From positions 18,189 to 82,188 of the forward strand of contig CAZVDD010000018.1 in NCBI GenBank assembly GCA_964626075.1: a stretch of DNA of 64,000 nucleotides, read 5' to 3'. The stretch is from an uncultured bacterium. GTDB taxonomy: Bacteria > Hydrothermota > Tepidihabitantia > Tepidihabitantales > Tepidihabitantaceae. The translations under genes were made by a program, and so were the position numbers. This document shows positions 1 through 64,000 of the stretch, in pieces (position 1 is the stretch's first letter; each line of letters starts with the position of its first letter). The notes below the pieces were generated by a model. That model was not told where the DNA came from. It saw only the letters and a list, made by a program, of their open reading frames with translations, and did no database searches.

Positions 1-400
1 TTTTTGCAGTACCGGCGACAATCAAATTAGCCGCCACCTCAAGAGCAAAAAGAAAGCCGGAACAGCCCGCACTGATATCAAATGCCGCACTCCCGGCGAT
101 TCCTAACCTCTTCTGGACCCAGCACGCCGTAGCCGGATAAACGGTATCAGGAGTACTGGTTGCGACGATAATCGTATCAAGCTCGGCGGGTTTTAATCCT
201 GCCTGCGCACAAGCCCTTTCAATTGCAATTGCCACCAAGTCCGATGTCGCCGTATTCTCATCAGCAATTCGGCGTTGGCGGATTCCAGTGCGCTCAACAA
301 TCCAGGCATCGCTTGTGTCCACCATTTTTTCAAGGTCAAAATTGGTCAGAATCTTTTCCGGCAACGCGCTTCCGGTGCCGACAATCTTAATTGACTTCAT
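1..400 (-). CDS. fabH: 3-oxoacyl-ACP synthase III (FabH), N-terminal part; gene continues beyond window start
   Basis: Own translation of minus strand from ATG at 398-400: MKSIKIVGTGSALPEKILTNFDLEKMVDTSDAWIVERTGIRQRRIADEN...AFDISAGCSGFLFAL, typical FabH N-terminus with active-site Cys in CSGF motif. Not in ORF track because it runs off the window. Confidence 0.85.
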   Translation of the reverse strand, partial: MKSIKIVGTGSALPEKILTNFDLEKMVDTSDAWIVERTGIRQRRIADENTATSDLVAIAIERACAQAGLKPAELDTIIVATSTPDTVYPATACWVQKRLGIAGSAAFDISAGCSGFLFALEVAANLIVAGTAK

Positions 401-424
401 TCTGGATTTTAACGAGATTAGACA

Positions 425-499
425 TAGCCCCATGGGGATTTGAACCCCAGTCTTCTGGCTGAGAACCAGACGTCCTGGGCCGGACTAGACGATGGGGCT
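425..499 (-). tRNA. tRNA-Glu (anticodon CTC)
   Basis: Reverse complement reads AGCCCCATCGTCTAGTCCGGCCCAGGACGTCTGGTTCTCAGCCAGAAGACTGGGGTTCAAATCCCCATGGGGCTA: 7-bp acceptor stem, Glu-type D-loop (TCGTCTAG..GGCCCAGGAC), anticodon stem TCTGG/CCAGA with loop TTCTCAG (anticodon CTC), T-loop TTCAAAT. CCA is not encoded. Confidence 0.85.
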
Positions 500-548
500 A
501 ACTTTTTAATGATATCAATTGCCGAAATCAGGTCAACCAAAAATGAAA

Positions 549-1118
549 TTAACCCTGAGTTCCAACCGCCCGCTTTCCCGCCTTTTTCCGTACCCATTCG
601 CCTCGATAACGAAAACCTTTGCCATGGTAAGGGTCTGCCGGTTTTATTGCCCGCATCCGTGCTGCGGTATCGCCCACAACCTGTTTATCGATGCCAGAAA
701 CAACGATTTCAAACATCTGCTCTTTTGTATCTTCCGGGTTGGGAACCTGATTTATTTCAACCGATATTCCCGGTGGCACGACAAAATCGACCGGATGAGA
801 AAACCCACAACTGAACTGGACACCGGTCTTGGTTTTCTGGGCACGATAGCCCATTCCCCGTAACTCAACAACTTTTTGATAGCCGCTACTCACACCGACA
901 ATCATATTTCTGAGCAGCGCTCGCATCGTTCCAACATACTTGCGTTCGACTTCGGCAACGCCCTCAACCATCACCTCGCGGTTTCCGACCTTTACCTGAA
1001 CGCCAGGATAAAGCAAAAGAGTCAAAGACCCAAGTTTACCTTTAACTGTAACCTTATCGGCTTCCGGTTTTACTTCGACGCCGTCTGGTATTAACAATGG
1101 ACGATATGTCTTCGCCAT
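549..1118 (-). CDS. rplF: 50S ribosomal protein L6
   Basis: 189-aa ORF with L6-like sequence and position after S8 in the spc cluster. Confidence 0.9.
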   Translation of the reverse strand: MAKTYRPLLIPDGVEVKPEADKVTVKGKLGSLTLLLYPGVQVKVGNREVMVEGVAEVERKYVGTMRALLRNMIVGVSSGYQKVVELRGMGYRAQKTKTGVQFSCGFSHPVDFVVPPGISVEINQVPNPEDTKEQMFEIVVSGIDKQVVGDTAARMRAIKPADPYHGKGFRYRGEWVRKKAGKRAVGTQG

Positions 1119-1121
1119 AAT

Positions 1122-1511
1122 TTACCACACCTTACAGATAACTTCGCCTCCGACTTTACGGCGACGGGCTTCGCGGTCGGTTATAATACCAGCAGGTGTT
1201 GAAATTATCGCCACTCCCAGCCCACCCATCACTCGCGGTAGGTCGCGATACCCAACATAGATTCTACGGCTCTGTTTCGACACTCGTTCCAGATTACGGA
1301 TTACCGAACCACCATCGTCAAGATACTTCAAACTGATTACAATCCGTTTTTTTGTCCCCTCGCCTTCAACCCGAAAGTTGCTGATAAAACCCTCTTCAAG
1401 CAACACCCGGGCAATCTCATACTTTACCCGAGAATGGGGAACGCTTATCTCCTTAACCCGGGCAGCAATTCCGTTACGAATCTGGGTAAGGAAGTCAGAA
1501 ATCGGGTCCAA
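1122..1511 (-). CDS. rpsH: 30S ribosomal protein S8
   Basis: 129-aa ORF MDPISDFLTQIRNG..., canonical S8 N-terminus; synteny. Confidence 0.92.
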   Translation of the reverse strand: MDPISDFLTQIRNGIAARVKEISVPHSRVKYEIARVLLEEGFISNFRVEGEGTKKRIVISLKYLDDGGSVIRNLERVSKQSRRIYVGYRDLPRVMGGLGVAIISTPAGIITDREARRRKVGGEVICKVW

Positions 1512-1522
1512 TGTAATCCTCC

Positions 1523-1708
1523 TTACCAGGTTGCCTTTCGGACACCGGGTATTTCACCCCGGAGTGCCAGTTCTCGGAAACAAAGTCGACACAATCCGAA
1601 TTGACGATAATACGCCCGGGCACGAAAACAAACTTGGCATCGGTTGTGTTTCCGTACCTTAAACTTTGGCTCTCGTTGTGACTTAATAATCAAACATTTT
1701 CTTGCCAT
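1523..1708 (-). CDS. rpsZ: 30S ribosomal protein S14 type Z (zinc-binding, 61 aa)
   Basis: [61 protein letters not shown] with a CxxC...CxxC zinc motif. The upstream in-frame Met at 1726 is probably not the start. Confidence 0.88.
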
Positions 1709-1709
1709 A

Positions 1710-2258
1710 TCACTTCCTTTTTGCAAACGGCATACCTAATTCTTCCAAAAGGACGCGCGCCTCATCATCATGCTGGGCGGTTGTCTGAAAAGTAATTGTC
1801 ATCCCAAACACCTTTTTAACTTTGGCAACTTCGACTTCCGGGAAAATCACCTGCTCGTTCACTCCGAGACTGTAACCGCCTCGACCATCAAAGGCATCGA
1901 GGGAAAATCCCCGGAAATCGCGAATTTTGGGTGCGGCAAGGTTAAAAAACCGGTCAATAAACTCGTACATCCGGTCACCGCGCAATGTCACCTTAACGCC
2001 CAGTGGCATACCCTCCCGGATGCGAAAAGCAGAAATTGCCTTTTTGGCATACGTCCGCACCGGTTTTTGTCCTGTAATCATCGCCAGGTCATCGGCAATT
2101 ACATCAAGGACTTTTGAATCCTGAACCGCTTCCTTGGTTGTAACATTAATCACCACTTTTAGCAGTCGGGGAACCTGATGTTTGTTCTTATAACCAAACC
2201 GGGCAATAAGTGCCGGAACTACCTTATTTAAATAATGTTCTTTAAGCCTTGGTATCAT
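1710..2258 (-). CDS. rplE: 50S ribosomal protein L5
   Basis: 182-aa ORF, L5-like; synteny. Confidence 0.9.
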
Positions 2259-2578
2259 ACATCGATAATCTCTTCACAAACTTTACAAACTCGCACCCTT
2301 CTTCCTTCATGCTCCGCTCGTTTTACCTTCGCCTTCTTACCACATTTAGGACAGATAAGAACCAGATTGGAAACATCAATCGGGTTGGGCAGGTCGACAA
2401 TTCCACCTGGCTTATCAGGTCCGCGGGTCCGCTGGTGTCGCTTTGCGAGGTTGACCCCTTCAACAATCGCCCGATAACTTTTACTTTCTTTATGCCATTC
2501 GATCCGGAGGATCTTACCACGGCGGCCCCGTTCCTCGCCAGTTATAACCTCAACAACATCACCTTTACGTAGTTGCAT
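2255..2578 (-). CDS. rplX: 50S ribosomal protein L24 with C-terminal CxxC...CxxC zinc-ribbon extension
   Basis: N-terminal KOW-type L24 sequence ([26 protein letters not shown]...). C-terminus [28 protein letters not shown] is a four-Cys ribbon. Confidence 0.88.
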
Positions 2579-2579
2579 A

Positions 2580-2948
2580 TTACACCACCTCAGTTGCCAG
2601 CGAAATGATTTTGGTAAACTTCCGCTCGCGCAGTTCCCTTGCTACAGGACCAAACACCCGTGTCCCCTTGGGTTCACCTTTATCGTCTATCAGGACACAG
2701 GCGTTATCGTCAAATCTTATATAAGTTCCGTCGTCCCGTCGGTACTCTTTTCTCGTGCGAATAACCACCGCTTTATACTTATCCCCGGGCTTTATCGGTC
2801 CGTTAGGCAAGGCGTCCTTAACAGTCACCAAAACCGTATCTCCCAACCAGCCGAACCGACGCTTGGAACCACCGTAAATTTTAATCACCATTGCCACCCG
2901 GGCACCAGAGTTGTCGGCAACATTAAGACGACTATATTCCTGAATCAT
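2580..2948 (-). CDS. rplN: 50S ribosomal protein L14
   Basis: [27 protein letters not shown]... canonical L14. The ORF-track start at 2969 is likely too early. Confidence 0.92.
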
Positions 2949-3184
2949 AGTTTCTTCACCACCCGCCACCGTTTTAACTTTGACAATGGCCTTGTCTCCA
3001 TAACCATAACCCGGTCCCCTTCCTTACATTCCGCCCGTTCGTCATGTGCATACAGTTTTGTTCTCTTACGAATGTACTTTTTATATTTGGGATGCTGCAC
3101 GAGTCGTTCAGTTTCTACCACAACTGTCTTCTGCATCCTCGCTGAAATAACCGTTCCCAAAACAGTACGTCGTTCCTTACGCAT
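2945..3184 (-). CDS. rpsQ: 30S ribosomal protein S17
   Basis: 79-aa S17-like sequence; synteny. Confidence 0.9.
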
Positions 3185-3386
3185 TGGTGCCGCCTTCCTT
3201 CGACTCCTTCTCCTTCAATACAGTAAGGCATCGGGCTATTTCTCGCCTTAAAACACGTAACCGGACTGGATTGGGCAACTGTTCGGTTGTCCGGCGCAGT
3301 TTCAACTTGAAGAGTTCATCGCGCAATTCTGCAACCTTTCGGGAGAGTTCTTCTTTCGACAACTCGCGCAACTCAGAAGCCTTCAT
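3177..3386 (-). CDS. rpmC: 50S ribosomal protein L29
   Basis: [31 protein letters not shown]... L29; start chosen at MKA as in E. coli. Confidence 0.85.
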
Positions 3387-3801
3387 AGGTAAACTCCTCA
3401 CGCTCGACAAGTTTAGTCCGGCAGGGCATTTTACTCGCCGCCAATTTTAAAGCCTCCAGCGCCTCCGCCTTGGGTAAACCACCCAGTTCAAAAAGAACCC
3501 GGCCCGGCTTCACTACGCAAACCCACTCCTCCGGTGTTCCTTTACCCTTACCCATTCGCGACTCAGCAGGTTTTTTAGTCACCGGCTTGTCAGGGAAAAT
3601 TCTGATCCACATTTTTCCTGTCCGCTTGAGAAATTTAGTTAGACACAATCGGGCGGCTTCAATCTGCCGGGCAGTTATCCAGGACGGCTCAAGGGCAACA
3701 AGTCCGAACTCCCCAAAATCGACGCGATTGGCGCTGGTTGCCTTCCCCTTCATTCGACCTCGCATTGCCTTGCGATACTTTACCCGTTTTGGCATCAACA
3801 T
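3373..3801 (-). CDS. rplP: 50S ribosomal protein L16
   Basis: [21 protein letters not shown]... canonical L16. Confidence 0.92.
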
Positions 3802-3804
3802 AGT

Positions 3805-4443
3805 TTAACTCCCCGCTCTCGGTTCAATATCACCTTTATAAATCCAGACCTTGACGCCGCAAGTTCCGGCAATTGTCTTGGCAACTTCCACCGAATAATC
3901 TACATCGGCATTTAAAGTTTGTAAGGGCACCCGCCCCTCGCGATACAATTCGCTACGGGCAATCTCCGCACCACCCAATCTCCCGCCAACCATCACCTTG
4001 ATTCCCAGTGCCCCGAGTCGCATTGCCTGTGTTACTGCCCGCTTCATCGCCCGGCGATGAGCAACTCTTTCTTCAAGCTGGCGTGCAATGTTCTGCGCAA
4101 CAAGTTTGGCCTCAAGTTCTGGAACACGAACCACTTCAACGAGAATATGCACATCCCTGCCCACGAGCCGTTTAATCTCTTCCCGGAGCGCCTCCAGCGC
4201 CTGTCGTTTGGCACCGAATACCATTCCTGGCCGCGCGGTGTGAATGGTAATGGTTGTTCGGTCGGCAACCCTTCGAATCTCAATATTGGAAACCATCGCC
4301 TCGGCTAATTTCGCCTCAATGTACCGTCGGATCTTAAAATCCTCGAGTACGTAGTCGCGGTAACGCTTTTTCTCGAACCACGCCGACTTCCAGTCTTTCG
4401 TTATTCCCAAGCGAAAACCCAATGGGTGTGTCTTCTGACCCAT
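3805..4443 (-). CDS. rpsC: 30S ribosomal protein S3
   Basis: [23 protein letters not shown]... canonical S3 N-terminus; the track's upstream start at 4503 is unlikely. Confidence 0.92.
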
Positions 4444-4444
4444 A

Positions 4445-4801
4445 CTAAGACTTCTCCTCCTTTGTTGCCACCTTGACATAAATATGGCACATACGGCGCA
4501 CAAAAACCGACGCGGTGCCTCGGGGTCCAGGCATCAGTCGCTTCATTACATTGGGACCGGGGTCAATTCTGACTTCTTTAACAATCAGGTCTTTCTCCTG
4601 CAGTCGCGCCTTCCCTGCTTTGTTAATCGCATTGGCGACAGCAGACCTGAGTGTCTTTAACAACGGCTGCTTTGATGGCTTGGCTAAAAATGTAAGCGTT
4701 GCCAGCGCGGTGGGCACATCTTTATTTCGAATCAGCTCTGCTATCCGATTCATCTTTCTTGCTGAACCACGCTGAAATCTGCTTCGAGCGATTGCTTCCA
4801 T
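4445..4801 (-). CDS. rplV: 50S ribosomal protein L22
   Basis: 118-aa L22-like sequence; synteny. Confidence 0.9.
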
Positions 4802-4804
4802 TTC

Positions 4805-5101
4805 TTAATGCTCCCGTTTCTCCTCACCCGACTTTTCCTTACGCTGTCCGGAGTGTGCCCGGAAAGTCCGGGTCGGTGCGAACTCACCTAATCGGTGCCC
4901 TACCATTCGCTCGGTGATATAAACCGGTACAAACCTATTCCCGTTGTGAATTGCAATTGTTTGCCCGACAAACTCCGGCGGGATAATGCTCCGGCGCGCA
5001 TAGGTTTTTATCACCCGTCTTTCGCCTTTTTCTACCAGCTCCTTTATGCGCCGGAACAATTTTTCATCGATATAAGGACCCTTCTTTAGCGAACGCCCCA
5101 T
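4805..5101 (-). CDS. rpsS: 30S ribosomal protein S19
   Basis: [15 protein letters not shown]... canonical S19. Confidence 0.92.
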
Positions 5102-5102
5102 C

Positions 5103-5927
5103 TTATGCCCTCCTGCGAATAATCAGTCGACTCGATTTCTTCTTCGGATTACGGGTCTTATACCCCTTGGCAATGATTCCCTTCTCAGAACAAGGGTGTC
5201 TGCCGCCAGAACTCTTGCCTTCGCCTCCACCCATCGGATGGTCAACTGGATTCATCGCTACCGCCCGGGTTCTTGGTTTCCTTCCCATATGCCGGCTCCT
5301 TCCTGCCTTGCCGATTGAAATGTCCTTGTGTTCAGGGTTAGATACTCGACCAATTGTCGCCCAGCAGCGCAAATCAAACTTGCGAATCTCGCCCGACGGC
5401 AACTTAACCACTGCCCAGCCCTCCTCTTTCGCAAGAATCTGCGCCGCCGTGCCAGCAGAACGCACCAAGAACGACCGGCTTGACGGATAAAGCTGGAGGT
5501 TGTGAATTTCCACACCAACCGGAATGTCGGAAAGGGGCATTGCATTACCGAACCTAATCGGCAGATTGTTACCAGAAGCGACCTGGTCGCCAACCTTTAA
5601 ACCTTCAGGACAAAGTATATACCGGTACTCACCATCCGCATAGCAAACCAGCGCAATTCGAGCGGAACGGTTGGGGTCATATTCAATCGAAACAACCTTA
5701 GCGGGAATACCAACTTTATCTCTTAAAAAGTCGATTAACCGATAATGTCGCTTCTCACCACCACCGCGATATTTAGCGGTAATCCTTCCTTGATTATTCC
5801 TGCCTCCGGTCTTACGCAGAGGAACCGTCAAAGGTTTGTAAGGCTCCTCCCGGGTAATTTCACTAAAATCGGAGACGGTGTAATGTCTTCTACCAGGAGT
5901 GATTGGTCGATACTCTTTAATACCCAT
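5103..5927 (-). CDS. rplB: 50S ribosomal protein L2
   Basis: [15 protein letters not shown]... canonical L2; the upstream Met at 5948 is unlikely. Confidence 0.92.
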
Positions 5928-5928
5928 A

Positions 5929-6216
5929 CTAATGCTCCAGCGCCTCAATCCTCTCGCCTTCTTTCAACTTAACTACCGCCTTTTTCCAGTCCGGTCGATG
6001 TCCCTCAAACATCCCCATCCGTCGCTTCTTGCCGGCAAAATTCATCACCCGCACCTCAGTCACATGTACTTTAAACATCTGCTCAACCGCCTGACGAATC
6101 TGATGCTTATTTGCATTCCGGCTCACGCGTAGCGTATAACTCCCCTCAGCCGCCTTGAGCCTTTCCGACTTTTCAGTAACAACAACACCTAAAATAATCT
6201 TAGTCGGGTCAATCAT
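5929..6216 (-). CDS. rplW: 50S ribosomal protein L23
   Basis: 95-aa L23-like sequence; synteny between L4 and L2. Confidence 0.88.
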   Translation of the reverse strand: MIDPTKIILGVVVTEKSERLKAAEGSYTLRVSRNANKHQIRQAVEQMFKVHVTEVRVMNFAGKKRRMGMFEGHRPDWKKAVVKLKEGERIEALEH

Positions 6217-6846
6217 TTAACTCCCCATTGCAACAAGAAAACTATCGAGCCCTTTCTCCGTGAAAATCAACCTCTGATGAGTTATAACTTGATAGGAGTT
6301 CAACTGTGCTGCGGGCATAACATCTAACCAAGACACATTTTTACTCGCCCGCAACAGGTTATCCGAAGCCTTATCAACGAGTAAAAGTACCTTTTCACCT
6401 TTTTCTAATGGCGCAACTATCTTTTCGATTATCTTCACCAACTCTCGGGTCTTTGGTTCTCCAAGTTGGAAGTCTTCAATTATCTTAATATTATTTGCTT
6501 TAGCACGGGTGGTAAGTGCCAGTGCCAGCGCTTGTCGCCGAACCTTTTTCGGCAACTCGTAACTGTAATCTCTTGGTTTCGGTCCCCAGGCAATACCGCC
6601 TCCTCGCCAGATTGGCGAACGCCTGGAACCATGCCGTGCCCTTCCAGTGTGCTTTTGGGGCCATGGTTTTTTCCCGGTGCCCGAAACCTCTCCGCGTGTC
6701 TTGGTCTTTGCGGTACCCTGACGCTGATTCGCTAAATAACACCGTGCCGCCTCCCAGAGCAAACTCTTTGGTCCTGGACGGTTAAACCATTCGGATGGCA
6801 ATTCCACCTGTTTCTTGACCTCTCCACTAATGGTTAGTACCTCCAC
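6217..6846 (-). CDS. rplD: 50S ribosomal protein L4
   Basis: 209-aa L4-like sequence; synteny. Confidence 0.9.
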   Translation of the reverse strand: MEVLTISGEVKKQVELPSEWFNRPGPKSLLWEAARCYLANQRQGTAKTKTRGEVSGTGKKPWPQKHTGRARHGSRRSPIWRGGGIAWGPKPRDYSYELPKKVRRQALALALTTRAKANNIKIIEDFQLGEPKTRELVKIIEKIVAPLEKGEKVLLLVDKASDNLLRASKNVSWLDVMPAAQLNSYQVITHQRLIFTEKGLDSFLVAMGS

Positions 6847-6847
6847 C

Positions 6848-7468
6848 TCATGCCCCCTTCCGGATTAAAACCCGGGTACCACGATAACCAGGAACCGCGC
6901 CCCGAACATAAATTACACCCTGTTCCGGGTCCACCTTTACCACTTTGAGGTTTTTGATTGTAACCCGCTCACAACCGTAATGTCCCGGTAAAGTGCGACC
7001 GGGCAGCGCCCTTCCTGGCGAAGAACCGGCGCCGAGTGAACCAATACGGCGGTGTGACATCGAACCGTGTGAGGCAGGACCACCGTGCCAACCCCAGCGC
7101 TTCATTCCTCCGGCGAATCCCCGACCTTTTGTCCAGCCGGTAATATTCACAAATTCGCCCGGCTTAAAGATGTCCACCTTCAACTCCTGTCCAACCTGAT
7201 AACCGTCCACGCTATCAACCCGAAACTCGCACACCTTGCCGAGCACCGGCACACCCGTTTTTTTAAACTGCCCTTGATAAGGCTTTGTCAATTGGCGCTT
7301 ACTTGGCGCACCCTGACCAACCTGAACCGCAAAATAGCCGTGCTTCTCTTTGGTTCTCAAACCAACAACAACGCATTTTCCAACCTTAACCTCGGTCACA
7401 GGTACAACCTTACCCGACTCATCGTAAATCTGGGTCATCTCCCCTTTTTCGCCTACAAGTCCAATCAT
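6848..7468 (-). CDS. rplC: 50S ribosomal protein L3
   Basis: 206-aa L3-like sequence; synteny. Confidence 0.9.
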
Positions 7469-7788
7469 GCCGACTTTATCTCCACTTCTACCCCGGCAGG
7501 TACTTCAAGTTTCATCAAGGCATCCACCATCTCGGCAGTGGCGTTCGAAATCTCAATCAGCCGTTTATGGACTCGCAACTCAAACTGCTCCCGCGACTTC
7601 TTGTCTACATGAGGTGAACGCAAAACCGTAAAAAGGGTGCGCTTGGTTGGCAGCGGAATCGGGCCTGCCACCTGTGCACCGGTCCTCTTCGCTACATCAA
7701 CAATGTCGCGTGCCGACTGGTCAAGCAGTCGGTGGTCATAGGCTTTTAACTTTATCCTTATCTTTTTTGAACTTCTTAATACACTCAT
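7465..7788 (-). CDS. rpsJ: 30S ribosomal protein S10
   Basis: ...[40 protein letters not shown]... canonical S10; first gene of the cluster. Confidence 0.92.
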
Positions 7789-7904
7789 TTTTTAAATAAA
7801 AACTACTATCTTTTCCTTTTCTGCTTCCGAGCTTTACTTTACCGGGGTCTTTACTTATCTAACTGTGCCTAAGGGCACTCTGACCCGAGTTTCACAAACA
7901 CTGT

Positions 7905-7940
7905 CTTAAAATATACTAATTTAAAAACAGTTGTCAACAA
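7905..7940 (-). promoter_or_regulatory. Putative sigma70-type promoter of the S10 operon, followed by a leader hairpin (GTGCCTAAGGGCAC at about 7864-7877)
   Basis: Minus strand reads TTGACA-16 nt-TATATT about 120 nt upstream of the rpsJ start; a perfect 5-bp stem-loop lies in the leader. Confidence 0.45.
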
Positions 7941-8210
7941 TTTTTTTTAAACGACCGCCTATACCCTATCACCCCACCTCTTTATATTAGCTATTAGAGT
8001 GAGATTTTAATATTAAGTCAAGTTAAGTCAAGCCTATCATTGGGGACGAAACACAGTACCCCTAAACCATCCGCCAGTTTATAATAGAACCCGAAACAGA
8101 AAAAGAAAAGCCGAGATAAAACAGCGTGGTCCAAATTTGCACCGGCGGGAATTGAACGGTACCTCTTAATTTGATAGTGGAGTTGCATCTTCAGCCTAAG
8201 CGCGCCTGCT

Positions 8211-8687
8211 CTATTGGACAGGTTGAAAGAAACGTATATCGGTTATCGCACCCTCTCTTTTTGCCTTCGGTTTAAGCACTGCAACTACCCTCATCCCAAA
8301 GCAAAGCTCTTCCGACTTCACACCGCCCAGACGATGAACAAGGAAAGTTGATGCACCGTCAAGTTTAATCAACCCTACCAGTTCTGGCTGTTCGAGCCGT
8401 TTGCCATCGAGCCCAAGATAAACCACCGTCCAAGACTCAACTGTCCCGGTCGGCCCAACCGTTACCCAGTTATCAAGGTGTTCTAAACATCGTTCACAGA
8501 AAATTCTTCCCGGAACGAACACCAGCCCACATCGTTCACACTTTGTTCCTATGAACTGCCCTTTTTCTTTAAGCGTTCGGAAAAAACGCTCGCCACCTAG
8601 CCCCACCGTATAAAGGCTATCAACCGGCAACTCACCAAACCAGACCTTAGTCTGGCTAATCTTTTCATTGCGTTGTTTCAGCGCCAT
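8211..8687 (-). CDS. DUF35-type Zn-ribbon/OB-fold protein (thiolase/aldolase partner subunit), short form
   Basis: 158 aa with CERCGLVFVPGRIFCERC rubredoxin-like Zn ribbon followed by an OB-fold region; adjacent to thiolase-like genes. Confidence 0.75.
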   Translation of the reverse strand: MALKQRNEKISQTKVWFGELPVDSLYTVGLGGERFFRTLKEKGQFIGTKCERCGLVFVPGRIFCERCLEHLDNWVTVGPTGTVESWTVVYLGLDGKRLEQPELVGLIKLDGASTFLVHRLGGVKSEELCFGMRVVAVLKPKAKREGAITDIRFFQPVQ

Positions 8688-8700
8688 CTTACTCCTCCCT

Positions 8701-9300
8701 TTACACTGGCTTCCAGTAGCAGATATCGGTAATTGCCCCTTCCCGCTGCGCGGGCTCTTTCCAAACCGCCTTCACTTTCATACCAACGTACACCTTTTTG
8801 GGGTCCACCTCACCTAATAGGTGCATTATTCCCATCCCCTTTGTTGCACCATCAATCTCAATCACTGCGGGAATCTGTGGTTCTTTAATCCTTTTCATAT
8901 CCCAGGTTACATAACATAGCGAAAAAGTGTTCACTATACCTGTATCTTTGAGTTCCACCCATCCGTCGATATTACGGTAACACCATTCGCAAAAAAGCCG
9001 GGGCGGCACCATCACCCGGTGACATTTGTAACACCGCACACCCAAAATCTTTCCCTCTTTTAACCCGGCCAGATACCGACCTATTGCCACACCGGCATCC
9101 CAGCCGTACTTCGCGTCCGCCTTCCATCGTGTTGTAAGAACTTTGCCCTGCCTGAGCTCTTCGTCACTGAGACCGGTCCCCTGAAGCCCGCCTTCTAACT
9201 TTTGCTTACCGTCTTTCAGTATCTCTTGTCCGCCAACGCGACCGGGAGCAACTGGTTGGTAAATTTCCTTTCTTAGCTTTTTAACCTGTGCCATTTTCAC
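8701..9300 (-). CDS. DUF35-type Zn-ribbon/OB-fold protein with N-terminal extension, long form
   Basis: 199 aa; CYKCHRVMVPPRLFCEWC Zn ribbon plus OB region; C-terminus ends REGAITDI, paralogous to 8211-8687. Confidence 0.75.
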   Translation of the reverse strand: MKMAQVKKLRKEIYQPVAPGRVGGQEILKDGKQKLEGGLQGTGLSDEELRQGKVLTTRWKADAKYGWDAGVAIGRYLAGLKEGKILGVRCYKCHRVMVPPRLFCEWCYRNIDGWVELKDTGIVNTFSLCYVTWDMKRIKEPQIPAVIEIDGATKGMGIMHLLGEVDPKKVYVGMKVKAVWKEPAQREGAITDICYWKPV

Positions 9301-9303
9301 CTC

Positions 9304-10464
9304 CTATACTCCTACAACCACAACTGCTCCAACCTGCATTAAATCACCCCATGCTTGGGCAACGCCGCGCTTTACCTTTCGCGCCACCTGACGCTTTCCT
9401 GCCTCCCCCCTTAACTGCCAGAAAAGTTCTGCCACCTTCATCAAACCAGCAGCGGCTATTGGATTACCAACCCCGAGCAACCCACCTGAAGGACAAACTG
9501 GCAACTCACCATCACGCTGAGTAACACCGTCTACGGTAAGTTGCGGCGCCTCTCCTCTACCGCACAAAAGCAGCCCCTCCATGTGGTGCAGTTCTTTGTA
9601 ATCAAACGGGTCGTAAGGCTCGGCAATATGAATCTGATGACGTGGGTCAGTAACACCTGCCATCTTGTATGCCATCCTTGCTGCCTCTTCAACATAACGC
9701 GGATAACACAGGTCGCGATTTGTCCAGTAGGCGGTATCCAGGGACCAACCGACGCCCTCAATCCATACCGGTTTGTCGGTAACCCTTCGGGCAACAGTCT
9801 CGTTTGCCAGAATTACCGCCACTGCGCCATCCGAAACCGGGCTGACATCAAGCCTTTGTACCGGCCAGGCAAGAACTTCGGAGCTAAGGATATCATCCAG
9901 TGTAACCTTGCCGCCGAGTTGCGCTGCCGGATGGTCAAGAGCATTATTTTTGTTCTTCACCGCAACCAGGGCAATATCCTCTTTCCGTAATCCGTAGGTG
10001 GTCATATAGCGGTTCATCTCGAGCGCAAATATCCAAAGCAAATTTGGCTTTAAAGGTCGCTCGGTGGTGTGGTCAAAAATTGTAAGAAACGCCCCCTGGG
10101 GGTGAGGCTGGAAAGAGGACATCTTCTCCTCACACACCACAAGACAGGTATCGAAAACACCGGAAGCAACATGATACCACCCATGAGCAACGGCGAACAC
10201 TCCGGTACCGCCGCCCACATAACACCGCATATAGGGCTTTCCCCAGGCACCGGCACCCGGTGACAGATACTCACCTTTCATATGCACACCATCAAAAGTG
10301 TCCGGGGCGCTACCTAACACGACGCCGTCAATCTGGTCAAGCTTCATCCCGCAACTATCCAGCGCCATTTTTGTTGCATAGAAGGCAAGTTCCTGACCGG
10401 TCTCCTGCGCCCGCCGCACGAACTTTGTCATTCCCACACCAACGATTGCTACTCTATTCCCCAT
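9304..10464 (-). CDS. SCP-x/archaeal-type thiolase-like protein (acetyl-CoA C-acyltransferase or retro-aldolase family)
   Basis: 386 aa, MGNRVAIVGVGMTKFVRR... thiolase-fold N-terminus; candidate nucleophile Cys in MRCYVGGGTG; glycine-rich C-terminal GGLLGVGNPIAAAG. Confidence 0.8.
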   Translation of the reverse strand: MGNRVAIVGVGMTKFVRRAQETGQELAFYATKMALDSCGMKLDQIDGVVLGSAPDTFDGVHMKGEYLSPGAGAWGKPYMRCYVGGGTGVFAVAHGWYHVASGVFDTCLVVCEEKMSSFQPHPQGAFLTIFDHTTERPLKPNLLWIFALEMNRYMTTYGLRKEDIALVAVKNKNNALDHPAAQLGGKVTLDDILSSEVLAWPVQRLDVSPVSDGAVAVILANETVARRVTDKPVWIEGVGWSLDTAYWTNRDLCYPRYVEEAARMAYKMAGVTDPRHQIHIAEPYDPFDYKELHHMEGLLLCGRGEAPQLTVDGVTQRDGELPVCPSGGLLGVGNPIAAAGLMKVAELFWQLRGEAGKRQVARKVKRGVAQAWGDLMQVGAVVVVGV

Positions 10465-10473
10465 TGCTCCTCC

Positions 10474-11634
10474 TTAAACAGTTAAAATTGCAACGGCGAC
10501 ACTTGTCGTCGGAAGCCCACGCCAAGCGTGAACCAGCGCGGTTCGGGGGTTGGGCAGTTGATTCTTTCCACAAGCACCACGCAACTCTTGCACCGCCCAA
10601 TAGAACCGGGCAAGACCTGTCGCCTCGTAAAGATAACCCATCCCTAAGGCGCCACCCGACGAATTTACGGGCAAATTACCCTTCAATTCTGTCCGGCCCG
10701 ATTCAATCCATCCTCTCAACTCACCTTCACCCACCAGCCGCAATTCCACAAGGTGCTGCAACTCCTTGTAAGAGTAAGTATCATCGACCTCGGCAAAGTC
10801 AATCTCCTTGGCCGGGCACTGAATACCTGCATGCCGATAAGCCATATCCGCTGCCTTGGTAACAAAATCCTGTCTTTCCCAATTGCGGGACTCCAGACTG
10901 AAAGAGCCACTACACCATCCAACGCCACTCAGAAACACCGGTTTTGCTCCATTACTATACCTTTTCCGTAACCACGCCTCAGAAGCCAATACAACTACCA
11001 CCGCACCATCAACCGGCTGAGCGATATCAAGTTCGGAAAGCGGAAAAGCCACTATCGGTGAAGATCGGAAATCGTCGTCAGAAAGTCTTGCCGCCCGCCC
11101 GGCTAAAGGATTAGCAAGTGCATTAGCCCGGTTCTTCTTCACCACCGCTGCACAGTGCTCGCGGCTCAAACCAGAGCGCTGGAGAAACAGGTTCATCTCC
11201 AGCCCGGCAATAAAAATGTTGTTCAAACCAAGCGGCCGATTAAAAACCGGGTCCTGAGCGCAAACCGCCACCCCATCCGGTGTCAGGATGTTTGATGCCT
11301 TAGAGTGTGCCTCCACCACCGCCACATCGAACTCGCCCGTCATTATTTGAAGCCACGCCGCCGCAATCCCATGCAGCCCTTCGCCGGAAATGGTATGCAT
11401 CTGTTTGAGTGCTGCCCCCAGTTGGTCGGGCACATACTCATCAAATATGCTCGTTCCTTCATGGTAGTCCTCAGCGCAGGTTACAAAAGTATCCACATCG
11501 CGCCGCGGATCGATACCCGCATCCTCATAAGCCTTTACTGCCGCCTCAAACATCAGTTCCTTATAAGAAACATCGGGCGAGATGGAACGAAACTGGGTTG
11601 CGCCGATGCCGACAACCGCTACTTTATTTGTCAT
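10474..11634 (-). CDS. SCP-x/archaeal-type thiolase-like protein, paralog lacking an obvious nucleophile Cys at the equivalent position
   Basis: 386 aa, MTNKVAVVGIGATQFRSI...; the position equivalent to the nucleophile Cys reads TISGEG; C-terminal SSGGALGMGYLYEATG. Confidence 0.75.
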   Translation of the reverse strand: MTNKVAVVGIGATQFRSISPDVSYKELMFEAAVKAYEDAGIDPRRDVDTFVTCAEDYHEGTSIFDEYVPDQLGAALKQMHTISGEGLHGIAAAWLQIMTGEFDVAVVEAHSKASNILTPDGVAVCAQDPVFNRPLGLNNIFIAGLEMNLFLQRSGLSREHCAAVVKKNRANALANPLAGRAARLSDDDFRSSPIVAFPLSELDIAQPVDGAVVVVLASEAWLRKRYSNGAKPVFLSGVGWCSGSFSLESRNWERQDFVTKAADMAYRHAGIQCPAKEIDFAEVDDTYSYKELQHLVELRLVGEGELRGWIESGRTELKGNLPVNSSGGALGMGYLYEATGLARFYWAVQELRGACGKNQLPNPRTALVHAWRGLPTTSVAVAILTV

Positions 11635-11884
11635 TGTGCCTCCTTGAAAATCAACCTTCTCGGGAAATTTACCATAAAAAATTTACGACGCACGGACTGG
11701 ATTATACCCCGAAAATGTTTTGTGTCAATGAAAAACCCGTCAGATTCGGACGATTGACTTATGACAGTTCCAGTTGCATTCCAACGTGAAAATGCTTGTC
11801 ATCTTCCCCCGAAAACCTGGGAGCACCCTTATTTGACAAACACGGTAAGACTCTCTATCCTTCACTATCAAGGACAATCATCCG

Positions 11885-13444
11885 GTGCATAAATCGCTAA
11901 TCCTTTCTACCATCAGCCTTCCCTTTCTGATACTTTTCCTGCTACTACCATCGCGTCGTTACAACACCGATGGCTTTCGGGTCCTCGCCACACTTCACCG
12001 GGTAACAGTCAGTCCTGAAGGCACTAGACAGTTTACCCCTCTTAACTGGCAAACCGCCTACCAGCAACCTTACTACTTCCGCCAGAATGTCCAAAAACAT
12101 TTTTTATTTCCTATTTACGCCTACACCGCCTTCCGCATCTTTCGACTGTTCCGATACCAAGACAACGGCGTCAAACCATTGCAAACTGCCAACGCCATTT
12201 CTGCCACCATTACCCTGCTGTTGTTTGCTTTTCTTTTCACAACTCACTCCTACCCGCTTTCCACCGTAATCATCGCAACCTTGGGACTGGGTTTATCGAG
12301 CGCCTTTGCCGCCCAGGCAACCAACATCGCCGAGGTAGTGCCCGCAACAACCCCCTTGACACTGGCGCTTATTCTTATTGAAAAAAGAAAACCGTTTATC
12401 GCGGCGATTTTTCTCGGCATCAGCGCCGCCTTTTACCTTTTGTCCCTGTTTGTTGTCCCTTTTCTCATTTTATTGTTTTTGGGCCGAACACCGCGCCGCA
12501 TCCCGCTCTCCCTTCTTATCATCCCGCCCATAACAACTCTTTTCATCTATTTAACTGTCCTTATCCCTGCCGGCAACAAAAACCTGCAGGACCTCCTGAC
12601 CGCGCTCTTCTTTTTACCGGAACAGGGCACATTTGGCGGATTCAAACTGTCGAATTCCATCTCTACCCCGCTCGGCTTTATATCCAGTATCCTTCCCGTA
12701 CTCCCCGAAAACTTCTCCGGTATCAAAACCGCACTTGCCACCCGAAACCCGCCCCCACTCCTGCTATTAACCTCAATCATCATTGGCATTCTACTTCTGA
12801 CCCTGCCACTGCTAACGGCGCACAAAAAAGTGCAACGAACACCGGGCATCGCCCTGCTCATTACCAGTCTGGTCACCGCCCTCTTCTGGGACCCCTATCA
12901 TCAGAAAATCTGGCTCTATGGAGTTATCGGCTTCTGGCTTGTTCTTGCCCATCTCCGCCATTTACGCCTCTTCATTTTACTTATCCTGTTTATATTGATC
13001 CCGCTTAACATCAACGCCCTCATCAAAAACCACCAACCAAACCGAAAATGGCAAACCGCACAAAAACTTGCTCGCTTTCTACTTTTTGAACAACACCCCG
13101 GAAACAAAAAAGTTGTATTTGGTAACTGGGAACCGGAATTTGACTACCTCACCGCCTTTCTGCCCGACACCTGCCTTATCTCAATACCCGACCTCATCCT
13201 TGAAATTAGAAGAGACTCCAGCCGATTCCATTCAACAATTGACTCCATCAAACTGAGTTGTCCGGCAGCCGCAGTCTATTTTGTCAACACCTTCAACCGC
13301 ACCAAACAACAGTTAGAAAAGTTATATGTTCACCGCCTTAAATTCCCCTATATCCTCACCTGGCTGGAGAACCAGCGCCCTTTTACCCAGCCCTTATGGC
13401 ATGACTCGTTAACCGGCACCACCCTCTACCAGCTCTCCAATTAA
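11885..13444 (+). CDS. Polytopic integral membrane protein, function unknown (possibly GT-C-like glycosyltransferase)
   Basis: 519 aa with more than 10 hydrophobic segments; GTG start; no recognisable catalytic motif. Confidence 0.5.
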   Translation: MHKSLILSTISLPFLILFLLLPSRRYNTDGFRVLATLHRVTVSPEGTRQFTPLNWQTAYQQPYYFRQNVQKHFLFPIYAYTAFRIFRLFRYQDNGVKPLQTANAISATITLLLFAFLFTTHSYPLSTVIIATLGLGLSSAFAAQATNIAEVVPATTPLTLALILIEKRKPFIAAIFLGISAAFYLLSLFVVPFLILLFLGRTPRRIPLSLLIIPPITTLFIYLTVLIPAGNKNLQDLLTALFFLPEQGTFGGFKLSNSISTPLGFISSILPVLPENFSGIKTALATRNPPPLLLLTSIIIGILLLTLPLLTAHKKVQRTPGIALLITSLVTALFWDPYHQKIWLYGVIGFWLVLAHLRHLRLFILLILFILIPLNINALIKNHQPNRKWQTAQKLARFLLFEQHPGNKKVVFGNWEPEFDYLTAFLPDTCLISIPDLILEIRRDSSRFHSTIDSIKLSCPAAAVYFVNTFNRTKQQLEKLYVHRLKFPYILTWLENQRPFTQPLWHDSLTGTTLYQLSN

Positions 13445-13495
13445 CACCCGAACAACCGCTTGACCACGCTTTCGTTTTCGTTAGATTTAACCTGT

Positions 13496-14635
13496 ATGAA
13501 AATCCACGAATATCAGGCTAAACAGATTTTTGCCCAGGCGGGAATCCCAACTCCCCGCGAGGTAATGGTAAAGTCACCTCTGGAAGCAAAACAGGCAGCT
13601 GTTGCGGTCGGCATTCCTGCGGTACTCAAAGCCCAGGTCCTGGTTGGTGGCAGAGGCAAAGCCGGTGGTGTCAAACGCGTCGATCGATTTGAAGATGTCC
13701 AACCGACCGCCGAAACAATCCTCGGGATGTCAATAAAAGGGTTAAAAGTCACAAAACTCCTCGTCTCGGAATGTGTCCCGATTAAATCCGAGTTCTACCT
13801 CGGTATAACGATAGACCGTTCCGCACGGCAGCCGGTTCTACTCGCATCCGCCGCGGGTGGCGTTGAGATTGAAGAGGTAGCGAAAACCAGCCCGGAAAAA
13901 ATACTTAAGGCGGAAATCGACCCCATGCTCGGCATCCTCCAATTTCAAACCCGCAACATCGGCTTTTCCCTGTTCAACGACCTGAAATTGGCCAGCACCT
14001 TCAGCACCCTCTGCCAAAAACTGTACCAGATATTTGTCCAGCGCGACTGCTCGCTTGTGGAAATCAACCCGTTGGTATTAACAGACGCGGGCGCACTGCT
14101 TGCCTTGGACGCCAAAATCAACTTTGACGACAACGCCCTTTTCCGCCATCCCGAAAACGAAGCGTTACGTGACCCGGAAGGTGAAGAACCCAAAGAAATG
14201 GAAGCAAAAGCCGCCGGTCTTTCTTACATCAAACTCTCCGGCAATGTTGGCTGCATCGTCAACGGTGCTGGTCTGGCAATGGCGACGATGGATTTAATCA
14301 AACGCTACGGCGGCGAACCGGCAAACTTCCTTGATGTTGGTGGCTCATCATCACCCGAAAAGATGGTAACCGCGATGCGCATCATCCTCTCCGACCCCAA
14401 TGTTAAGGCAATCCTCGTCAACATCTTCGGCGGCATCACCCGCTGCGACGACATCGCCCAGGGGCTCATTGCCGCAACCGAGAAAGCCAAAATCAAAGTG
14501 CCCATTGTCGCCCGACTGGTGGGCACCAATGCCGAAAAGGCGTGTGCCCTGCTTGCCGATAGTCCGGTCTTAAGTGCCACCGGAATGAGTGAAGCGGTCA
14601 AACTGGCGGTTATTAAAGCAAAGGAGGCAAGATGA
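13496..14635 (+). CDS. sucC: Succinyl-CoA synthetase (ADP-forming) beta subunit
   Basis: MKIHEYQAKQIFAQAGIPTPRE... ATP-grasp SucC N-terminus; start moved to the internal Met. Confidence 0.88.
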   Translation: MKIHEYQAKQIFAQAGIPTPREVMVKSPLEAKQAAVAVGIPAVLKAQVLVGGRGKAGGVKRVDRFEDVQPTAETILGMSIKGLKVTKLLVSECVPIKSEFYLGITIDRSARQPVLLASAAGGVEIEEVAKTSPEKILKAEIDPMLGILQFQTRNIGFSLFNDLKLASTFSTLCQKLYQIFVQRDCSLVEINPLVLTDAGALLALDAKINFDDNALFRHPENEALRDPEGEEPKEMEAKAAGLSYIKLSGNVGCIVNGAGLAMATMDLIKRYGGEPANFLDVGGSSSPEKMVTAMRIILSDPNVKAILVNIFGGITRCDDIAQGLIAATEKAKIKVPIVARLVGTNAEKACALLADSPVLSATGMSEAVKLAVIKAKEAR

Positions 14636-15495
14636 GCATCCTGATTGACCAGAACACGCGATTGATTGTTCAGGGCATCACCGGCCGAGACGGCGCCTTT
14701 CACGCCCGATTGATGAAAGAGTATGGCACACAAGTTGTTGGTGGTGTAACCCCGGGCAAAGGTGGACAGGAGATTGAAGGCATACCGGTTTTCAACTCGG
14801 TTGCGGAAGCGGTCCAGACAACTGATGCCAACGCATCAATCATCTTTGTGCCTGCTAACTTTGCGGGCGATGCGCTACTCGAAGCGGCTTTCTCCGGTGT
14901 AGAACTTATCGTCTGCGTCACCGAAGGGGTCCCGGTCCTTGATGCAATCAAGGCAATTGCGGTCGCCCGAACCCGTGGCGTCCGGATTGTTGGTCCCAAC
15001 TGCCCCGGTGCAATTTCGCCCGGAAAGGCAAAAGTTGGGATAATGCCCGCTACCGCATTCCGGCCTGGGCCGGTCGGCATCGTTTCCCGTTCCGGAACCC
15101 TGACCTATGAGATTGCCGCCAACACCGGCAAGTTCGGTCAATCAACTGTGATCGGTATCGGTGGCGACCCGGTTATCGGCACAAACTTCATTGACTGCTT
15201 AAAAATGTTTCAGGACGACCCCGAGACCAAAGCAATTGTCATCGTGGGCGAGATTGGTGGTAGTGACGAAGAAAAGGCAGCCCAGTTTGTCCAACAATAT
15301 GTAAGAAAACCGGTATTCGGCTTCATCGCGGGTCAGACCGCGCCCCCAGACAAAAGAATGGGTCATGCTGGCGCCATCATATCTGCCGGTTCCGGCACCG
15401 CCCAAGAAAAGATTCGGGCGTTCCAGTCCGCAGGCATTGATGTTATCTACGAACCCGAGGAACTGGCAGAAAAACTTAAGGCAAGAATAATGTAA
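14632..15495 (+). CDS. sucD: Succinyl-CoA synthetase alpha subunit
   Basis: MSILIDQNTRLIVQGITGRDGAFHARLM...; CoA-binding and His-phosphorylation region; start overlaps the sucC stop. Confidence 0.9.
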   Translation: MSILIDQNTRLIVQGITGRDGAFHARLMKEYGTQVVGGVTPGKGGQEIEGIPVFNSVAEAVQTTDANASIIFVPANFAGDALLEAAFSGVELIVCVTEGVPVLDAIKAIAVARTRGVRIVGPNCPGAISPGKAKVGIMPATAFRPGPVGIVSRSGTLTYEIAANTGKFGQSTVIGIGGDPVIGTNFIDCLKMFQDDPETKAIVIVGEIGGSDEEKAAQFVQQYVRKPVFGFIAGQTAPPDKRMGHAGAIISAGSGTAQEKIRAFQSAGIDVIYEPEELAEKLKARIM

Positions 15496-15877
15496 CATTT
15501 TAGTAACCTGGTACTTAATCCATAAAACCCATAAGCCGGTTCAACAACCACGAGACCGTGCCTCAGATAGCCAAACCAGCATGAGGGCCTTTACAGTTCC
15601 CCAAAATCACCGCCCCTTACTCCATATCCGGTATTACAAATCAGAATCCGGAAAAGCAATCTCCAACTCACCCCTTAATTAAACCGGCTAACCAATCATC
15701 GAATCGCTCTGGGAACCGCTCCCTGAGTCGTTCCCTGACTCACTTCCTGAACCCTTTCCTGTATCCTATCTACCGACATTCGAATTGCAATATTAATTTT
15801 AACAACGCTTTTACCCTCGCCACGACAGAAAGAAACAGGAATAATTATAGAGAAAAAATGCAATTACCGAAAGCCTT

Positions 15878-17437
15878 CTATTTCACCCGTATTACCTTGC
15901 CGGTAAAATTTTTACCGTCTGCCGCAACGATAATGTAATAAACCCCTTCGGGCAACTGCTGGCTCATTTCATCTCTGCCATCCCACATAAAACTGTACCC
16001 GCCCGTTAATCTGACCCCATTACTCAACACCCTTATCTTCCTGCCCGACTGGTCAAATATATTTATTAAAACAGGACGGTTTAAGCCGAAGATGTTAATT
16101 GTGGTCCTTTCTTTGAAGGCAAACGGAAAGCAACGGACCCATCCAGCACTTTTGTTTTCTGCTTGTTCAGTGATACCGGTCAAGCGGTTGGTGGAAAACC
16201 AGATTTTTGCTTTGCCCGAGCGCATATCCTGCCAGACGATATAGGCACAACCTTCACCATCAACCGCAATACTCGGGTCCCATTGCTGAACCGAGGGCAT
16301 TAAACTCACGGGTTCCCTTTGCTGCCAGGTGAGCCCAAAGTCAGTTGAACTTGTATAATAGATATTCCAGATTTGATTCTGCCTCTCGGCAATCATCAAG
16401 GCAGTATGGACTGTACCTTGACGGTCTATTGCCAATTTTGCACCCTGAGTAAACGAACTGTAAATCGTATCCAGTTCAGTTACTAAAACCTGTTCACCCC
16501 AGGAGTCGCCCTGAACAAAATAGGTTCTCGCCATTGTGACTGATTGGTTGCTGCCAGTTCTGCCGCCGGTGTAATCGGTAATTATGTGTATTTCATCAGC
16601 AACGATATGGGGCATCCGGCAGTAAGCAGAAAATGTGTCCAGTTGAAACCCGGGTGAAAAACTCCTGCCCCTGTCGGATGATTTATAGAAATGAGAATGG
16701 AGCACAATCTGACTGCCCTGACGGACGGGCGCATCCGCTACTATTAAATAGTGATTTGTTCCTGGTTGTACAAAAACATCCGGCGGATAGCAATTAAAAG
16801 AGACGGTGTCATCGTCGACTCGGACATCAGTTCCCCAGGTTCTACCCCCATCGGTTGAAACATCGGCATAAACCCTCAAGTATGAACTTCGCTGGTCGGT
16901 CCAGGCACAGAAAAGGTTGTCTGCAGTATCAATCGCCAGTTTGACCCAGCCCACCGGCACCATCGAAGGATTGTCATCAACCTGCACCGGGTCTGTCCAG
17001 GTTTCACCCATATCGGTTGAGCGAACAAAATGGATATGCCCCCGACTGCCATCGACCCGGTCAACATAAATCAGATATACGGTTCCGTCTCGTGCCACCT
17101 GCAAATCTGGATAACAGGCAAACCGGTTTCCCCGCCGAACAATGATATTTTCACTGAGCCAGGTTCTGCCACCATCAGTTGACCGCTGAAATGCAATATC
17201 ACTTCGCTGAACGGTTAAAGGCACCGAATCGTCCTCAAATGCCACATAGATGGGTTGAACGCCAGCAGTATCAGGACCAATCGCAATCTCGGCATGATAG
17301 CAGGCGTAGTTTACTCTATTCTTCCAGTCAACCCGCACCGCAGGAATAAAATCGGCTCGACTGAAATTGAACAGGAGTAAAATGATGGTAGAGAAGAGAA
17401 AACGATTAATCAGGGTATGTCTGTTATAGTTACTCAC
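15878..17437 (-). CDS. Secreted BNR/Asp-box repeat beta-propeller protein (sialidase-like fold) with T9SS-type C-terminal sorting domain
   Basis: Five SxDxGxTW/F Asp-boxes (STDGGRTW twice, STDMGETW, SSDRGRSF, STDFGLTW); N-terminal signal peptide; C-terminal roughly 80 aa resemble a T9SS sorting domain (...GVYYIIVAADGKNFTGKVIRVK). Confidence 0.7.
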   Translation of the reverse strand: MSNYNRHTLINRFLFSTIILLLFNFSRADFIPAVRVDWKNRVNYACYHAEIAIGPDTAGVQPIYVAFEDDSVPLTVQRSDIAFQRSTDGGRTWLSENIIVRRGNRFACYPDLQVARDGTVYLIYVDRVDGSRGHIHFVRSTDMGETWTDPVQVDDNPSMVPVGWVKLAIDTADNLFCAWTDQRSSYLRVYADVSTDGGRTWGTDVRVDDDTVSFNCYPPDVFVQPGTNHYLIVADAPVRQGSQIVLHSHFYKSSDRGRSFSPGFQLDTFSAYCRMPHIVADEIHIITDYTGGRTGSNQSVTMARTYFVQGDSWGEQVLVTELDTIYSSFTQGAKLAIDRQGTVHTALMIAERQNQIWNIYYTSSTDFGLTWQQREPVSLMPSVQQWDPSIAVDGEGCAYIVWQDMRSGKAKIWFSTNRLTGITEQAENKSAGWVRCFPFAFKERTTINIFGLNRPVLINIFDQSGRKIRVLSNGVRLTGGYSFMWDGRDEMSQQLPEGVYYIIVAADGKNFTGKVIRVK

Positions 17438-17892
17438 AGTTCACTCTTTGTGCCCTGCCGCTGCCAGTATATCAAGGTGCCAAGGGTGCCTTCCTTCTCC
17501 TTGACCAGGATGCAATACAACCCTTCATTCGCTTTTTCATCCTCTTTTATTTTCCGATAACTGTTTACTATTACCTGGTCAGAAAGTGAACTGCTGCATT
17601 CAACATCCAAAAACAGGTTTGCTACCCGCTCATCATAAAATTTCCGAACAACTGGTAACGAATCAGTTGTCCGAAAGACATAAAACCGGTTAATTTCTTT
17701 TTCGTCGGTTGAAGCAGAATAGTCAATTACACTGGCACCCGGATAGTTAAGTTCTGGCGGAAAATCGAGCAGGAAATCGCTCAATTGACTCTGACTTAGC
17801 CTGAACTTCTTTTCGACCTTTTTACTCGGGACGTTACTACAACTTAGCATAAGGATCGCACAAACGATTGGGACGATTACGGTGCCCTTCAT
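17434..17892 (-). CDS. Hypothetical lipoprotein
   Basis: 152 aa; signal peptide with lipobox-like LSCSN; precedes the BNR protein in the same orientation. Confidence 0.5.
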   Translation of the reverse strand: MKGTVIVPIVCAILMLSCSNVPSKKVEKKFRLSQSQLSDFLLDFPPELNYPGASVIDYSASTDEKEINRFYVFRTTDSLPVVRKFYDERVANLFLDVECSSSLSDQVIVNSYRKIKEDEKANEGLYCILVKEKEGTLGTLIYWQRQGTKSEL

Positions 17893-17981
17893 ATTGACTT
17901 TTTTCTCTTTCTTAAACCATCAAAGATAGGAAATTGTAAAATGACATTTGGAAATGTCAATATTAATTTGAAAGCACGCGG

Positions 17982-20534
17982 CTAACCGGCTAATAGCAAA
18001 CGAAGGCTGTTGCTTTCGCAATGAGGGCAGGCGCGTTCTTCGGGCTGGCCCGGTGTCCAGTGATGAGTTGATTCTTTGCCGCAGCGGAGGCATACAAACG
18101 ACATCTCACCGGCAGTCTTGGGCTCAGTTCGTACGGCTACCCTGGGAGGATTACGAAGAATCTGCTTTGTCTGCTCAATCTCCTCTGGTGTCACCGACGC
18201 CCTGAGCCTTTCCAGTTCCCCCATTGTTTTGACAAACCGCGGTGCCTGCGCCGCAGAAATCCACTCCAGTTGCAGCCTTTCCGGTCGAATCCCCCACGCC
18301 TCAAGTTTGTCCCATAGTTTTTCGACCCGACGCTGGGTCTGCCGGTTAGCATTGAGGTAGTGGCAGTCCGCATAGTGACACCCCGAAACAAGAACGACCG
18401 GGGCCCCGAGTGCAAATGCTTTGAGCACAAACTTTTCAGCAACGCGGGCGCTGCACATCGTTCGAATCAAAACCTGTGTGGGTGGGTACTGCGACCGTGT
18501 CAGCCCAACCGTATCTGATGCCGCATAGGAGCACCAGTGGCAGGCAAACACAATCGCTTTCGACTCGGGTTCTTCTGCTAGCGCCGCCTCAATCTGAGCA
18601 ATAATCTGTTCGTCCGTGAACTGATGTGCCTCAATCGCCTCAAACCGACACTCTGCCGCACAATTGCCACAGCCGGCACAGACGGCATCAATCGCCTTTG
18701 CCGGCGCACCCCGTTGCCACTCGACCGCTTTAAATGTACAGACCGGTGCGCACATGCCACAAGCACGGCACTTATCGGTTATAACCTCCACCGTATTGGG
18801 CTCTGCCGCCAGTGAACTTTGTGCCAAAAGCCGCGCCGCTCGCCCCGCCGCCGCACTTGCCTGTGTCACCGAATCCTTGACATCTTTTGGTCCTTCGGCA
18901 CACCCGGCATAAAAAACCCCGCGTACTGGCGAATCAACCGGTTGCAGTTTCGGGTGTGCCTCAAGAAGGAAACCTTCCGGATGGATTTGCAGCGCCATAA
19001 GTTGTTGAATCGGCTTGGTCTCAGGCCTTGGTTTGACTCCGGTCGCCAGCACCACCAGTTCCGCGATGTGTTCTTCAACCTTACCGGTTTCGGTGTTTTC
19101 CACATAGAGTTTTAGATTGCCCGTTGCTTTATCTTCAATCACTTCACCTGGAATCCCGCGAATATATTTGACACCGAGGCGCCGGGAACGCCACAACATC
19201 TCTTCAAACCCTTTACTGAAGGCGCGTAGGTCGATGTAGAAAACTTTGATGTCCATATCCGGGTAATGCTCTTTAAGCACCAGACTGTCTTTAATTGTGT
19301 TCATACAACAGATGTTGCTACAGTAGGGCGTACCCTGTTGCACACAGCGCGAGCCGACACACTGAATAAAGGCGATGCTGTCCGGGCGCCGCCGGTCACT
19401 CAGCCGGATGAGTTCACCGCCAGTTGGTCCTCCCGAGGATGCCAGTCGCTCAAACTCCATTGCCGTTATCACATTTGCTGCCCGACCATAGCCGAATTCG
19501 GCGCGTGGCAACGGGTCAAACGGCTCCATTCCGGTAGCAACGATAATTGCACCCACCTCAAAGTTGAACTCTTTGTCCTGAGCGTTCAAGTCAATGCACT
19601 TCTTTTCGCACGCCTGAGCACATTTGCCACAGGCAATGGGGTTTAAGCCAAGACAGTCATCGGGATTGAGTACATAAGCCGCCGGAATCGCCTGCGGGAA
19701 CGGCTGGTAAATCGCATGTCTCAACCCAAGCCCTAAATTAAACTCATCCGGAACCAGTTGCGGGCAAACCTGGGCACATTCGCCACAGGCGGTGCACTCC
19801 CGCTCATCAACAAATCGCGCCTTCTGCCGAACCGTTACCTTAAAGTCACCAACATGACCGGCAACTTCTTTGACCTCGGCAAGGGTCAGGAGTTTGATTT
19901 TCGGATGCCGACCGACATCCGCCATCTTGGGCGCAAGTATTCATATCGCACAATCCATCGTCGGATAGGTTTTGTGCAACTGCGCCATCAACCCACCGAG
20001 CGAAGGTTGACGCTCCACCAGATATACCTGATGACCCGCATCTGCCAGGTCAAGACTCGCCTGAATCCCGGCAACACCACCGCCAATTACCAGCACCGCA
20101 TCCTTTATGGGGAAACGACGCGGGCTAAGCGGTTTCAGTGCCCGTGCTTTTGCCACCGCCATTCGAACCAGACTGCACGCCTTTTTCGTTGCCCGCTCCG
20201 GCTCAAGGGCATGAACCCAGGAACACCCTTCCCGGATGTTCACCATCTCCATAAGAAACGGATTCAAACCCGCCTGTGCCACGCAGGCACGAAAAGTAGG
20301 CTCGTGCATCCGTGGTGTGCAAGCCGCCACCACCACCCGATTGAGGTTGAATTCGGCAATCGCCTTCTGAATCTCCTTCTGCCCTGGTTCAGAGCAGTTG
20401 TAGAGGCTGGTTACCGCATAAACCACATCGGGTAAGGTTTTGACGTAATTCACCACCTCTTCGACATTGACGGTGCCGGCGATGTTGGTGCCGCACCGGC
20501 AGACAAACACGCCGATTCGCGTCTCTTGACTCAT
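17982..20534 (-). CDS. hdrA: Heterodisulfide reductase subunit A-like flavoprotein fused to a C-terminal MvhD/FlpD domain; selenoprotein with an in-frame UGA (Sec) at 19941-19943
   Basis: Track ORFs 19941..20534 and 17982..19925 are in the same frame, separated only by TGA plus five sense codons. N-terminal part has an HdrA-type Cys cluster ([10 protein letters not shown]), FAD Rossmann [19 protein letters not shown], and ...[15 protein letters not shown]...; the downstream part has ferredoxin CxxCxxCxxxCP motifs and an MvhD domain ([12 protein letters not shown]...RTMCSARV...[11 protein letters not shown]). Confidence 0.8.
19902..19921 (-). promoter_or_regulatory. Putative bacterial SECIS hairpin about 20 nt 3' of the in-frame UGA
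   Basis: mRNA reads CGGAUG-UCGGUCGG-CAUCCG: perfect 6-bp stem and 8-nt loop containing GGU, at bacterial-type spacing from the UGA. Confidence 0.5.
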
Positions 20535-20543
20535 CGCCTTATT

Positions 20544-22079
20544 CTACTCCTTATCGCTTATAAAATCAATTAAATTCACAATCCGCAGCGCATCTTTGTT
20601 ACCCCGGCTCAATTGGGCGCAGCGGAGATGAATTTCACACCTACTGCAGCCGGTAATAAGAGTTTCCGCATTTACCGCCTGCCACTCCTGCAAGCGCCGA
20701 TCCTGAAGCAGTCTTACCGCCGCTCCACATTCGAGCCACGATGTGCCCCCACAACACAACGCTTCGGTACGGTTATGCTCCATCTCAACCAGCTCAACCC
20801 CGTTGACTTCGGTAATCAACTGACGCGGCGCATCTTCTACCCCTAAATGTCTACTCAATCGGCACGGGTCATGGTAGGTAACCCGCAATCGCTTCCCATT
20901 GCCAATGGGCTTAAACCCGTGCTCCAGTAAGAACTCACTTATGTGTCTTAATCTCAACCCCAACAATCGGGTTCCGGCAATACGCGGGTAATCCAGTTTG
21001 AATGTCCGCAAACACTCCGGGCAGAGAAATACCACCTCTTTCACCCCTGCATCCTGCAATCTATCTAAGTTGTGCCGGGCAAGTTTCCTTACGGTACGGA
21101 CATCACCCATCCATAACAAATCGTGTCCGCAACAACGCTCATCAGAAAGCACCACCGGCTCAATTCCCAATCGGTTCATAATCCGTACCGCATTACGCAA
21201 TGTTTCAACTGGATTCACCCCCAATTCCTTAAACAGCACATCAAAATAAGGTGCGCATCCCGTCCAGAGGGCGGTTTCGCCTTTATCAACAACTCGCAGT
21301 TCAGCACCAACCCAGTCCCGCCGATTCTGAATCAAAGCCGTTTTTGCCATCATTCTACCCAACGTTTGCACAACACCATCGTGTGCCAGCACCGGCTGTG
21401 TTCCCTCCTGAAATGCTAGCGCCCTTAACCGCAACATCTCTTCCGCAATACTCTTTCCAGTGGGGCAAACTGTTTTACACATATCACACCCTAAACAGGC
21501 ATAAATGACCCTCGTATTCACAACCGTATTTTCGGTCAACGCCTTTTGCAGCAACCGCCGCGGTGAGAAACCAAGACCGGTTCGGGCGACCGGACACACT
21601 CCGCTACACCTACCACAGTCAATACATACAAAATCACTTTGTTTGACAACCTTTTCAAAATCTTTATCACCGCACTCCTGCTCTGAGTTAGCCGGTTGTT
21701 TGTTGAGAAACTTCTCTTTCACTCCCGCTGTTCTCACGAACAAATCATTAAACGAAACTGGTCCAGACACGGTAACGAATTGAACTTGTCCAGGATTAAA
21801 CCCCATCAGCTTTAAAATCTGCCGGCTCATTTCAACCTGTTTTCGGGCATTTTGTGCACCAATCTCGTGCCGGCACTCCTGCTCCAAACAACCGAAAAGT
21901 ACAACCCGGTCGGCACCATACTCAAAGGCACGCAATATCGAACCAGTTCCCACCTGACCGATACAGGTTACCCTCCGATACCCGAACCCGTTTTTCAACA
22001 AAAAATCTGCTGACACCTGCCCGGAAACCCGCTCACAGATGAAAGCAAAGCTTCTGATTAAAGGCGACTTACTTTCCAT
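20544..22079 (-). CDS. FlpD/MvhD-like domain fused to HdrC-like 2x[4Fe-4S] ferredoxin and HdrB-like CCG domains (HdrD-like fusion)
   Basis: N-terminal MvhD-like region (FICERVSG...RVTCIGQV...VLFGCLEQECRH), CIDCGRCSGVCP and CLGCDMCKTVCP clusters, then CCGHD and CCGG cysteine-rich (CCG) motifs. Confidence 0.75.
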   Translation of the reverse strand: MESKSPLIRSFAFICERVSGQVSADFLLKNGFGYRRVTCIGQVGTGSILRAFEYGADRVVLFGCLEQECRHEIGAQNARKQVEMSRQILKLMGFNPGQVQFVTVSGPVSFNDLFVRTAGVKEKFLNKQPANSEQECGDKDFEKVVKQSDFVCIDCGRCSGVCPVARTGLGFSPRRLLQKALTENTVVNTRVIYACLGCDMCKTVCPTGKSIAEEMLRLRALAFQEGTQPVLAHDGVVQTLGRMMAKTALIQNRRDWVGAELRVVDKGETALWTGCAPYFDVLFKELGVNPVETLRNAVRIMNRLGIEPVVLSDERCCGHDLLWMGDVRTVRKLARHNLDRLQDAGVKEVVFLCPECLRTFKLDYPRIAGTRLLGLRLRHISEFLLEHGFKPIGNGKRLRVTYHDPCRLSRHLGVEDAPRQLITEVNGVELVEMEHNRTEALCCGGTSWLECGAAVRLLQDRRLQEWQAVNAETLITGCSRCEIHLRCAQLSRGNKDALRIVNLIDFISDKE

Positions 22080-23934
22080 CGCTACCGGTAAAAACTGCCG
22101 CCGCTAATTTGAAAGAACTCTGGAGTGCACCGCTCGGACAAACAGGTAAACAGTTACCGCATCCCCGACAGCGCTGGTTGTCAACGACCGCAACCTGAAT
22201 ACCTGAATACCACACCTGCCTGCTAATCGCCTCATGGGGACAAATCTCAACACACCTTCCACATCCGCGACACAACTCCTTCTCTACTTTAACAACCAAA
22301 GGCTGAATTACCGCTGGAATTGTCTCGTTCCCTCTGCCGACATTAACTTGTAACTCCACCGCCAGTTCTTCAACATTATCGGGCAAAACAGTTTCCAGGG
22401 AATGAATCCGCATTATCACCGAATCAGATTTGTCAACAGTCTGGACTACCACCTGATGTTTCGGACAGGTCCGATGGCAGCGAATACATTCCCCACAAAA
22501 ACCACACCGTAAACAGCGCTCCGCCTCCTGAACCGCCTGCTCCGGTGTTAACGGTGCCTCAACCTCGGCAAAGATGTTTCGCTTTTCGGGCGCCAGGAGT
22601 CCTAACTTTACCCTGCTCTTGGGCACCGCGGTTAGAACCGGCACCTGAACTTCAAGTTGCACTTCAGAAACTGCTACCGTCTCATCTTGGTTGCTGATAA
22701 ATTTATGAATCGCCTTTGCACCCCGATGACCACTGGCGATGGCATCAATCACCGTTGCCGGGCCACTTGCCGCATCGCCCCCGACAAAAACCCCAACGGG
22801 CAATTGATTTACATCCTTTTCCACCTTCTGGCCCAGTGCGGTGATAACCCAATTAGCACCAATCACAAAAAGCGAATCCGGAATCGGTACCGGTTTTCTC
22901 CGCCCCGACTCATCGGGCGCGCCCAGCGTATTTCGGACACATTTCAATCCGGTAACCTTGCCATCCTTATAAACAAACTCTACCGGCTGGGTCAGATACT
23001 CAATTCTGACACCCTCTGCCTCTGCCTGGGAAATCTCCTCTTCATCGGCAGGCATTTCTGTTCTGCTTCGGCGGTAAACAATCCAAACCTCTTCAGCCCC
23101 TAACCGCTTTGCCACTCTTGCGGCGTCAATCGCCGAATTTCCACCGCCAATCACCAGCACCCTACCAAGCAAATTTTTAATATCACCGGAAAACGCCCTT
23201 TTCAAAAATGAAAGCGCATCAATCACTCCGGTAAGTTCATCCTCCAAAGCCAGCCCCAGAGTCAAGCTTTTCTGACAACCCGGAGCATAAAACACCGCCG
23301 CATAACCATCTTTTAGAAGTTGTGCCGGCTCGTCAATTTTTGTTCTGGTAAAAATTTCCACTCCCAATCCGAGAATGGAGTCAATCTCCTGTTCAATAAC
23401 CGACCGAGGCAGACGAAAAGGCGGAATACCCCATAACAGCATACCACCAGGTTTTTCCTGTGCCTCAAAAATCGTCACCTGATACCCTAACCGAATTAGG
23501 TCGTTTGCCGCAGTCAAACCCGCCGGACCAGCACCGACAACCGCCACGCGTTGCGGCTGTTTAACGGTGTCTTTTGGTAATGCCGCCTGGGGTTGATTGA
23601 CCGCATAATCGGCGATGAAACGTTTCAGGGCTCTGATTGCGACCGGTTCATCCAATTCCGCCCGACGGCACTCTTTCTCACAGGGATGGGTACAAACGCG
23701 GCCGCAGATTCCAGGAAAAGGATTGGTCTGTCGCACCACTTCCAGCGCCTGGACAAATTTGCCGGCGGCAATTAACCCAACATAAGCCTTGACATTAACA
23801 CCAGCCGGACAGGCAACCCGACAGGGCGACGGTGGCGCCGGCACGATTTGAAACTCCCGCTCCCCAACTCGTAAACTCGCCCCCTTCCCATAAAGCATCT
23901 CCTTGAAACTCAGCCGTTCCTTTGCCGTGTTCAC
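22069..23934 (-). CDS. GltD/NfnB/SudA-family NAD(P)H-dependent FAD oxidoreductase with C-terminal extra [4Fe-4S] ferredoxin domains
   Basis: N-terminal CRVACPAGVNV...ICGRVCTHPCEKEC Fe-S motif, two Rossmann motifs (VAVVGAGPAGLTAANDL; VLVIGGGNSAIDAA), C-terminal CRGCGRCVEICP/CRGCGNCLPVCP. Confidence 0.8.
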   Translation of the reverse strand: MNTAKERLSFKEMLYGKGASLRVGEREFQIVPAPPSPCRVACPAGVNVKAYVGLIAAGKFVQALEVVRQTNPFPGICGRVCTHPCEKECRRAELDEPVAIRALKRFIADYAVNQPQAALPKDTVKQPQRVAVVGAGPAGLTAANDLIRLGYQVTIFEAQEKPGGMLLWGIPPFRLPRSVIEQEIDSILGLGVEIFTRTKIDEPAQLLKDGYAAVFYAPGCQKSLTLGLALEDELTGVIDALSFLKRAFSGDIKNLLGRVLVIGGGNSAIDAARVAKRLGAEEVWIVYRRSRTEMPADEEEISQAEAEGVRIEYLTQPVEFVYKDGKVTGLKCVRNTLGAPDESGRRKPVPIPDSLFVIGANWVITALGQKVEKDVNQLPVGVFVGGDAASGPATVIDAIASGHRGAKAIHKFISNQDETVAVSEVQLEVQVPVLTAVPKSRVKLGLLAPEKRNIFAEVEAPLTPEQAVQEAERCLRCGFCGECIRCHRTCPKHQVVVQTVDKSDSVIMRIHSLETVLPDNVEELAVELQVNVGRGNETIPAVIQPLVVKVEKELCRGCGRCVEICPHEAISRQVWYSGIQVAVVDNQRCRGCGNCLPVCPSGALQSSFKLAAAVFTGSDGK

Positions 23935-24497
23935 GCCCGCCTCTTTTCTTTTCCAACCTGATACCCCTTCTCCAGCGCAATAAGATTTTTTTCCAGGAGT
24001 CGCGCCGGCAGTATGTCCTGAACCGCTTTAATTAGAGCCTCCTTGGGCACAATGCCGGTCACCGCAACCAAAAATCCAAGCATCACCATATTGGCATACA
24101 TCCGATTCCCAAGCCCCTCGGCAATTCTTGTCGCCGGAATGGCAAACTCCTTGACCCGGCCCAGGTGGTTATGCGGTCGTACCAGATTTTCCTCCCAGAT
24201 GAGCACGCCGTCATCCTTCAATGTGGGCTCAAACTTTTCATAGGCTTCTTGGGACATTGCCACTAAAATGTCCGGCGCTGTCAGATAAGGATAAAGCACC
24301 CGCTCCTCAGAAATAATCAACTGTGCCGAACAGGCACCCCCTCGCGCCTCGGGCCCGAAACTTTGCGTCAAGGTGGCATACTTATTATCATAAAGCGTTG
24401 CAGCACGGCCTAACACCATCCCCATCATTATAATGCCCTGGCCGCCAAATCCGGAAAGTTTAATCTCCATCTTCCATTGGTCCTTGATACGGGACAA
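23931..24497 (-). CDS. korC: 2-oxoacid:ferredoxin oxidoreductase gamma subunit
   Basis: 188 aa with GFGGQG pyruvate/ketoisovalerate oxidoreductase gamma-domain signature. Confidence 0.8.
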   Translation of the reverse strand: MSRIKDQWKMEIKLSGFGGQGIIMMGMVLGRAATLYDNKYATLTQSFGPEARGGACSAQLIISEERVLYPYLTAPDILVAMSQEAYEKFEPTLKDDGVLIWEENLVRPHNHLGRVKEFAIPATRIAEGLGNRMYANMVMLGFLVAVTGIVPKEALIKAVQDILPARLLEKNLIALEKGYQVGKEKRRA

Positions 24498-25350
24498 ACT
24501 TTTCGCCCACAGTCGTGCGCAAAAATTGGTTCATAATCTCGAGGTAAGTGGGCTGTTGCTTCTGAACAAACCTTCCAACAACGATTGGACCTTGATAGGT
24601 TATTTCGCACTCCCGGGTGTCAATATCGTTCCTGACGACCGACCTTTCCTTATAATACTTCACAATCTCAAGGCCCGAGCCCAACTGATTGCGCCGGCCA
24701 TAAACCGTCGGGCAGGGCGAAATCACCTCAACAAAACTGAATCCCGAGTGCATTAAAGCCTCTTTGAATGCTTGTGTCATCTGTCGGACATGAAGCACAG
24801 TCCAGCGTGCCACATAGGTTGCCCCGCAGGAGTCAACAAGAAATGGAATGTTAAACGGGTGCTCAAAACTGCCGTAAGGCGCCGTCGTCAACTTCGCGCC
24901 CTGGGGTGTCGTTGGGCCAAACTGACCGCCCGTCATCGCATAGTTGAAATTGTTTACACAGATTACGGTCAAATCCATATTGCGCCGCGCTGCATGAATA
25001 AGGTGGTTACCGCCAATCGACACCAAATCACCGTCGCCGGAGATAATCACCACCTTCAGTTGCGGATTGCCCAATTTTAAACCAATCGCAAACGGTATCG
25101 CCCGGCCATGGGTGGTGTGAAACGAATCAAGGTTTACATAACCAGCGGCGCGGCCCGTGCAACCGATACCGGACACAACTACCAAATCCTGCCGGGGAAT
25201 GGCACTCTCCCGCACCGCCGTCAGAAAAGAGTTCAAAACGATACCCAGACCACAGGTCGGACACCAGATATGGGGTATGCGGTCCACCCTTAACAGGTCG
25301 TCAAGCGGGTGCTGTTCCAGCCCGGCGATATTGACCGTCGCTTCACTCAT
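24460..25350 (-). CDS. korB: 2-oxoacid:ferredoxin oxidoreductase beta subunit (TPP-binding)
   Basis: GIGCTGRAAGY..GDGD TPP-binding motif, 296 aa. Confidence 0.85.
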   Translation of the reverse strand: MSEATVNIAGLEQHPLDDLLRVDRIPHIWCPTCGLGIVLNSFLTAVRESAIPRQDLVVVSGIGCTGRAAGYVNLDSFHTTHGRAIPFAIGLKLGNPQLKVVIISGDGDLVSIGGNHLIHAARRNMDLTVICVNNFNYAMTGGQFGPTTPQGAKLTTAPYGSFEHPFNIPFLVDSCGATYVARWTVLHVRQMTQAFKEALMHSGFSFVEVISPCPTVYGRRNQLGSGLEIVKYYKERSVVRNDIDTRECEITYQGPIVVGRFVQKQQPTYLEIMNQFLRTTVGEKFVPYQGPMEDGD

Positions 25351-26501
25351 CGCGCACTCTCCATTATCGCCTCAAAGATGTCTTTCGGGTCATGAACCCA
25401 ACCACCACAATGGGGAACATGTCGCGTCTGCGCCCAACCCCCCACCACCCTTTGCAGCTCCAGATACACCTGACCCAAATTTATCTCGGGCATAACAAAC
25501 GCCTTTACTCTCTTTGCCAGTTGTTTAATCTTACTTTCCGGGAAGGGCCAGACCGTAATCAACCGCAACATCCCGACCTTCACACCGCGTGCCCGGGCGT
25601 CTTCAATCGCCTTGAACGCCACCCGGGCACTGATTCCGTAAGCGACAACAACCACCTCGGCGTCGTTTAGTTGGTACTCATCTACGATAACTATTTTCTC
25701 CCGATTCTTGCGGATTTTTTCAACCAGATGGGTAACGCACCAGTTCTGACACTCGGCATTTATCACCGGATAACCCCGTTCATCATGGGTCAATCCGGTA
25801 ATATGAATCCGGTAATCCTTTCCTGCCCGGACCATCGCGGGTACACCATCCTCCTCGGGTTTAAAAGGGCGATACTGTTCTCGCGGACCACGATACCACC
25901 TTCTTGGTACCAAACGGATTTTATCTGGCTCCGGGATGACCACCTTTTCGGTCATATGGCCTACACATTCATCCATCATAAACAAAACCGGGACTCGGAA
26001 TTGCTCGGCGAAATTAAAACAGGTAATCGTCAAATCGAAACACTCCTGTGGTGAAGCCGGTGCCAGAGCGATAATCTCATAATCCCCGTGCGAACCCCAC
26101 CGGGCTTGCATCATATCTTGCTGCCCGGTTAAAGTGGGTAATCCAGTTGAAGGACCACCCCGCTGGACATTAACTACGACACAGGGGGTTTCAGTCATCA
26201 CCCCGAGCCCGATATTCTCCTGCATCAACGAAAAACCAGGACCCGAGGTAACAGTCATCGCTTTAGTTCCTGCCCATGCTGCGCCCAGCACCGCCGCAAT
26301 TGAAGCCAGTTCATCTTCCATCTGAATAAATGTACCGCCAACCATCGGGAACCGCTGGGCAATTCGTTCCGCAATCTCGGTGGAAGGGGTTATTGGGTAC
26401 CCGGCAAAAAAACGACAGCCAGCCGCAATCGCCCCCTCAGCACAGGCGTGGTCACCATCAAGAAAATGTGCTCCGGTCAGCACAACATCACTGTTCCTCA
26501 C
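25347..26501 (-). CDS. korA: 2-oxoacid:ferredoxin oxidoreductase alpha subunit
   Basis: 384 aa, FAGYPITPSTEI... canonical alpha-subunit N-terminus. Confidence 0.85.
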   Translation of the reverse strand: MRNSDVVLTGAHFLDGDHACAEGAIAAGCRFFAGYPITPSTEIAERIAQRFPMVGGTFIQMEDELASIAAVLGAAWAGTKAMTVTSGPGFSLMQENIGLGVMTETPCVVVNVQRGGPSTGLPTLTGQQDMMQARWGSHGDYEIIALAPASPQECFDLTITCFNFAEQFRVPVLFMMDECVGHMTEKVVIPEPDKIRLVPRRWYRGPREQYRPFKPEEDGVPAMVRAGKDYRIHITGLTHDERGYPVINAECQNWCVTHLVEKIRKNREKIVIVDEYQLNDAEVVVVAYGISARVAFKAIEDARARGVKVGMLRLITVWPFPESKIKQLAKRVKAFVMPEINLGQVYLELQRVVGGWAQTRHVPHCGGWVHDPKDIFEAIMESAR

Positions 26502-26787
26502 CTGTGCCCCCGGTCATTACCTTCTCGGATTCCTGGTCCGGCGTTGTCCAGATGGCGAATTCGGCACAGATAGCAGTACACAATCCGCAATCAACGCAAC
26601 GCTCAGGGTATTTGACAATCGGAGGGTGATAACCCCGCCGATTGAAATCGGTTGACGCTTCAAGCACCTGTTTCGGACAAAAGGTAATACAGAAACCGCA
26701 TCCCTTGCATCGCTCAATCAGGATGTGAACAATACCGTGGGGTGGCTTCTTTTGCTCCGCATCTAAAGGTTTGCGCCACAGTTTCAT
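26488..26787 (-). CDS. korD: 2-oxoacid:ferredoxin oxidoreductase delta subunit (2x[4Fe-4S] ferredoxin)
   Basis: 99 aa with CKGCGFCITFCP and CVDCGLCTAICA clusters; first gene of the string. Confidence 0.8.
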   Translation of the reverse strand: MKLWRKPLDAEQKKPPHGIVHILIERCKGCGFCITFCPKQVLEASTDFNRRGYHPPIVKYPERCVDCGLCTAICAEFAIWTTPDQESEKVMTGGTGEEQ

Positions 26788-27020
26788 CGATGTAGAAAGT
26801 TGATTATAAAAGTTAAATTTGGAGGGTCAAGAAAATCTGCCGGCAGGCACAAATCACAAAAACGTTCTTGGGGGAAAAGCCCGCTAACTGATAAATTCGA
26901 TAACTCGTTTTATGGCATAACATTCTTACATTTCAGTATGACTCTATCTCATCCTTGACTTCGCTTCGCACCTTCCTAAAATAAATTTGGTCGGATATAA
27001 GACCGAACTTTGTGACCGAT

Positions 27021-27106
27021 GCGAGGATGGCGGAACTGGCAGACGCGCCAGACTTAGGATCTGGTCCCGAAAAGGGATGGGGGTTCAACTCCCCCTCCTC
27101 GCACCA
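27021..27106 (+). tRNA. tRNA-Leu (anticodon TAG), CCA encoded
   Basis: GCGAGGATGGCGGAACTGGCAGACGCGCCAGACTTAGGATCTGG TCCCGAAAAGGGA TGGGGGTTCAACTCCCCCTCCTCGCACCA: 7-bp acceptor stem, long variable arm, anticodon loop CTTAGGA, T-loop TTCAACT. Confidence 0.88.
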
Positions 27107-27136
27107 GTTGAAGTGGATAAACTAAAGGAGTGAAGT

Positions 27137-28351
27137 TTGGAAGTTGCGGTTAAATCGCCCAAAGAGTGGTTAAGGGAAATCGAAGTAGAAATTGAACCGG
27201 AAAGGCTAAAATCCCGAATCGAAGGGCTACTCGAAGAGTACCGGGGGCGTGCCGAAGTGCCGGGTTTCCGTCGTGGCCGCGTTCCCAAGTATATTATGGA
27301 ACGCCGCTTCGGCTCTGCCCTTGAATCTGCGGCAGTAGAAGAAATTGTTGAGCAAACCTTAACTGCCGCGCTGGAAAAACATTCCATCAAACCCGCTTCC
27401 CGCGTGCAATTTCTTGACCTTGAAGTTGCGCCGGATAAAACAATTCGCTTTCGAGCCGCAGTCGAAGTGGTGCCCGAGTTCGAACTCCAGCCCTATTTGG
27501 GATTAAACCTCAACCGTCCCACCCCCACCGGATTTGACGAAGAGTTTGAAAAACGAATTGCGGAATTGCGGGAAAAATGTGCTCACTTTCAACCCGTCCC
27601 GCGACCAGCGCAGAATGGTGACTATGTTGTCGTTGACTACACAATTACCGAACAGAACAAAACGCTCGTTGGACCGAAAAACAACGTAACCTTACAGGTG
27701 GGAAACGAAAATAATCACCCCGAGGTCAACCTGGCGCTGCTCGATGTTAAACCGGGAGACGAACGCCAGGCAATAATCACATTCCCTACTGACCACGAGG
27801 ATAAAACGCTCGCCGGCCGAACAATAACCTACCAGTTTACTGTCCGGGCGGTAAGAGAAAAACACCTGCCCGAGATTACTGATGAGTTTGCTGCCGATTT
27901 GGGATTTGAAAATCTTGACGCCCTCCGTCAGGCGATAAACAACGAAATCCTTGCCGAGCGGGAGGAACAGGTTGAGGACGAGTTAAAACGTCAGGTTATC
28001 GACCAGCTTGTTGCTGCCCACAACTTCGAACCTCCCCAATCCTGGGTTGAAGAACACATCACCCGGTTACGGCAACAGTTGAATTTACCCGACACCCCCG
28101 AAATACGCGATAAAATACTGCCCGTTGCCATTCGCTCCGCAAAGTTCGACTGTATCGTGATGCGCATTGCCGCCCAAGAAAACATTGAGGTCAGCGATGA
28201 AGATATCAAAGAGCAGGTTGCGGAAATTGCCCGCTCCACTGGTCGAAATTCCGAGGAAATCGCACCCCTGGTCGACACCGCTTCCTACCGCTTTTACACC
28301 CTCCAGCGCAAGGTTCTACGCCTTATCCTTGACCGGGCAAACATCAAATGA
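27137..28351 (+). CDS. tig: Trigger factor
   Basis: 404 aa with trigger-factor N-terminal signature GFRRGRVPKYIMERRFG; TTG start; tig-clpP-clpX synteny. Confidence 0.88.
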   Translation: MEVAVKSPKEWLREIEVEIEPERLKSRIEGLLEEYRGRAEVPGFRRGRVPKYIMERRFGSALESAAVEEIVEQTLTAALEKHSIKPASRVQFLDLEVAPDKTIRFRAAVEVVPEFELQPYLGLNLNRPTPTGFDEEFEKRIAELREKCAHFQPVPRPAQNGDYVVVDYTITEQNKTLVGPKNNVTLQVGNENNHPEVNLALLDVKPGDERQAIITFPTDHEDKTLAGRTITYQFTVRAVREKHLPEITDEFAADLGFENLDALRQAINNEILAEREEQVEDELKRQVIDQLVAAHNFEPPQSWVEEHITRLRQQLNLPDTPEIRDKILPVAIRSAKFDCIVMRIAAQENIEVSDEDIKEQVAEIARSTGRNSEEIAPLVDTASYRFYTLQRKVLRLILDRANIK

Positions 28352-28384
28352 ATCAAACCACCAAATCCGATAGTCAAATACTAA

Positions 28385-29011
28385 ATGGCTGAAAAGTTAA
28401 AAAGTCAGGAAACCGAGGAGGTCCCTGTGTTAGTTCCAATGGTAATTGAACAAACGGGCCGGGGCGAACGAGCCTACGACATCTACTCCCGGCTTTTGAA
28501 AGAACGAATCATCTTTTTGGGGCAACCGGTTGACGACACCGTCGCCAATCTCGTAGTTGCCCAGTTGCTCTATCTTGAAGCTGAGGACCCGGAAAAAGAT
28601 GTCTTCCTTTACATCAACTCTCCGGGCGGCGTTGTCTCTTCAGGGTTGGCAATCTACGACACAATGCAGTATATCAGGCCTAAAGTCTCAACCATCTGTG
28701 TTGGCGAAGCGGCGTCAATCGCTGCCCTGTTACTCGCTGCCGGTGAAAAAGGTAAACGGTTTGCCCTGCCCCGTTCCCGGATGATGATTCATCAGCCCGC
28801 GGCTTACGGCTTGAGTGGTCAGGCAACCGATATCGAAATCCATGCCCGGGAACTGGTTCGGGCAAAGGAAACTCTTGCCGAAATCCTGGCGAAACACACC
28901 GGCCAACCGATGGATAAAATCCTTAAAGACACTGACCGCAACTTCTTTATGTCCGCCACCGAAGCGAAAGAATACGGCCTGATTGATGAGGTAATTGAGA
29001 AAAGAAAATGA
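28385..29011 (+). CDS. clpP: ATP-dependent Clp protease proteolytic subunit
   Basis: [12 protein letters not shown]...[19 protein letters not shown]...MIHQP catalytic-triad motifs. Confidence 0.92.
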
Positions 29012-30258
29012 GTTCCCGCCACCGCCCGGTAAAAAAGAAAATACCTGAAACCTGTTCCTTTTGTGGCACGCCGGAAACTGCTACCAGTCGCCTCGTTCGG
29101 GGCCGCAACGGTTTGATATGTGAACAGTGTGCCCGGCTTGCGGTTGACCTTTTTGAAGAACGCGAAGCCGTACTTGAACCACTAAAGCAACTACCCAAGC
29201 CCGCTGCAATCAAAGCCTATCTTGACGAGTTTGTCATTGGGCAGGAGTACGCCAAAAAGGTTTTGTCCGTTGCGGTGTACAATCATTACAAACGCATCAC
29301 CGCGCGGCGCGACGCCCCACAACTGGATAAAAGCAACATTCTGCTTATTGGGCCGACCGGCGTTGGTAAAACTTTACTCGCGGAAACCCTTGCCCGTTTC
29401 CTGAAAGTACCATTTTCCATCTCGGACGCAACACCTTTAACTGAAGCCGGTTATGTAGGCGAGGATGTAGAAAACATCCTGTTGCGCCTTCTTCAGGCCG
29501 CGCGGGGCAATATCGCTCAGGCAGAAATTGGTATCGTCTACATTGATGAAATTGATAAAATTGGCCGCAAAGCCGACTCACCCTCAATCACCCGTGATGT
29601 TTCCGGTGAAGGTGTGCAGCAGGCGCTGCTTAAAATCCTCGAAGGAACAATTGCCAATGTCCCACCCCAGGGCGGCAGAAAACACCCGGAACAGCAGTTT
29701 ATTCCGATAAATACCCGCAATATTCTTTTCATCTGTGGTGGCACATTTGAAGGCCTGGATAAAATCATAGCACGCCGGGTCCGTACCACTTCGGTCGGTT
29801 TTGGCGCTACGGTCAGTAGCAACCGATTGCAGAATGCTGATGAACTTCTGCCCCTGGTACAACCGGACGATTTGATTAAATTCGGTCTCATTCCCGAATT
29901 TGTCGGCCGACTACCAGTTATCGCTCCTTTGCACAGCCTTTCGCGCGCCGCGCTGATCGAAATCCTGACAAAACCGCGCAACGCCCTACTCCATCAGTAC
30001 TCCTACTTCTTTGAACTGGAAGGGGTAAAACTGACCTTCACACCTGAAGCCCTGACAGCGGTTGCTGACCGGGCACTCGAACTGCGTACCGGCGCCCGGG
30101 GATTACGTGCCGTTCTTGAAGAAACAATGCTGGACATAATGTTCGAACTGCCCAACAAAGAAAATGTAATTGAGTGCATCATCACCCCCGAAGTCATTGC
30201 CCAAAAAAAGCCCCCGGAATACATCTATAGTCGAACCGCGCTGCGCCGCGCCCAGTAA
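29008..30258 (+). CDS. clpX: ATP-dependent Clp protease ATP-binding subunit ClpX
   Basis: N-terminal C4 zinc finger (CSFCG...CEQC), Walker A GPTGVGKT, 416 aa. Confidence 0.92.
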
Positions 30259-30317
30259 AAACAAATACCCTCAATAAACTCCCCTACCACCCTTACAACC
30301 GTCCCAAGTACTGTGGT

Positions 30318-30356
30318 TGGGCATGCCCCGGGCGGGCGTAAACCCGTTCTTTTCCG
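30318..30356 (+). terminator. Putative intrinsic terminator downstream of clpX
   Basis: GGGCATGCCC palindrome and CGGG...CCCG stem followed by TTCTTTTCC. Confidence 0.35.
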
Positions 30357-30477
30357 TCCTCCTATCTACCTGCTAAATCCGCCTACTTAAAACTCATTTA
30401 AAATTACACCGTTAATTTTTCCTCAATTCGGGCTCATAACGGTCAGATAGAAGCAAAGTGTAAAAAAGGAGGTAATA

Positions 30478-30843
30478 ATGGCCGATGTTACAAAAAGGAT
30501 AGAAAGATGGCGTATCAAAACCGAACCGGATGAAGTTTGTGCCCGACTAAAACGGCTCCGCCCAGCAATGGAAAATCGGCAGGAAAACCAGCAGAAACTG
30601 CTAGTTGAAATTGAAACCAAAGCAAAACAGGTCCTCGATTCGGCAAATGTACCAACGATGCTTTATCCATTTTATCTTAACTTTGCCCGGGAAATCTACT
30701 CCCGGCGCCGGCGCTTCTCCGGTCCTTCTCTTGCCCGCGAAATCGCAGTTTTGCTGGAAAAATGGGTGGGAAGAACCCTGGAACGGGAGGTCCTCGAACG
30801 CATTCGCGATGAGGCACTTTCTGTCCCCGCTCCCGAGCCTTAA
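30478..30843 (+). CDS. Hypothetical protein (121 aa)
   Basis: ORF preceded by AAGGAGGT Shine-Dalgarno; charged, helical-looking sequence with no recognisable motif. Confidence 0.45.
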   Translation: MADVTKRIERWRIKTEPDEVCARLKRLRPAMENRQENQQKLLVEIETKAKQVLDSANVPTMLYPFYLNFAREIYSRRRRFSGPSLAREIAVLLEKWVGRTLEREVLERIRDEALSVPAPEP

Positions 30844-30919
30844 ATCACTACCGGTGGGTAAGAGAAAAAAATAGACCAGCAACCCAGCGGTTACTGGTCT
30901 ATATCTAATGCCGTATTAA

Positions 30920-31654
30920 CTACTCTTCCGGCTCAAACTGGTCCTTGCTCGCGCCACAAACCGGGCAGACCCACTCTGGAGGTAAACTCTCAAAAGGTGT
31001 ACCAGCCGGTACCCCGTTGTCCGGGTCACCTTCTGCCGGGTCGTAAACATAACCGCAAACTGTGCAAACATAGCGTTGCATCTTGCTCTCCTTTGTTTTA
31101 CTCTCTTTACTAACTCCCGCCAACCTTTCCTGCTCTTTTTGCGGCTGATAGGTCGGCGCGCCCTTACCGGTTTTCCCCTTCTTAACCTCGTGATAATAGG
31201 CATAAGTGAGCGGTTCACCCTGCTTCACCCATTTTGCCATCACCACTTCACCGACAAATTGCGTATGGGTCACACAGTCTACCTTTTCCCGCACCCTTGC
31301 CTCCATGACCACAATCGCATGCTCGGTAATCAGTGGTACACCGGTTTCGCCCCTCTCGTAACTAAGCCCTTCAAACTTGTTCACATCTCGACCGGAGCGA
31401 AAACCAAATCGGCCGATAAACTCAATAGGTGTCTCTTTTTCGAGAACGGTCACCGCAAATACCCCGCTCTTTTGAATCAATTCATGGGTAAAACTCGCCT
31501 TGTTGATCGCCACCGTAACCAGACACGGTTCCAGCGCCACCTGAACAACGGTATTCACCGTCAATCCATTGATTTGCTCTCCCGCCCGGCTCGTAACAAT
31601 GTAAAGACCGTAGGTTAAACTATTCAGGGCACTTAAATCGACTTTTCCCGCCAT
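30920..31654 (-). CDS. Flavin reductase-like domain fused to C-terminal rubredoxin (high-molecular-weight rubredoxin, Hrb-like)
   Basis: N-terminal flavin-reductase fold ([20 protein letters not shown]...); C-terminal [15 protein letters not shown]...[14 protein letters not shown] rubredoxin. Confidence 0.75.
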
Positions 31655-32854
31655 TTATACTCCCCTTTCTGTTAACCTTTCTGCCACAGTATAACCCAGT
31701 TCCCGGGCTTTGCCCAGCGCTACTTTGTCCGGTACATATTTCACGCGCAAGGGCTCTGCCACCAGTTCCACGCCCATTTCTTTCAACCAATCAGCGAGAA
31801 TTGAAACCGCTTCACCGCTCCAGCCATAAGAACCAAAAATCGCACCCAATTTGTTTTTAGGTTTAAGTCCCTTAATATAAGTAAGCACGTCGGCAACCGT
31901 AGGGAAGATGTTATTGTTCAGAGTTGGTGAACCAAACACGATAGCACCGGCATCGAGAATCTCGGTCACCACATCACTGCGGTCATTGGCCCGCAACCGC
32001 ATAACCTTTGTTTCAATACCCTTCTCCGCAAGCGCATCTCCAATCACCCTTGCCAGGATATCGGTACTTCCCCACATCGTATCGTACACCACAACCGCCT
32101 TCCTTTTCGGTTTCTGTTCGGCCCATTCCTGATACCAAGAGACAACCTGCATCGGGTCCTTGCGCCAGATCGGTCCGTGGTCTGGTGCAATGATATCAAT
32201 CGGCAACCGCAACTGACGAATGCGCTCAACAAGTTTCAACACCAGCGCCGAGTACGGCAAAAGGATATTCGCATAGTATTTCGCCCCTTCGTACCTCAGT
32301 GTTTCATAATTCAATTCGTCGGCAAACCGCGCGCCTGTTGCCCAATGCATCCCAAAACCATCCTGCGAAAATAGCAACCGCTCTTCAACGAGATAACTGA
32401 CCATACTGTCGGGCCAGTGCAGCATCCTTGTTTCCAAAAAGTTCAGGGTTAGCGAACCGAGACTCAGCGCGTCACCATCTTTAACCGGAATTAACTCCTG
32501 CTCAAAGTGGAAGTGTTCCTTTAACGCCTTAACACCCATCACCGAGGCGAAAACCTTATTCGGTTTAACCACCTCAATTATCGCCGGTAAGGCACCAGAA
32601 TGGTCCATCTCAGCGTGATTGGAAACGATATAATCGATTTTCTCGGGACTGATGACCGACGCAATCCGGCTGAGAAGTTCGTCTTTAAAGGGCGCCTTCA
32701 CGGTATCAATCAGCGTCACTTTATCAGCGATGATAAGATAAGCGTTGTAGGTGGTACCTCGATTTGTCGAATAGCCATGAAAATCTCTTACCGCCCAGTC
32801 AATCGCTCCCACCCAGTAAACCCGGTCGCTGATTTGAACCGCCCTATACTCCAT
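31655..32854 (-). CDS. fprA: Flavodiiron protein (FprA / rubredoxin:oxygen oxidoreductase family)
   Basis: Metallo-beta-lactamase-like diiron domain with HAEMDH motif followed by flavodoxin-like domain; 399 aa. Confidence 0.85.
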   Translation of the reverse strand: MEYRAVQISDRVYWVGAIDWAVRDFHGYSTNRGTTYNAYLIIADKVTLIDTVKAPFKDELLSRIASVISPEKIDYIVSNHAEMDHSGALPAIIEVVKPNKVFASVMGVKALKEHFHFEQELIPVKDGDALSLGSLTLNFLETRMLHWPDSMVSYLVEERLLFSQDGFGMHWATGARFADELNYETLRYEGAKYYANILLPYSALVLKLVERIRQLRLPIDIIAPDHGPIWRKDPMQVVSWYQEWAEQKPKRKAVVVYDTMWGSTDILARVIGDALAEKGIETKVMRLRANDRSDVVTEILDAGAIVFGSPTLNNNIFPTVADVLTYIKGLKPKNKLGAIFGSYGWSGEAVSILADWLKEMGVELVAEPLRVKYVPDKVALGKARELGYTVAERLTERGV

Positions 32855-32872
32855 AAGATGCTCCGTTAAAAA

Positions 32873-33418
32873 CTAAGGGTTCGCCCCGGTACCCTGAGCG
32901 TAGAAAGCGGCAAGCTCGGGCGGCAGTACAAAGGTACGCTGACCGAGTTCCCGGTCCAGCATCAAAATTCCGCGCCCGTCACTGCCCACCAACTTTAAGT
33001 CCTGGGCGATTTTCAAAGTGCTTTCCTCCTCCTCAATCTGCTCATCCACAAACCACTGGAGCAAACTGTTGGAAGCGAAATCACCCTCGTTCTGGGCGAG
33101 TCTCACCAGTTCGTGAATTGTGCCGGTGATAAACTTCTCGTGCTCGTAAGCCGCTTGAAAAGCCGCCTGCGGTGAATCCCATTTTTCACCTAAAACGCTC
33201 AGCGGTTGAAGCTTCACCTCACCCCCGCGCTCTAATATGTGCTTAAAAAAACGCATCGCATGGGTCAACTCTTCCTGCACCTGTGCCCGCATCCAGCGCG
33301 CCATTCCGGGAAAACCGGCTTCGTCAAAATAGGCTGCCATAGCAAGGTAGAGGTACGCCGACTCCAGTTCGTGTTTAATTTGCCTGTTAAAGGCTTCCTC
33401 AATCTTTTTGGGGATCAT
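32873..33418 (-). CDS. ftn: Ferritin-like protein (non-haem ferritin)
   Basis: MIPKKIEEAFNRQIKHELESAYLYLAMAAYFDE... ferritin diiron ligands (E...ExxH); the track's upstream start at 33439 is unlikely. Confidence 0.8.
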   Translation of the reverse strand: MIPKKIEEAFNRQIKHELESAYLYLAMAAYFDEAGFPGMARWMRAQVQEELTHAMRFFKHILERGGEVKLQPLSVLGEKWDSPQAAFQAAYEHEKFITGTIHELVRLAQNEGDFASNSLLQWFVDEQIEEEESTLKIAQDLKLVGSDGRGILMLDRELGQRTFVLPPELAAFYAQGTGANP

Positions 33419-33423
33419 AACAG

Positions 33424-33801
33424 TCAGACTCCTTTCCACAAACTATGAATATTGCAGTACTCCCGGGCATAAACCGTTTTTGCCTCAACCGAGAAAAACG
33501 CCTCAGGTTTATCTCCCGGGTAAAGAAACTGCCGATAAGCACGCTCATCTGCTATCAGCTCTATCCATTCGATATAATGCTTCTCCTCCATGGGATGGGG
33601 CACGCTGCCGACTTTGACCAGATAACCCTGAGCGGTTTTTTCAATTACCGGCACATGCTTCTCTTTTGCCGCATCGGTTGTATTTTCAATTAGAAGTTTC
33701 ATCGGCTGACCGCAACAGACCAGTTGGCCTGCGCCGCCCTGAAGAACTTCCACAATATTTCCGCAAACTTCGCACTTATAAATCTCTAATTTCTTAGCCA
33801 T
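33424..33801 (-). CDS. dfx: Desulfoferrodoxin (2Fe superoxide reductase)
   Basis: N-terminal desulforedoxin motif CEVCGN...CCG; SOR domain with HVPVIE...H...C. Confidence 0.85.
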
Positions 33802-33821
33802 TTATACCTCCTTTTTATTTT

Positions 33822-34127
33822 TTACTTTATCAATCTGCTATCCACACCGGTGAGACCGCACTCCGGTATGTAGCAGGTAACATCAACAAACTGGCACCGC
33901 TGTCCGCAGGCCGGACACACATCCGGGGGCGTAACCGCCTGCAAGACATAATGGCAACTGGAGCAACTCCAGTAAGGCGCATTCTCGGCAACCCTTTGCT
34001 CTCCCTGTTTCTCACCGGCTCTTTGCATCGTTTTATTGCAACACACCAGAGAACCGCCACCTTTGTGGACCAGTTCAACTATTTGACCACATACGCTGCA
34101 ACTGTACACTGTTGGCTCGTTTTTCAT
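33822..34127 (-). CDS. Desulforedoxin-like domain fused to a second Cys4 zinc-ribbon/rubredoxin-like domain (small metalloprotein)
   Basis: CSVCGQIVELVHKGGGSLVCC (Dx-type) followed by WSCSSCHY...CPACGQRC; 101 aa. Confidence 0.6.
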   Translation of the reverse strand: MKNEPTVYSCSVCGQIVELVHKGGGSLVCCNKTMQRAGEKQGEQRVAENAPYWSCSSCHYVLQAVTPPDVCPACGQRCQFVDVTCYIPECGLTGVDSRLIK

Positions 34128-34141
34128 GTATCAATCTCCTT

Positions 34142-34660
34142 TCATTTCAGTTTACGAACCGCATCAAGCACCGCCTCATAATCCGGCTCCCTCCCGGCCT
34201 CAGAAACAAGCTGGATGTATCGAATCACGCCGGCGCGGTCAACAACAAATACTGCCCGGGCAAGAAGCCGTAACTCTTTTATCAGCACACCGTACGCTTT
34301 GCCAAAAGAGGCATCTCGATGGTCCGAAGCGGTTATCACCCGCTCTACACCGGCAGCGCCACACCACCGTTTTTGAGCAAAAGGTAAATCCATACTCACC
34401 ACTAACACCGTGACATCTTCATCTAAATTAGCCGCTTCTTTGTTGAACTTTCGCACTTCAAGGTCACACACCGGCGTATCAAGTGATGGAACCGAAAGGA
34501 TTACTAAGTTTTTTCCCTTGAACTGCGCGCGGGTTATCGGCTTCATATCGTTATCGATTAAAGAAAAATCGGGCGCAATTTGCCCAATTTCAAGTTTCGG
34601 ACCGACAAGAGTTACCGGATTGCCCTGAACTGTTACTTCACCTTTGCGCTCTTCCATCAC
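34142..34660 (-). CDS. tpx: Thiol peroxidase (Tpx, atypical 2-Cys peroxiredoxin)
   Basis: [13 protein letters not shown] peroxidatic Cys motif; 172 aa. Confidence 0.85.
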
Positions 34661-35229
34661 CAGTTCTCCCCTAAAAGTTCAAAATAAGCCTGGGGATGGG
34701 CACAGGAAGGACAAATTTCCGGCGCTTCGGTTCCCTCATGAATATAGCCGCAGTTAATACAGCGCCATACTACGGGCTTTTCCCGTCGAAAAACCCGACC
34801 GTTCTCAATGTTTGCCTTCAGCGCCTGATAGCGCTTTTCGTGCTGCTTTTCTGCAACCGCAATCGACCGGAAAATCGCCGCAATGTTGCTGAACCCCTCC
34901 TCTTCGGCAATTTGAGCAAATGTCGGATACATTTCCGTCCACTCATAGTGCTCGCCGCTCGCTGCCTCTTTTAGATTCTCGGCCGTAGTGCCAATAACAC
35001 CGGCAGGAAAAGATGCTTGGATTTCAACATTACCGCCCTCAAGTAGTTTAAAAAGGCGCTTGGCATGTTCTTTTTCCTGATTTGCTGTCTCCTCAAAAAT
35101 CTGCGCAATCTGAATATAACCCTCATCCCGTGCTTTACTGGCAAAATATGTATATCGATTACGTGCTTGCGATTCACCGGCGAAAGCGGTCAGGATATTT
35201 TTTTCTGTTTTGCTGCCTTTTAGTTGCAT
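34657..35229 (-). CDS. rbr: Rubrerythrin
   Basis: Ferritin-like diiron domain with ExxH motifs plus C-terminal rubredoxin-like CINCGY...CPSC. Confidence 0.88.
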
Positions 35230-35311
35230 TATACCTCCTTTTATTATTTATCTTCTTCTATTTTAGACCATAGTTGAACCCAACAAGATTCTACTCTCTA
35301 CTTACTAATTT

Positions 35312-36055
35312 TTACTTAAATAGTCTCAATCGAAAATACCTTTCCGGATGAGCTTTCAGGTCTGCAATCAGTTCCTGTATCTGATTATTGGTCTTCAACA
35401 ACTCATCATAGAGTTCCGATGAAGTCAAAATTTTCTTTGCTGTAGACTCTTCATTCAGCAGTAGGACCATACTATCAATAACGTTGCTCAACCGAGTAAG
35501 ACTTTTGTTGGTATTTGCAAACTCAGTATCAAAACCCGCCAGCCGGGAAGCGATAATCTGCAGTAACTCATCTCTTGTCCGGCGCAACTCCTCAGTCAGG
35601 ATATCAGGATTTAATTCTTTTAAAATTCGGTCCAGGCGGGCAACGGTTGTTTCCAGGTCAAGAACCTCATTCACCCCCCGGAATATATCGTTATCCTTGG
35701 CATCAGGACCAGTACCTGGTGTTACCGCCAGATAACGGTCACTGCCAAGATAAGAAAGGGAACGAATCGCAAACCGTGTATCCTGGGTCAAAGGAACATC
35801 TCGTTCCAACCCTACTGAAACCTCAACCCCTTTTTTCCCTTCGAGCCTCAGCCCGACTACTTTTCCTTTTGTTATCCCCAAAACATCTACTCGGTCCCCC
35901 ACCCTCAACCCGGCGACATCATTAAAGTAAACCCGTACAACCTTCAGCCGTCGATGCCACGACCTCCCGGAAAACCAGAAATAACCCAATATTCCCAGAA
36001 CAATTCCGGTTAAAACAAAAATTGTTACAAGTAAATCACGCAACTGACGGCTCAT
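35312..36055 (-). CDS. mlaD: MlaD-like MCE-domain periplasmic protein
   Basis: N-terminal transmembrane anchor plus MCE domain; downstream of mlaE/mlaF. Confidence 0.75.
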   Translation of the reverse strand: MSRQLRDLLVTIFVLTGIVLGILGYFWFSGRSWHRRLKVVRVYFNDVAGLRVGDRVDVLGITKGKVVGLRLEGKKGVEVSVGLERDVPLTQDTRFAIRSLSYLGSDRYLAVTPGTGPDAKDNDIFRGVNEVLDLETTVARLDRILKELNPDILTEELRRTRDELLQIIASRLAGFDTEFANTNKSLTRLSNVIDSMVLLLNEESTAKKILTSSELYDELLKTNNQIQELIADLKAHPERYFRLRLFK

Positions 36056-36734
36056 AGTCCTCCTTCCTTATATCTTGAGCCGGGAATAACCGATTTTCTC
36101 GCAACAGATAAAACCGCTCACCTAACTCCCGGGCAATATCCAGGTCGTGGGTCACAATCACAGCGGTTCTTTTCTGTTCGTTAAAAACTTCAAAAATCAA
36201 TCGGCAAATTCGGTCGCGACTTGCCGGGTCAAGCCCTGAAGTCGGCTCATCAAAAAAGAGATAGGAAGGCTCAACCACTAACGCTCGGGCAATTGCCACC
36301 AGCCGCGTCATTCCCCCGGAAAGTTCCTGAACCCGCAGCGTTGCCGCCTTTTCCATCCCAACCTGAGCAAGTACCCGATTAACCCGCGCTTCAACCTCTT
36401 TCACCGTCAAATTACTCCTTTCTCGCAAAGGTAAAGCGACATTATCCGCCACGGTTAAAGAATCAAAAAGCGCTCCATTTTGAAAAACAAATCCTATCTT
36501 TTGCAGTATTTCGCCATTGTCGGCAAACAGCCCGTAATCTAAAATTTGTCCCGAGTAACTTACCTGTCCTGAATCCGGCACGATCAAACCTGCCATAATC
36601 TTCAGAAGGACCGTTTTACCGACGCCCGAACGACCAAGCACAACAACCCGTGTCTGTTCGGGAATCTCGATATCGATATTATCAAGAATCAATTGACCCC
36701 GTAAACGCTTTGTCACCTTCTCTAATTTTATCAT
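36036..36734 (-). CDS. mlaF: ABC transporter ATP-binding protein (MlaF-like)
   Basis: Walker A GRSGVGKT, signature LSGGM, Walker B LFFDEP. Confidence 0.85.
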   Translation of the reverse strand: MIKLEKVTKRLRGQLILDNIDIEIPEQTRVVVLGRSGVGKTVLLKIMAGLIVPDSGQVSYSGQILDYGLFADNGEILQKIGFVFQNGALFDSLTVADNVALPLRERSNLTVKEVEARVNRVLAQVGMEKAATLRVQELSGGMTRLVAIARALVVEPSYLFFDEPTSGLDPASRDRICRLIFEVFNEQKRTAVIVTHDLDIARELGERFYLLRENRLFPAQDIRKEDYEPSVA

Positions 36735-37468
36735 CGGGAAAACATCATTACCGCAATCACGAAATCAAAAAAGAGAATCAAAATTCCCGCCCATACAACC
36801 GCTCGCGTCGTTGCCCTCCCCACCTCTTGCGCACCGCCTTCGGCGTTAAATCCAAAGTAACAACCGCTGGCGCCAATAAACAATCCAAAGATAATCGCTT
36901 TGATTATGCCGCCAACAAAGTCTCGCGCCTGAACAAAATGAGTCAAACCGTAAACAAATGTATCCTGGGTTACACCCACGAAGCCCGCCACAACAACGGC
37001 AGTTAACGACGCAACAATCTCCATTATCACCACCAGGATAGGCAGACTGACCGCTGCGGCAATTATCCGCGGTTGACATAGAAAACGGTAAGGGTCGATA
37101 CCCATAACCCGCAACGCATCGATCTGGTCTGAATTCCGCATCGCCCCAATCTCCGCCGCCATCGCTGAGGCAGAACGACTGGCAAAAATAAATGCCGAAA
37201 AAACCGGACCGAGTTCGATAAGTAACATTCTGCCAACACCCATACCAATAAAATAGCGCGGCACAATTCCTAAAAGTTGATAACTGGTCTGGACCGCAGT
37301 TGTTAACCCCACAAATAAACTCGCCAGAATCACAATCGGCACGGCACCGACACCAAAATTGTATATCTGCTCAACAATTCGGGGTAGCGTGCGCCTTAAA
37401 TCCCTCGGCAATGTCAAACTCCGGCCCAGAAAAATTACGAAATCAAATGCATCGGTAAAAGCCCTCAT
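36731..37468 (-). CDS. mlaE: ABC transporter permease (MlaE-like)
   Basis: 245 aa, MlaE/YrbE family hydrophobic profile and conserved RVMGIDP motif. Confidence 0.8.
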   Translation of the reverse strand: MRAFTDAFDFVIFLGRSLTLPRDLRRTLPRIVEQIYNFGVGAVPIVILASLFVGLTTAVQTSYQLLGIVPRYFIGMGVGRMLLIELGPVFSAFIFASRSASAMAAEIGAMRNSDQIDALRVMGIDPYRFLCQPRIIAAAVSLPILVVIMEIVASLTAVVVAGFVGVTQDTFVYGLTHFVQARDFVGGIIKAIIFGLFIGASGCYFGFNAEGGAQEVGRATTRAVVWAGILILFFDFVIAVMMFSR

Positions 37469-37541
37469 AGAAAAATATTATTGCTACCCGGCATCCTGTC
37501 AATTTACAGATTAGCCTGAGTTAATGCGGCTGTTAATAAAA

Positions 37542-39143
37542 TTACAGATCTTTTCGTCGGGCGCGCCACCGTTTAACAACCCGCTCAAGGTCTGGATTAA
37601 GTAGACCCTCCCGCCACCAGCGGGAAAATTCAACATCACCGCTCTTTGGTTTAGGATTGGGTAAGTCAACCATCATCCGGGTTGGCATCGCTACCGCCTC
37701 ACCCAGAATCAACGCCTCTCCTGTCCTCAACGCCGGCAGCATATTCATCAAACCCGCCAGCGAATCGGGCACCAGACGACGAACATAATTCTGGTCATCA
37801 GGATTCGTAAGACGCATTGCAATAAATGTATTGCACTGGGAAAGAACCGTTTCGGAAAGTTCTTTGGGACGTTGACTGACAACAATCATTCCGATGCCGT
37901 ACTTCCTTCCCTCTTTAGTAATCCGTTCCACCGCACTTCTTGCCGCAGTGAATCGGCCATCGCTCCGAGATGGCACATAATTGTGCGCCTCTTCCAGGAC
38001 CAGAAGTATCGGAAACCGTTCTCGTTCCGGATTCCAGAGGTTAAACTCAAAAACCATCCGGGCAACGACCGCGACTACCACGCCAATCGCCTCAGAAGGA
38101 ACACCACTTAAATCTACTACCGTCATCTGGTGGGGCGCATTTATTGAAAGATAACTCTGGAGCAGTTCAATAAAACTTGCGCTGCTGGTGTAAGTACGGG
38201 GCTTGAACATAAAATTGTACCGCGGGTCAGAAAGTTTGCTGTCCAGTCGAATGAGGAATTTATCAAACACTCCATAAAGTGGACCTTCTTCCTGTTCACC
38301 CTGAGCGTTGTAGACCATCTGGATATTCCAATCGCGCAGCATTGAAACCATATCATCAAGGTCAAAGTAAACGGGCGAATCGGCTGTTATCGAAGAACCC
38401 AACCCCAACCGTTCTCTTGTATCCCACGCCTGCCGTGCTCGCATCAATGAATCGCGTAAAACAACAATCTGATTTTTCGCCGTCGGTTCGCTCATATCAA
38501 CGGTCAGGTCAACAAACTCTTCAAAGTTCAGCAGCCAGTAAGGTAATTCAACATTATCCGCCTGAATAAGGTTTACCTGCTCAGGAAATGCCGCGGCGTA
38601 TTCACCATGCAAATCGAGAACAACGATATGGGTGTTGCGATACTTCTCAATCGCCTCTTGTAAAATACTCACGACGGTACAGGACTTACCACAACCGGTT
38701 GTTCCCAGAACCGCGATGTGCTGCCCAAAGAACTTATCAACATTTATGTAAACCCGTTGATTCTCAGCACCACTCGGTTTGCCGAACGAGAATCCGTATT
38801 CAATAAACTCAGAAAATATATCATCAAGTTCGCTTTCATCAACCATCTGAACCCGTTGGCCAACATTGGGGTACACCGAAATACCCCGGACAAATTTTTT
38901 ATTTTGTTCAAGCGTACCCAGTAAGATGCAATCTGCCACCTTCCGGGAGTTTTTCCCGTTCTCCATTTTGATGCTTGACACCAATCCTATTACGCGGTAA
39001 TCCTGGAAAGATATTTTAACATAGGAACCCGGTTGTCCAGGATAATAACCGTTACTGAGCGGAACTGTTGTGTCCACAGTCAAATCAACCAGCGCCCGTT
39101 CACCATTGACTTCCGTGACATAACCAATATCAATCTGCCCCAC
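37542..39143 (-). CDS. HerA-like (DUF87, FtsK/HerA-superfamily) ATPase with N-terminal HAS-barrel-like domain
   Basis: Walker A GTTGCGKS, Walker B ILLVLEEAH, about 140-aa N-terminal beta-rich domain; 533 aa; no nuclease partner adjacent. Confidence 0.7.
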   Translation of the reverse strand: MGQIDIGYVTEVNGERALVDLTVDTTVPLSNGYYPGQPGSYVKISFQDYRVIGLVSSIKMENGKNSRKVADCILLGTLEQNKKFVRGISVYPNVGQRVQMVDESELDDIFSEFIEYGFSFGKPSGAENQRVYINVDKFFGQHIAVLGTTGCGKSCTVVSILQEAIEKYRNTHIVVLDLHGEYAAAFPEQVNLIQADNVELPYWLLNFEEFVDLTVDMSEPTAKNQIVVLRDSLMRARQAWDTRERLGLGSSITADSPVYFDLDDMVSMLRDWNIQMVYNAQGEQEEGPLYGVFDKFLIRLDSKLSDPRYNFMFKPRTYTSSASFIELLQSYLSINAPHQMTVVDLSGVPSEAIGVVVAVVARMVFEFNLWNPERERFPILLVLEEAHNYVPSRSDGRFTAARSAVERITKEGRKYGIGMIVVSQRPKELSETVLSQCNTFIAMRLTNPDDQNYVRRLVPDSLAGLMNMLPALRTGEALILGEAVAMPTRMMVDLPNPKPKSGDVEFSRWWREGLLNPDLERVVKRWRARRKDL

Positions 39144-39215
39144 TGCTTCCTCCTTTCACATATAAAATTATATCAAAATTAAATCGTTTCGTAAACTGGC
39201 AATTAAAATTAGTAA

Positions 39216-39908
39216 TTAAGCACCCTTCTTTTTACTTTTGCTCTTTCTCCGGTTAATCAACATTTGATTCAACCAATCCAGCCATCCCTCAACTCCTTCC
39301 CCGGTGCGCAATGAAATCGTCATTATCGGCACGCGAGGTTTTAATCTGCGCACCGCCCGCTGAAAATCTTCGAGTTTGAAGTCAACATAAGGCAGCAGGT
39401 CAATTTTGTTGACAATCACAACATCAGATTTGGTAAACATCAGGGGGTATTTAACCGGTTTGTCGCTTCCTTCAGGTGTCGAGACAATCGTAACATTGTA
39501 GTGTACAGGCAGCCGGAACTCTGCCGGACAAACAAGGTTGCCAACATTTTCAATGATTAAAAGGTCAAGATTTGTCAGGTCAATCGAAGGGAAAACAGAA
39601 GCAAGCATCAAACCGTCCAGATGACAGGCGCCCTGAGTATTGATCTGTGTACAACCTACCCCGTGGGCAATAACCCGCCGCGCATCGAGGTCACCCTGAA
39701 TATCCCCTTCAATTACCCAGATGCGCCAGCGCTCCTTTAACGCCACCACCGTCCTTTCCACTAAACTGGTTTTACCAGCACCGGGCCCGGACATGATATT
39801 TATACCCATAACACCATTTTGATTTAACTGCCGGAGCTGCTCCTCAGCCAGCGCATCGTTACTCGCTAGAACTCGGCGCATCACCTGCAACCTCTTCACT
39901 TCTTTCAT
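39216..39908 (-). CDS. hypB: Hydrogenase/urease nickel-incorporation GTPase (HypB/UreG family)
   Basis: GPGAGKT P-loop, CxxC...C metal-binding motif (GVGCTQINTQGACH), NKIDL motif. Confidence 0.8.
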   Translation of the reverse strand: MKEVKRLQVMRRVLASNDALAEEQLRQLNQNGVMGINIMSGPGAGKTSLVERTVVALKERWRIWVIEGDIQGDLDARRVIAHGVGCTQINTQGACHLDGLMLASVFPSIDLTNLDLLIIENVGNLVCPAEFRLPVHYNVTIVSTPEGSDKPVKYPLMFTKSDVVIVNKIDLLPYVDFKLEDFQRAVRRLKPRVPIMTISLRTGEGVEGWLDWLNQMLINRRKSKSKKKGA

Positions 39909-39918
39909 TGATGCCTCC

Positions 39919-41229
39919 CTACTTATGTATAAAGTCCTTTAACCATTTCAGGCTCTTGACATCAATTGGGACAAGCGCCTTCCGGTCACTGCCCACGGAA
40001 ACTAATGCCACCGAACAATCCACCAGCGCGGCAATTTTCTCGATGTATTGCCGGGCTCTGGAAGGTAATGATTTAAAAGTTCGGCAGTTGGTGGTTTTTT
40101 CCCGCCAGCCGGGCAAGGATATATAATCCGGCTCGAGTTCCGGTGCCAAAAATGGGTCAAATTCAAGAATCCTTTTACCCTGATAACGGTAACCCACACA
40201 CACTTTTATCTCTTTAAGGGAGTCAAGCACGTCGAGTTTTGTCAGCACCAATGCATTGAGTCGGTTGTAACGCACTGCCGCCCGAACCAAACCCGCATCA
40301 AACCAACCGCATCGGCGCGGTCTTCCGGTTGTTGCCCCGTATTCGGCACCAAGTTCGCGCAGCATTGACGCCTCCGCCGTGTCCAGTTCGGAAGGAAATG
40401 GCCCGGCACCAACGCGGGTTGTGTATGCCTTCGCCACCCCCACCGCTTCTTCAAGCCAGAGGGGACTGATTCCGCTTCCGGTTGCCGCACCTGCAACACC
40501 TGTAGAAGAGGTAGTGACAAAAGGATAAGTTCCCAGGTCTATGTCCAGATGAGTTCCCTGGGCACCTTCGAACAGTATCCGTTTGTCAGCGCGCAGTGCC
40601 CTATCCAACATAACCGTTCCGTCCCCAACCATCGCTGTTAAATTCTTACTCACCATCCGCACCTCTTGTGCCAGTTCTTTAAAAGAAATTGGCTCTGCCT
40701 GGTACAACTCCATAAGTCGGAAGTTGGCCGCTGCCACATTCCGGCGCAACCTCTCCATAAATAAATCCTCGTTCAACAGGTCACCCGCTCTGATGCCGAC
40801 CCGTGCATACTTGTCTTGATAAGCCGGGCCAATACCCTGACCGGTTGTACCAATTTTTTTCTCTGCAAGTTGTGTTTCCTGTAAGCGGTCCAGCGCCTTG
40901 TGGTAAGGGAAGATAATATGTGCGCGGCGGTCAATGAGCAAACGGTTGACAACATCTTTACCATCTTTCTTTAACAACCTCAATTCGTCTTGAAGGCGAT
41001 AAGGGTCTACGACGCAGCCACACCCAATAATCCCCTTAATACGGGGGTGTAGCAGCCCGGAGGGAATTTGATGGAAAGTAAGCTTATGCTTACCCCAGCA
41101 AACCGTGTGTCCAGCGTTCGGTCCCCCTTGAAAACGAACAACAATTTGGGCGTTTTGGGCAAGAAAATCAACTACCTTACCCTTACCTTCATCACCCCAC
41201 TGAGTTCCGATTACTACCAGGTTAGGCAC
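39919..41229 (-). CDS. purA: Adenylosuccinate synthetase
   Basis: MPNLVVIGTQWGDEGKGKVVD... canonical PurA N-terminus, 436 aa. Confidence 0.92.
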   Translation of the reverse strand: MPNLVVIGTQWGDEGKGKVVDFLAQNAQIVVRFQGGPNAGHTVCWGKHKLTFHQIPSGLLHPRIKGIIGCGCVVDPYRLQDELRLLKKDGKDVVNRLLIDRRAHIIFPYHKALDRLQETQLAEKKIGTTGQGIGPAYQDKYARVGIRAGDLLNEDLFMERLRRNVAAANFRLMELYQAEPISFKELAQEVRMVSKNLTAMVGDGTVMLDRALRADKRILFEGAQGTHLDIDLGTYPFVTTSSTGVAGAATGSGISPLWLEEAVGVAKAYTTRVGAGPFPSELDTAEASMLRELGAEYGATTGRPRRCGWFDAGLVRAAVRYNRLNALVLTKLDVLDSLKEIKVCVGYRYQGKRILEFDPFLAPELEPDYISLPGWREKTTNCRTFKSLPSRARQYIEKIAALVDCSVALVSVGSDRKALVPIDVKSLKWLKDFIHK

Positions 41230-41243
41230 TATTCCCTTGCTTT

Positions 41244-42368
41244 TTAAAACCGGTAAGAAAAGGAAAACTTGTAGTTACTTGTCTGGAAATCATAGATGAA
41301 CTGGTCCACGCCAACGTCAAACTGAAATCGTTGAAACTCGATCCCGCCCCCGACGGTAAACCCCAGGGATTTGAATTTACCCAGACCACGCCGGGTTAAA
41401 ACATCCCAGAAACTGTAATGGTAAGTGCCCTGACCCTCGCGCTCAAAAACAAGTCCCCCCCTTTGACCGGTGATATCTTCAAAATACCCTGCCCGTAAAA
41501 ATCCGGCTACCGGTCCGAAACGAGCACCGCCTTCAACCCCAAAACTTTTCCAGGCGTCGCGCCACTCACTGGAAATTTGCTGGCCAAAAGTTTTAGTAGA
41601 ATCGGAAAACGCTCCTACCAGAATCTTGGAGAGCTCGGGCGTAATGCAGACAGAGAAAATCTCGTGTTTTAAAGGATAATAGGCTAAACCAAGCCGCAGC
41701 ATCCGGGGCAAAGGGTCCGATTCACCAGAAGAGGTATAAGAAATGTTCGGCCCAAGGTTAGCTACTGCCAACCCCACAGCGAGAAAGTCAAAAGGTTTGT
41801 AAAGCGCTCCAGCATCAAATGCCCAGGTAATGCCAGTTCCGCCTTGTTCAATCCCCAGTTCGGGCATCGCCTTCCAGACCCAATCCGGAACCAAAAAGGA
41901 GTAAATTAACTTAGCAGACAAACCCACACCTAAATTCGGCAAAACTGGAAAACCGTAAGCCACGGTAGGTGCGACATCAAATGTAGTATATCGACCCAGA
42001 AAATCACCCCGCTCATTTATCACATCGGTTTCACCGGTCGTAAGGTAAATGACATTAAACCCTGCGGTCCCGCGTTCTTGAATGGTGTGCGCAATCCCAA
42101 GATACTCATAGAACATCCCGGGCCAGAGTCCTGGTAACCAGTTACAATGCATCAAGGTGGCATTAGTTCTCTCAAGAAAAGCCAACCCACCGGGGTTGTA
42201 GTACACACTTGAAGCATCGTTGCTGATTGCGGTAAAGGCACCAGCGAGCGAAGTCGGCCGCGCTCCAGGCCAAATCATCAAGAAAACCGCACCGGGGTTC
42301 TGGCTGGCGTAAACTCCTATCGGACTGAGAACGAAAATCAAAGCCAGCCAGATAACTGTTCGTTTCAT
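41244..42368 (-). CDS. Outer-membrane beta-barrel protein, PorV/LptO-like (T9SS shuttle) or FadL-like
   Basis: Signal peptide, alternating amphipathic beta-strands, C-terminal aromatic (…FSFSYRF); immediately downstream of a C25 PorU-like gene, as porU-porV are in Bacteroidetes. Confidence 0.55.
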   Translation of the reverse strand: MKRTVIWLALIFVLSPIGVYASQNPGAVFLMIWPGARPTSLAGAFTAISNDASSVYYNPGGLAFLERTNATLMHCNWLPGLWPGMFYEYLGIAHTIQERGTAGFNVIYLTTGETDVINERGDFLGRYTTFDVAPTVAYGFPVLPNLGVGLSAKLIYSFLVPDWVWKAMPELGIEQGGTGITWAFDAGALYKPFDFLAVGLAVANLGPNISYTSSGESDPLPRMLRLGLAYYPLKHEIFSVCITPELSKILVGAFSDSTKTFGQQISSEWRDAWKSFGVEGGARFGPVAGFLRAGYFEDITGQRGGLVFEREGQGTYHYSFWDVLTRRGLGKFKSLGFTVGGGIEFQRFQFDVGVDQFIYDFQTSNYKFSFSYRF

Positions 42369-42434
42369 TGCAATACCTCCTTAAACATAACTACTACCTT
42401 AAAAGTATAAATAGTTACCTGCGATGGTCAACAA

Positions 42435-45400
42435 TTAACGAACTATAAGAAACTTCTCCCTAACCATGACACGCTCGCCGTAACCGTCCGGGTATAAAAC
42501 TTTTGCCCGCAGGGTAAACAGATAAACGCCGTTGGGCAAAAGAAACCCATCCTGGTCCCTTCCGTCCCAGGTAATCTGGTTGTAACCCCAACTGGCTGGA
42601 AAATCTCCCAAATTACGCACCAACCTGCCGCTCAGCGTGTAGATACGAATTTGGACCGTTCCCGCTTGACTCATAACGAAACCAAACACCGCACCCTGCT
42701 TCACCGGATTAGGATAAACGGTAATTGAATCCACGCAAAGAACTCGGGAGTAAAATGGCTTTAAAATCAATTTTGTCGTTGTACGGTTGAGAAAGTTGTC
42801 GGCAACAACAACGAATAAAGTATCAACCGGTCCGCTCAAATTTAACTGAATCCGTGCCCGGGCCAGAGAGTAAGAACTGTCGTCAAATACAAAGTTGTCG
42901 CTGAGCTCAACCGGCGTTAATGGTTGATTGAGATAAAAATGGGGTGCGAAACCCGGAACTGGAGCAATCAGAATACCAGACTGGTCTGAAGCAACGATAT
43001 CAAGCGGTAAATTTGCCGGCACAGTGGCACTGTCCAGCAATCGGCGTCCCCCACAATACAAACAAACTTGCGGACCGGTGTTATCACCTCGGTTTAATAA
43101 CATACTGTTCCAGGAGATGTTACCATCAATTAAGCCCAGATTCTTTATTGCGCCTTTAACCTGAGCACTGAATCGGCAGGAGTTAGCAAGCGGTGCGTAA
43201 TAGCCATTACCCGCCCACACCGTATCAAGCGGTACACCAACCGGTAAGATTCCTTCACAGTAAAACCTGCCATCTTTGACCCGAAATGAACCGCGCGCCA
43301 ATTCATCGCCTAAAATAAAGTATTGAACAAAACCCACCGGTGATTCATAATAACGGGAGCGCATCGGGCCAAATAATCGCCATTCGGCATTACCATCAGC
43401 CAAATCAACAATCGTTTGTGCCCGAAACAATGTACCAGGTTGCAGCGTCTCTGGAGAGATACGCAAATTCTGGGTGGACATCGTTGGTAAATTGAGGACT
43501 GTTGCCGGGTCGCCAAAAAGATGATAGCTTCGATCAGTTACCCAGGCTTTAAAGAAACAGTAGCCCACAGTCCTTATGCTCTCCGGAGGGAAAAACAGCG
43601 GCGTCAATAGATTGCGCGCGAAGACAAGATTGTTTCCGGAAGGTGTCGCCGTTGAAGATGCCACTGTCGCCAGTGCCCCACCCGGCATTCGAACCAACTC
43701 TTCTGCAATGCACTCAGACCGGGTATCGTCAAACCGTCCGACCGAACAACTGCCAAAAAAACAGAACGGGACACGATTCTGATTGTCAATTTCAGAAACC
43801 CGGGCTACGGTCAAAACCTCTTCATGGGTCAGAGAGTACGCCGAGCCATGACCAAAAAACAACCAAATTAACGCCCCGCGATTCAACTGTCGCAAAAGTT
43901 CTCTGTTGGCTTGGGGTTTACTTTTGGAACCGAGAAAGGGGAACTCTGTGAGATAAATTTTTACCGGGTCGAGACGATTTCCCACCAGTGCTACCATACC
44001 CTCGCATTGCTCAATATGTCTGAAGCGCAACTCATCAGGCCGGTCCGGATAGCGCTGATATTCGTCGTCTGCCAGTAAAAGCAACCTTCTCGTCCAGTAT
44101 CCATTACTACCCGTCTCGTAAGCAATCAACTTGTCAACGAACCGCCTCGCTTCGCTTTCACTTCTCACACAAACCCGGCCCAGGATAAGGTCCGGACTGC
44201 CACCTTCACCTTCCAAATCAGCATACCACACATCCTGAGCCAGGGCACTACGGTCTCCGGCATCAGGAATTAGCCCGAATCCAAACTCATAAGGAGGAAC
44301 ACCCGATGGCTGAACTCGGTTGAGGTTGTTTCTGTAATCGTAGGTCCCATCACCGACCAGGAGCGCATATACCGGACGCTTGATTTGAAAGAAACGTTTG
44401 ATCGCCCCCGGCTCCTTCATCCCGTAACCGAAGTCGTCGTAAATCTCCTGAAGATTAACCACCCGAACCCGAGCATTAGGAATACCGGAGACCCGATTGA
44501 AACGAAAACGGGCGAGCTCCTGCATCGATTGCATTAATTCCGGTGGAGTTACTATCCAGTAATCAGCCAGAAATGTCTCATCCCATAGAGAACCCGGTGA
44601 TTTCACCTGAATATCTTTGGGCTTCAACAACTGCTCAGGAGTGGCAATAACAAATTCGGTCCATCCATGCAACCGCCGGCTGAACAACACACTGTCACCC
44701 CGTTTTTCCACCCCGAAACACAGCGCCGGAGCGTACGGGTCGGTAACATCCAGAACAACCGGTACCGCACCCGCGTCCTGAATTAAAAATTGGTAGTCGC
44801 CAACGGTATCTACAAAGAAGTTGCACGGTCCGTTAAACAGAGACAACCGACAGGAATACTTGACCACAAGATAGTCAAGATAAACTTTCTTCTCACCGCT
44901 GCCCCGCAATTCAATCGTCAGCTGATTATCACGAAAAGCCACCGGACCTACCGAATCAATAGAAAAATCGTAAGGGCTGGGATAGGAGCTGGAACCGAAC
45001 TGAAAGTTAGTTAGTACCCTCCCGTTTAAGCGAATTGTTATTTCATTACTCGGCGAAGCATTGTAAAGCCGACCTGAAATCTGGTGAACTTTTATCGGAT
45101 ATTTTAGCTCAAGCGGACAGGAAAACTGAGCAACACCGGCATCCGCTGCTTTAAATATCGTTGACCAGACCCACATCAAACCCGCTCGAGCTGGGCACTC
45201 CCGGTCCAACTCCTGATGAAGCACAACCCGTCCGGTGTTAACAACTGTTGTGCCGGAAGTATCCGGGCCAAATCCGCGCCGCATTCTCTTGCCGGTAAAA
45301 CCGGTCCAGGTAAGCCAGTAGACATTATCTCTGGTGTATAAATTCTTCACCCAGACAGAGCATTTGTTAATCCAGTGGTCTGGTGCCAACCCATAAAAAA

Positions 45401-46436
45401 TTATCGTGTCATTAAGGTCGAATTGCCCATCATCGTCGCCGGTAACCGCAATCGCAACCGGCAGCAACGAATCAGGATAAGAACGGTTGGGCTCATGTTC
45501 ACCAACTGTCCAGAGTGCTAATGATTGCGGATTCAACCCCCGAATTGGCACACCTGCTTGTGCCAGTTCTGCCCCGGTGATACGATAAATACCGGTGGTG
45601 TCGACCGTTATTTTCAACCACTGCGAAGAACGGCGATAAGGGTTCAAAATGGAAAAACTGCTTTTGTAATTTAACTTCCAATTTCTTGCCTGCTCGCCAT
45701 TTAAAAGCATCCCGGCAATCAAATCATCAAGCGGGTCAGGAGAAAAGTTAACTCCCGGGGGTGTTTGGAAATGCACGACCACCTTTACCTCATCGAACCA
45801 GACCAACCTTCTTCTATCGGGCTGGTATTGCGCCGGGTAAATTTTCAAAGTTACAAACCGGACATCGCGCATCACCTCTATTTGCCCCACCTCCACAACC
45901 GAATCTGGATAAAGCGACCGTTCCTCTTTCTCCCAACCGCGCCAGACCGAATCTCCCTCAAATAAAACATAAGGAATACGTCCAAGGATGAAATTTTCTT
46001 TTGCCCCACCTATTTTTGTGCCGAATTCAACCTTAATGCCACCACTCTGCGGCACACCAATGCGTACAACCTTTGCTGGCAGATCGTAGTCGCCCAAAAA
46101 AGCGACCGGTTCAGCATCAGGAAACTCAAGAAGACTTCCCCTTTTATCATCACTCGTTACCGGTTCCCCAGGACGATAAATAAATCTAACACCACGCTGG
46201 TCAGAGTCAAGAACCTGAATTTCCGCCTTAAGATAGCCGGAAAAAAGAGTCAGAACGAGCAATATTAATTTAAAATAGCGATGCACCAGTAAGAAGTAGT
46301 TTATTTTAATGTTCCAATAAGTCAAATCTAAATTTACCTTGAACTGGCAAACAGTCCTTGACCTATTTAATTTGAACTTTATACTCATTTCAATAAATGG
46401 CGACTCGTCCGAGATACCGTAACATTTTAAAGGCAC
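42435..46436 (-). CDS. Gingipain-family (peptidase C25) protein, PorU-like candidate T9SS C-terminal signal peptidase, with C-terminal T9SS-type sorting domain; true start likely downstream of the first Met
   Basis: C25 catalytic-region motifs YALLVGDGTYDY, ...LIWLFFGHGSAYS (His) and PFCFFGSCSVGRFDD (Cys); hydrophobic signal-like segment KLILLVLTLFSGYLKA about 60 aa into the ORF; C-terminal ...VYPNPVKQGAVFGF...GVYLFTLRA sorting-domain-like region. Confidence 0.65.
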   Translation of the reverse strand: MPLKCYGISDESPFIEMSIKFKLNRSRTVCQFKVNLDLTYWNIKINYFLLVHRYFKLILLVLTLFSGYLKAEIQVLDSDQRGVRFIYRPGEPVTSDDKRGSLLEFPDAEPVAFLGDYDLPAKVVRIGVPQSGGIKVEFGTKIGGAKENFILGRIPYVLFEGDSVWRGWEKEERSLYPDSVVEVGQIEVMRDVRFVTLKIYPAQYQPDRRRLVWFDEVKVVVHFQTPPGVNFSPDPLDDLIAGMLLNGEQARNWKLNYKSSFSILNPYRRSSQWLKITVDTTGIYRITGAELAQAGVPIRGLNPQSLALWTVGEHEPNRSYPDSLLPVAIAVTGDDDGQFDLNDTIIFYGLAPDHWINKCSVWVKNLYTRDNVYWLTWTGFTGKRMRRGFGPDTSGTTVVNTGRVVLHQELDRECPARAGLMWVWSTIFKAADAGVAQFSCPLELKYPIKVHQISGRLYNASPSNEITIRLNGRVLTNFQFGSSSYPSPYDFSIDSVGPVAFRDNQLTIELRGSGEKKVYLDYLVVKYSCRLSLFNGPCNFFVDTVGDYQFLIQDAGAVPVVLDVTDPYAPALCFGVEKRGDSVLFSRRLHGWTEFVIATPEQLLKPKDIQVKSPGSLWDETFLADYWIVTPPELMQSMQELARFRFNRVSGIPNARVRVVNLQEIYDDFGYGMKEPGAIKRFFQIKRPVYALLVGDGTYDYRNNLNRVQPSGVPPYEFGFGLIPDAGDRSALAQDVWYADLEGEGGSPDLILGRVCVRSESEARRFVDKLIAYETGSNGYWTRRLLLLADDEYQRYPDRPDELRFRHIEQCEGMVALVGNRLDPVKIYLTEFPFLGSKSKPQANRELLRQLNRGALIWLFFGHGSAYSLTHEEVLTVARVSEIDNQNRVPFCFFGSCSVGRFDDTRSECIAEELVRMPGGALATVASSTATPSGNNLVFARNLLTPLFFPPESIRTVGYCFFKAWVTDRSYHLFGDPATVLNLPTMSTQNLRISPETLQPGTLFRAQTIVDLADGNAEWRLFGPMRSRYYESPVGFVQYFILGDELARGSFRVKDGRFYCEGILPVGVPLDTVWAGNGYYAPLANSCRFSAQVKGAIKNLGLIDGNISWNSMLLNRGDNTGPQVCLYCGGRRLLDSATVPANLPLDIVASDQSGILIAPVPGFAPHFYLNQPLTPVELSDNFVFDDSSYSLARARIQLNLSGPVDTLFVVVADNFLNRTTTKLILKPFYSRVLCVDSITVYPNPVKQGAVFGFVMSQAGTVQIRIYTLSGRLVRNLGDFPASWGYNQITWDGRDQDGFLLPNGVYLFTLRAKVLYPDGYGERVMVREKFLIVR

Positions 46437-47353
46437 TTCTCTATCTCACTCCGGCACTGTCGATTTTACTTGTCTTCCGGATTTTCCCGATTTTTCTGTC
46501 GATTCGGATGAGCCTCTACGACTGGGGTATGGCAGGCCCACGCGCCTTTGTGGGATTGGGTAATTATATCGCAGTCCTCAAGGACCCGCTTTTCTGGAAG
46601 TCGCTGTTAAACACCGGTTGGTATGTGCTATTTGAATTACCGGCAACTCTGCTCCTTTCACTCTTTATTGCTTTACTACTCAATCAACGAATTCGGGGAT
46701 TGAGTATTTACCGAACTATCTATTACCTGCCAGTTGTCACTTCAATCGTTGCAGTGTCAGTAGTCTGGAAATGGATTTTTCATCCGGACCGGGGGGTACT
46801 AAATTATCTACTGTCGCTCATCGGCATCACTAATATCCGCTGGCTGCAAGACCCGAGGGGTCTATTTGAATTGATTTTCGGTTCAGCGGCTGCGCATTGG
46901 CCCTATGCCCTGCGCGGACCATCAGTTGCCCTCTGTTCACTGGTTCTGATGGGTATCTGGAAGGCATTAGGTTACAACATCGTTATCTTTCTTGCTGGAT
47001 TGCAAAACATCCCTCAAACTTATTACGAAGCTGCACGCATCGATGGCGCCTCGCGCTTCAAAACCTTCTGGAAAATCACCCTGCCCCTGCTCTCGCCGAC
47101 AACATATTATGTTTTAATTATGAGTTCAATCGCCGCATTTGAAACCTTTGCCCAGGTTTGGATTATGACCGGCCCACCACCAGGTGGACCTCTTCATACT
47201 ACCAAAGTGGTGATGTACTACTTCTACGAAAACGCATTTGAACTGTGGCGCCTTGGCTATGGTGCGGCAATCGCTTTCCTCGCTTTCCTTATCATCCTGG
47301 GTCTTACCATTTTGCAAAGGGTGTTTTTGGAAAAGAGGGTCCATTATGGTTAA
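46397..47353 (+). CDS. ABC transporter permease (MalF/UgpA-like, sugar type)
   Basis: EAARIDGASRFKTFWKITLPLLSP EAA-loop; 6 transmembrane segments. Confidence 0.8.
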   Translation: MATRPRYRNILKALLYLTPALSILLVFRIFPIFLSIRMSLYDWGMAGPRAFVGLGNYIAVLKDPLFWKSLLNTGWYVLFELPATLLLSLFIALLLNQRIRGLSIYRTIYYLPVVTSIVAVSVVWKWIFHPDRGVLNYLLSLIGITNIRWLQDPRGLFELIFGSAAAHWPYALRGPSVALCSLVLMGIWKALGYNIVIFLAGLQNIPQTYYEAARIDGASRFKTFWKITLPLLSPTTYYVLIMSSIAAFETFAQVWIMTGPPPGGPLHTTKVVMYYFYENAFELWRLGYGAAIAFLAFLIILGLTILQRVFLEKRVHYG

Positions 47354-48164
47354 ACCTCGTAACCTGCCAGTGCATCTTCTGTTGATTCTGGGCAGCGGCG
47401 CAATGTTGTTGCCCTTTTTCTGGATGGTCAGCACCTCGCTCAAAACACCGCTTGAGGCATTAAAATTTCCGCCCACCTGGCTACCTTCGGTCTGGCAAAT
47501 ATCAAATTATGGAGAAGTGTTCCGGCAGATTCCTTTCTGGCGATATCTCGCCAACACCGTATTGATCGCTGCTGCCAGTCTGCTGGGGATTCTTCTCACC
47601 GGCATACCCGCCGCCTACGTATTTGCCCGTTTTCGTTTCCCCGGTAGGGAAATGTTATTTATGGGCTTCCTTGCCCTAATGATGATTCCCCTGCCAGTTT
47701 ATCTTGTCCCCTCTTATATGATTCTCTTCAAACTGGGTTGGATTGACACTTATGCAGCAATGATTGTGCCTTGGATTGTTAACATTTTCTCCATCTTTCT
47801 TCTCCGTCAGCACATCAAGCAATTACCCCAGGATTTGTTTGATGCCGCCCGAATCGATGGCTGTTCGGAATTGTGGACCCTATTACGCATCGTCCTACCC
47901 CTATGCCGGGCACCTCTTGCAACAATCGCGGTATTCAACATTATCTCATCCTGGAACTCATTCTTCTGGCCCCTGATTGTTACCAATTCCGACCAGATTC
48001 GACCTCTCCAGGTGGGACTTGCCTACTTCTCACGAGAACAGTCCACGAACTACACACTTTTAATGGCGGCGACAACGATGGCGATAATTCCCTTAATCAT
48101 CCTGTTCTTTGCCGCACAAAAGCAAATTATCCAATCCCAGGCTCGCGCCGGACTTAAAGAGTAA
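47346..48164 (+). CDS. ABC transporter permease (MalG/UgpE-like)
   Basis: DAARIDGCSELWTLLRIVLP EAA-loop; start moved to MVKPRN, overlapping the upstream stop by 8 nt. Confidence 0.8.
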   Translation: MVKPRNLPVHLLLILGSGAMLLPFFWMVSTSLKTPLEALKFPPTWLPSVWQISNYGEVFRQIPFWRYLANTVLIAAASLLGILLTGIPAAYVFARFRFPGREMLFMGFLALMMIPLPVYLVPSYMILFKLGWIDTYAAMIVPWIVNIFSIFLLRQHIKQLPQDLFDAARIDGCSELWTLLRIVLPLCRAPLATIAVFNIISSWNSFFWPLIVTNSDQIRPLQVGLAYFSREQSTNYTLLMAATTMAIIPLIILFFAAQKQIIQSQARAGLKE

Positions 48165-48222
48165 ATGTTGACAAACCCTGCCTATTTGCTACGCTAATTC
48201 TGATTAACGAAAGGGCTTGATT

Positions 48223-48390
48223 ATGACTTTTCATATTTACCTTGAAGGAACGCCGGTGTATCGTGTCAACATCATCGCCGAGAAAATTGTTGATGAGGGT
48301 GCCAACTACGCCCTTTACGATGAGAAGGGCGTCAAGGTTGCCGAATTTAAAAAGGAGAAAGTTTTAGGTTACGATGTAAGCGAATATTAA
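48223..48390 (+). CDS. Small hypothetical protein (55 aa)
   Basis: Own translation MTFHIYLEGTPVYRVNIIAEKIVDEGANYALYDEKGVKVAEFKKEKVLGYDVSEY; converges on xseB with a 4-nt overlap; below the track's size cut-off. Confidence 0.35.
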   Translation: MTFHIYLEGTPVYRVNIIAEKIVDEGANYALYDEKGVKVAEFKKEKVLGYDVSEY

Positions 48391-48635
48391 TCCTCAGCCT
48401 TAAACGGCTCCTCGGCAAAAACCCCTTCCTTTTCTTTTATTAACTTAGAGACCTTCAATTCAGCTACCGCGAGTTTTTCCTTGCACAACCGGGCAAGTTT
48501 AACACCACGCTCAAAAAGCTCCAGCGACTTTTCGAGACTTAAACTCCCGGCTTCAAGCTCCTTTACGATTTTTTCCAGTTCGGTAAGCGCCTGCTCAAAA
48601 TCGATTGATTCAACATCACTGTTTTTACCCGCCAC
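48387..48635 (-). CDS. xseB: Exodeoxyribonuclease VII small subunit
   Basis: FEQALTELEKIVKELEAGSLSLEKSLELFERG canonical XseB; downstream of xseA. Confidence 0.88.
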   Translation of the reverse strand: MAGKNSDVESIDFEQALTELEKIVKELEAGSLSLEKSLELFERGVKLARLCKEKLAVAELKVSKLIKEKEGVFAEEPFKAED

Positions 48636-49986
48636 CGTTCACTCCTTTCATTATATCTTTTACCTGGCAGTCCAAGCTGCCATCGACAATCCGTACGACA
48701 ACTTCATCACCCAACCGGATATTATCAACACTCACGACAACACTGCCATCCGGTTTCTGGCAGATGGCGTAACCCCGGGCAAGCTGGGCAAGGGGACTGA
48801 GGGCGTCAAGGCTCGCTGCTGCCTTTGTCAACCTGGCATCGATTTTATTTTTCGCATTAATAAAGCCCTTCTCCAGTCTTGAAGAAAATGTTTCCAGCAA
48901 GACCCGCCAGTGCATCACTCGAGCCACCGGGTTTTGGCGATTTAACCGTTCAACCACTGAGTTCAATTTCTGATAGCCCAAATTAACCTTTTGGTTCAAC
49001 GCCCGGTTCAACATCTCGGCAAGCAGTTCAGTCTGATATCGAGCTTCACTTAACCGCCGGGAGACATTTTCAAAACCGCGATGTTTTATCAAGACATCGA
49101 CCGATCGCTCCTGATCGAAAATAAACTCCTGGACTCTTTGTTTCATCTCAACCCACAAATCATCCAGGCGCTTTTCGAACTCTTCCCAGCCCCGTGCCAC
49201 CAAAGTAGCAGCAGCGGTTGGAGTCGCGGCTCGGACATCGGCAACAAAATCGGCAATTGTCCAGTCAACCTCATGCCCAATTCCAGTTACCACCGGTACC
49301 CGGGAACTCGCAATCGCCCGGGCAACAACCTCCTCGTTAAATGGCCAGAGGTCTTCCCAGGAACCGCCACCCCGGCCAACAATAAGCAACTCGACATTTT
49401 CAAGCGTGTTCATCTCCCAAATTGCTTGGGCAATCTGTTCCGCCGCACCTTCCCCCTGAACCTGAACCGGGTAAATAAGCACTTTCAAATGGGCACGATG
49501 TAACTGCAAGGTTCTCAACATATCGTGAATCGCAGCACCGGCAGGGGAGGTAATAATACCGATAGTTTGGGGTAACTTTGGAAGCGGCCGCTTTCTTTCG
49601 GGTTTGAACAGTCCCTCCCTTTCTAGTTTCCGCTTCAACTCCTCAAACGCCCTTTGCAGCGCGCCCAATCCTTTCGGTTCAATCGTGTCAAGAATCAACT
49701 GATACCTGCCATTGGGAACATAGACCTCCACTCGACCATGACCGATAATGAGGTCACCATCTTTCAACTGAAACTTCAACCGCTGTGCCGCTTCGCGAAA
49801 ACATACCGCTGGAATTTGCGACCTTTCATCCTTTAAAGCAAAATACAGATGACCCGAAGGATAAGCTTTAAAATTGGAAACTTCGCCCACCACCCAGATA
49901 TCAGAAAACTCCGACCTTAGCCGGTCGTCAACCATCTTGTTAATCTGATAGACCGTATAAATCTTATTTGCCGGTACCGCTGCCAT
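48625..49986 (-). CDS. xseA: Exodeoxyribonuclease VII large subunit
   Basis: N-terminal OB-fold (VWVVGEVSNFKAYPSGHLYFALKD) and central catalytic region; 453 aa. Confidence 0.88.
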   Translation of the reverse strand: MAAVPANKIYTVYQINKMVDDRLRSEFSDIWVVGEVSNFKAYPSGHLYFALKDERSQIPAVCFREAAQRLKFQLKDGDLIIGHGRVEVYVPNGRYQLILDTIEPKGLGALQRAFEELKRKLEREGLFKPERKRPLPKLPQTIGIITSPAGAAIHDMLRTLQLHRAHLKVLIYPVQVQGEGAAEQIAQAIWEMNTLENVELLIVGRGGGSWEDLWPFNEEVVARAIASSRVPVVTGIGHEVDWTIADFVADVRAATPTAAATLVARGWEEFEKRLDDLWVEMKQRVQEFIFDQERSVDVLIKHRGFENVSRRLSEARYQTELLAEMLNRALNQKVNLGYQKLNSVVERLNRQNPVARVMHWRVLLETFSSRLEKGFINAKNKIDARLTKAAASLDALSPLAQLARGYAICQKPDGSVVVSVDNIRLGDEVVVRIVDGSLDCQVKDIMKGVNGGG

Positions 49987-50054
49987 CGCGCCTTTTTAAT
50001 TAATCAACATCCGACCACGGTGATTCTCTACCTACCGTCGGAACAATAACGCCC

Positions 50055-50912
50055 CTACTTGCCGCCGTAGTCGTAAAATCCCTTTCCGGTCTTTCGCCCC
50101 AGAAATCCGGCGGCGACCATCCGTTTAAGTAATGGGCAGGGACGATATTTCGGATCCCCTAAATCCTCATACAGTACCTCAAGAATCGCCAGGACGACAT
50201 CCAGCCCGATTAAATCGGCAAGTGCCAGTGGTCCCATCGGGTGATTCATCCCTAACCTCATCACTGTATCAATGGCTTCTTTGTCGGCGACACCGGTTTC
50301 AAGACAGAAAATCGCTTCGTTGATCATCGGCATCAGCACCCGGTTTGAAACAAAACCAGGCGAATCGTTCACCACCACCGGTGTTTTGCCCAATTCCTTA
50401 GACAGGGCGACAATCTCATCAACCACACCGGCAGCGGTCGCTAACCCGCGCACCACTTCAACCAACTGCATCAATGGCACCGGGTTCATAAAGTGCATTC
50501 CGACAACCTTTTCGGGCCGTTTGGTTGCCGCTCCCAGCAGCGTCACAGAAATTGTCGATGTATTAGTAGCAAGCATCGTCTCAGGCGAACAGACCGCATC
50601 AAGTTTCTGAAACAGTTCCTTCTTCAACTTCACATCCTCAGTAACCGCTTCAACCACCAGACCGCAGCCCTCACAGGTTTCAAGGTTCAAATTCGAGCTG
50701 ATACGCGCTCGGGCCGCTGCCGCAACCTCAGCCGTCATCTTACCCTTCTCAACCAGTTTATCCAGCGACTTTTTAATCGTTGCCACTCCCCGGTCCAGAA
50801 ACCGCTGGTCAACATCAACCAGCACAACATCGTAACCCGCCATTGCAAACACCTGGGCGATACCCGAACCCATTGTGCCCGCACCAATGACACCAACTTT
50901 ACGACTCTGCAT
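50055..50912 (-). CDS. hbd: 3-hydroxyacyl-CoA / 3-hydroxybutyryl-CoA dehydrogenase
   Basis: [19 protein letters not shown]-binding motif; 285 aa, Hbd-like throughout. Confidence 0.88.
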
Positions 50913-50960
50913 ATTTGCTCCTTTCTTTTTTATAAAAAGTTAGGTGCCCGAAAATAAAAG

Positions 50961-51617
50961 TCAATTAATACCCCGCCAGCGGGCTATTAAATCAATCAAC
51001 CGCCGGCCATTCTCCGGTGTAAACTGAAATCTTCCATCGGGCAGCAACTCATTCAACGCCTCTGGCTCTTCCCTCTTAAGCCATTGCCAGAAAGCCACTC
51101 CTCTACCCGTCAATAATATCACAACAGTTTGGTCCGGCTCAACAACCAGTTTATCTATCTTGCCCCCGTCAATAAAAAACTTCGCATTGTAAACCATCGG
51201 TTCAACTTCCAGAAGGTGCAACCAGTTATTTGTCTCCTCTAAACGACAGAAAATAGTATCGCCCTGCACTGCCGGTTCCGACATTGATAGCCTTACATTA
51301 ACCGTTCGGGCATAACCTAAAAAGTCCTTTATCTCCTTGCTGCCTCGTGCCATCACTCCTAAACCCTTAACCTCTAATGACCCATTTGCTCTCCAGAGTC
51401 TGAGCAGCCGGTGCTCGCTTTGCCGTCCCACACCATAAACAAAGGTTCGAACCAAACCCAGTCCGCTGCCACGCCGCTTTTGCCCTTCCTGAAGAAAAGC
51501 CGGCGCACACCCAAATTCCCAACATAAAATCCCAACAATTAAGAACAAAACCTTGCGGACCATCACTGTTAGTTCTATCAACGTAATGTCGCCTGTCAAC
51601 ATCGTATCAATCCTCAT
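50961..51617 (-). CDS. Hypothetical membrane-anchored or lipoprotein
   Basis: 218 aa with N-terminal hydrophobic segment (VLFLIVGILCWEFGCA); no recognisable domain. Confidence 0.4.
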   Translation of the reverse strand: MRIDTMLTGDITLIELTVMVRKVLFLIVGILCWEFGCAPAFLQEGQKRRGSGLGLVRTFVYGVGRQSEHRLLRLWRANGSLEVKGLGVMARGSKEIKDFLGYARTVNVRLSMSEPAVQGDTIFCRLEETNNWLHLLEVEPMVYNAKFFIDGGKIDKLVVEPDQTVVILLTGRGVAFWQWLKREEPEALNELLPDGRFQFTPENGRRLIDLIARWRGIN

Positions 51618-51679
51618 CGATTCTGAAATCCTTCACTCCAAGTTTGACTATTTTAGCTTAACCGCTATCCTTACCATCT

Positions 51680-52459
51680 ATGGTAAAAGTCTGCGTCCTG
51701 TTTGCCGCGGGGATAAACTGCGACCAGGAAACGGCGTATGCGTTTGAACTTGCCGGTGCTGACACCGAAACCGTGCACATCAATCGGTTAAAAGAAAAAC
51801 CCCAATTGCTTGACCGGTATCAGATTTTTGTCATCCCCGGGGGGTTTTCGTACGGCGACTACATCGCTTCGGGTCGTGTCCTGGCAAATGAGTTAAAACA
51901 TCACCGTGCCGAAGAGATTTGCCGTTTCTTGGAAAAAGGCAAACTTATCCTGGGCATCTGTAACGGTTTTCAGGTGCTGGTCAAATCCGGGCTCCTGCCG
52001 GGCTTTGAAAGGCCGTTTGAGCCCCAGACCGTAACGCTTGACACCAACGATTCCGCCCGTTATGAAGACCGCTGGGTATATCTCAAAACCGAGCATTCCC
52101 CCTGCGTTTTTACCTCAAACCTGCCCGAAATCGTCTACTTGCCCGTTGCCCACGCCGAAGGCAAGTTCATTCCCGGTTCTCATCAGGTACTCAAACAGTT
52201 GAAAGGTAACAACCAGATTGTATTCCGCTATGTCACCGTCCGCGGTCAAGAGGCAAAATATCCTGATAACCCAAATGGCTCGGTGGAAGGAATCGCCGGC
52301 ATCTGCGACCCGACCGGTCGGATTTTTGGTCTGATGCCCCATCCCGAACGTTACATCAGGATTGAACACCATCCCCGCTGGCATCGGGAAAGTTTGACAA
52401 AACCGGACGGAATCGCCATATTTGAAAACGCGGTACAATATGTCAAAAAGAACCTCTAA
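51680..52459 (+). CDS. purQ: Phosphoribosylformylglycinamidine synthase subunit PurQ (class I glutamine amidotransferase)
   Basis: GICNGFQ nucleophile-elbow Cys, C-terminal MPHPER motif; 259 aa. Confidence 0.75.
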   Translation: MVKVCVLFAAGINCDQETAYAFELAGADTETVHINRLKEKPQLLDRYQIFVIPGGFSYGDYIASGRVLANELKHHRAEEICRFLEKGKLILGICNGFQVLVKSGLLPGFERPFEPQTVTLDTNDSARYEDRWVYLKTEHSPCVFTSNLPEIVYLPVAHAEGKFIPGSHQVLKQLKGNNQIVFRYVTVRGQEAKYPDNPNGSVEGIAGICDPTGRIFGLMPHPERYIRIEHHPRWHRESLTKPDGIAIFENAVQYVKKNL

Positions 52460-52775
52460 ACAAACCGCCCCGGCAAGAATCAGTGACCATCCGATTCTGA
52501 AATTCGAGCGGGGGCGAGAGATAACTTTCTTTTTTGAAGGCAAACCTATGAAGGGTTACGAGGGCGAAACAATTGCTGCTGCCCTGGTTGCCAATGGGGT
52601 CAAAGTGTTTCGATACAGCGAAAAACACAATCGGGCTCGGGGATTTTTCTGCGCCGTTGGCAAATGCTCCTCCTGCTTAATGGTTGTTGACGGCAAACCC
52701 AATACAATGGTCTGCATGGAACCACTACGCGCAGGAATACGTGTGGAACGACAACGCGGCAGAGGAAAAATATGA
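52440..52775 (+). CDS. 2Fe-2S-binding small subunit of a heteromeric FAD oxidoreductase (HcnA / opine-oxidase subunit-like)
   Basis: FFFEGKPMKGYEGETIAAALVANGVKVF...CAVGKCSSC; about 110 aa. Confidence 0.6.
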   Translation: MSKRTSKQTAPARISDHPILKFERGREITFFFEGKPMKGYEGETIAAALVANGVKVFRYSEKHNRARGFFCAVGKCSSCLMVVDGKPNTMVCMEPLRAGIRVERQRGRGKI

Positions 52776-53866
52776 GTAACATTAAAGATGGCGGCATTGT
52801 AATTGTCGGGGGCGGTCCAGCCGGGCTTTCCGCCGCAATCATTGCGGCGCAACTGGGCGCACCGGTCACTTTAATTGACGACAACCCGCGCCTTGGGGGC
52901 CAACTGATTAAACAGACCCACAAATTCTTTGGTTCGAAAAGCCACTACTGCGGCACCAGGGGGGTGGACATCGCCACCATTCTTGAACAGCAACTTTACT
53001 CAACACCGGCAAAAGTCATCCTCAACACAACTGTAATAGGCCACTTTTCACCCAACATCCTTGGGCTCGCCGACCGCAACACCTTTACCAAACTTGCCTA
53101 CCAGCGTTTAATCGTCGCAACCGGTGCCAATGAAAACACCATCCTGTTCGAAAACAACGACCTGCCAGGAATTTACGGTGCGGGTGCGGTCCAGACCCTA
53201 ATGAATGTGTTTGGCATCAGACCGGGTAACAAAGTTTTAATGGTCGGCTCAGGAAACATAGGTCTAATCGTCTCCTATCAACTGATTCAAGCGGGTATCA
53301 ATGTGGTGGCAGTAATTGAAGCGCTTCCTAAGATTGGTGGCTATCATGTTCATGCTGCAAAACTTGCCCGATTGGGCATCCCGATACTCACCTCGTACAC
53401 AATCAAAGCGGCGTTGGGTAAGGAGTTTGTTACCGGTGCGGTCATCTGTCGGGTTGATAAAAATTTCAAACCAATCAGAGGAACCGAAAAAAGATTAAAG
53501 GTAGACACGATTTGCCTCGCCGTCGGATTATCGCCATTAGTAGAGCTGCTGTCCCAGATTGGCTGCCAGATGGTATTTATTCCAGAACTGGGGGGGCAGG
53601 TTGCCTACCACAACGCCAATATGGAAACGACCGTTTCCGGAGTGTATGTTGCCGGTGATGCCAGCGGGGTTGAAGAAGCGTCAACCGCAATGCTTGAAGG
53701 CCGAATTGCCGGTGCCCATGCTGCCGGCAATTTACTCGGTAAGATTGCCGAAGCGCAAGCCATTATAAATCAGGCGCAGTCAGAGCTCGCCGCCATCCGT
53801 CAGGGTCCCTTTGGTGAAAAAGCGGCAAAGGGCAAAGAAAAGATGAGTTACACCGTCCACCAATAA
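52772..53866 (+). CDS. FAD-dependent pyridine-nucleotide-disulfide-type oxidoreductase (HcnB / sarcosine-oxidase alpha-like)
   Basis: IVIVGGGPAGLSAAIIAAQLG and MVGSGNIGLIVSYQL Rossmann motifs; translationally coupled to the 2Fe-2S gene. Confidence 0.65.
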   Translation: MSNIKDGGIVIVGGGPAGLSAAIIAAQLGAPVTLIDDNPRLGGQLIKQTHKFFGSKSHYCGTRGVDIATILEQQLYSTPAKVILNTTVIGHFSPNILGLADRNTFTKLAYQRLIVATGANENTILFENNDLPGIYGAGAVQTLMNVFGIRPGNKVLMVGSGNIGLIVSYQLIQAGINVVAVIEALPKIGGYHVHAAKLARLGIPILTSYTIKAALGKEFVTGAVICRVDKNFKPIRGTEKRLKVDTICLAVGLSPLVELLSQIGCQMVFIPELGGQVAYHNANMETTVSGVYVAGDASGVEEASTAMLEGRIAGAHAAGNLLGKIAEAQAIINQAQSELAAIRQGPFGEKAAKGKEKMSYTVHQ

Positions 53867-53877
53867 ACTGCCCAGGA

Positions 53878-56223
53878 ATGAAAACCAAAATCAAAAAGAT
53901 TAACACCTGTCCCGGACCAAAAAATCGGTTTGTTCCAGCAATTCCCTATCTCGTACTTACCGGTGCAACCGTTTTATTTTTCTGGGAAATTTTAACCGGA
54001 CAGAACTTCCTCTGGGAGGACATCCTCTATCAATACTACCCGTTCCACTCCTTCCTTTTTAGAAATCTGCGTCAGTTTCATCTCCCCCTCTGGAACCCAT
54101 ATATGTTTGCTGGTATGCCGTTTCTTGCCGACATCCAGACTCAGGTTTTTTACCCGCTCAACTGGCTTTTTGCCTTTATCACCCGCTCAAACCAGAACTA
54201 TGTGTTCTGGCTGGTCGAACTGCAATGCATCCTCCATCTATTTCTCGGCGCACTGGGTTTTTATCTCCTGATGCGGGAGTTAAAACTCTCCCGATATTCG
54301 GGCATCGTTGCCGCCATCACCTTCGGCTTCTCCGGATTTATGATTAGCCACACAATCCACCTTACCATCATCAGCACCTTTGGCTGGTTCCCGCTCATCC
54401 TGTTATTTTTTTATCGAACCCTGTTCCAGCGTCGATTACGCGATGCCAGCGCCACCGCACTCACTCTCGGACTTGCCAATCTCGCGGGTCATCCTCAAAT
54501 GACCCTTCATATCGTCTATGCCCTCTTATTTCTCTTTATTCTCTACCTGATTTTCAACTGGCACAGTGAACGTGCCCGGATAATAAAAACCCACATCCCG
54601 CTTTTTCTCTTGACAATTTTCCTTGGTTTTGCCCTCTCCGCAGCCGCCTATCTTCCGGCATATCGTTATTCACTTCACACCGTTCGGGAAATGATGTCAT
54701 ACCACGAAGCGACCGAAACATCCTTACCACCCTGGTTTCTCATCACCATTCTCATCCCCAAATTTTTTGGTAGCGTTGCCGGTGGCGTTGAAGAAACCGC
54801 TCCTTTCTGGGTTGACCCGGCACGCTACACCTACTGGGAGACCTGCCTCTATGTTGGAATTGTGCCCCTCCTACTTGCCGGTATCGCAATTGTCTTCAGC
54901 CGCAACAAAATCCGCTGGCAATTTCTCATTTTGGGCATTGTCGCGCTGCTTTTTGCTCTGGGAAGATTTACACCGCTCTACCGCCTGGCCTTCAACCTTC
55001 TGCCCGGTTTCGACCGGTTCCGAATCCCGGCACGGTTTGTTGACCTGTTCACTGTCGCAATTGCCTTTCTCTCTGGACTGGGCATAGAGGTTCTAATCCA
55101 ATCCCAGCCCAAACCGGACCCTAAATCAAAAACCCGGGGTTATCGGCTCTTGTTCCCGGGATTAACCTTACTCGCTTACGGAGGAGTAATTTTATTGCTC
55201 CTCATCACCGGTTTACTGGAGAAAATTTTTCCCCCTCTTCACGACCCGCACCTGTTTCGCAACAGCCTGACCCAAACCGGTATTATGTTCATCTTCCTCA
55301 TCAGTGGACTACTGCTTGTCTTTCTCTCAACAAATGCGTCAAAATACCGCCCTTTATTTTTCAGTCTGCTGGTCGGTGTTGCCTTCCTCGACCTTTATAC
55401 ATTTGGTCATCGCTTCAGCCTGGGGACAATTCCTCCCGAACAGTTTTATCCCCTCCGCCCCTTTATCAATACACTTATCGAAGAGCATAAAAAAGAACCT
55501 TTCCGCATCAACGCCCGCAGCGGTCCTTATATGCTCCTGCAACGCAATGAAGGTTTACTCTGGGAACTGGAACTACTTGAAGGTTACACACCGTTAAAAC
55601 TAACCGACTATGTCACCTTTGAAATTCCAATCAATCGCCGCAACGACCTGTTAAATGTCCGTTACGGAATTCACATTGACTCGGTTCGGGGAACAATGAC
55701 CCTGATCCAGAATCAAACCCCGTTACCCCGTTACTGGCTTGCCGACTCTTTTATAGTCGTCACCGACCGGGTAACAATCCTTAATCGCCTCGCCGACACC
55801 ACCTTTGACTACCGCCGGATTGCCATCCTTGAAGAAAAGCCCGCTTTGAATCTTGCACAACTATCCTCGCCCAGCCCTAATCTCGCCACCGACAACTCGC
55901 CGCAAGAAGGTATCACGGTGCTAAAACGCACAAACGAACGAATTGAACTTACGGTTGAGACCGACAAACCGGCAATCCTGATGTTTTCAGAAATCTACTA
56001 TCCAGAGTGGCAGGCAACAGTTGATGGTAAACGAGCAAAATTGATGCGCGCTGATTACTGCCTGCGTGCCCTACCCTTGTCGGCGGGCAAGCATAAAGTT
56101 GTCACCTGGTATGACCGCACCGTTATCAACCTCGGCATTTTTATCAGCAAACTCGCCTTCCTCGCCATCATCCTCATTTTCCTTTTTACGCGCGCCGCTC
56201 CAAACATTCATCAACGCAAGTAA
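53878..56223 (+). CDS. YfhO-family polytopic membrane protein (putative lipid-linked glycan glycosyltransferase)
   Basis: 781 aa with many transmembrane segments and C-terminal EIYYPEWQATVDGKRAKLMRADY motif characteristic of YfhO proteins. Confidence 0.7.
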   Translation: MKTKIKKINTCPGPKNRFVPAIPYLVLTGATVLFFWEILTGQNFLWEDILYQYYPFHSFLFRNLRQFHLPLWNPYMFAGMPFLADIQTQVFYPLNWLFAFITRSNQNYVFWLVELQCILHLFLGALGFYLLMRELKLSRYSGIVAAITFGFSGFMISHTIHLTIISTFGWFPLILLFFYRTLFQRRLRDASATALTLGLANLAGHPQMTLHIVYALLFLFILYLIFNWHSERARIIKTHIPLFLLTIFLGFALSAAAYLPAYRYSLHTVREMMSYHEATETSLPPWFLITILIPKFFGSVAGGVEETAPFWVDPARYTYWETCLYVGIVPLLLAGIAIVFSRNKIRWQFLILGIVALLFALGRFTPLYRLAFNLLPGFDRFRIPARFVDLFTVAIAFLSGLGIEVLIQSQPKPDPKSKTRGYRLLFPGLTLLAYGGVILLLLITGLLEKIFPPLHDPHLFRNSLTQTGIMFIFLISGLLLVFLSTNASKYRPLFFSLLVGVAFLDLYTFGHRFSLGTIPPEQFYPLRPFINTLIEEHKKEPFRINARSGPYMLLQRNEGLLWELELLEGYTPLKLTDYVTFEIPINRRNDLLNVRYGIHIDSVRGTMTLIQNQTPLPRYWLADSFIVVTDRVTILNRLADTTFDYRRIAILEEKPALNLAQLSSPSPNLATDNSPQEGITVLKRTNERIELTVETDKPAILMFSEIYYPEWQATVDGKRAKLMRADYCLRALPLSAGKHKVVTWYDRTVINLGIFISKLAFLAIILIFLFTRAAPNIHQRK

Positions 56224-57119
56224 AGTACCGCCACAACACTTAACAACCACAAAACAATGTCGATAATCAACGGCACATCCGTAAACAAAACCCTTTCCGG
56301 TGCGCCACCCTCCTCTTTGCGATAAACCAAGTACAGATAGCGATAAATGCCGTAAAGAACAAACGGGACAGTTAGAATCAGGTTGTGGGTTCTAAATTTA
56401 TGTACCGTCTCCGGTGCAATCGTATAAAGGCAGTAGGCGATAACGGTTGAAGATGTCGCCACCGCTATCATCTGGTCTAAAAGCGTCTCCGAATATTTTC
56501 CCAACACACTTCGATGAGAAATCCCCCCGCCTTCAAGGTAGAGCAGTTCGTGGCGCCGTTTTGCCAGTGCCAGAAAAAGGGCGAGGAGAATAGCACAGAC
56601 AAAAAGCCAGGGTGAAATCTGGACCTGAACCAGAAATGTACCGGAAATCGCCCGAATCGCAAAACCGGTCGCCACTACCATCACATCGAGAACCACAATT
56701 TTCTTCAGGTAAAACGAATATGCCAGTTGCAAAATGAAATAACTTAAAATCAACAGGCCAAAGCGCAATGTCAAAACAAACCCACCGCCAATCCCCAGTA
56801 TCACGGCGAGTACCGCCGCAATCCCGGCGGTTCCCACCTTTATCTCGCCTGCGGCGATTGGCCGGAACTTTTTCTTGGGGTGGGAACGGTCATTCTCCCG
56901 GTCAAGAATGTCGTTGATGATATAAACTGCGCCCGAAACCAAGCAGAAGGCGATAAATCCGGCAAATGTTTCCAATAACTTCATCACATTGAAAAGATTC
57001 TGGGAAAAAATTAACGGTGCAAAGACCAGAAGGTTCTTGACCCACTGTTTGGGCCGCATTGACTTTACAATTGCCCACAACATAGTTATCAGTTTTACAG
57101 GAAACGGTGCAACTGTCAA
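56211..57119 (-). CDS. UbiA-family prenyltransferase, decaprenyl-phosphate phosphoribosyltransferase (DPPR synthase)-like
   Basis: NDILDRENDRSHPKKKFRPIAAGEI aspartate-rich motif; about 8 transmembrane segments. Confidence 0.7.
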   Translation of the reverse strand: MTVAPFPVKLITMLWAIVKSMRPKQWVKNLLVFAPLIFSQNLFNVMKLLETFAGFIAFCLVSGAVYIINDILDRENDRSHPKKKFRPIAAGEIKVGTAGIAAVLAVILGIGGGFVLTLRFGLLILSYFILQLAYSFYLKKIVVLDVMVVATGFAIRAISGTFLVQVQISPWLFVCAILLALFLALAKRRHELLYLEGGGISHRSVLGKYSETLLDQMIAVATSSTVIAYCLYTIAPETVHKFRTHNLILTVPFVLYGIYRYLYLVYRKEEGGAPERVLFTDVPLIIDIVLWLLSVVAVLYLR

Positions 57120-57141
57120 CTTATGCCCGACTTTTCAGTTG

Positions 57142-59328
57142 TCAGGGCTTGATTAACTTGATAAGTCGATAGAACTGATTGTTATCCCGGCACAACTCAA
57201 CAAACTCGTCAATCGGGTTAACGTCCACACAAAACAAACCCTCTGCTTCGTGAACGGCATCAATTAAAGGGATTTCAAAGGTCAAAGTTGAAGATTTTTG
57301 CGGCTCGAGCATCAATTGCCTTGCCGGCAACATCGTATCGGTAAGAACAATATTGTTCAGGTAAAACCTGACACGACAACCTGAACCGCCCAAATACATC
57401 CGATTTCCGATGTTTCGCAACCTTATCTTCCCGGTTAACTTTTCACCAACCCGGGGCAAATCCGGGATGAACTGAACATCGTCAACAACTAAATCCGGCC
57501 CTCGAGGCGCCGAACGCTCCCGGATAAAAACAGGCCGCACCCCGAGATTCAAATTCAGCCCGCCATCTGTTTCGGCTTTTACTATCTCAACTGATGGGTC
57601 GTCATCGTAAGCCAAAGGTATTAACTCCACCGTATCACAGCCAACCGGCAGCCTTATCTGAATTGTCTTTTTCTTATCTCTCCCGGTAATTTGATTTAGC
57701 CAGGCAATCCAGAGCCGCTTACCGCTCAAGGGCTCTTCGAACTCGTACACCCGCACCGCATCGATTGGGCAGTCGTTTAAAATCAACCTTTGATTAAACC
57801 GCTTGCCTTTTAACATCCTAAATGTTTGGGCAAGTGCGTAATAACCCGCTTTGGTCTCAAATGATGGGGTGTGAAGACCGTAACTGCCCTCCACCGATTC
57901 ACCCCGGGATAGAAACGAGTAATAACAAATCCGGTCATAACCACCACCGGGTAAACATTGACTCGCCCGGGCAACCGCAAAAACCCTCGCGACCCAGTTT
58001 GCCTGTTCTTGGCTATCGCACTCACCGTTGGGCAGCAAACAGGGCAAGCCGACTTCGGTTATCCACAATTCGCCATAATCGCCGTTTTCTCTCATAACCA
58101 CCCGCATACTTTCTGCCTGCGCCTCAAAAAGGTTGAAATCAAAACCCCGGTCCTGATAAGGATGAAACGACACTCCACACCACAATTTTTGGGGGATTAG
58201 TCGATAGCAGTAACTGAGCATCTCATCGGGTAGTATCCGGGTAAAAATCGACGGTTGCATTGCCACAAGCGAGCCAATCAGCACCTTAGCCTTGCCCTGG
58301 GTTATTGAATCTATCACTGTAAGAGCCACCTCAACCAGGCGGGCGTAAAGCGAGCACAACCCCTGCCGGTTATCGCTCAGGTGGTAATCAAACTGGGGCG
58401 CCTTCCAGAACCTTACGGTATCGTTTGGTTCATTCCATATCTCATAAACATCGATTAGCTTCCAATCGTTATAGTAATGTCTCACTACACCCTCAACATA
58501 CCTTGCCCAGTAATTGGAAGGGTGCCAGACATCCAAAAAGAGATTGCGGGGCGGACTGAATTCCGGAGCGTCAAAACGGGTGCCGGCCCAGATTGCGCTG
58601 TAATCAAGAATCCCGATTACCTTACAGCCCATTGTCTTGCTGGAATAGAAAACCGCCGGGTCTAACTGCGCAAAGTCAAAACCGGCCGTAGAATCAGGCC
58701 AGACCCAATTCCAAAGCAAATCGATGCGGTCTAAGTGAACACCCGCAGCGCGTACCCGTTGGTGCACATCCTGTTTGTGAGCAAAAACGGTATCGTACGC
58801 CGAAATCAACACACCCCACCAACTACTGTCAATTACTCCCATCACCCCATACACCCTCATACACAGATCAAGCGATTCCGCTGCGTCACTGTACAACAGG
58901 GTGCCGTATCGATAAGGGTTACCGGCGTCGTAATAAAACTGAATTGAGTCTGGTCCGGCACGGCTGAACCGTAACTCGTAGCGTTTGCCCCGGGTGAAAC
59001 CGAACCGCCTGTTCCAGTTCTCAAACCGGACCCAACTGTGGCTTCGTTTCTGAACACCGCTACTCCCCATCACCAATTTGTCACCATCCCAAACTTCAAC
59101 CCGGTAACGGCTCCCAATGCCATTCGCACCGGCAAACAACTCCACATACACCAGACTGTCAAAATTGCTGACGATGGTCTGGGAAACATACCTGTTAGCG
59201 CCGGTGCGCCGGGTCCAGCCTGACCAGTCGGACCGAACCGGCTTCACCTCATAAGACTTTACCATACCCGGGGCGGGAATAAAAAAACAAACCAACAATC
59301 CCAACACAATCTTAGTTTGTCGGGTCAT
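57142..59328 (-). CDS. Secreted glycoside hydrolase, GH5-like (TIM barrel) with C-terminal CARDB-like domain
   Basis: Signal peptide; EIWNEPN acid/base motif and WITEVG nucleophile motif; C-terminal LVVDDVQFIPDLPRVGEKLTGKIRLRNIGN CARDB-like region. Confidence 0.65.
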   Translation of the reverse strand: MTRQTKIVLGLLVCFFIPAPGMVKSYEVKPVRSDWSGWTRRTGANRYVSQTIVSNFDSLVYVELFAGANGIGSRYRVEVWDGDKLVMGSSGVQKRSHSWVRFENWNRRFGFTRGKRYELRFSRAGPDSIQFYYDAGNPYRYGTLLYSDAAESLDLCMRVYGVMGVIDSSWWGVLISAYDTVFAHKQDVHQRVRAAGVHLDRIDLLWNWVWPDSTAGFDFAQLDPAVFYSSKTMGCKVIGILDYSAIWAGTRFDAPEFSPPRNLFLDVWHPSNYWARYVEGVVRHYYNDWKLIDVYEIWNEPNDTVRFWKAPQFDYHLSDNRQGLCSLYARLVEVALTVIDSITQGKAKVLIGSLVAMQPSIFTRILPDEMLSYCYRLIPQKLWCGVSFHPYQDRGFDFNLFEAQAESMRVVMRENGDYGELWITEVGLPCLLPNGECDSQEQANWVARVFAVARASQCLPGGGYDRICYYSFLSRGESVEGSYGLHTPSFETKAGYYALAQTFRMLKGKRFNQRLILNDCPIDAVRVYEFEEPLSGKRLWIAWLNQITGRDKKKTIQIRLPVGCDTVELIPLAYDDDPSVEIVKAETDGGLNLNLGVRPVFIRERSAPRGPDLVVDDVQFIPDLPRVGEKLTGKIRLRNIGNRMYLGGSGCRVRFYLNNIVLTDTMLPARQLMLEPQKSSTLTFEIPLIDAVHEAEGLFCVDVNPIDEFVELCRDNNQFYRLIKLIKP

Positions 59329-59829
59329 CGCTTAATCCTGCTGTCTAACAGCATCTTAAATCCGGTACCCTTCAATCAATCCTGACCCGAAATAACTTAT
59401 CACGAACTACCACCCAAAACCCATTTTTTGTCGCCATCACTCCCGCCTGTTCAGGAGAAACAAAATAGTACCAAACTATCCGCAATCATCATCCCCCAAT
59501 TGTAGAAACACGAAAATCTGCGTCAAGGGAAACTAACCCTGCTCGGTAACCGCTCTTAATTAAATTCACCACAACCTGTTTTTCCCACGAGAAACCTTTC
59601 TACCCCGAAGATGTAAACGGCGCTCGATAAGGTAGTGTTCCCAGAATCGCCGTTTCCAGTTATATTACCGGCTCTTGTACCGCCCCCAAAGCCGCCTCAG
59701 GACGTGCCCCGGCCGCGCCCCGAAAAATTCCTTAATCTATTTAAAAACCGTCAGTTGTGCGGCGAATCAAAAATTCCACCGTTAATTTTGAACCCGCTTG
59801 GAATCATAGCACAATAAATGGGCAGGAAA

Positions 59830-60678
59830 TTAAACCGGAAACTGCTCGTACAACCGCTTTCGGTTTGCCTCAAGCAGTTTGGTTTGTAAACCCATAAAAG
59901 TTGCCGCATCAACAACCCGGGCTTTTGACCTCGCGCTTAAAGTCTCAAGCCACTCCCTCCCTGTCTCCGAACGCAAAAGGTGATGGTCAACAATCAATAG
60001 ATCGGTAGCCCGTGCCAGTTTAACCCCATTGATAAAAGCCTGGTTTAGTGCCTCTTTACTTAAAACCGAGAGGTAAATTGGCGGTCCCGCAACAAACACC
60101 ACATCAGGTTTCCAAGCGATAATCGCCTCAACCCCATCTTCGGCAAGCAACTGAATGTCTGAACCGTGGACAAAAATTTCATTACCCTCGCTCACCCGGG
60201 TCATCATCACCATACCCCGACCTTCGGCACCGTGTTGACACGGTAAGGAAAAACTAACATCACCGCTGTCCTTGCCTTCACCTTCAACCATCCTATCGCC
60301 CAGGAGTTGCGCAAAGGAACGTAATCGCTCATCCATCAATCGGGTGTTACCGGCTCGCCCTTTGACCCAGAGGGCACTCGCACCCAGTTTGGCTACAAAA
60401 TCAATAAGGTCAATTTGATACGGGTTTGGTTCTGACAGCGGCGCATGGTCGCCATGGAAATGGCTTATAACAACATCGCTTGCCATTTTAACCTCATTGA
60501 GAATTTTCTCCCTTATCGCCGCCGCCTCACAGACTTCAATCTTATGGGGCGCCAATCCCGAACGGCGTGGTGCCAGAGCAACACCCGGGTCAATCAATAC
60601 CCGGCGGGTTTTGGTCTCAACAACACAACACATACTGCGCACCCCTAAAGACTCGGCACCGATAATCCTTATCTTCAT
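59830..60678 (-). CDS. Metallo-beta-lactamase-fold hydrolase
   Basis: HFHGDH metal-binding motif; 282 aa. Confidence 0.65.
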   Translation of the reverse strand: MKIRIIGAESLGVRSMCCVVETKTRRVLIDPGVALAPRRSGLAPHKIEVCEAAAIREKILNEVKMASDVVISHFHGDHAPLSEPNPYQIDLIDFVAKLGASALWVKGRAGNTRLMDERLRSFAQLLGDRMVEGEGKDSGDVSFSLPCQHGAEGRGMVMMTRVSEGNEIFVHGSDIQLLAEDGVEAIIAWKPDVVFVAGPPIYLSVLSKEALNQAFINGVKLARATDLLIVDHHLLRSETGREWLETLSARSKARVVDAATFMGLQTKLLEANRKRLYEQFPV

Positions 60679-60765
60679 CCAACTTTCAGGATAGCGGACT
60701 TTTCGGACCTATCAACCCTTTCCGATTATGTTGACTTCAATCTCATCAAGCATAAATTATTCCCG

Positions 60766-61662
60766 ATGAATTACGACTCAGATTTTTGTTATATCCGCTC
60801 GGTTGACTATCCCGACGGTGCCATCATACCGAAAAAAATTGCCCGGATTTCGCCTGATGACCGGGGGTTTTACTTTGCAGACGGTGTTTATGAAGTTATC
60901 CGTACCTACCAGGGCAAACTCTTCCACTTTCCCGACCATCTAACACGGTTTAAGAACAGTTTACAGGCGGTGCGGATTGGTCTCCCGGATGTCGATGGCA
61001 TTGAGAAAATTTGCTCCAAACTACTCCGCTACAACAACCTGTCAAATGCCGACACCTTTTTTTACATTCAGGTAACACGGGGTGTTGCTGCCCGTAACCT
61101 TCTTTTTCCGCCAGAGGCAACAATACCCACCCTCTACATTTCGGTAACACCAATTACCCCACCCATTACCGAACAAAAAGATGGCATCAAGGTAATCACC
61201 GTGCCGGATATCCGCTGGCACCGCTGTGACATCAAGGCGATTGGACTCTTACCCAGCGTCCTTGCCCGCCAGACCGCGGCGGAAGCCAATGCCCAGGAAG
61301 CGATATTTGTACGCAACGGTAATGTTACCGAAGGCACCCACACCAATCTGTTTGGTGTTAAACAAAAGACGGTTATCACCCACCCCCTTGACAGTCATAT
61401 TCTGCCCGGTATCACCCGGATTGTCCTAATGAAGCTTTGTACCCGGCTCCGGCTGCCCGTAATTGAATCACCACTCCCGGAACCGGAACTGTATCAACTG
61501 GACGAACTGTTTGTTACCAGCACTACCTGGGAGGTTGTACCGGTGATTGAGGTCAACCGGAAACCAATCGGTTCCGGTAAACCCGGTGTCGTTACCCGGC
61601 AACTGCAGGCGGAGTTCAAAAATTATGTTCAGGAAATTTTTACCGAGCGCAGTTCTGCTTGA
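60766..61662 (+). CDS. Class IV PLP-dependent aminotransferase (branched-chain/D-amino-acid aminotransferase or aminodeoxychorismate lyase family)
   Basis: FYFADGVYEVIR motif and fold-type IV sequence; 298 aa. Confidence 0.7.
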   Translation: MNYDSDFCYIRSVDYPDGAIIPKKIARISPDDRGFYFADGVYEVIRTYQGKLFHFPDHLTRFKNSLQAVRIGLPDVDGIEKICSKLLRYNNLSNADTFFYIQVTRGVAARNLLFPPEATIPTLYISVTPITPPITEQKDGIKVITVPDIRWHRCDIKAIGLLPSVLARQTAAEANAQEAIFVRNGNVTEGTHTNLFGVKQKTVITHPLDSHILPGITRIVLMKLCTRLRLPVIESPLPEPELYQLDELFVTSTTWEVVPVIEVNRKPIGSGKPGVVTRQLQAEFKNYVQEIFTERSSA

Positions 61663-61696
61663 CCGCTCACCGCAATCGGGCTACACTGATTGTGGT

Positions 61697-63373
61697 ATGA
61701 AAATGGCAAGGGTTATGACCTTCCTGATGGTACTGTTGCTCGGCTCCGCCCAAAGCCAGATTCCCTTACCGACCGCACCCGATTGGAGTTCAATCGACAC
61801 CGACTATTCGACCGGCGGCGCCTTCGCCGACATTGACGGCAACGGTTATTTGGACTTCTGCATTTCCAACGGCAATGATATGGCAGCCGACCCCAATGCC
61901 GTATATTTCAATCAAAATGGCAACCTTGAAACAAACGCCTCCTGGCGCTCCACCGACTTGGGTTATTTTGGTCACTGTTATACCGGCGATATCGATAACG
62001 ATGGCGACCAGGATTTTGTGGTCGCCTACCTCGGCGACTACCAGCATCCGAGCGAACTGCACGTCCGGGTCTACCGTAACACCGGTACCGGCCTCGAACC
62101 GCTCCCTTTTTGGAAGGCAAAAGACTCGGTCTCTTCCTTTGACTGCTGTCTCGGTGACTTTGACCTTGATGGTGACCTTGACCTTGCCATCAGTGCCGGT
62201 GATGCCTATCGCGGCGCGATGGACCGGGTGCGGATTTACCGCAACAATAACGGCGTATTCGACTCCCTGCCCTTCTGGTACGCAAAACTTGATACCGCCT
62301 CGGATGCAATCCGATTTGCTGACATCGACAACGACGGCGACCTCGACCTGTTCGTGGGCCACCGGCGCAAGGTGGTGATGTACCGCAACAACAACGGTTC
62401 TTTTGATACTATTCCCGAATGGGTTGTGCGCCGTGCAATCGGCTGGGTTTTGCGTCTTGAACTGGGTGATTACGACCAGGATGGCTATCTTGACCTTGCG
62501 GTCGCCTCCAACGACCAGCTTGGCGACCCGAACAGCATCAAAGTTTTCCACAACAATCAGGGCACACTGGACACGGTTGCCGCATATACGATGCAAACCC
62601 GGGGCACGCAACTTTACTCCTCCTGCGTTGCCTGGGGCGATGTGAATGGCGACGGATTTCCCGAACTTGCCGCCGGTGGTTGGTGGCAACCGGTAGTGGT
62701 GTATCTCAACCGCTGCGGTGTCCTTGACACCACACCATCCTGGTCCTGGTCCCCCGCCAACCCGAGCAATCTAGTTTGCGAAGCATTGCTCTGGACCGAT
62801 GTCCGCAACTGCCACCTCGCTTCCGTCACTGAACGCCATAATGGCGACGGTATCCGAAAACTCTTTAACTTCACAAAACGGCCGATTCAATTCCTCGACA
62901 GTGTTAAGGTAAACGACACAATTGTCCCGCGCGCTGCGTACTGTTACGACCGCCATCTCGGCTGGTGCAGTTTTGCCACCCCACCTTCTTTGGGAACTGA
63001 CAATGTTGTATTCTACTACCATTACGCCACCACTCCGGACCTCGCCGTTACCAACTGGGCGCGCACTGCCGGCAACCATCTTTTCTTGAACACCACGCCG
63101 ACCGCGATTGCTCAAAATCAACCATCAAGCAAGCCGGTTCTCCATAAACTTATCGTCCATCCCAATCCCGCATCCGGACCGGTTTTGCTCACCACTTTTG
63201 GACCATTACCAGCAACCGTTGACATCTTTTCTCAGGATGGCAGGTTAATCGAAAAACTAATTATCAAGCACAGTTCGCCCGTCCGGTACAATCGCAACCT
63301 ACCCAACGGCGTTTACTTTATCACCGCTCCTGGTTACCAGCCGGTGAAACTATTGCGGTTGGAAAGTAAATAA
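61697..63373 (+). CDS. Secreted FG-GAP/VCBS repeat protein with T9SS-type C-terminal sorting domain
   Basis: Signal peptide MKMARVMTFLMVLLLGSAQS; repeated DxDxDGxxD calcium-binding FG-GAP motifs (DIDGNGYLD, DIDNDGDQD, DFDLDGDLD, DIDNDGDLD, DYDQDGYLD, DVNGDGFPE); C-terminal ...VYFITAPGYQPVKLLRLESK sorting-domain-like region. Confidence 0.7.
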   Translation: MKMARVMTFLMVLLLGSAQSQIPLPTAPDWSSIDTDYSTGGAFADIDGNGYLDFCISNGNDMAADPNAVYFNQNGNLETNASWRSTDLGYFGHCYTGDIDNDGDQDFVVAYLGDYQHPSELHVRVYRNTGTGLEPLPFWKAKDSVSSFDCCLGDFDLDGDLDLAISAGDAYRGAMDRVRIYRNNNGVFDSLPFWYAKLDTASDAIRFADIDNDGDLDLFVGHRRKVVMYRNNNGSFDTIPEWVVRRAIGWVLRLELGDYDQDGYLDLAVASNDQLGDPNSIKVFHNNQGTLDTVAAYTMQTRGTQLYSSCVAWGDVNGDGFPELAAGGWWQPVVVYLNRCGVLDTTPSWSWSPANPSNLVCEALLWTDVRNCHLASVTERHNGDGIRKLFNFTKRPIQFLDSVKVNDTIVPRAAYCYDRHLGWCSFATPPSLGTDNVVFYYHYATTPDLAVTNWARTAGNHLFLNTTPTAIAQNQPSSKPVLHKLIVHPNPASGPVLLTTFGPLPATVDIFSQDGRLIEKLIIKHSSPVRYNRNLPNGVYFITAPGYQPVKLLRLESK

Positions 63374-63383
63374 GGATGTGCTA

Positions 63384-64000
63384 TGGCAACACCCGAACAG
63401 ATTCCTGGCGAACTGCTCAACCGCATCGCCCGTTTTGGCCGACTTTACCTTCTTGACACTGTAACATCAACCAACGACTTTGCCTTTTCCCTTGCCGACA
63501 AAAAGGAACCTGCCATCGTCGTTGCCCAGAAACAGACTAAAGGTCGGGGCCGGTTTCGCCGCCACTGGTTTGCTGATGAAAACAGTTTGACATTCTCCCT
63601 TCTGCTATTTCCGGCAATAAATAGTTCGGCACCCGATTTCTCTCCCGCAGCAATCACCCAGATTGCGGGACTGGCGCTCTGTCAAGCGGTTGAAAGCCTG
63701 TTTATCACTAATCCCGCTCAATCTTTACCCAAACCGATGCTCCGTTGGCCCAACGATGTCCTACTCGAGGGCAAAAAGGTCGCGGGTATTCTCTGTGAAC
63801 AACGAAACCAGGCGCTGGTGATAGGCGTCGGCGTCAATGTCAACCAGCCCACAATCCCGGAAAACCTGCCCGATGCCACCTCGCTCTTTCTTGTCTATCA
63901 TCAGTTAACTGACCGGATGACACTTCTTGAAAACTTTCTAACCAACCTCTTTGCCCTACTCAAAAAAGTAACCCAGGACCGCAAAGTTATCTGGGATGAA
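63384..64000 (+). CDS. birA: Biotin--[acetyl-CoA-carboxylase] ligase (BirA), N-terminal part; continues past window end
   Basis: Own translation: ...QKQTKGRGRFRRHWFAD...RWPNDVLLEGKKVAGILCE, BPL family signatures. Confidence 0.8.

Follow-up and report, generated by a model that had tools for sequence, protein, structure and literature searches.

[quoted passage not shown] In Porphyromonas gingivalis, PorU (PG0026; structure 6ZA2), the C-terminal signal peptidase/sortase of the T9SS, is a multi-domain C25 protein that carries an uncleaved-type C-terminal domain (CTD) of its own and is encoded directly upstream of porV; enzymes of this type take CTDs off cargo and, in some species, join the cargo to a glycolipid. 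PorV of Flavobacterium johnsoniae, equivalent to P. gingivalis PorV/LptO and solved in the SprA-PorV complexes 6H3I and 8GL6, is a barrel with a FadL-like fold. Type-A CTDs (TIGR04183/PF18962), such as those of RgpB, PorZ and RemA, occupy the extreme C-terminus and share PNP, xxxGR, GxY and basic C-terminal motifs; two of these elements, the basic motif and a Gly in the motif of the beta3-beta4 loop, have been shown to be required in P. gingivalis (PMC11285876). Outside these organisms, clusters in the Melioribacteraceae (Ignavibacteriota) have porU, then porV, then an adjoining gene for CTD cargo.

The DNA analysed here is a 64,000-nucleotide stretch (the window) from candidate division WOR-3, a widespread and mostly uncultured phylum whose first isolate was described in 2025 (PMC12285271). 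The original prediction that the host is a non-Bacteroidetes anaerobe was borne out: WOR-3 lies outside the Bacteroidota, although within the FCB group, and Hdr/Mvh-like genes, a 2-oxoacid:ferredoxin oxidoreductase, rubrerythrin and desulfoferrodoxin point to an anaerobe. That the T9SS signature lies outside the classical Bacteroidetes is true, but it is unsurprising for a system that reviews call FCB-wide. We consider it likely that the locus encodes those parts of a T9SS that shuttle cargo and attach it (Table 1).

Table 1. Features of the porU-porV locus and of the putative cargo genes, in window coordinates.
Feature	Position	Strand	Details
BNR/sialidase-like beta-propeller, putative cargo	15878..17437	(-)	BNR_2 E 8e-16
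CTD-like tail of BNR protein	15881-16120	(-)	FlgD_ig 33.5 vs 27; TIGR04183 16.5, below 23
Small lipoprotein gene	17434..17892	(-)	lipobox-like N-terminus MKGTVIVPIVCAILMLSCSN; 4-nt overlap with BNR gene start
porV-like gene, 374-aa outer-membrane beta-barrel, PorV/PorQ family	41244..42368	(-)	NF033709 156.8 vs 90
porU-porV spacer, 66 nt	42369..42434	(-)	AAGGAGG ribosome-binding site; promoter-like TTGACC-16-TATACT; consensus matches only
porU-like gene, 1296-aa C25 cysteine peptidase	42435..46325	(-)	putative T9SS C-terminal signal peptidase/sortase
CTD of PorU, type A	42438..42719	(-)	aa 1203-1296; TIGR04183 24.7 vs 23; FlgD_ig 38.3 vs 27
Catalytic dyad of PorU	His826 43848-43850, Cys860 43746-43748	(-)	codons verified
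Peptidase_C25 catalytic domain of PorU	43494..44561	(-)	aa 589-944; PF01364, E 1.1e-63
Propeptide_C25-like N-terminal domain of PorU	45759..46214	(-)	aa 38-189 of 1296; PF08126, E 1.6e-8, 34.4 bits vs 22
FG-GAP/VCBS repeat protein, putative cargo	61625..63373	(+)	FG-GAP_3 E 2.6e-39
CTD-like tail of FG-GAP protein	63155-63370	(+)	TIGR04183 22.1 vs 23, just below

The C25 peptidase and the barrel are encoded where they had first been placed, in the same orientation, with the barrel gene 66 nt downstream. The length of 1333 aa originally given to the peptidase is that of the maximal ORF, which opens with a GTG at 46436; gene callers and all close homologs begin at a TTG at 46325, so that the protein has 1296 aa and a signal peptide at its N-terminus. 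In the longer reading the gene would run into a divergent ABC permease gene (start at 46397), an overlap that disappears with the TTG start. The expected His/Cys motifs of the family are present as GHG (His826) and GSC (Cys860), which align with GHG and ATC of P. gingivalis PorU, and they are retained among the homologs, His826 in 73/73 and Cys860 in 72/73.

Several lines of evidence identify this protein as a PorU homolog. The PorU model NF033707 matches it from position 4 to 1077 of 1095 with 422.1 bits against a cut-off of 420, a margin of only 2 bits. A sequence search of the PDB returned 6ZA2 as the top match (E 1.4e-16), and with Foldseek the AF2 model (pLDDT 88.4) found the same structure first, at E 1.4e-54 over about 1200 columns. 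The full-length architecture is thus shared, down to the CTD of the peptidase, which aligns to the CTD of 6ZA2 (residues 1056-1142). Unlike these features, sequence identity to P. gingivalis PorU is low (only about 17-25%), and the window protein is about 140 aa longer, has a Propeptide_C25-like N-terminal domain detectable with Pfam and belongs to a WOR-3 anaerobe. In GenBank, a member (1283 aa) of its cluster at 90% identity or more is named only "T9SS type A sorting domain-containing protein"; the name PorU is carried by a relative at 69% identity but not by the near-identical ones.

The barrel ends in ...SFSYRF, so that its last residue is aromatic as predicted. The PorV/PorQ family model NF033709 spans residues 27-372 of 374 and is passed by 67 bits, but the PorV equivalog NF033710 (87.1 against 250) is not, and the PorQ model (56.8 against 220) is not passed either. 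Foldseek with the AF2 model of the barrel (pLDDT 83.8) ranked PorV chain 8GL6_F first (E 1.7e-16, TM 0.66) and PorV chain 6H3I_F second (E 1.2e-14, TM 0.58), with FadL next. The conserved N-terminal segment aligns with that of F. johnsoniae PorV, at an overall identity of 16-17%. Across WOR-3 the barrel is 53-95% identical, and the PorV signature of its N-terminal part, GAVFL..W....R....G ... NPGG, shows no variation among 42 sequences. Because the equivalog model failed and the name rests on fold and gene context, we call the barrel PorV-like and not a certified PorV ortholog; GenBank labels near-identical barrels PorV/PorQ family. At least one related genome has two paralogs of this family (L020 and L091). 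No PorZ-like neighbours were found beside the copy L091 on a related 504-kb contig, where the adjacent genes encode small membrane proteins, a YidD-like protein and TPR proteins, and a role for this copy as half of a PorQ/PorZ pair gained no support. Within the window, the PorZ model matches solely through the shared CTD.

The arrangement of the two genes was compared across related DNA by scanning metagenomes with a profile of aligned PorV sequences. This yielded 80 related loci (0.92 Mb, with flanks of up to 10 kb), whose flanking neighbours were clustered; the recurrent ones were annotated together with the ORFs of at least 1000 aa. Among the 43 metagenome loci with enough upstream DNA, porU lies directly upstream of porV in 24 when scored by script and in 26 once two loci (L055 and L056) are added by inspection; where PorV is at least 65% identical, the figure is 22 of 24. 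The order also occurs in four species-representative genomes, and some WOR-3 lineages have porV with no adjoining porU. Most related loci share the order porU-porV-purA-cobW at a conserved position in the core genome, in a block that also holds the housekeeping genes fpg and isoaspartyl peptidase. Beyond WOR-3, porU is followed by porV in a Melioribacteraceae genome and in one other lineage, in each case with a Por_Secre_tail cargo gene next. The cargo genes of the window, in contrast, lie 25 and 15 kb from the pair, which in WOR-3 belongs to the housekeeping block and usually follows two lineage-specific genes, c0 and c1, discussed below. The porU-porV arrangement first proposed by comparison with Porphyromonas is that of a PorU/PorV homolog pair, on the evidence of NCBIfam models, PDB sequence matching and Foldseek. 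No terminator-like site was found in the 66-nt spacer.

It could be argued that the large protein is a secreted gingipain-like protease, itself a cargo, and the barrel a FadL-type substrate channel that happens to lie next to it. The protease does have C25 catalytic and propeptide domains, it passes the PorU model only marginally, and the structural matches of the barrel to the FadL family are strong (E 1e-10). We nevertheless regard this as very improbable. The gingipains RgpB and Kgp match the peptidase model in the catalytic domain only (E 1e-18 to 1e-14, about 530-560 columns), so that its full-length architecture is that of PorU; both PorV chains rank above FadL and the PorV/PorQ family model is passed comfortably; and the adjacency persists across WOR-3 and extends into the Ignavibacteriota, the gene keeping its core-genome position in most related loci.

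Three proteins of the window had been proposed to end in sorting domains: the PorU-like peptidase, the BNR protein and the FG-GAP protein. Their tails of about 70-95 aa are indeed type-A-CTD-like and mutually homologous, following the pattern PNP...I(F/Y)xxxGR...LPxGVY...K/R-rich end, but at the TIGR04183 cut-off of 23 bits only that of PorU formally passes. A profile HMM of the PorU tail, run against 406 ORFs of the window, matched the BNR tail (E 3.7e-12) and found the tail nowhere beyond the three named proteins, and hhalign joined the tails of the FG-GAP orthologs to the PorU tails (probability 98.7%, E 1.6e-16). Among the 120 FG-GAP orthologs listed, 10 have a PF18962 match, and the name T9SS type A sorting domain-containing protein has been given to several. 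The FG-GAP tail of the window itself lacks the WDGRD loop that its orthologs and PorU have. The start of this gene is uncertain: gene callers place it at 61625, and with a start at 61697 the signal peptide would be N-terminal. For the BNR protein, a 518-aa member of the cluster at 90% identity or more is annotated in GenBank as exo-alpha-sialidase. Just outside the window, an SBBP propeller protein, assigned to the same genome through an overlap that is 99.988% identical, reaches 41.6 bits on TIGR04183 with a match ending one residue short of its C-terminus.

The fold of these tails is a generic one, and the original prediction had itself allowed that they might be unrelated Ig-like domains. 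On such an account they would be ordinary FlgD-type domains with a structural or adhesive role, and the BNR and FG-GAP proteins would be periplasmic or exported otherwise. FlgD_ig (PF13860) passes on the PorU and BNR tails, which score better with it than with the type-A model, the BNR and FG-GAP tails do not pass TIGR04183, and a profile built from four tails has FlgD Ig domains among its best matches in the PDB. With a tail profile, this fold also turns up in thousands of proteins as tandem copies inside the chain. An exhaustive search with such a profile matched 92,702 cluster representatives, of which the best 150 are mostly giant proteins, the top ones with 4-23 internal copies; because the matches listed are dominated by these multi-copy giants, the search says nothing on whether such tails are always C-terminal.

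What separates the two possibilities is how the solved structures match. The CTDs of PorU (E 2e-6), PorZ (E 7e-4) and two F. johnsoniae cargos (E 0.01-0.04) cover the tail profile nearly end to end (positions 2-84) and lie within about 10 residues of the chain C-terminus, whereas FlgD structures match only the core (positions 19-73). The CTDs of mirolase and the gingipains give partial, non-significant matches (E 0.3-0.7) that are also C-terminal. In the proteins studied here the tails are always the last residues, and every one has the beta3-beta4 loop Gly and closes with the basic motif. The orthologs of the FG-GAP protein that pass PF18962 and the high TIGR04183 score of the SBBP protein likewise argue against a purely structural role, and PorU bears the same tail, as does P. 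gingivalis PorU (PMC11285876). By their FlgD_ig matches above the gathering score the tails belong to a common Ig-like superfamily, which has no bearing on flagellar function. The Ig-like resemblance is real, but we think it improbable that the tails are ordinary FlgD-type domains with no role in export.

Taken together, PorU and PorV homologs at the level of sequence and fold, their conserved adjacency, an intact dyad and tails homologous to solved CTDs provide the basis for a functional model drawn by analogy with P. gingivalis and F. johnsoniae. Hypothetically, Sec would export the cargo to the periplasm, namely the BNR/sialidase-like propeller, the FG-GAP protein, the SBBP propeller outside the window and PorU itself. 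The Ig-like type-A CTD of each cargo, roughly 75-95 aa long, would then be recognised at an outer-membrane translocon, and the PorV barrel would bind the emerging CTD and carry the cargo to surface-exposed PorU. There the His826/Cys860 dyad may cut off the CTD, after which PorU would release the cargo or transfer it to a surface glycolipid. By the same analogy, the Sov/SprA translocon and the PorKLMN motor would be encoded elsewhere, and this genome presumably has a complete T9SS.

Searches for the remaining core genes covered a small part of the genome. Neither Pfam and NCBIfam searches nor precomputed Pfam matches revealed porK/L/M/N, sov/sprA, porT, porP or porW among the sizeable ORFs of the window, and none of the annotated genes in the flanks of the 80 loci (about 0.9 Mb), which comprise recurrent neighbours and ORFs of 1000 aa or more, is a T9SS core gene. 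SprA/Sov proteins are well over 2000 aa long; the largest ORF in those flanks has 1472 aa. Apart from c0 and c1, the annotated flanking genes are housekeeping genes, a GT2 glycosyltransferase, rmlD, dnaE and TamB. Two window proteins lacking a family match were also considered as hidden T9SS parts and set aside: one of 728 aa (57142-59328) gave a single weak match in a PDB search (5JVK, E 7.8e-4), and one of 519 aa (11885-13444) gave none in a PDB sequence search.

These negative results, together with the genes upstream of porU, raise the possibility of a reduced or rewired system that has kept PorU, PorV and CTD cargo, has no Sov/SprA and/or PorKLMN, and uses another export route for which c0 and c1 are candidates. 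The c0 product (about 960 aa) joins an MA-type peptidase domain to a TolB/PD40 propeller and an Omp85-type barrel; c1 encodes a lipoprotein of about 408 aa. In most WOR-3 relatives porU directly follows this pair. Of the 80 loci, 28 have c0-c1-porU-porV in this order on a single strand, and c0 adjoins porU or porV even where PorU is just 30% identical. The Omp85 barrel of c0 would suit such a route, WOR-3 has small genomes (two contigs measure 1.15 and 1.8 Mb), the first WOR-3 isolate is non-motile (PMC12285271), and T9SS is mentioned neither in a survey of 181 MAGs nor in the isolate paper. We nonetheless hold this alternative to be unlikely, since failure to find a gene in a few percent of a genome carries little weight and in Bacteroidota, too, the core genes are usually unlinked to porU and porV. 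Because the rest of the conserved block is housekeeping, the linkage of c0 and c1 may simply reflect synteny passed down within a single phylum; moreover, neither gene lies beside porU in this window. For the c1 protein, no relation to a solved T9SS component emerged: when a profile of 15 sequences was run against all PDB chains, it gave only a weak match to the SecDF P1-head (E 0.0046), Pfam gave nothing, and c1 was rejected as a diverged member of the system. The very strong conservation of PorV also fits a conserved partner such as SprA. That WOR-3 as a whole practises a stripped-down CTD sorting of this kind, with c0 and c1 aiding passage across the outer membrane, is in our estimation quite unlikely.

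Under the interpretation that we favour, in which the locus is the shuttle and attachment module of a T9SS, WOR-3 would join the lineages in which PorU and PorV form a sorting module and proteins of the surface or secretome bear a CTD tag. The predicted surface proteome would include, at this locus, a sialidase-like propeller as well as repeat proteins of the FG-GAP and SBBP types. What is known of T9SS is unchanged by this, given that reviews already treat the system as FCB-wide, and the annotation of PorU, PorV and CTDs is ordinary and is already made by public pipelines. A literature search found no paper joining WOR-3 with T9SS or "type IX secretion", the term WOR-3 itself occurring in 76 of the papers indexed, and no gld, spr or por gene names were found in the supplements of the 181-MAG study. 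As the module is unmentioned in the phylum-wide survey and in the description of the isolate, it is a useful annotation point for the WOR-3 surface proteome. It would matter beyond this only if complete genomes proved to lack the translocon and motor.

The small lipoprotein gene is probably co-transcribed with the BNR gene, with whose start it overlaps. Its product matched no Pfam or NCBIfam family and is only possibly part of the secretion system. Rfam and tRNA scans of the window returned two tRNAs only.

The arrangement of a C25 peptidase gene followed on the same strand by a barrel gene, as in the porU-porV pair of Porphyromonas, holds in the window, with a spacer of 66 nt. Both open reading frames proposed for 41244-46436 are present on the minus strand, and the 1333-aa length originally given for the peptidase corresponds only to its longest reading, from a GTG at 46436. 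The TTG at 46325 is the start used by gene callers in four independent assemblies and by all close homologs; read from there, the protein has 1296 aa and a normal signal peptide, and its gene no longer runs into the divergent ABC permease gene at 46397.

On the large protein, Pfam recognises Propeptide_C25, Peptidase_C25 (E 1e-63) and, at the C-terminus, FlgD_ig. The PorU equivalog model (NCBIfam NF033707) is passed at 422.1 bits, over model positions 4-1077 of 1095, only just above the cut-off of 420 bits, and because this margin is thin we sought independent tests of PorU identity. A sequence search of solved structures places P. gingivalis PorU first (6ZA2, E 1.4e-16), and its catalytic GHG and Cys motifs align with those of the window protein (His826 and Cys860); gingipain R scores no better than E 0.01. 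His826 is invariant among 73 PorU homologs and Cys860 is kept in 72. An AlphaFold2 model of residues 100-1296 (pLDDT 88.4) matches 6ZA2 over ~1200 columns in Foldseek (E 1.4e-54), and RgpB and Kgp over the catalytic portion only (~530-560 columns, E 1e-18 to 1e-14). The family model, the sequence match, the catalytic dyad and the structural comparison therefore identify the large protein as PorU-type and not as a generic secreted C25 protease.

The barrel ends in the predicted aromatic residue (...SFSYRF) and is strongly conserved in its own lineage, the best 120 database matches being 53-95% identical. Its assignment to the PorV family stands at the level of the PorV/PorQ subfamily model (156.8 vs 90), and fails at the level of the equivalogs (87 vs 250 for PorV, 57 vs 220 for PorQ). 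For a structural model built from 42 sequences (pLDDT 83.8), Foldseek ranks the PorV chains of the F. johnsoniae SprA-PorV translocon structures first (8GL6_F, E 1.7e-16, TM 0.66, then 6H3I_F), ahead of FadL-type barrels. On predicted fold and gene context the barrel is thus PorV-like, its scores falling short of strict orthology by the curated model.

No terminator-like site was found between porU and porV. Tightly packed behind porV come purA, 14 nt away, and then, after another 10 nt, a cobW-family GTPase gene. The porU-porV order is kept in four species-representative genomes: in three of these (L009, L011, L013) purA and cobW come next, and the fourth (L008) ends inside porV. A metagenome search with a PorV alignment gave 80 loci, of which 43 extend 4.2 kb or more upstream of porV. 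porU lies directly upstream in 24 of the 43 by script, or 26 when L055 and L056 are included by inspection; for loci with a PorV identity of 65% or more, the count is 22 of 24. The same order occurs in a Melioribacteraceae genome and one other lineage, each with a Por_Secre_tail cargo gene next; one more distant PorU homolog has no adjacent porV.

Other genes border porV in two WOR-3 sub-lineages: a GT2 glycosyltransferase replaces porU between c1 (below) and porV in one (L060-L071), and rmlD, for dTDP-rhamnose synthesis, directly precedes porV in the other (L062, L069, L070). Both could weakly point to a connection of PorV with a surface glycan, or could be coincidental. One genome holds two PorV-family paralogs (L020 and L091, contig Ga0209102_1000001, 504 kb), with 75% and 52% identity to the PorV-like protein of the window; the second, possibly a PorQ equivalent, has as neighbours dnaE, small membrane proteins in duplicate, a YidD-like gene and TPR proteins.

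In 28 of the 80 WOR-3 loci, two further genes lie directly before porU (or porV) on the same strand. The first, c0 (~960 aa), joins an MA-type peptidase domain (Peptidase_MA_2), a TolB/PD40 propeller and an Omp85-type barrel; the second, c1, is a lipoprotein of ~408 aa without a family match, which among solved structures matches nothing but the SecDF P1 head, and that weakly. The window does not show this linkage: its lineage has lost it, and divergent ABC permease genes occupy the place. Its association with porU may be simple inherited synteny.

PorU, the BNR protein and the FG-GAP protein all end in a segment of 70-95 aa with the pattern PNP ... I-(F/Y)-x-x-x-G-R ... LP-x-GVY and a basic C-terminus, as the original prediction of three sorting-domain-like ends had it. 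Against TIGR04183 (cut-off 23), PorU formally passes at 24.7; FG-GAP (22.1) and BNR (16.5) remain below. Searched against the window, an HMM of the tails of 69 PorU homologs picks out the BNR tail (E 3.7e-12), then the FG-GAP tail, and no other protein. By hhalign, the tails of 118 FG-GAP orthologs align with PorU tails at 98.7% probability (E 1.6e-16); the window's copy differs in that it lacks the WDGRD loop. Por_Secre_tail is among the precomputed matches for 10 of 120 FG-GAP orthologs, and several are named T9SS type A. The three tails are clearly homologous to one another. A fourth tail, on an SBBP/delta-60-repeat propeller beyond the right edge, is an unambiguous type-A sorting domain: it scores 41.6 bits over the whole TIGR04183 model and ends one residue before the C-terminus. 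Its contig (L006) agrees with the window at 99.988% identity across 16.9 kb, and the tailed proteins counted here are four among ~65 genes.

One caveat is that the tail fold is generic: Pfam prefers FlgD_ig to TIGR04183, and a three-tail profile matched 92,702 proteins among 1.84 billion representatives, the top matches listed carrying 4-23 internal tandem copies. However, in a PDB search with a four-tail profile FlgD covers only positions 19-73, whereas solved T9SS C-terminal domains cover positions ~2-84 and lie at or within ~10 residues of the chain C-terminus (PorU, E 2e-6; PorZ, E 7e-4; two F. johnsoniae cargo domains in translocon complexes, E 0.01-0.04). Mirolase and gingipain domains give partial, non-significant matches (E 0.3-0.7), likewise C-terminal. 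It is the extent and C-terminal position of the matches that set sorting tails apart from simple Ig-like modules. All tails have two features that secretion requires in P. gingivalis (PMC11285876), namely the Gly in the beta3-beta4 loop motif and the C-terminal motif.

Neither Pfam nor NCBIfam gives a match for a 728-aa protein that carries a signal peptide; its only solved-structure match is a weak one to the uncharacterised 5JVK (E 7.8e-4), whose C-terminus matches the tail profile weakly and non-significantly (E 0.14). A small lipoprotein gene without a family match, with a lipobox-like N-terminus, overlaps the BNR gene start by 4 nt and is probably co-transcribed with it.

The host is non-Bacteroidetes, as proposed: the closest named homologs of both PorU and PorV come from candidate division WOR-3, and near-identical proteins of the same 90% clusters are encoded on WOR-3 MAG contigs that reach 1.8 Mb. 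The window itself belongs to the ordinary core chromosome, with a ribosomal protein operon, ClpXP and trigger factor, and the suggested anaerobic lifestyle fits its 2-oxoacid:ferredoxin oxidoreductase, Hdr/Mvh-like genes, rubrerythrin and desulfoferrodoxin. The first WOR-3 isolate has an outer membrane and is non-motile (PMC12285271).

Neither a translocon nor a motor gene lies within the 64-kb window, and no core gene appears among annotated recurrent neighbours and ORFs of at least 1000 aa in 0.92 Mb of related flanks of up to 10 kb each (largest ORF, 1472 aa). That this bacterium has a complete T9SS we infer from the co-occurrence of PorU, PorV and tailed proteins, which accompany the core genes in Bacteroidota (PMC11285876). 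A reduced system without canonical translocon or motor, which alone would raise the interest of the locus, seems to us quite improbable. Reviews assign T9SS to the FCB superphylum (PMC11205867, PMC12398890), and the NCBI pipeline already labels these proteins: in GenBank, near-identical members of their 90% clusters carry the names "T9SS type A sorting domain-containing protein" (for PorU and for FG-GAP), "PorV/PorQ family protein" (for the barrel) and "exo-alpha-sialidase" (for BNR). Among the papers searched, none linked WOR-3 with T9SS, which goes unmentioned in a 181-MAG WOR-3 survey and its supplements and in the description of the first isolate. The locus is therefore a known module, correctly recognised, in a lineage where it has been undiscussed.

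Coordinates of features in the window and in related loci
Feature	Position	Strand	Remarks
S10/spc ribosomal protein operon and following tRNA	424-7788	-	S10 to L6
tRNA-Glu(CTC)	424-500		after L6
Zn-type S14	1523-1726		overlooked by gene caller
S17	2945-3184		overlooked by gene caller
BNR protein	15878-17437	-	putative cargo
Small lipoprotein	17434-17892	-	
Redox cluster	17982-26501	-	
HerA/DUF87-type ATPase	37542-39143	-	
porV-like gene	41244-42368	-	374 aa; begins 66 nt downstream of porU; AAGGAGG ribosome-binding site before start
porU-like gene	42435-46325	-	
728-aa protein	57142-59328	-	
FG-GAP protein	61625-63373 (start by gene callers; alternatively 61697)	+	putative cargo
SBBP/delta-60-repeat beta-propeller protein	L006 1-1446	+	fourth tail; ~67.2-68.7 kb, minus strand, on window scale; outside window, ~3-5 kb past right edge
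c0-c1	L017 1968-6042		
c0-c1	L009 5421-9441		
c0-c1	L060 4181-8315		
GT2 glycosyltransferase (c5)	L060 8315-9838		
rmlD (c7)	L062 5646-6482		

Several other genes of the window deserve mention. The ribosomal protein operon stops after L6, where the tRNA and a FabH-like gene stand in place of L18, S5, L30, L15 and SecY. The HerA/DUF87-type ATPase partially matches an anti-phage-associated HerA model (424 vs 850 bits) and also stands behind cobW in several relatives; neither NurA nor another partner gene is apparent beside it. The compact redox cluster encodes the 2-oxoacid:ferredoxin oxidoreductase subunits, a GltD-like NAD(P)-binding Fe-S flavoprotein, an HdrC/HdrB-like CCG protein with an MvhD domain, and an apparently split HdrA-like protein (a 197-aa FAD part and a 647-aa part ending in MvhD and a zinc ribbon). 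Because GC skew is negative in every 2-kb bin of positions 1-64000 (-0.03 to -0.28) and most genes lie on the minus strand, the window is consistent with a single replichore whose leading strand is the minus strand.
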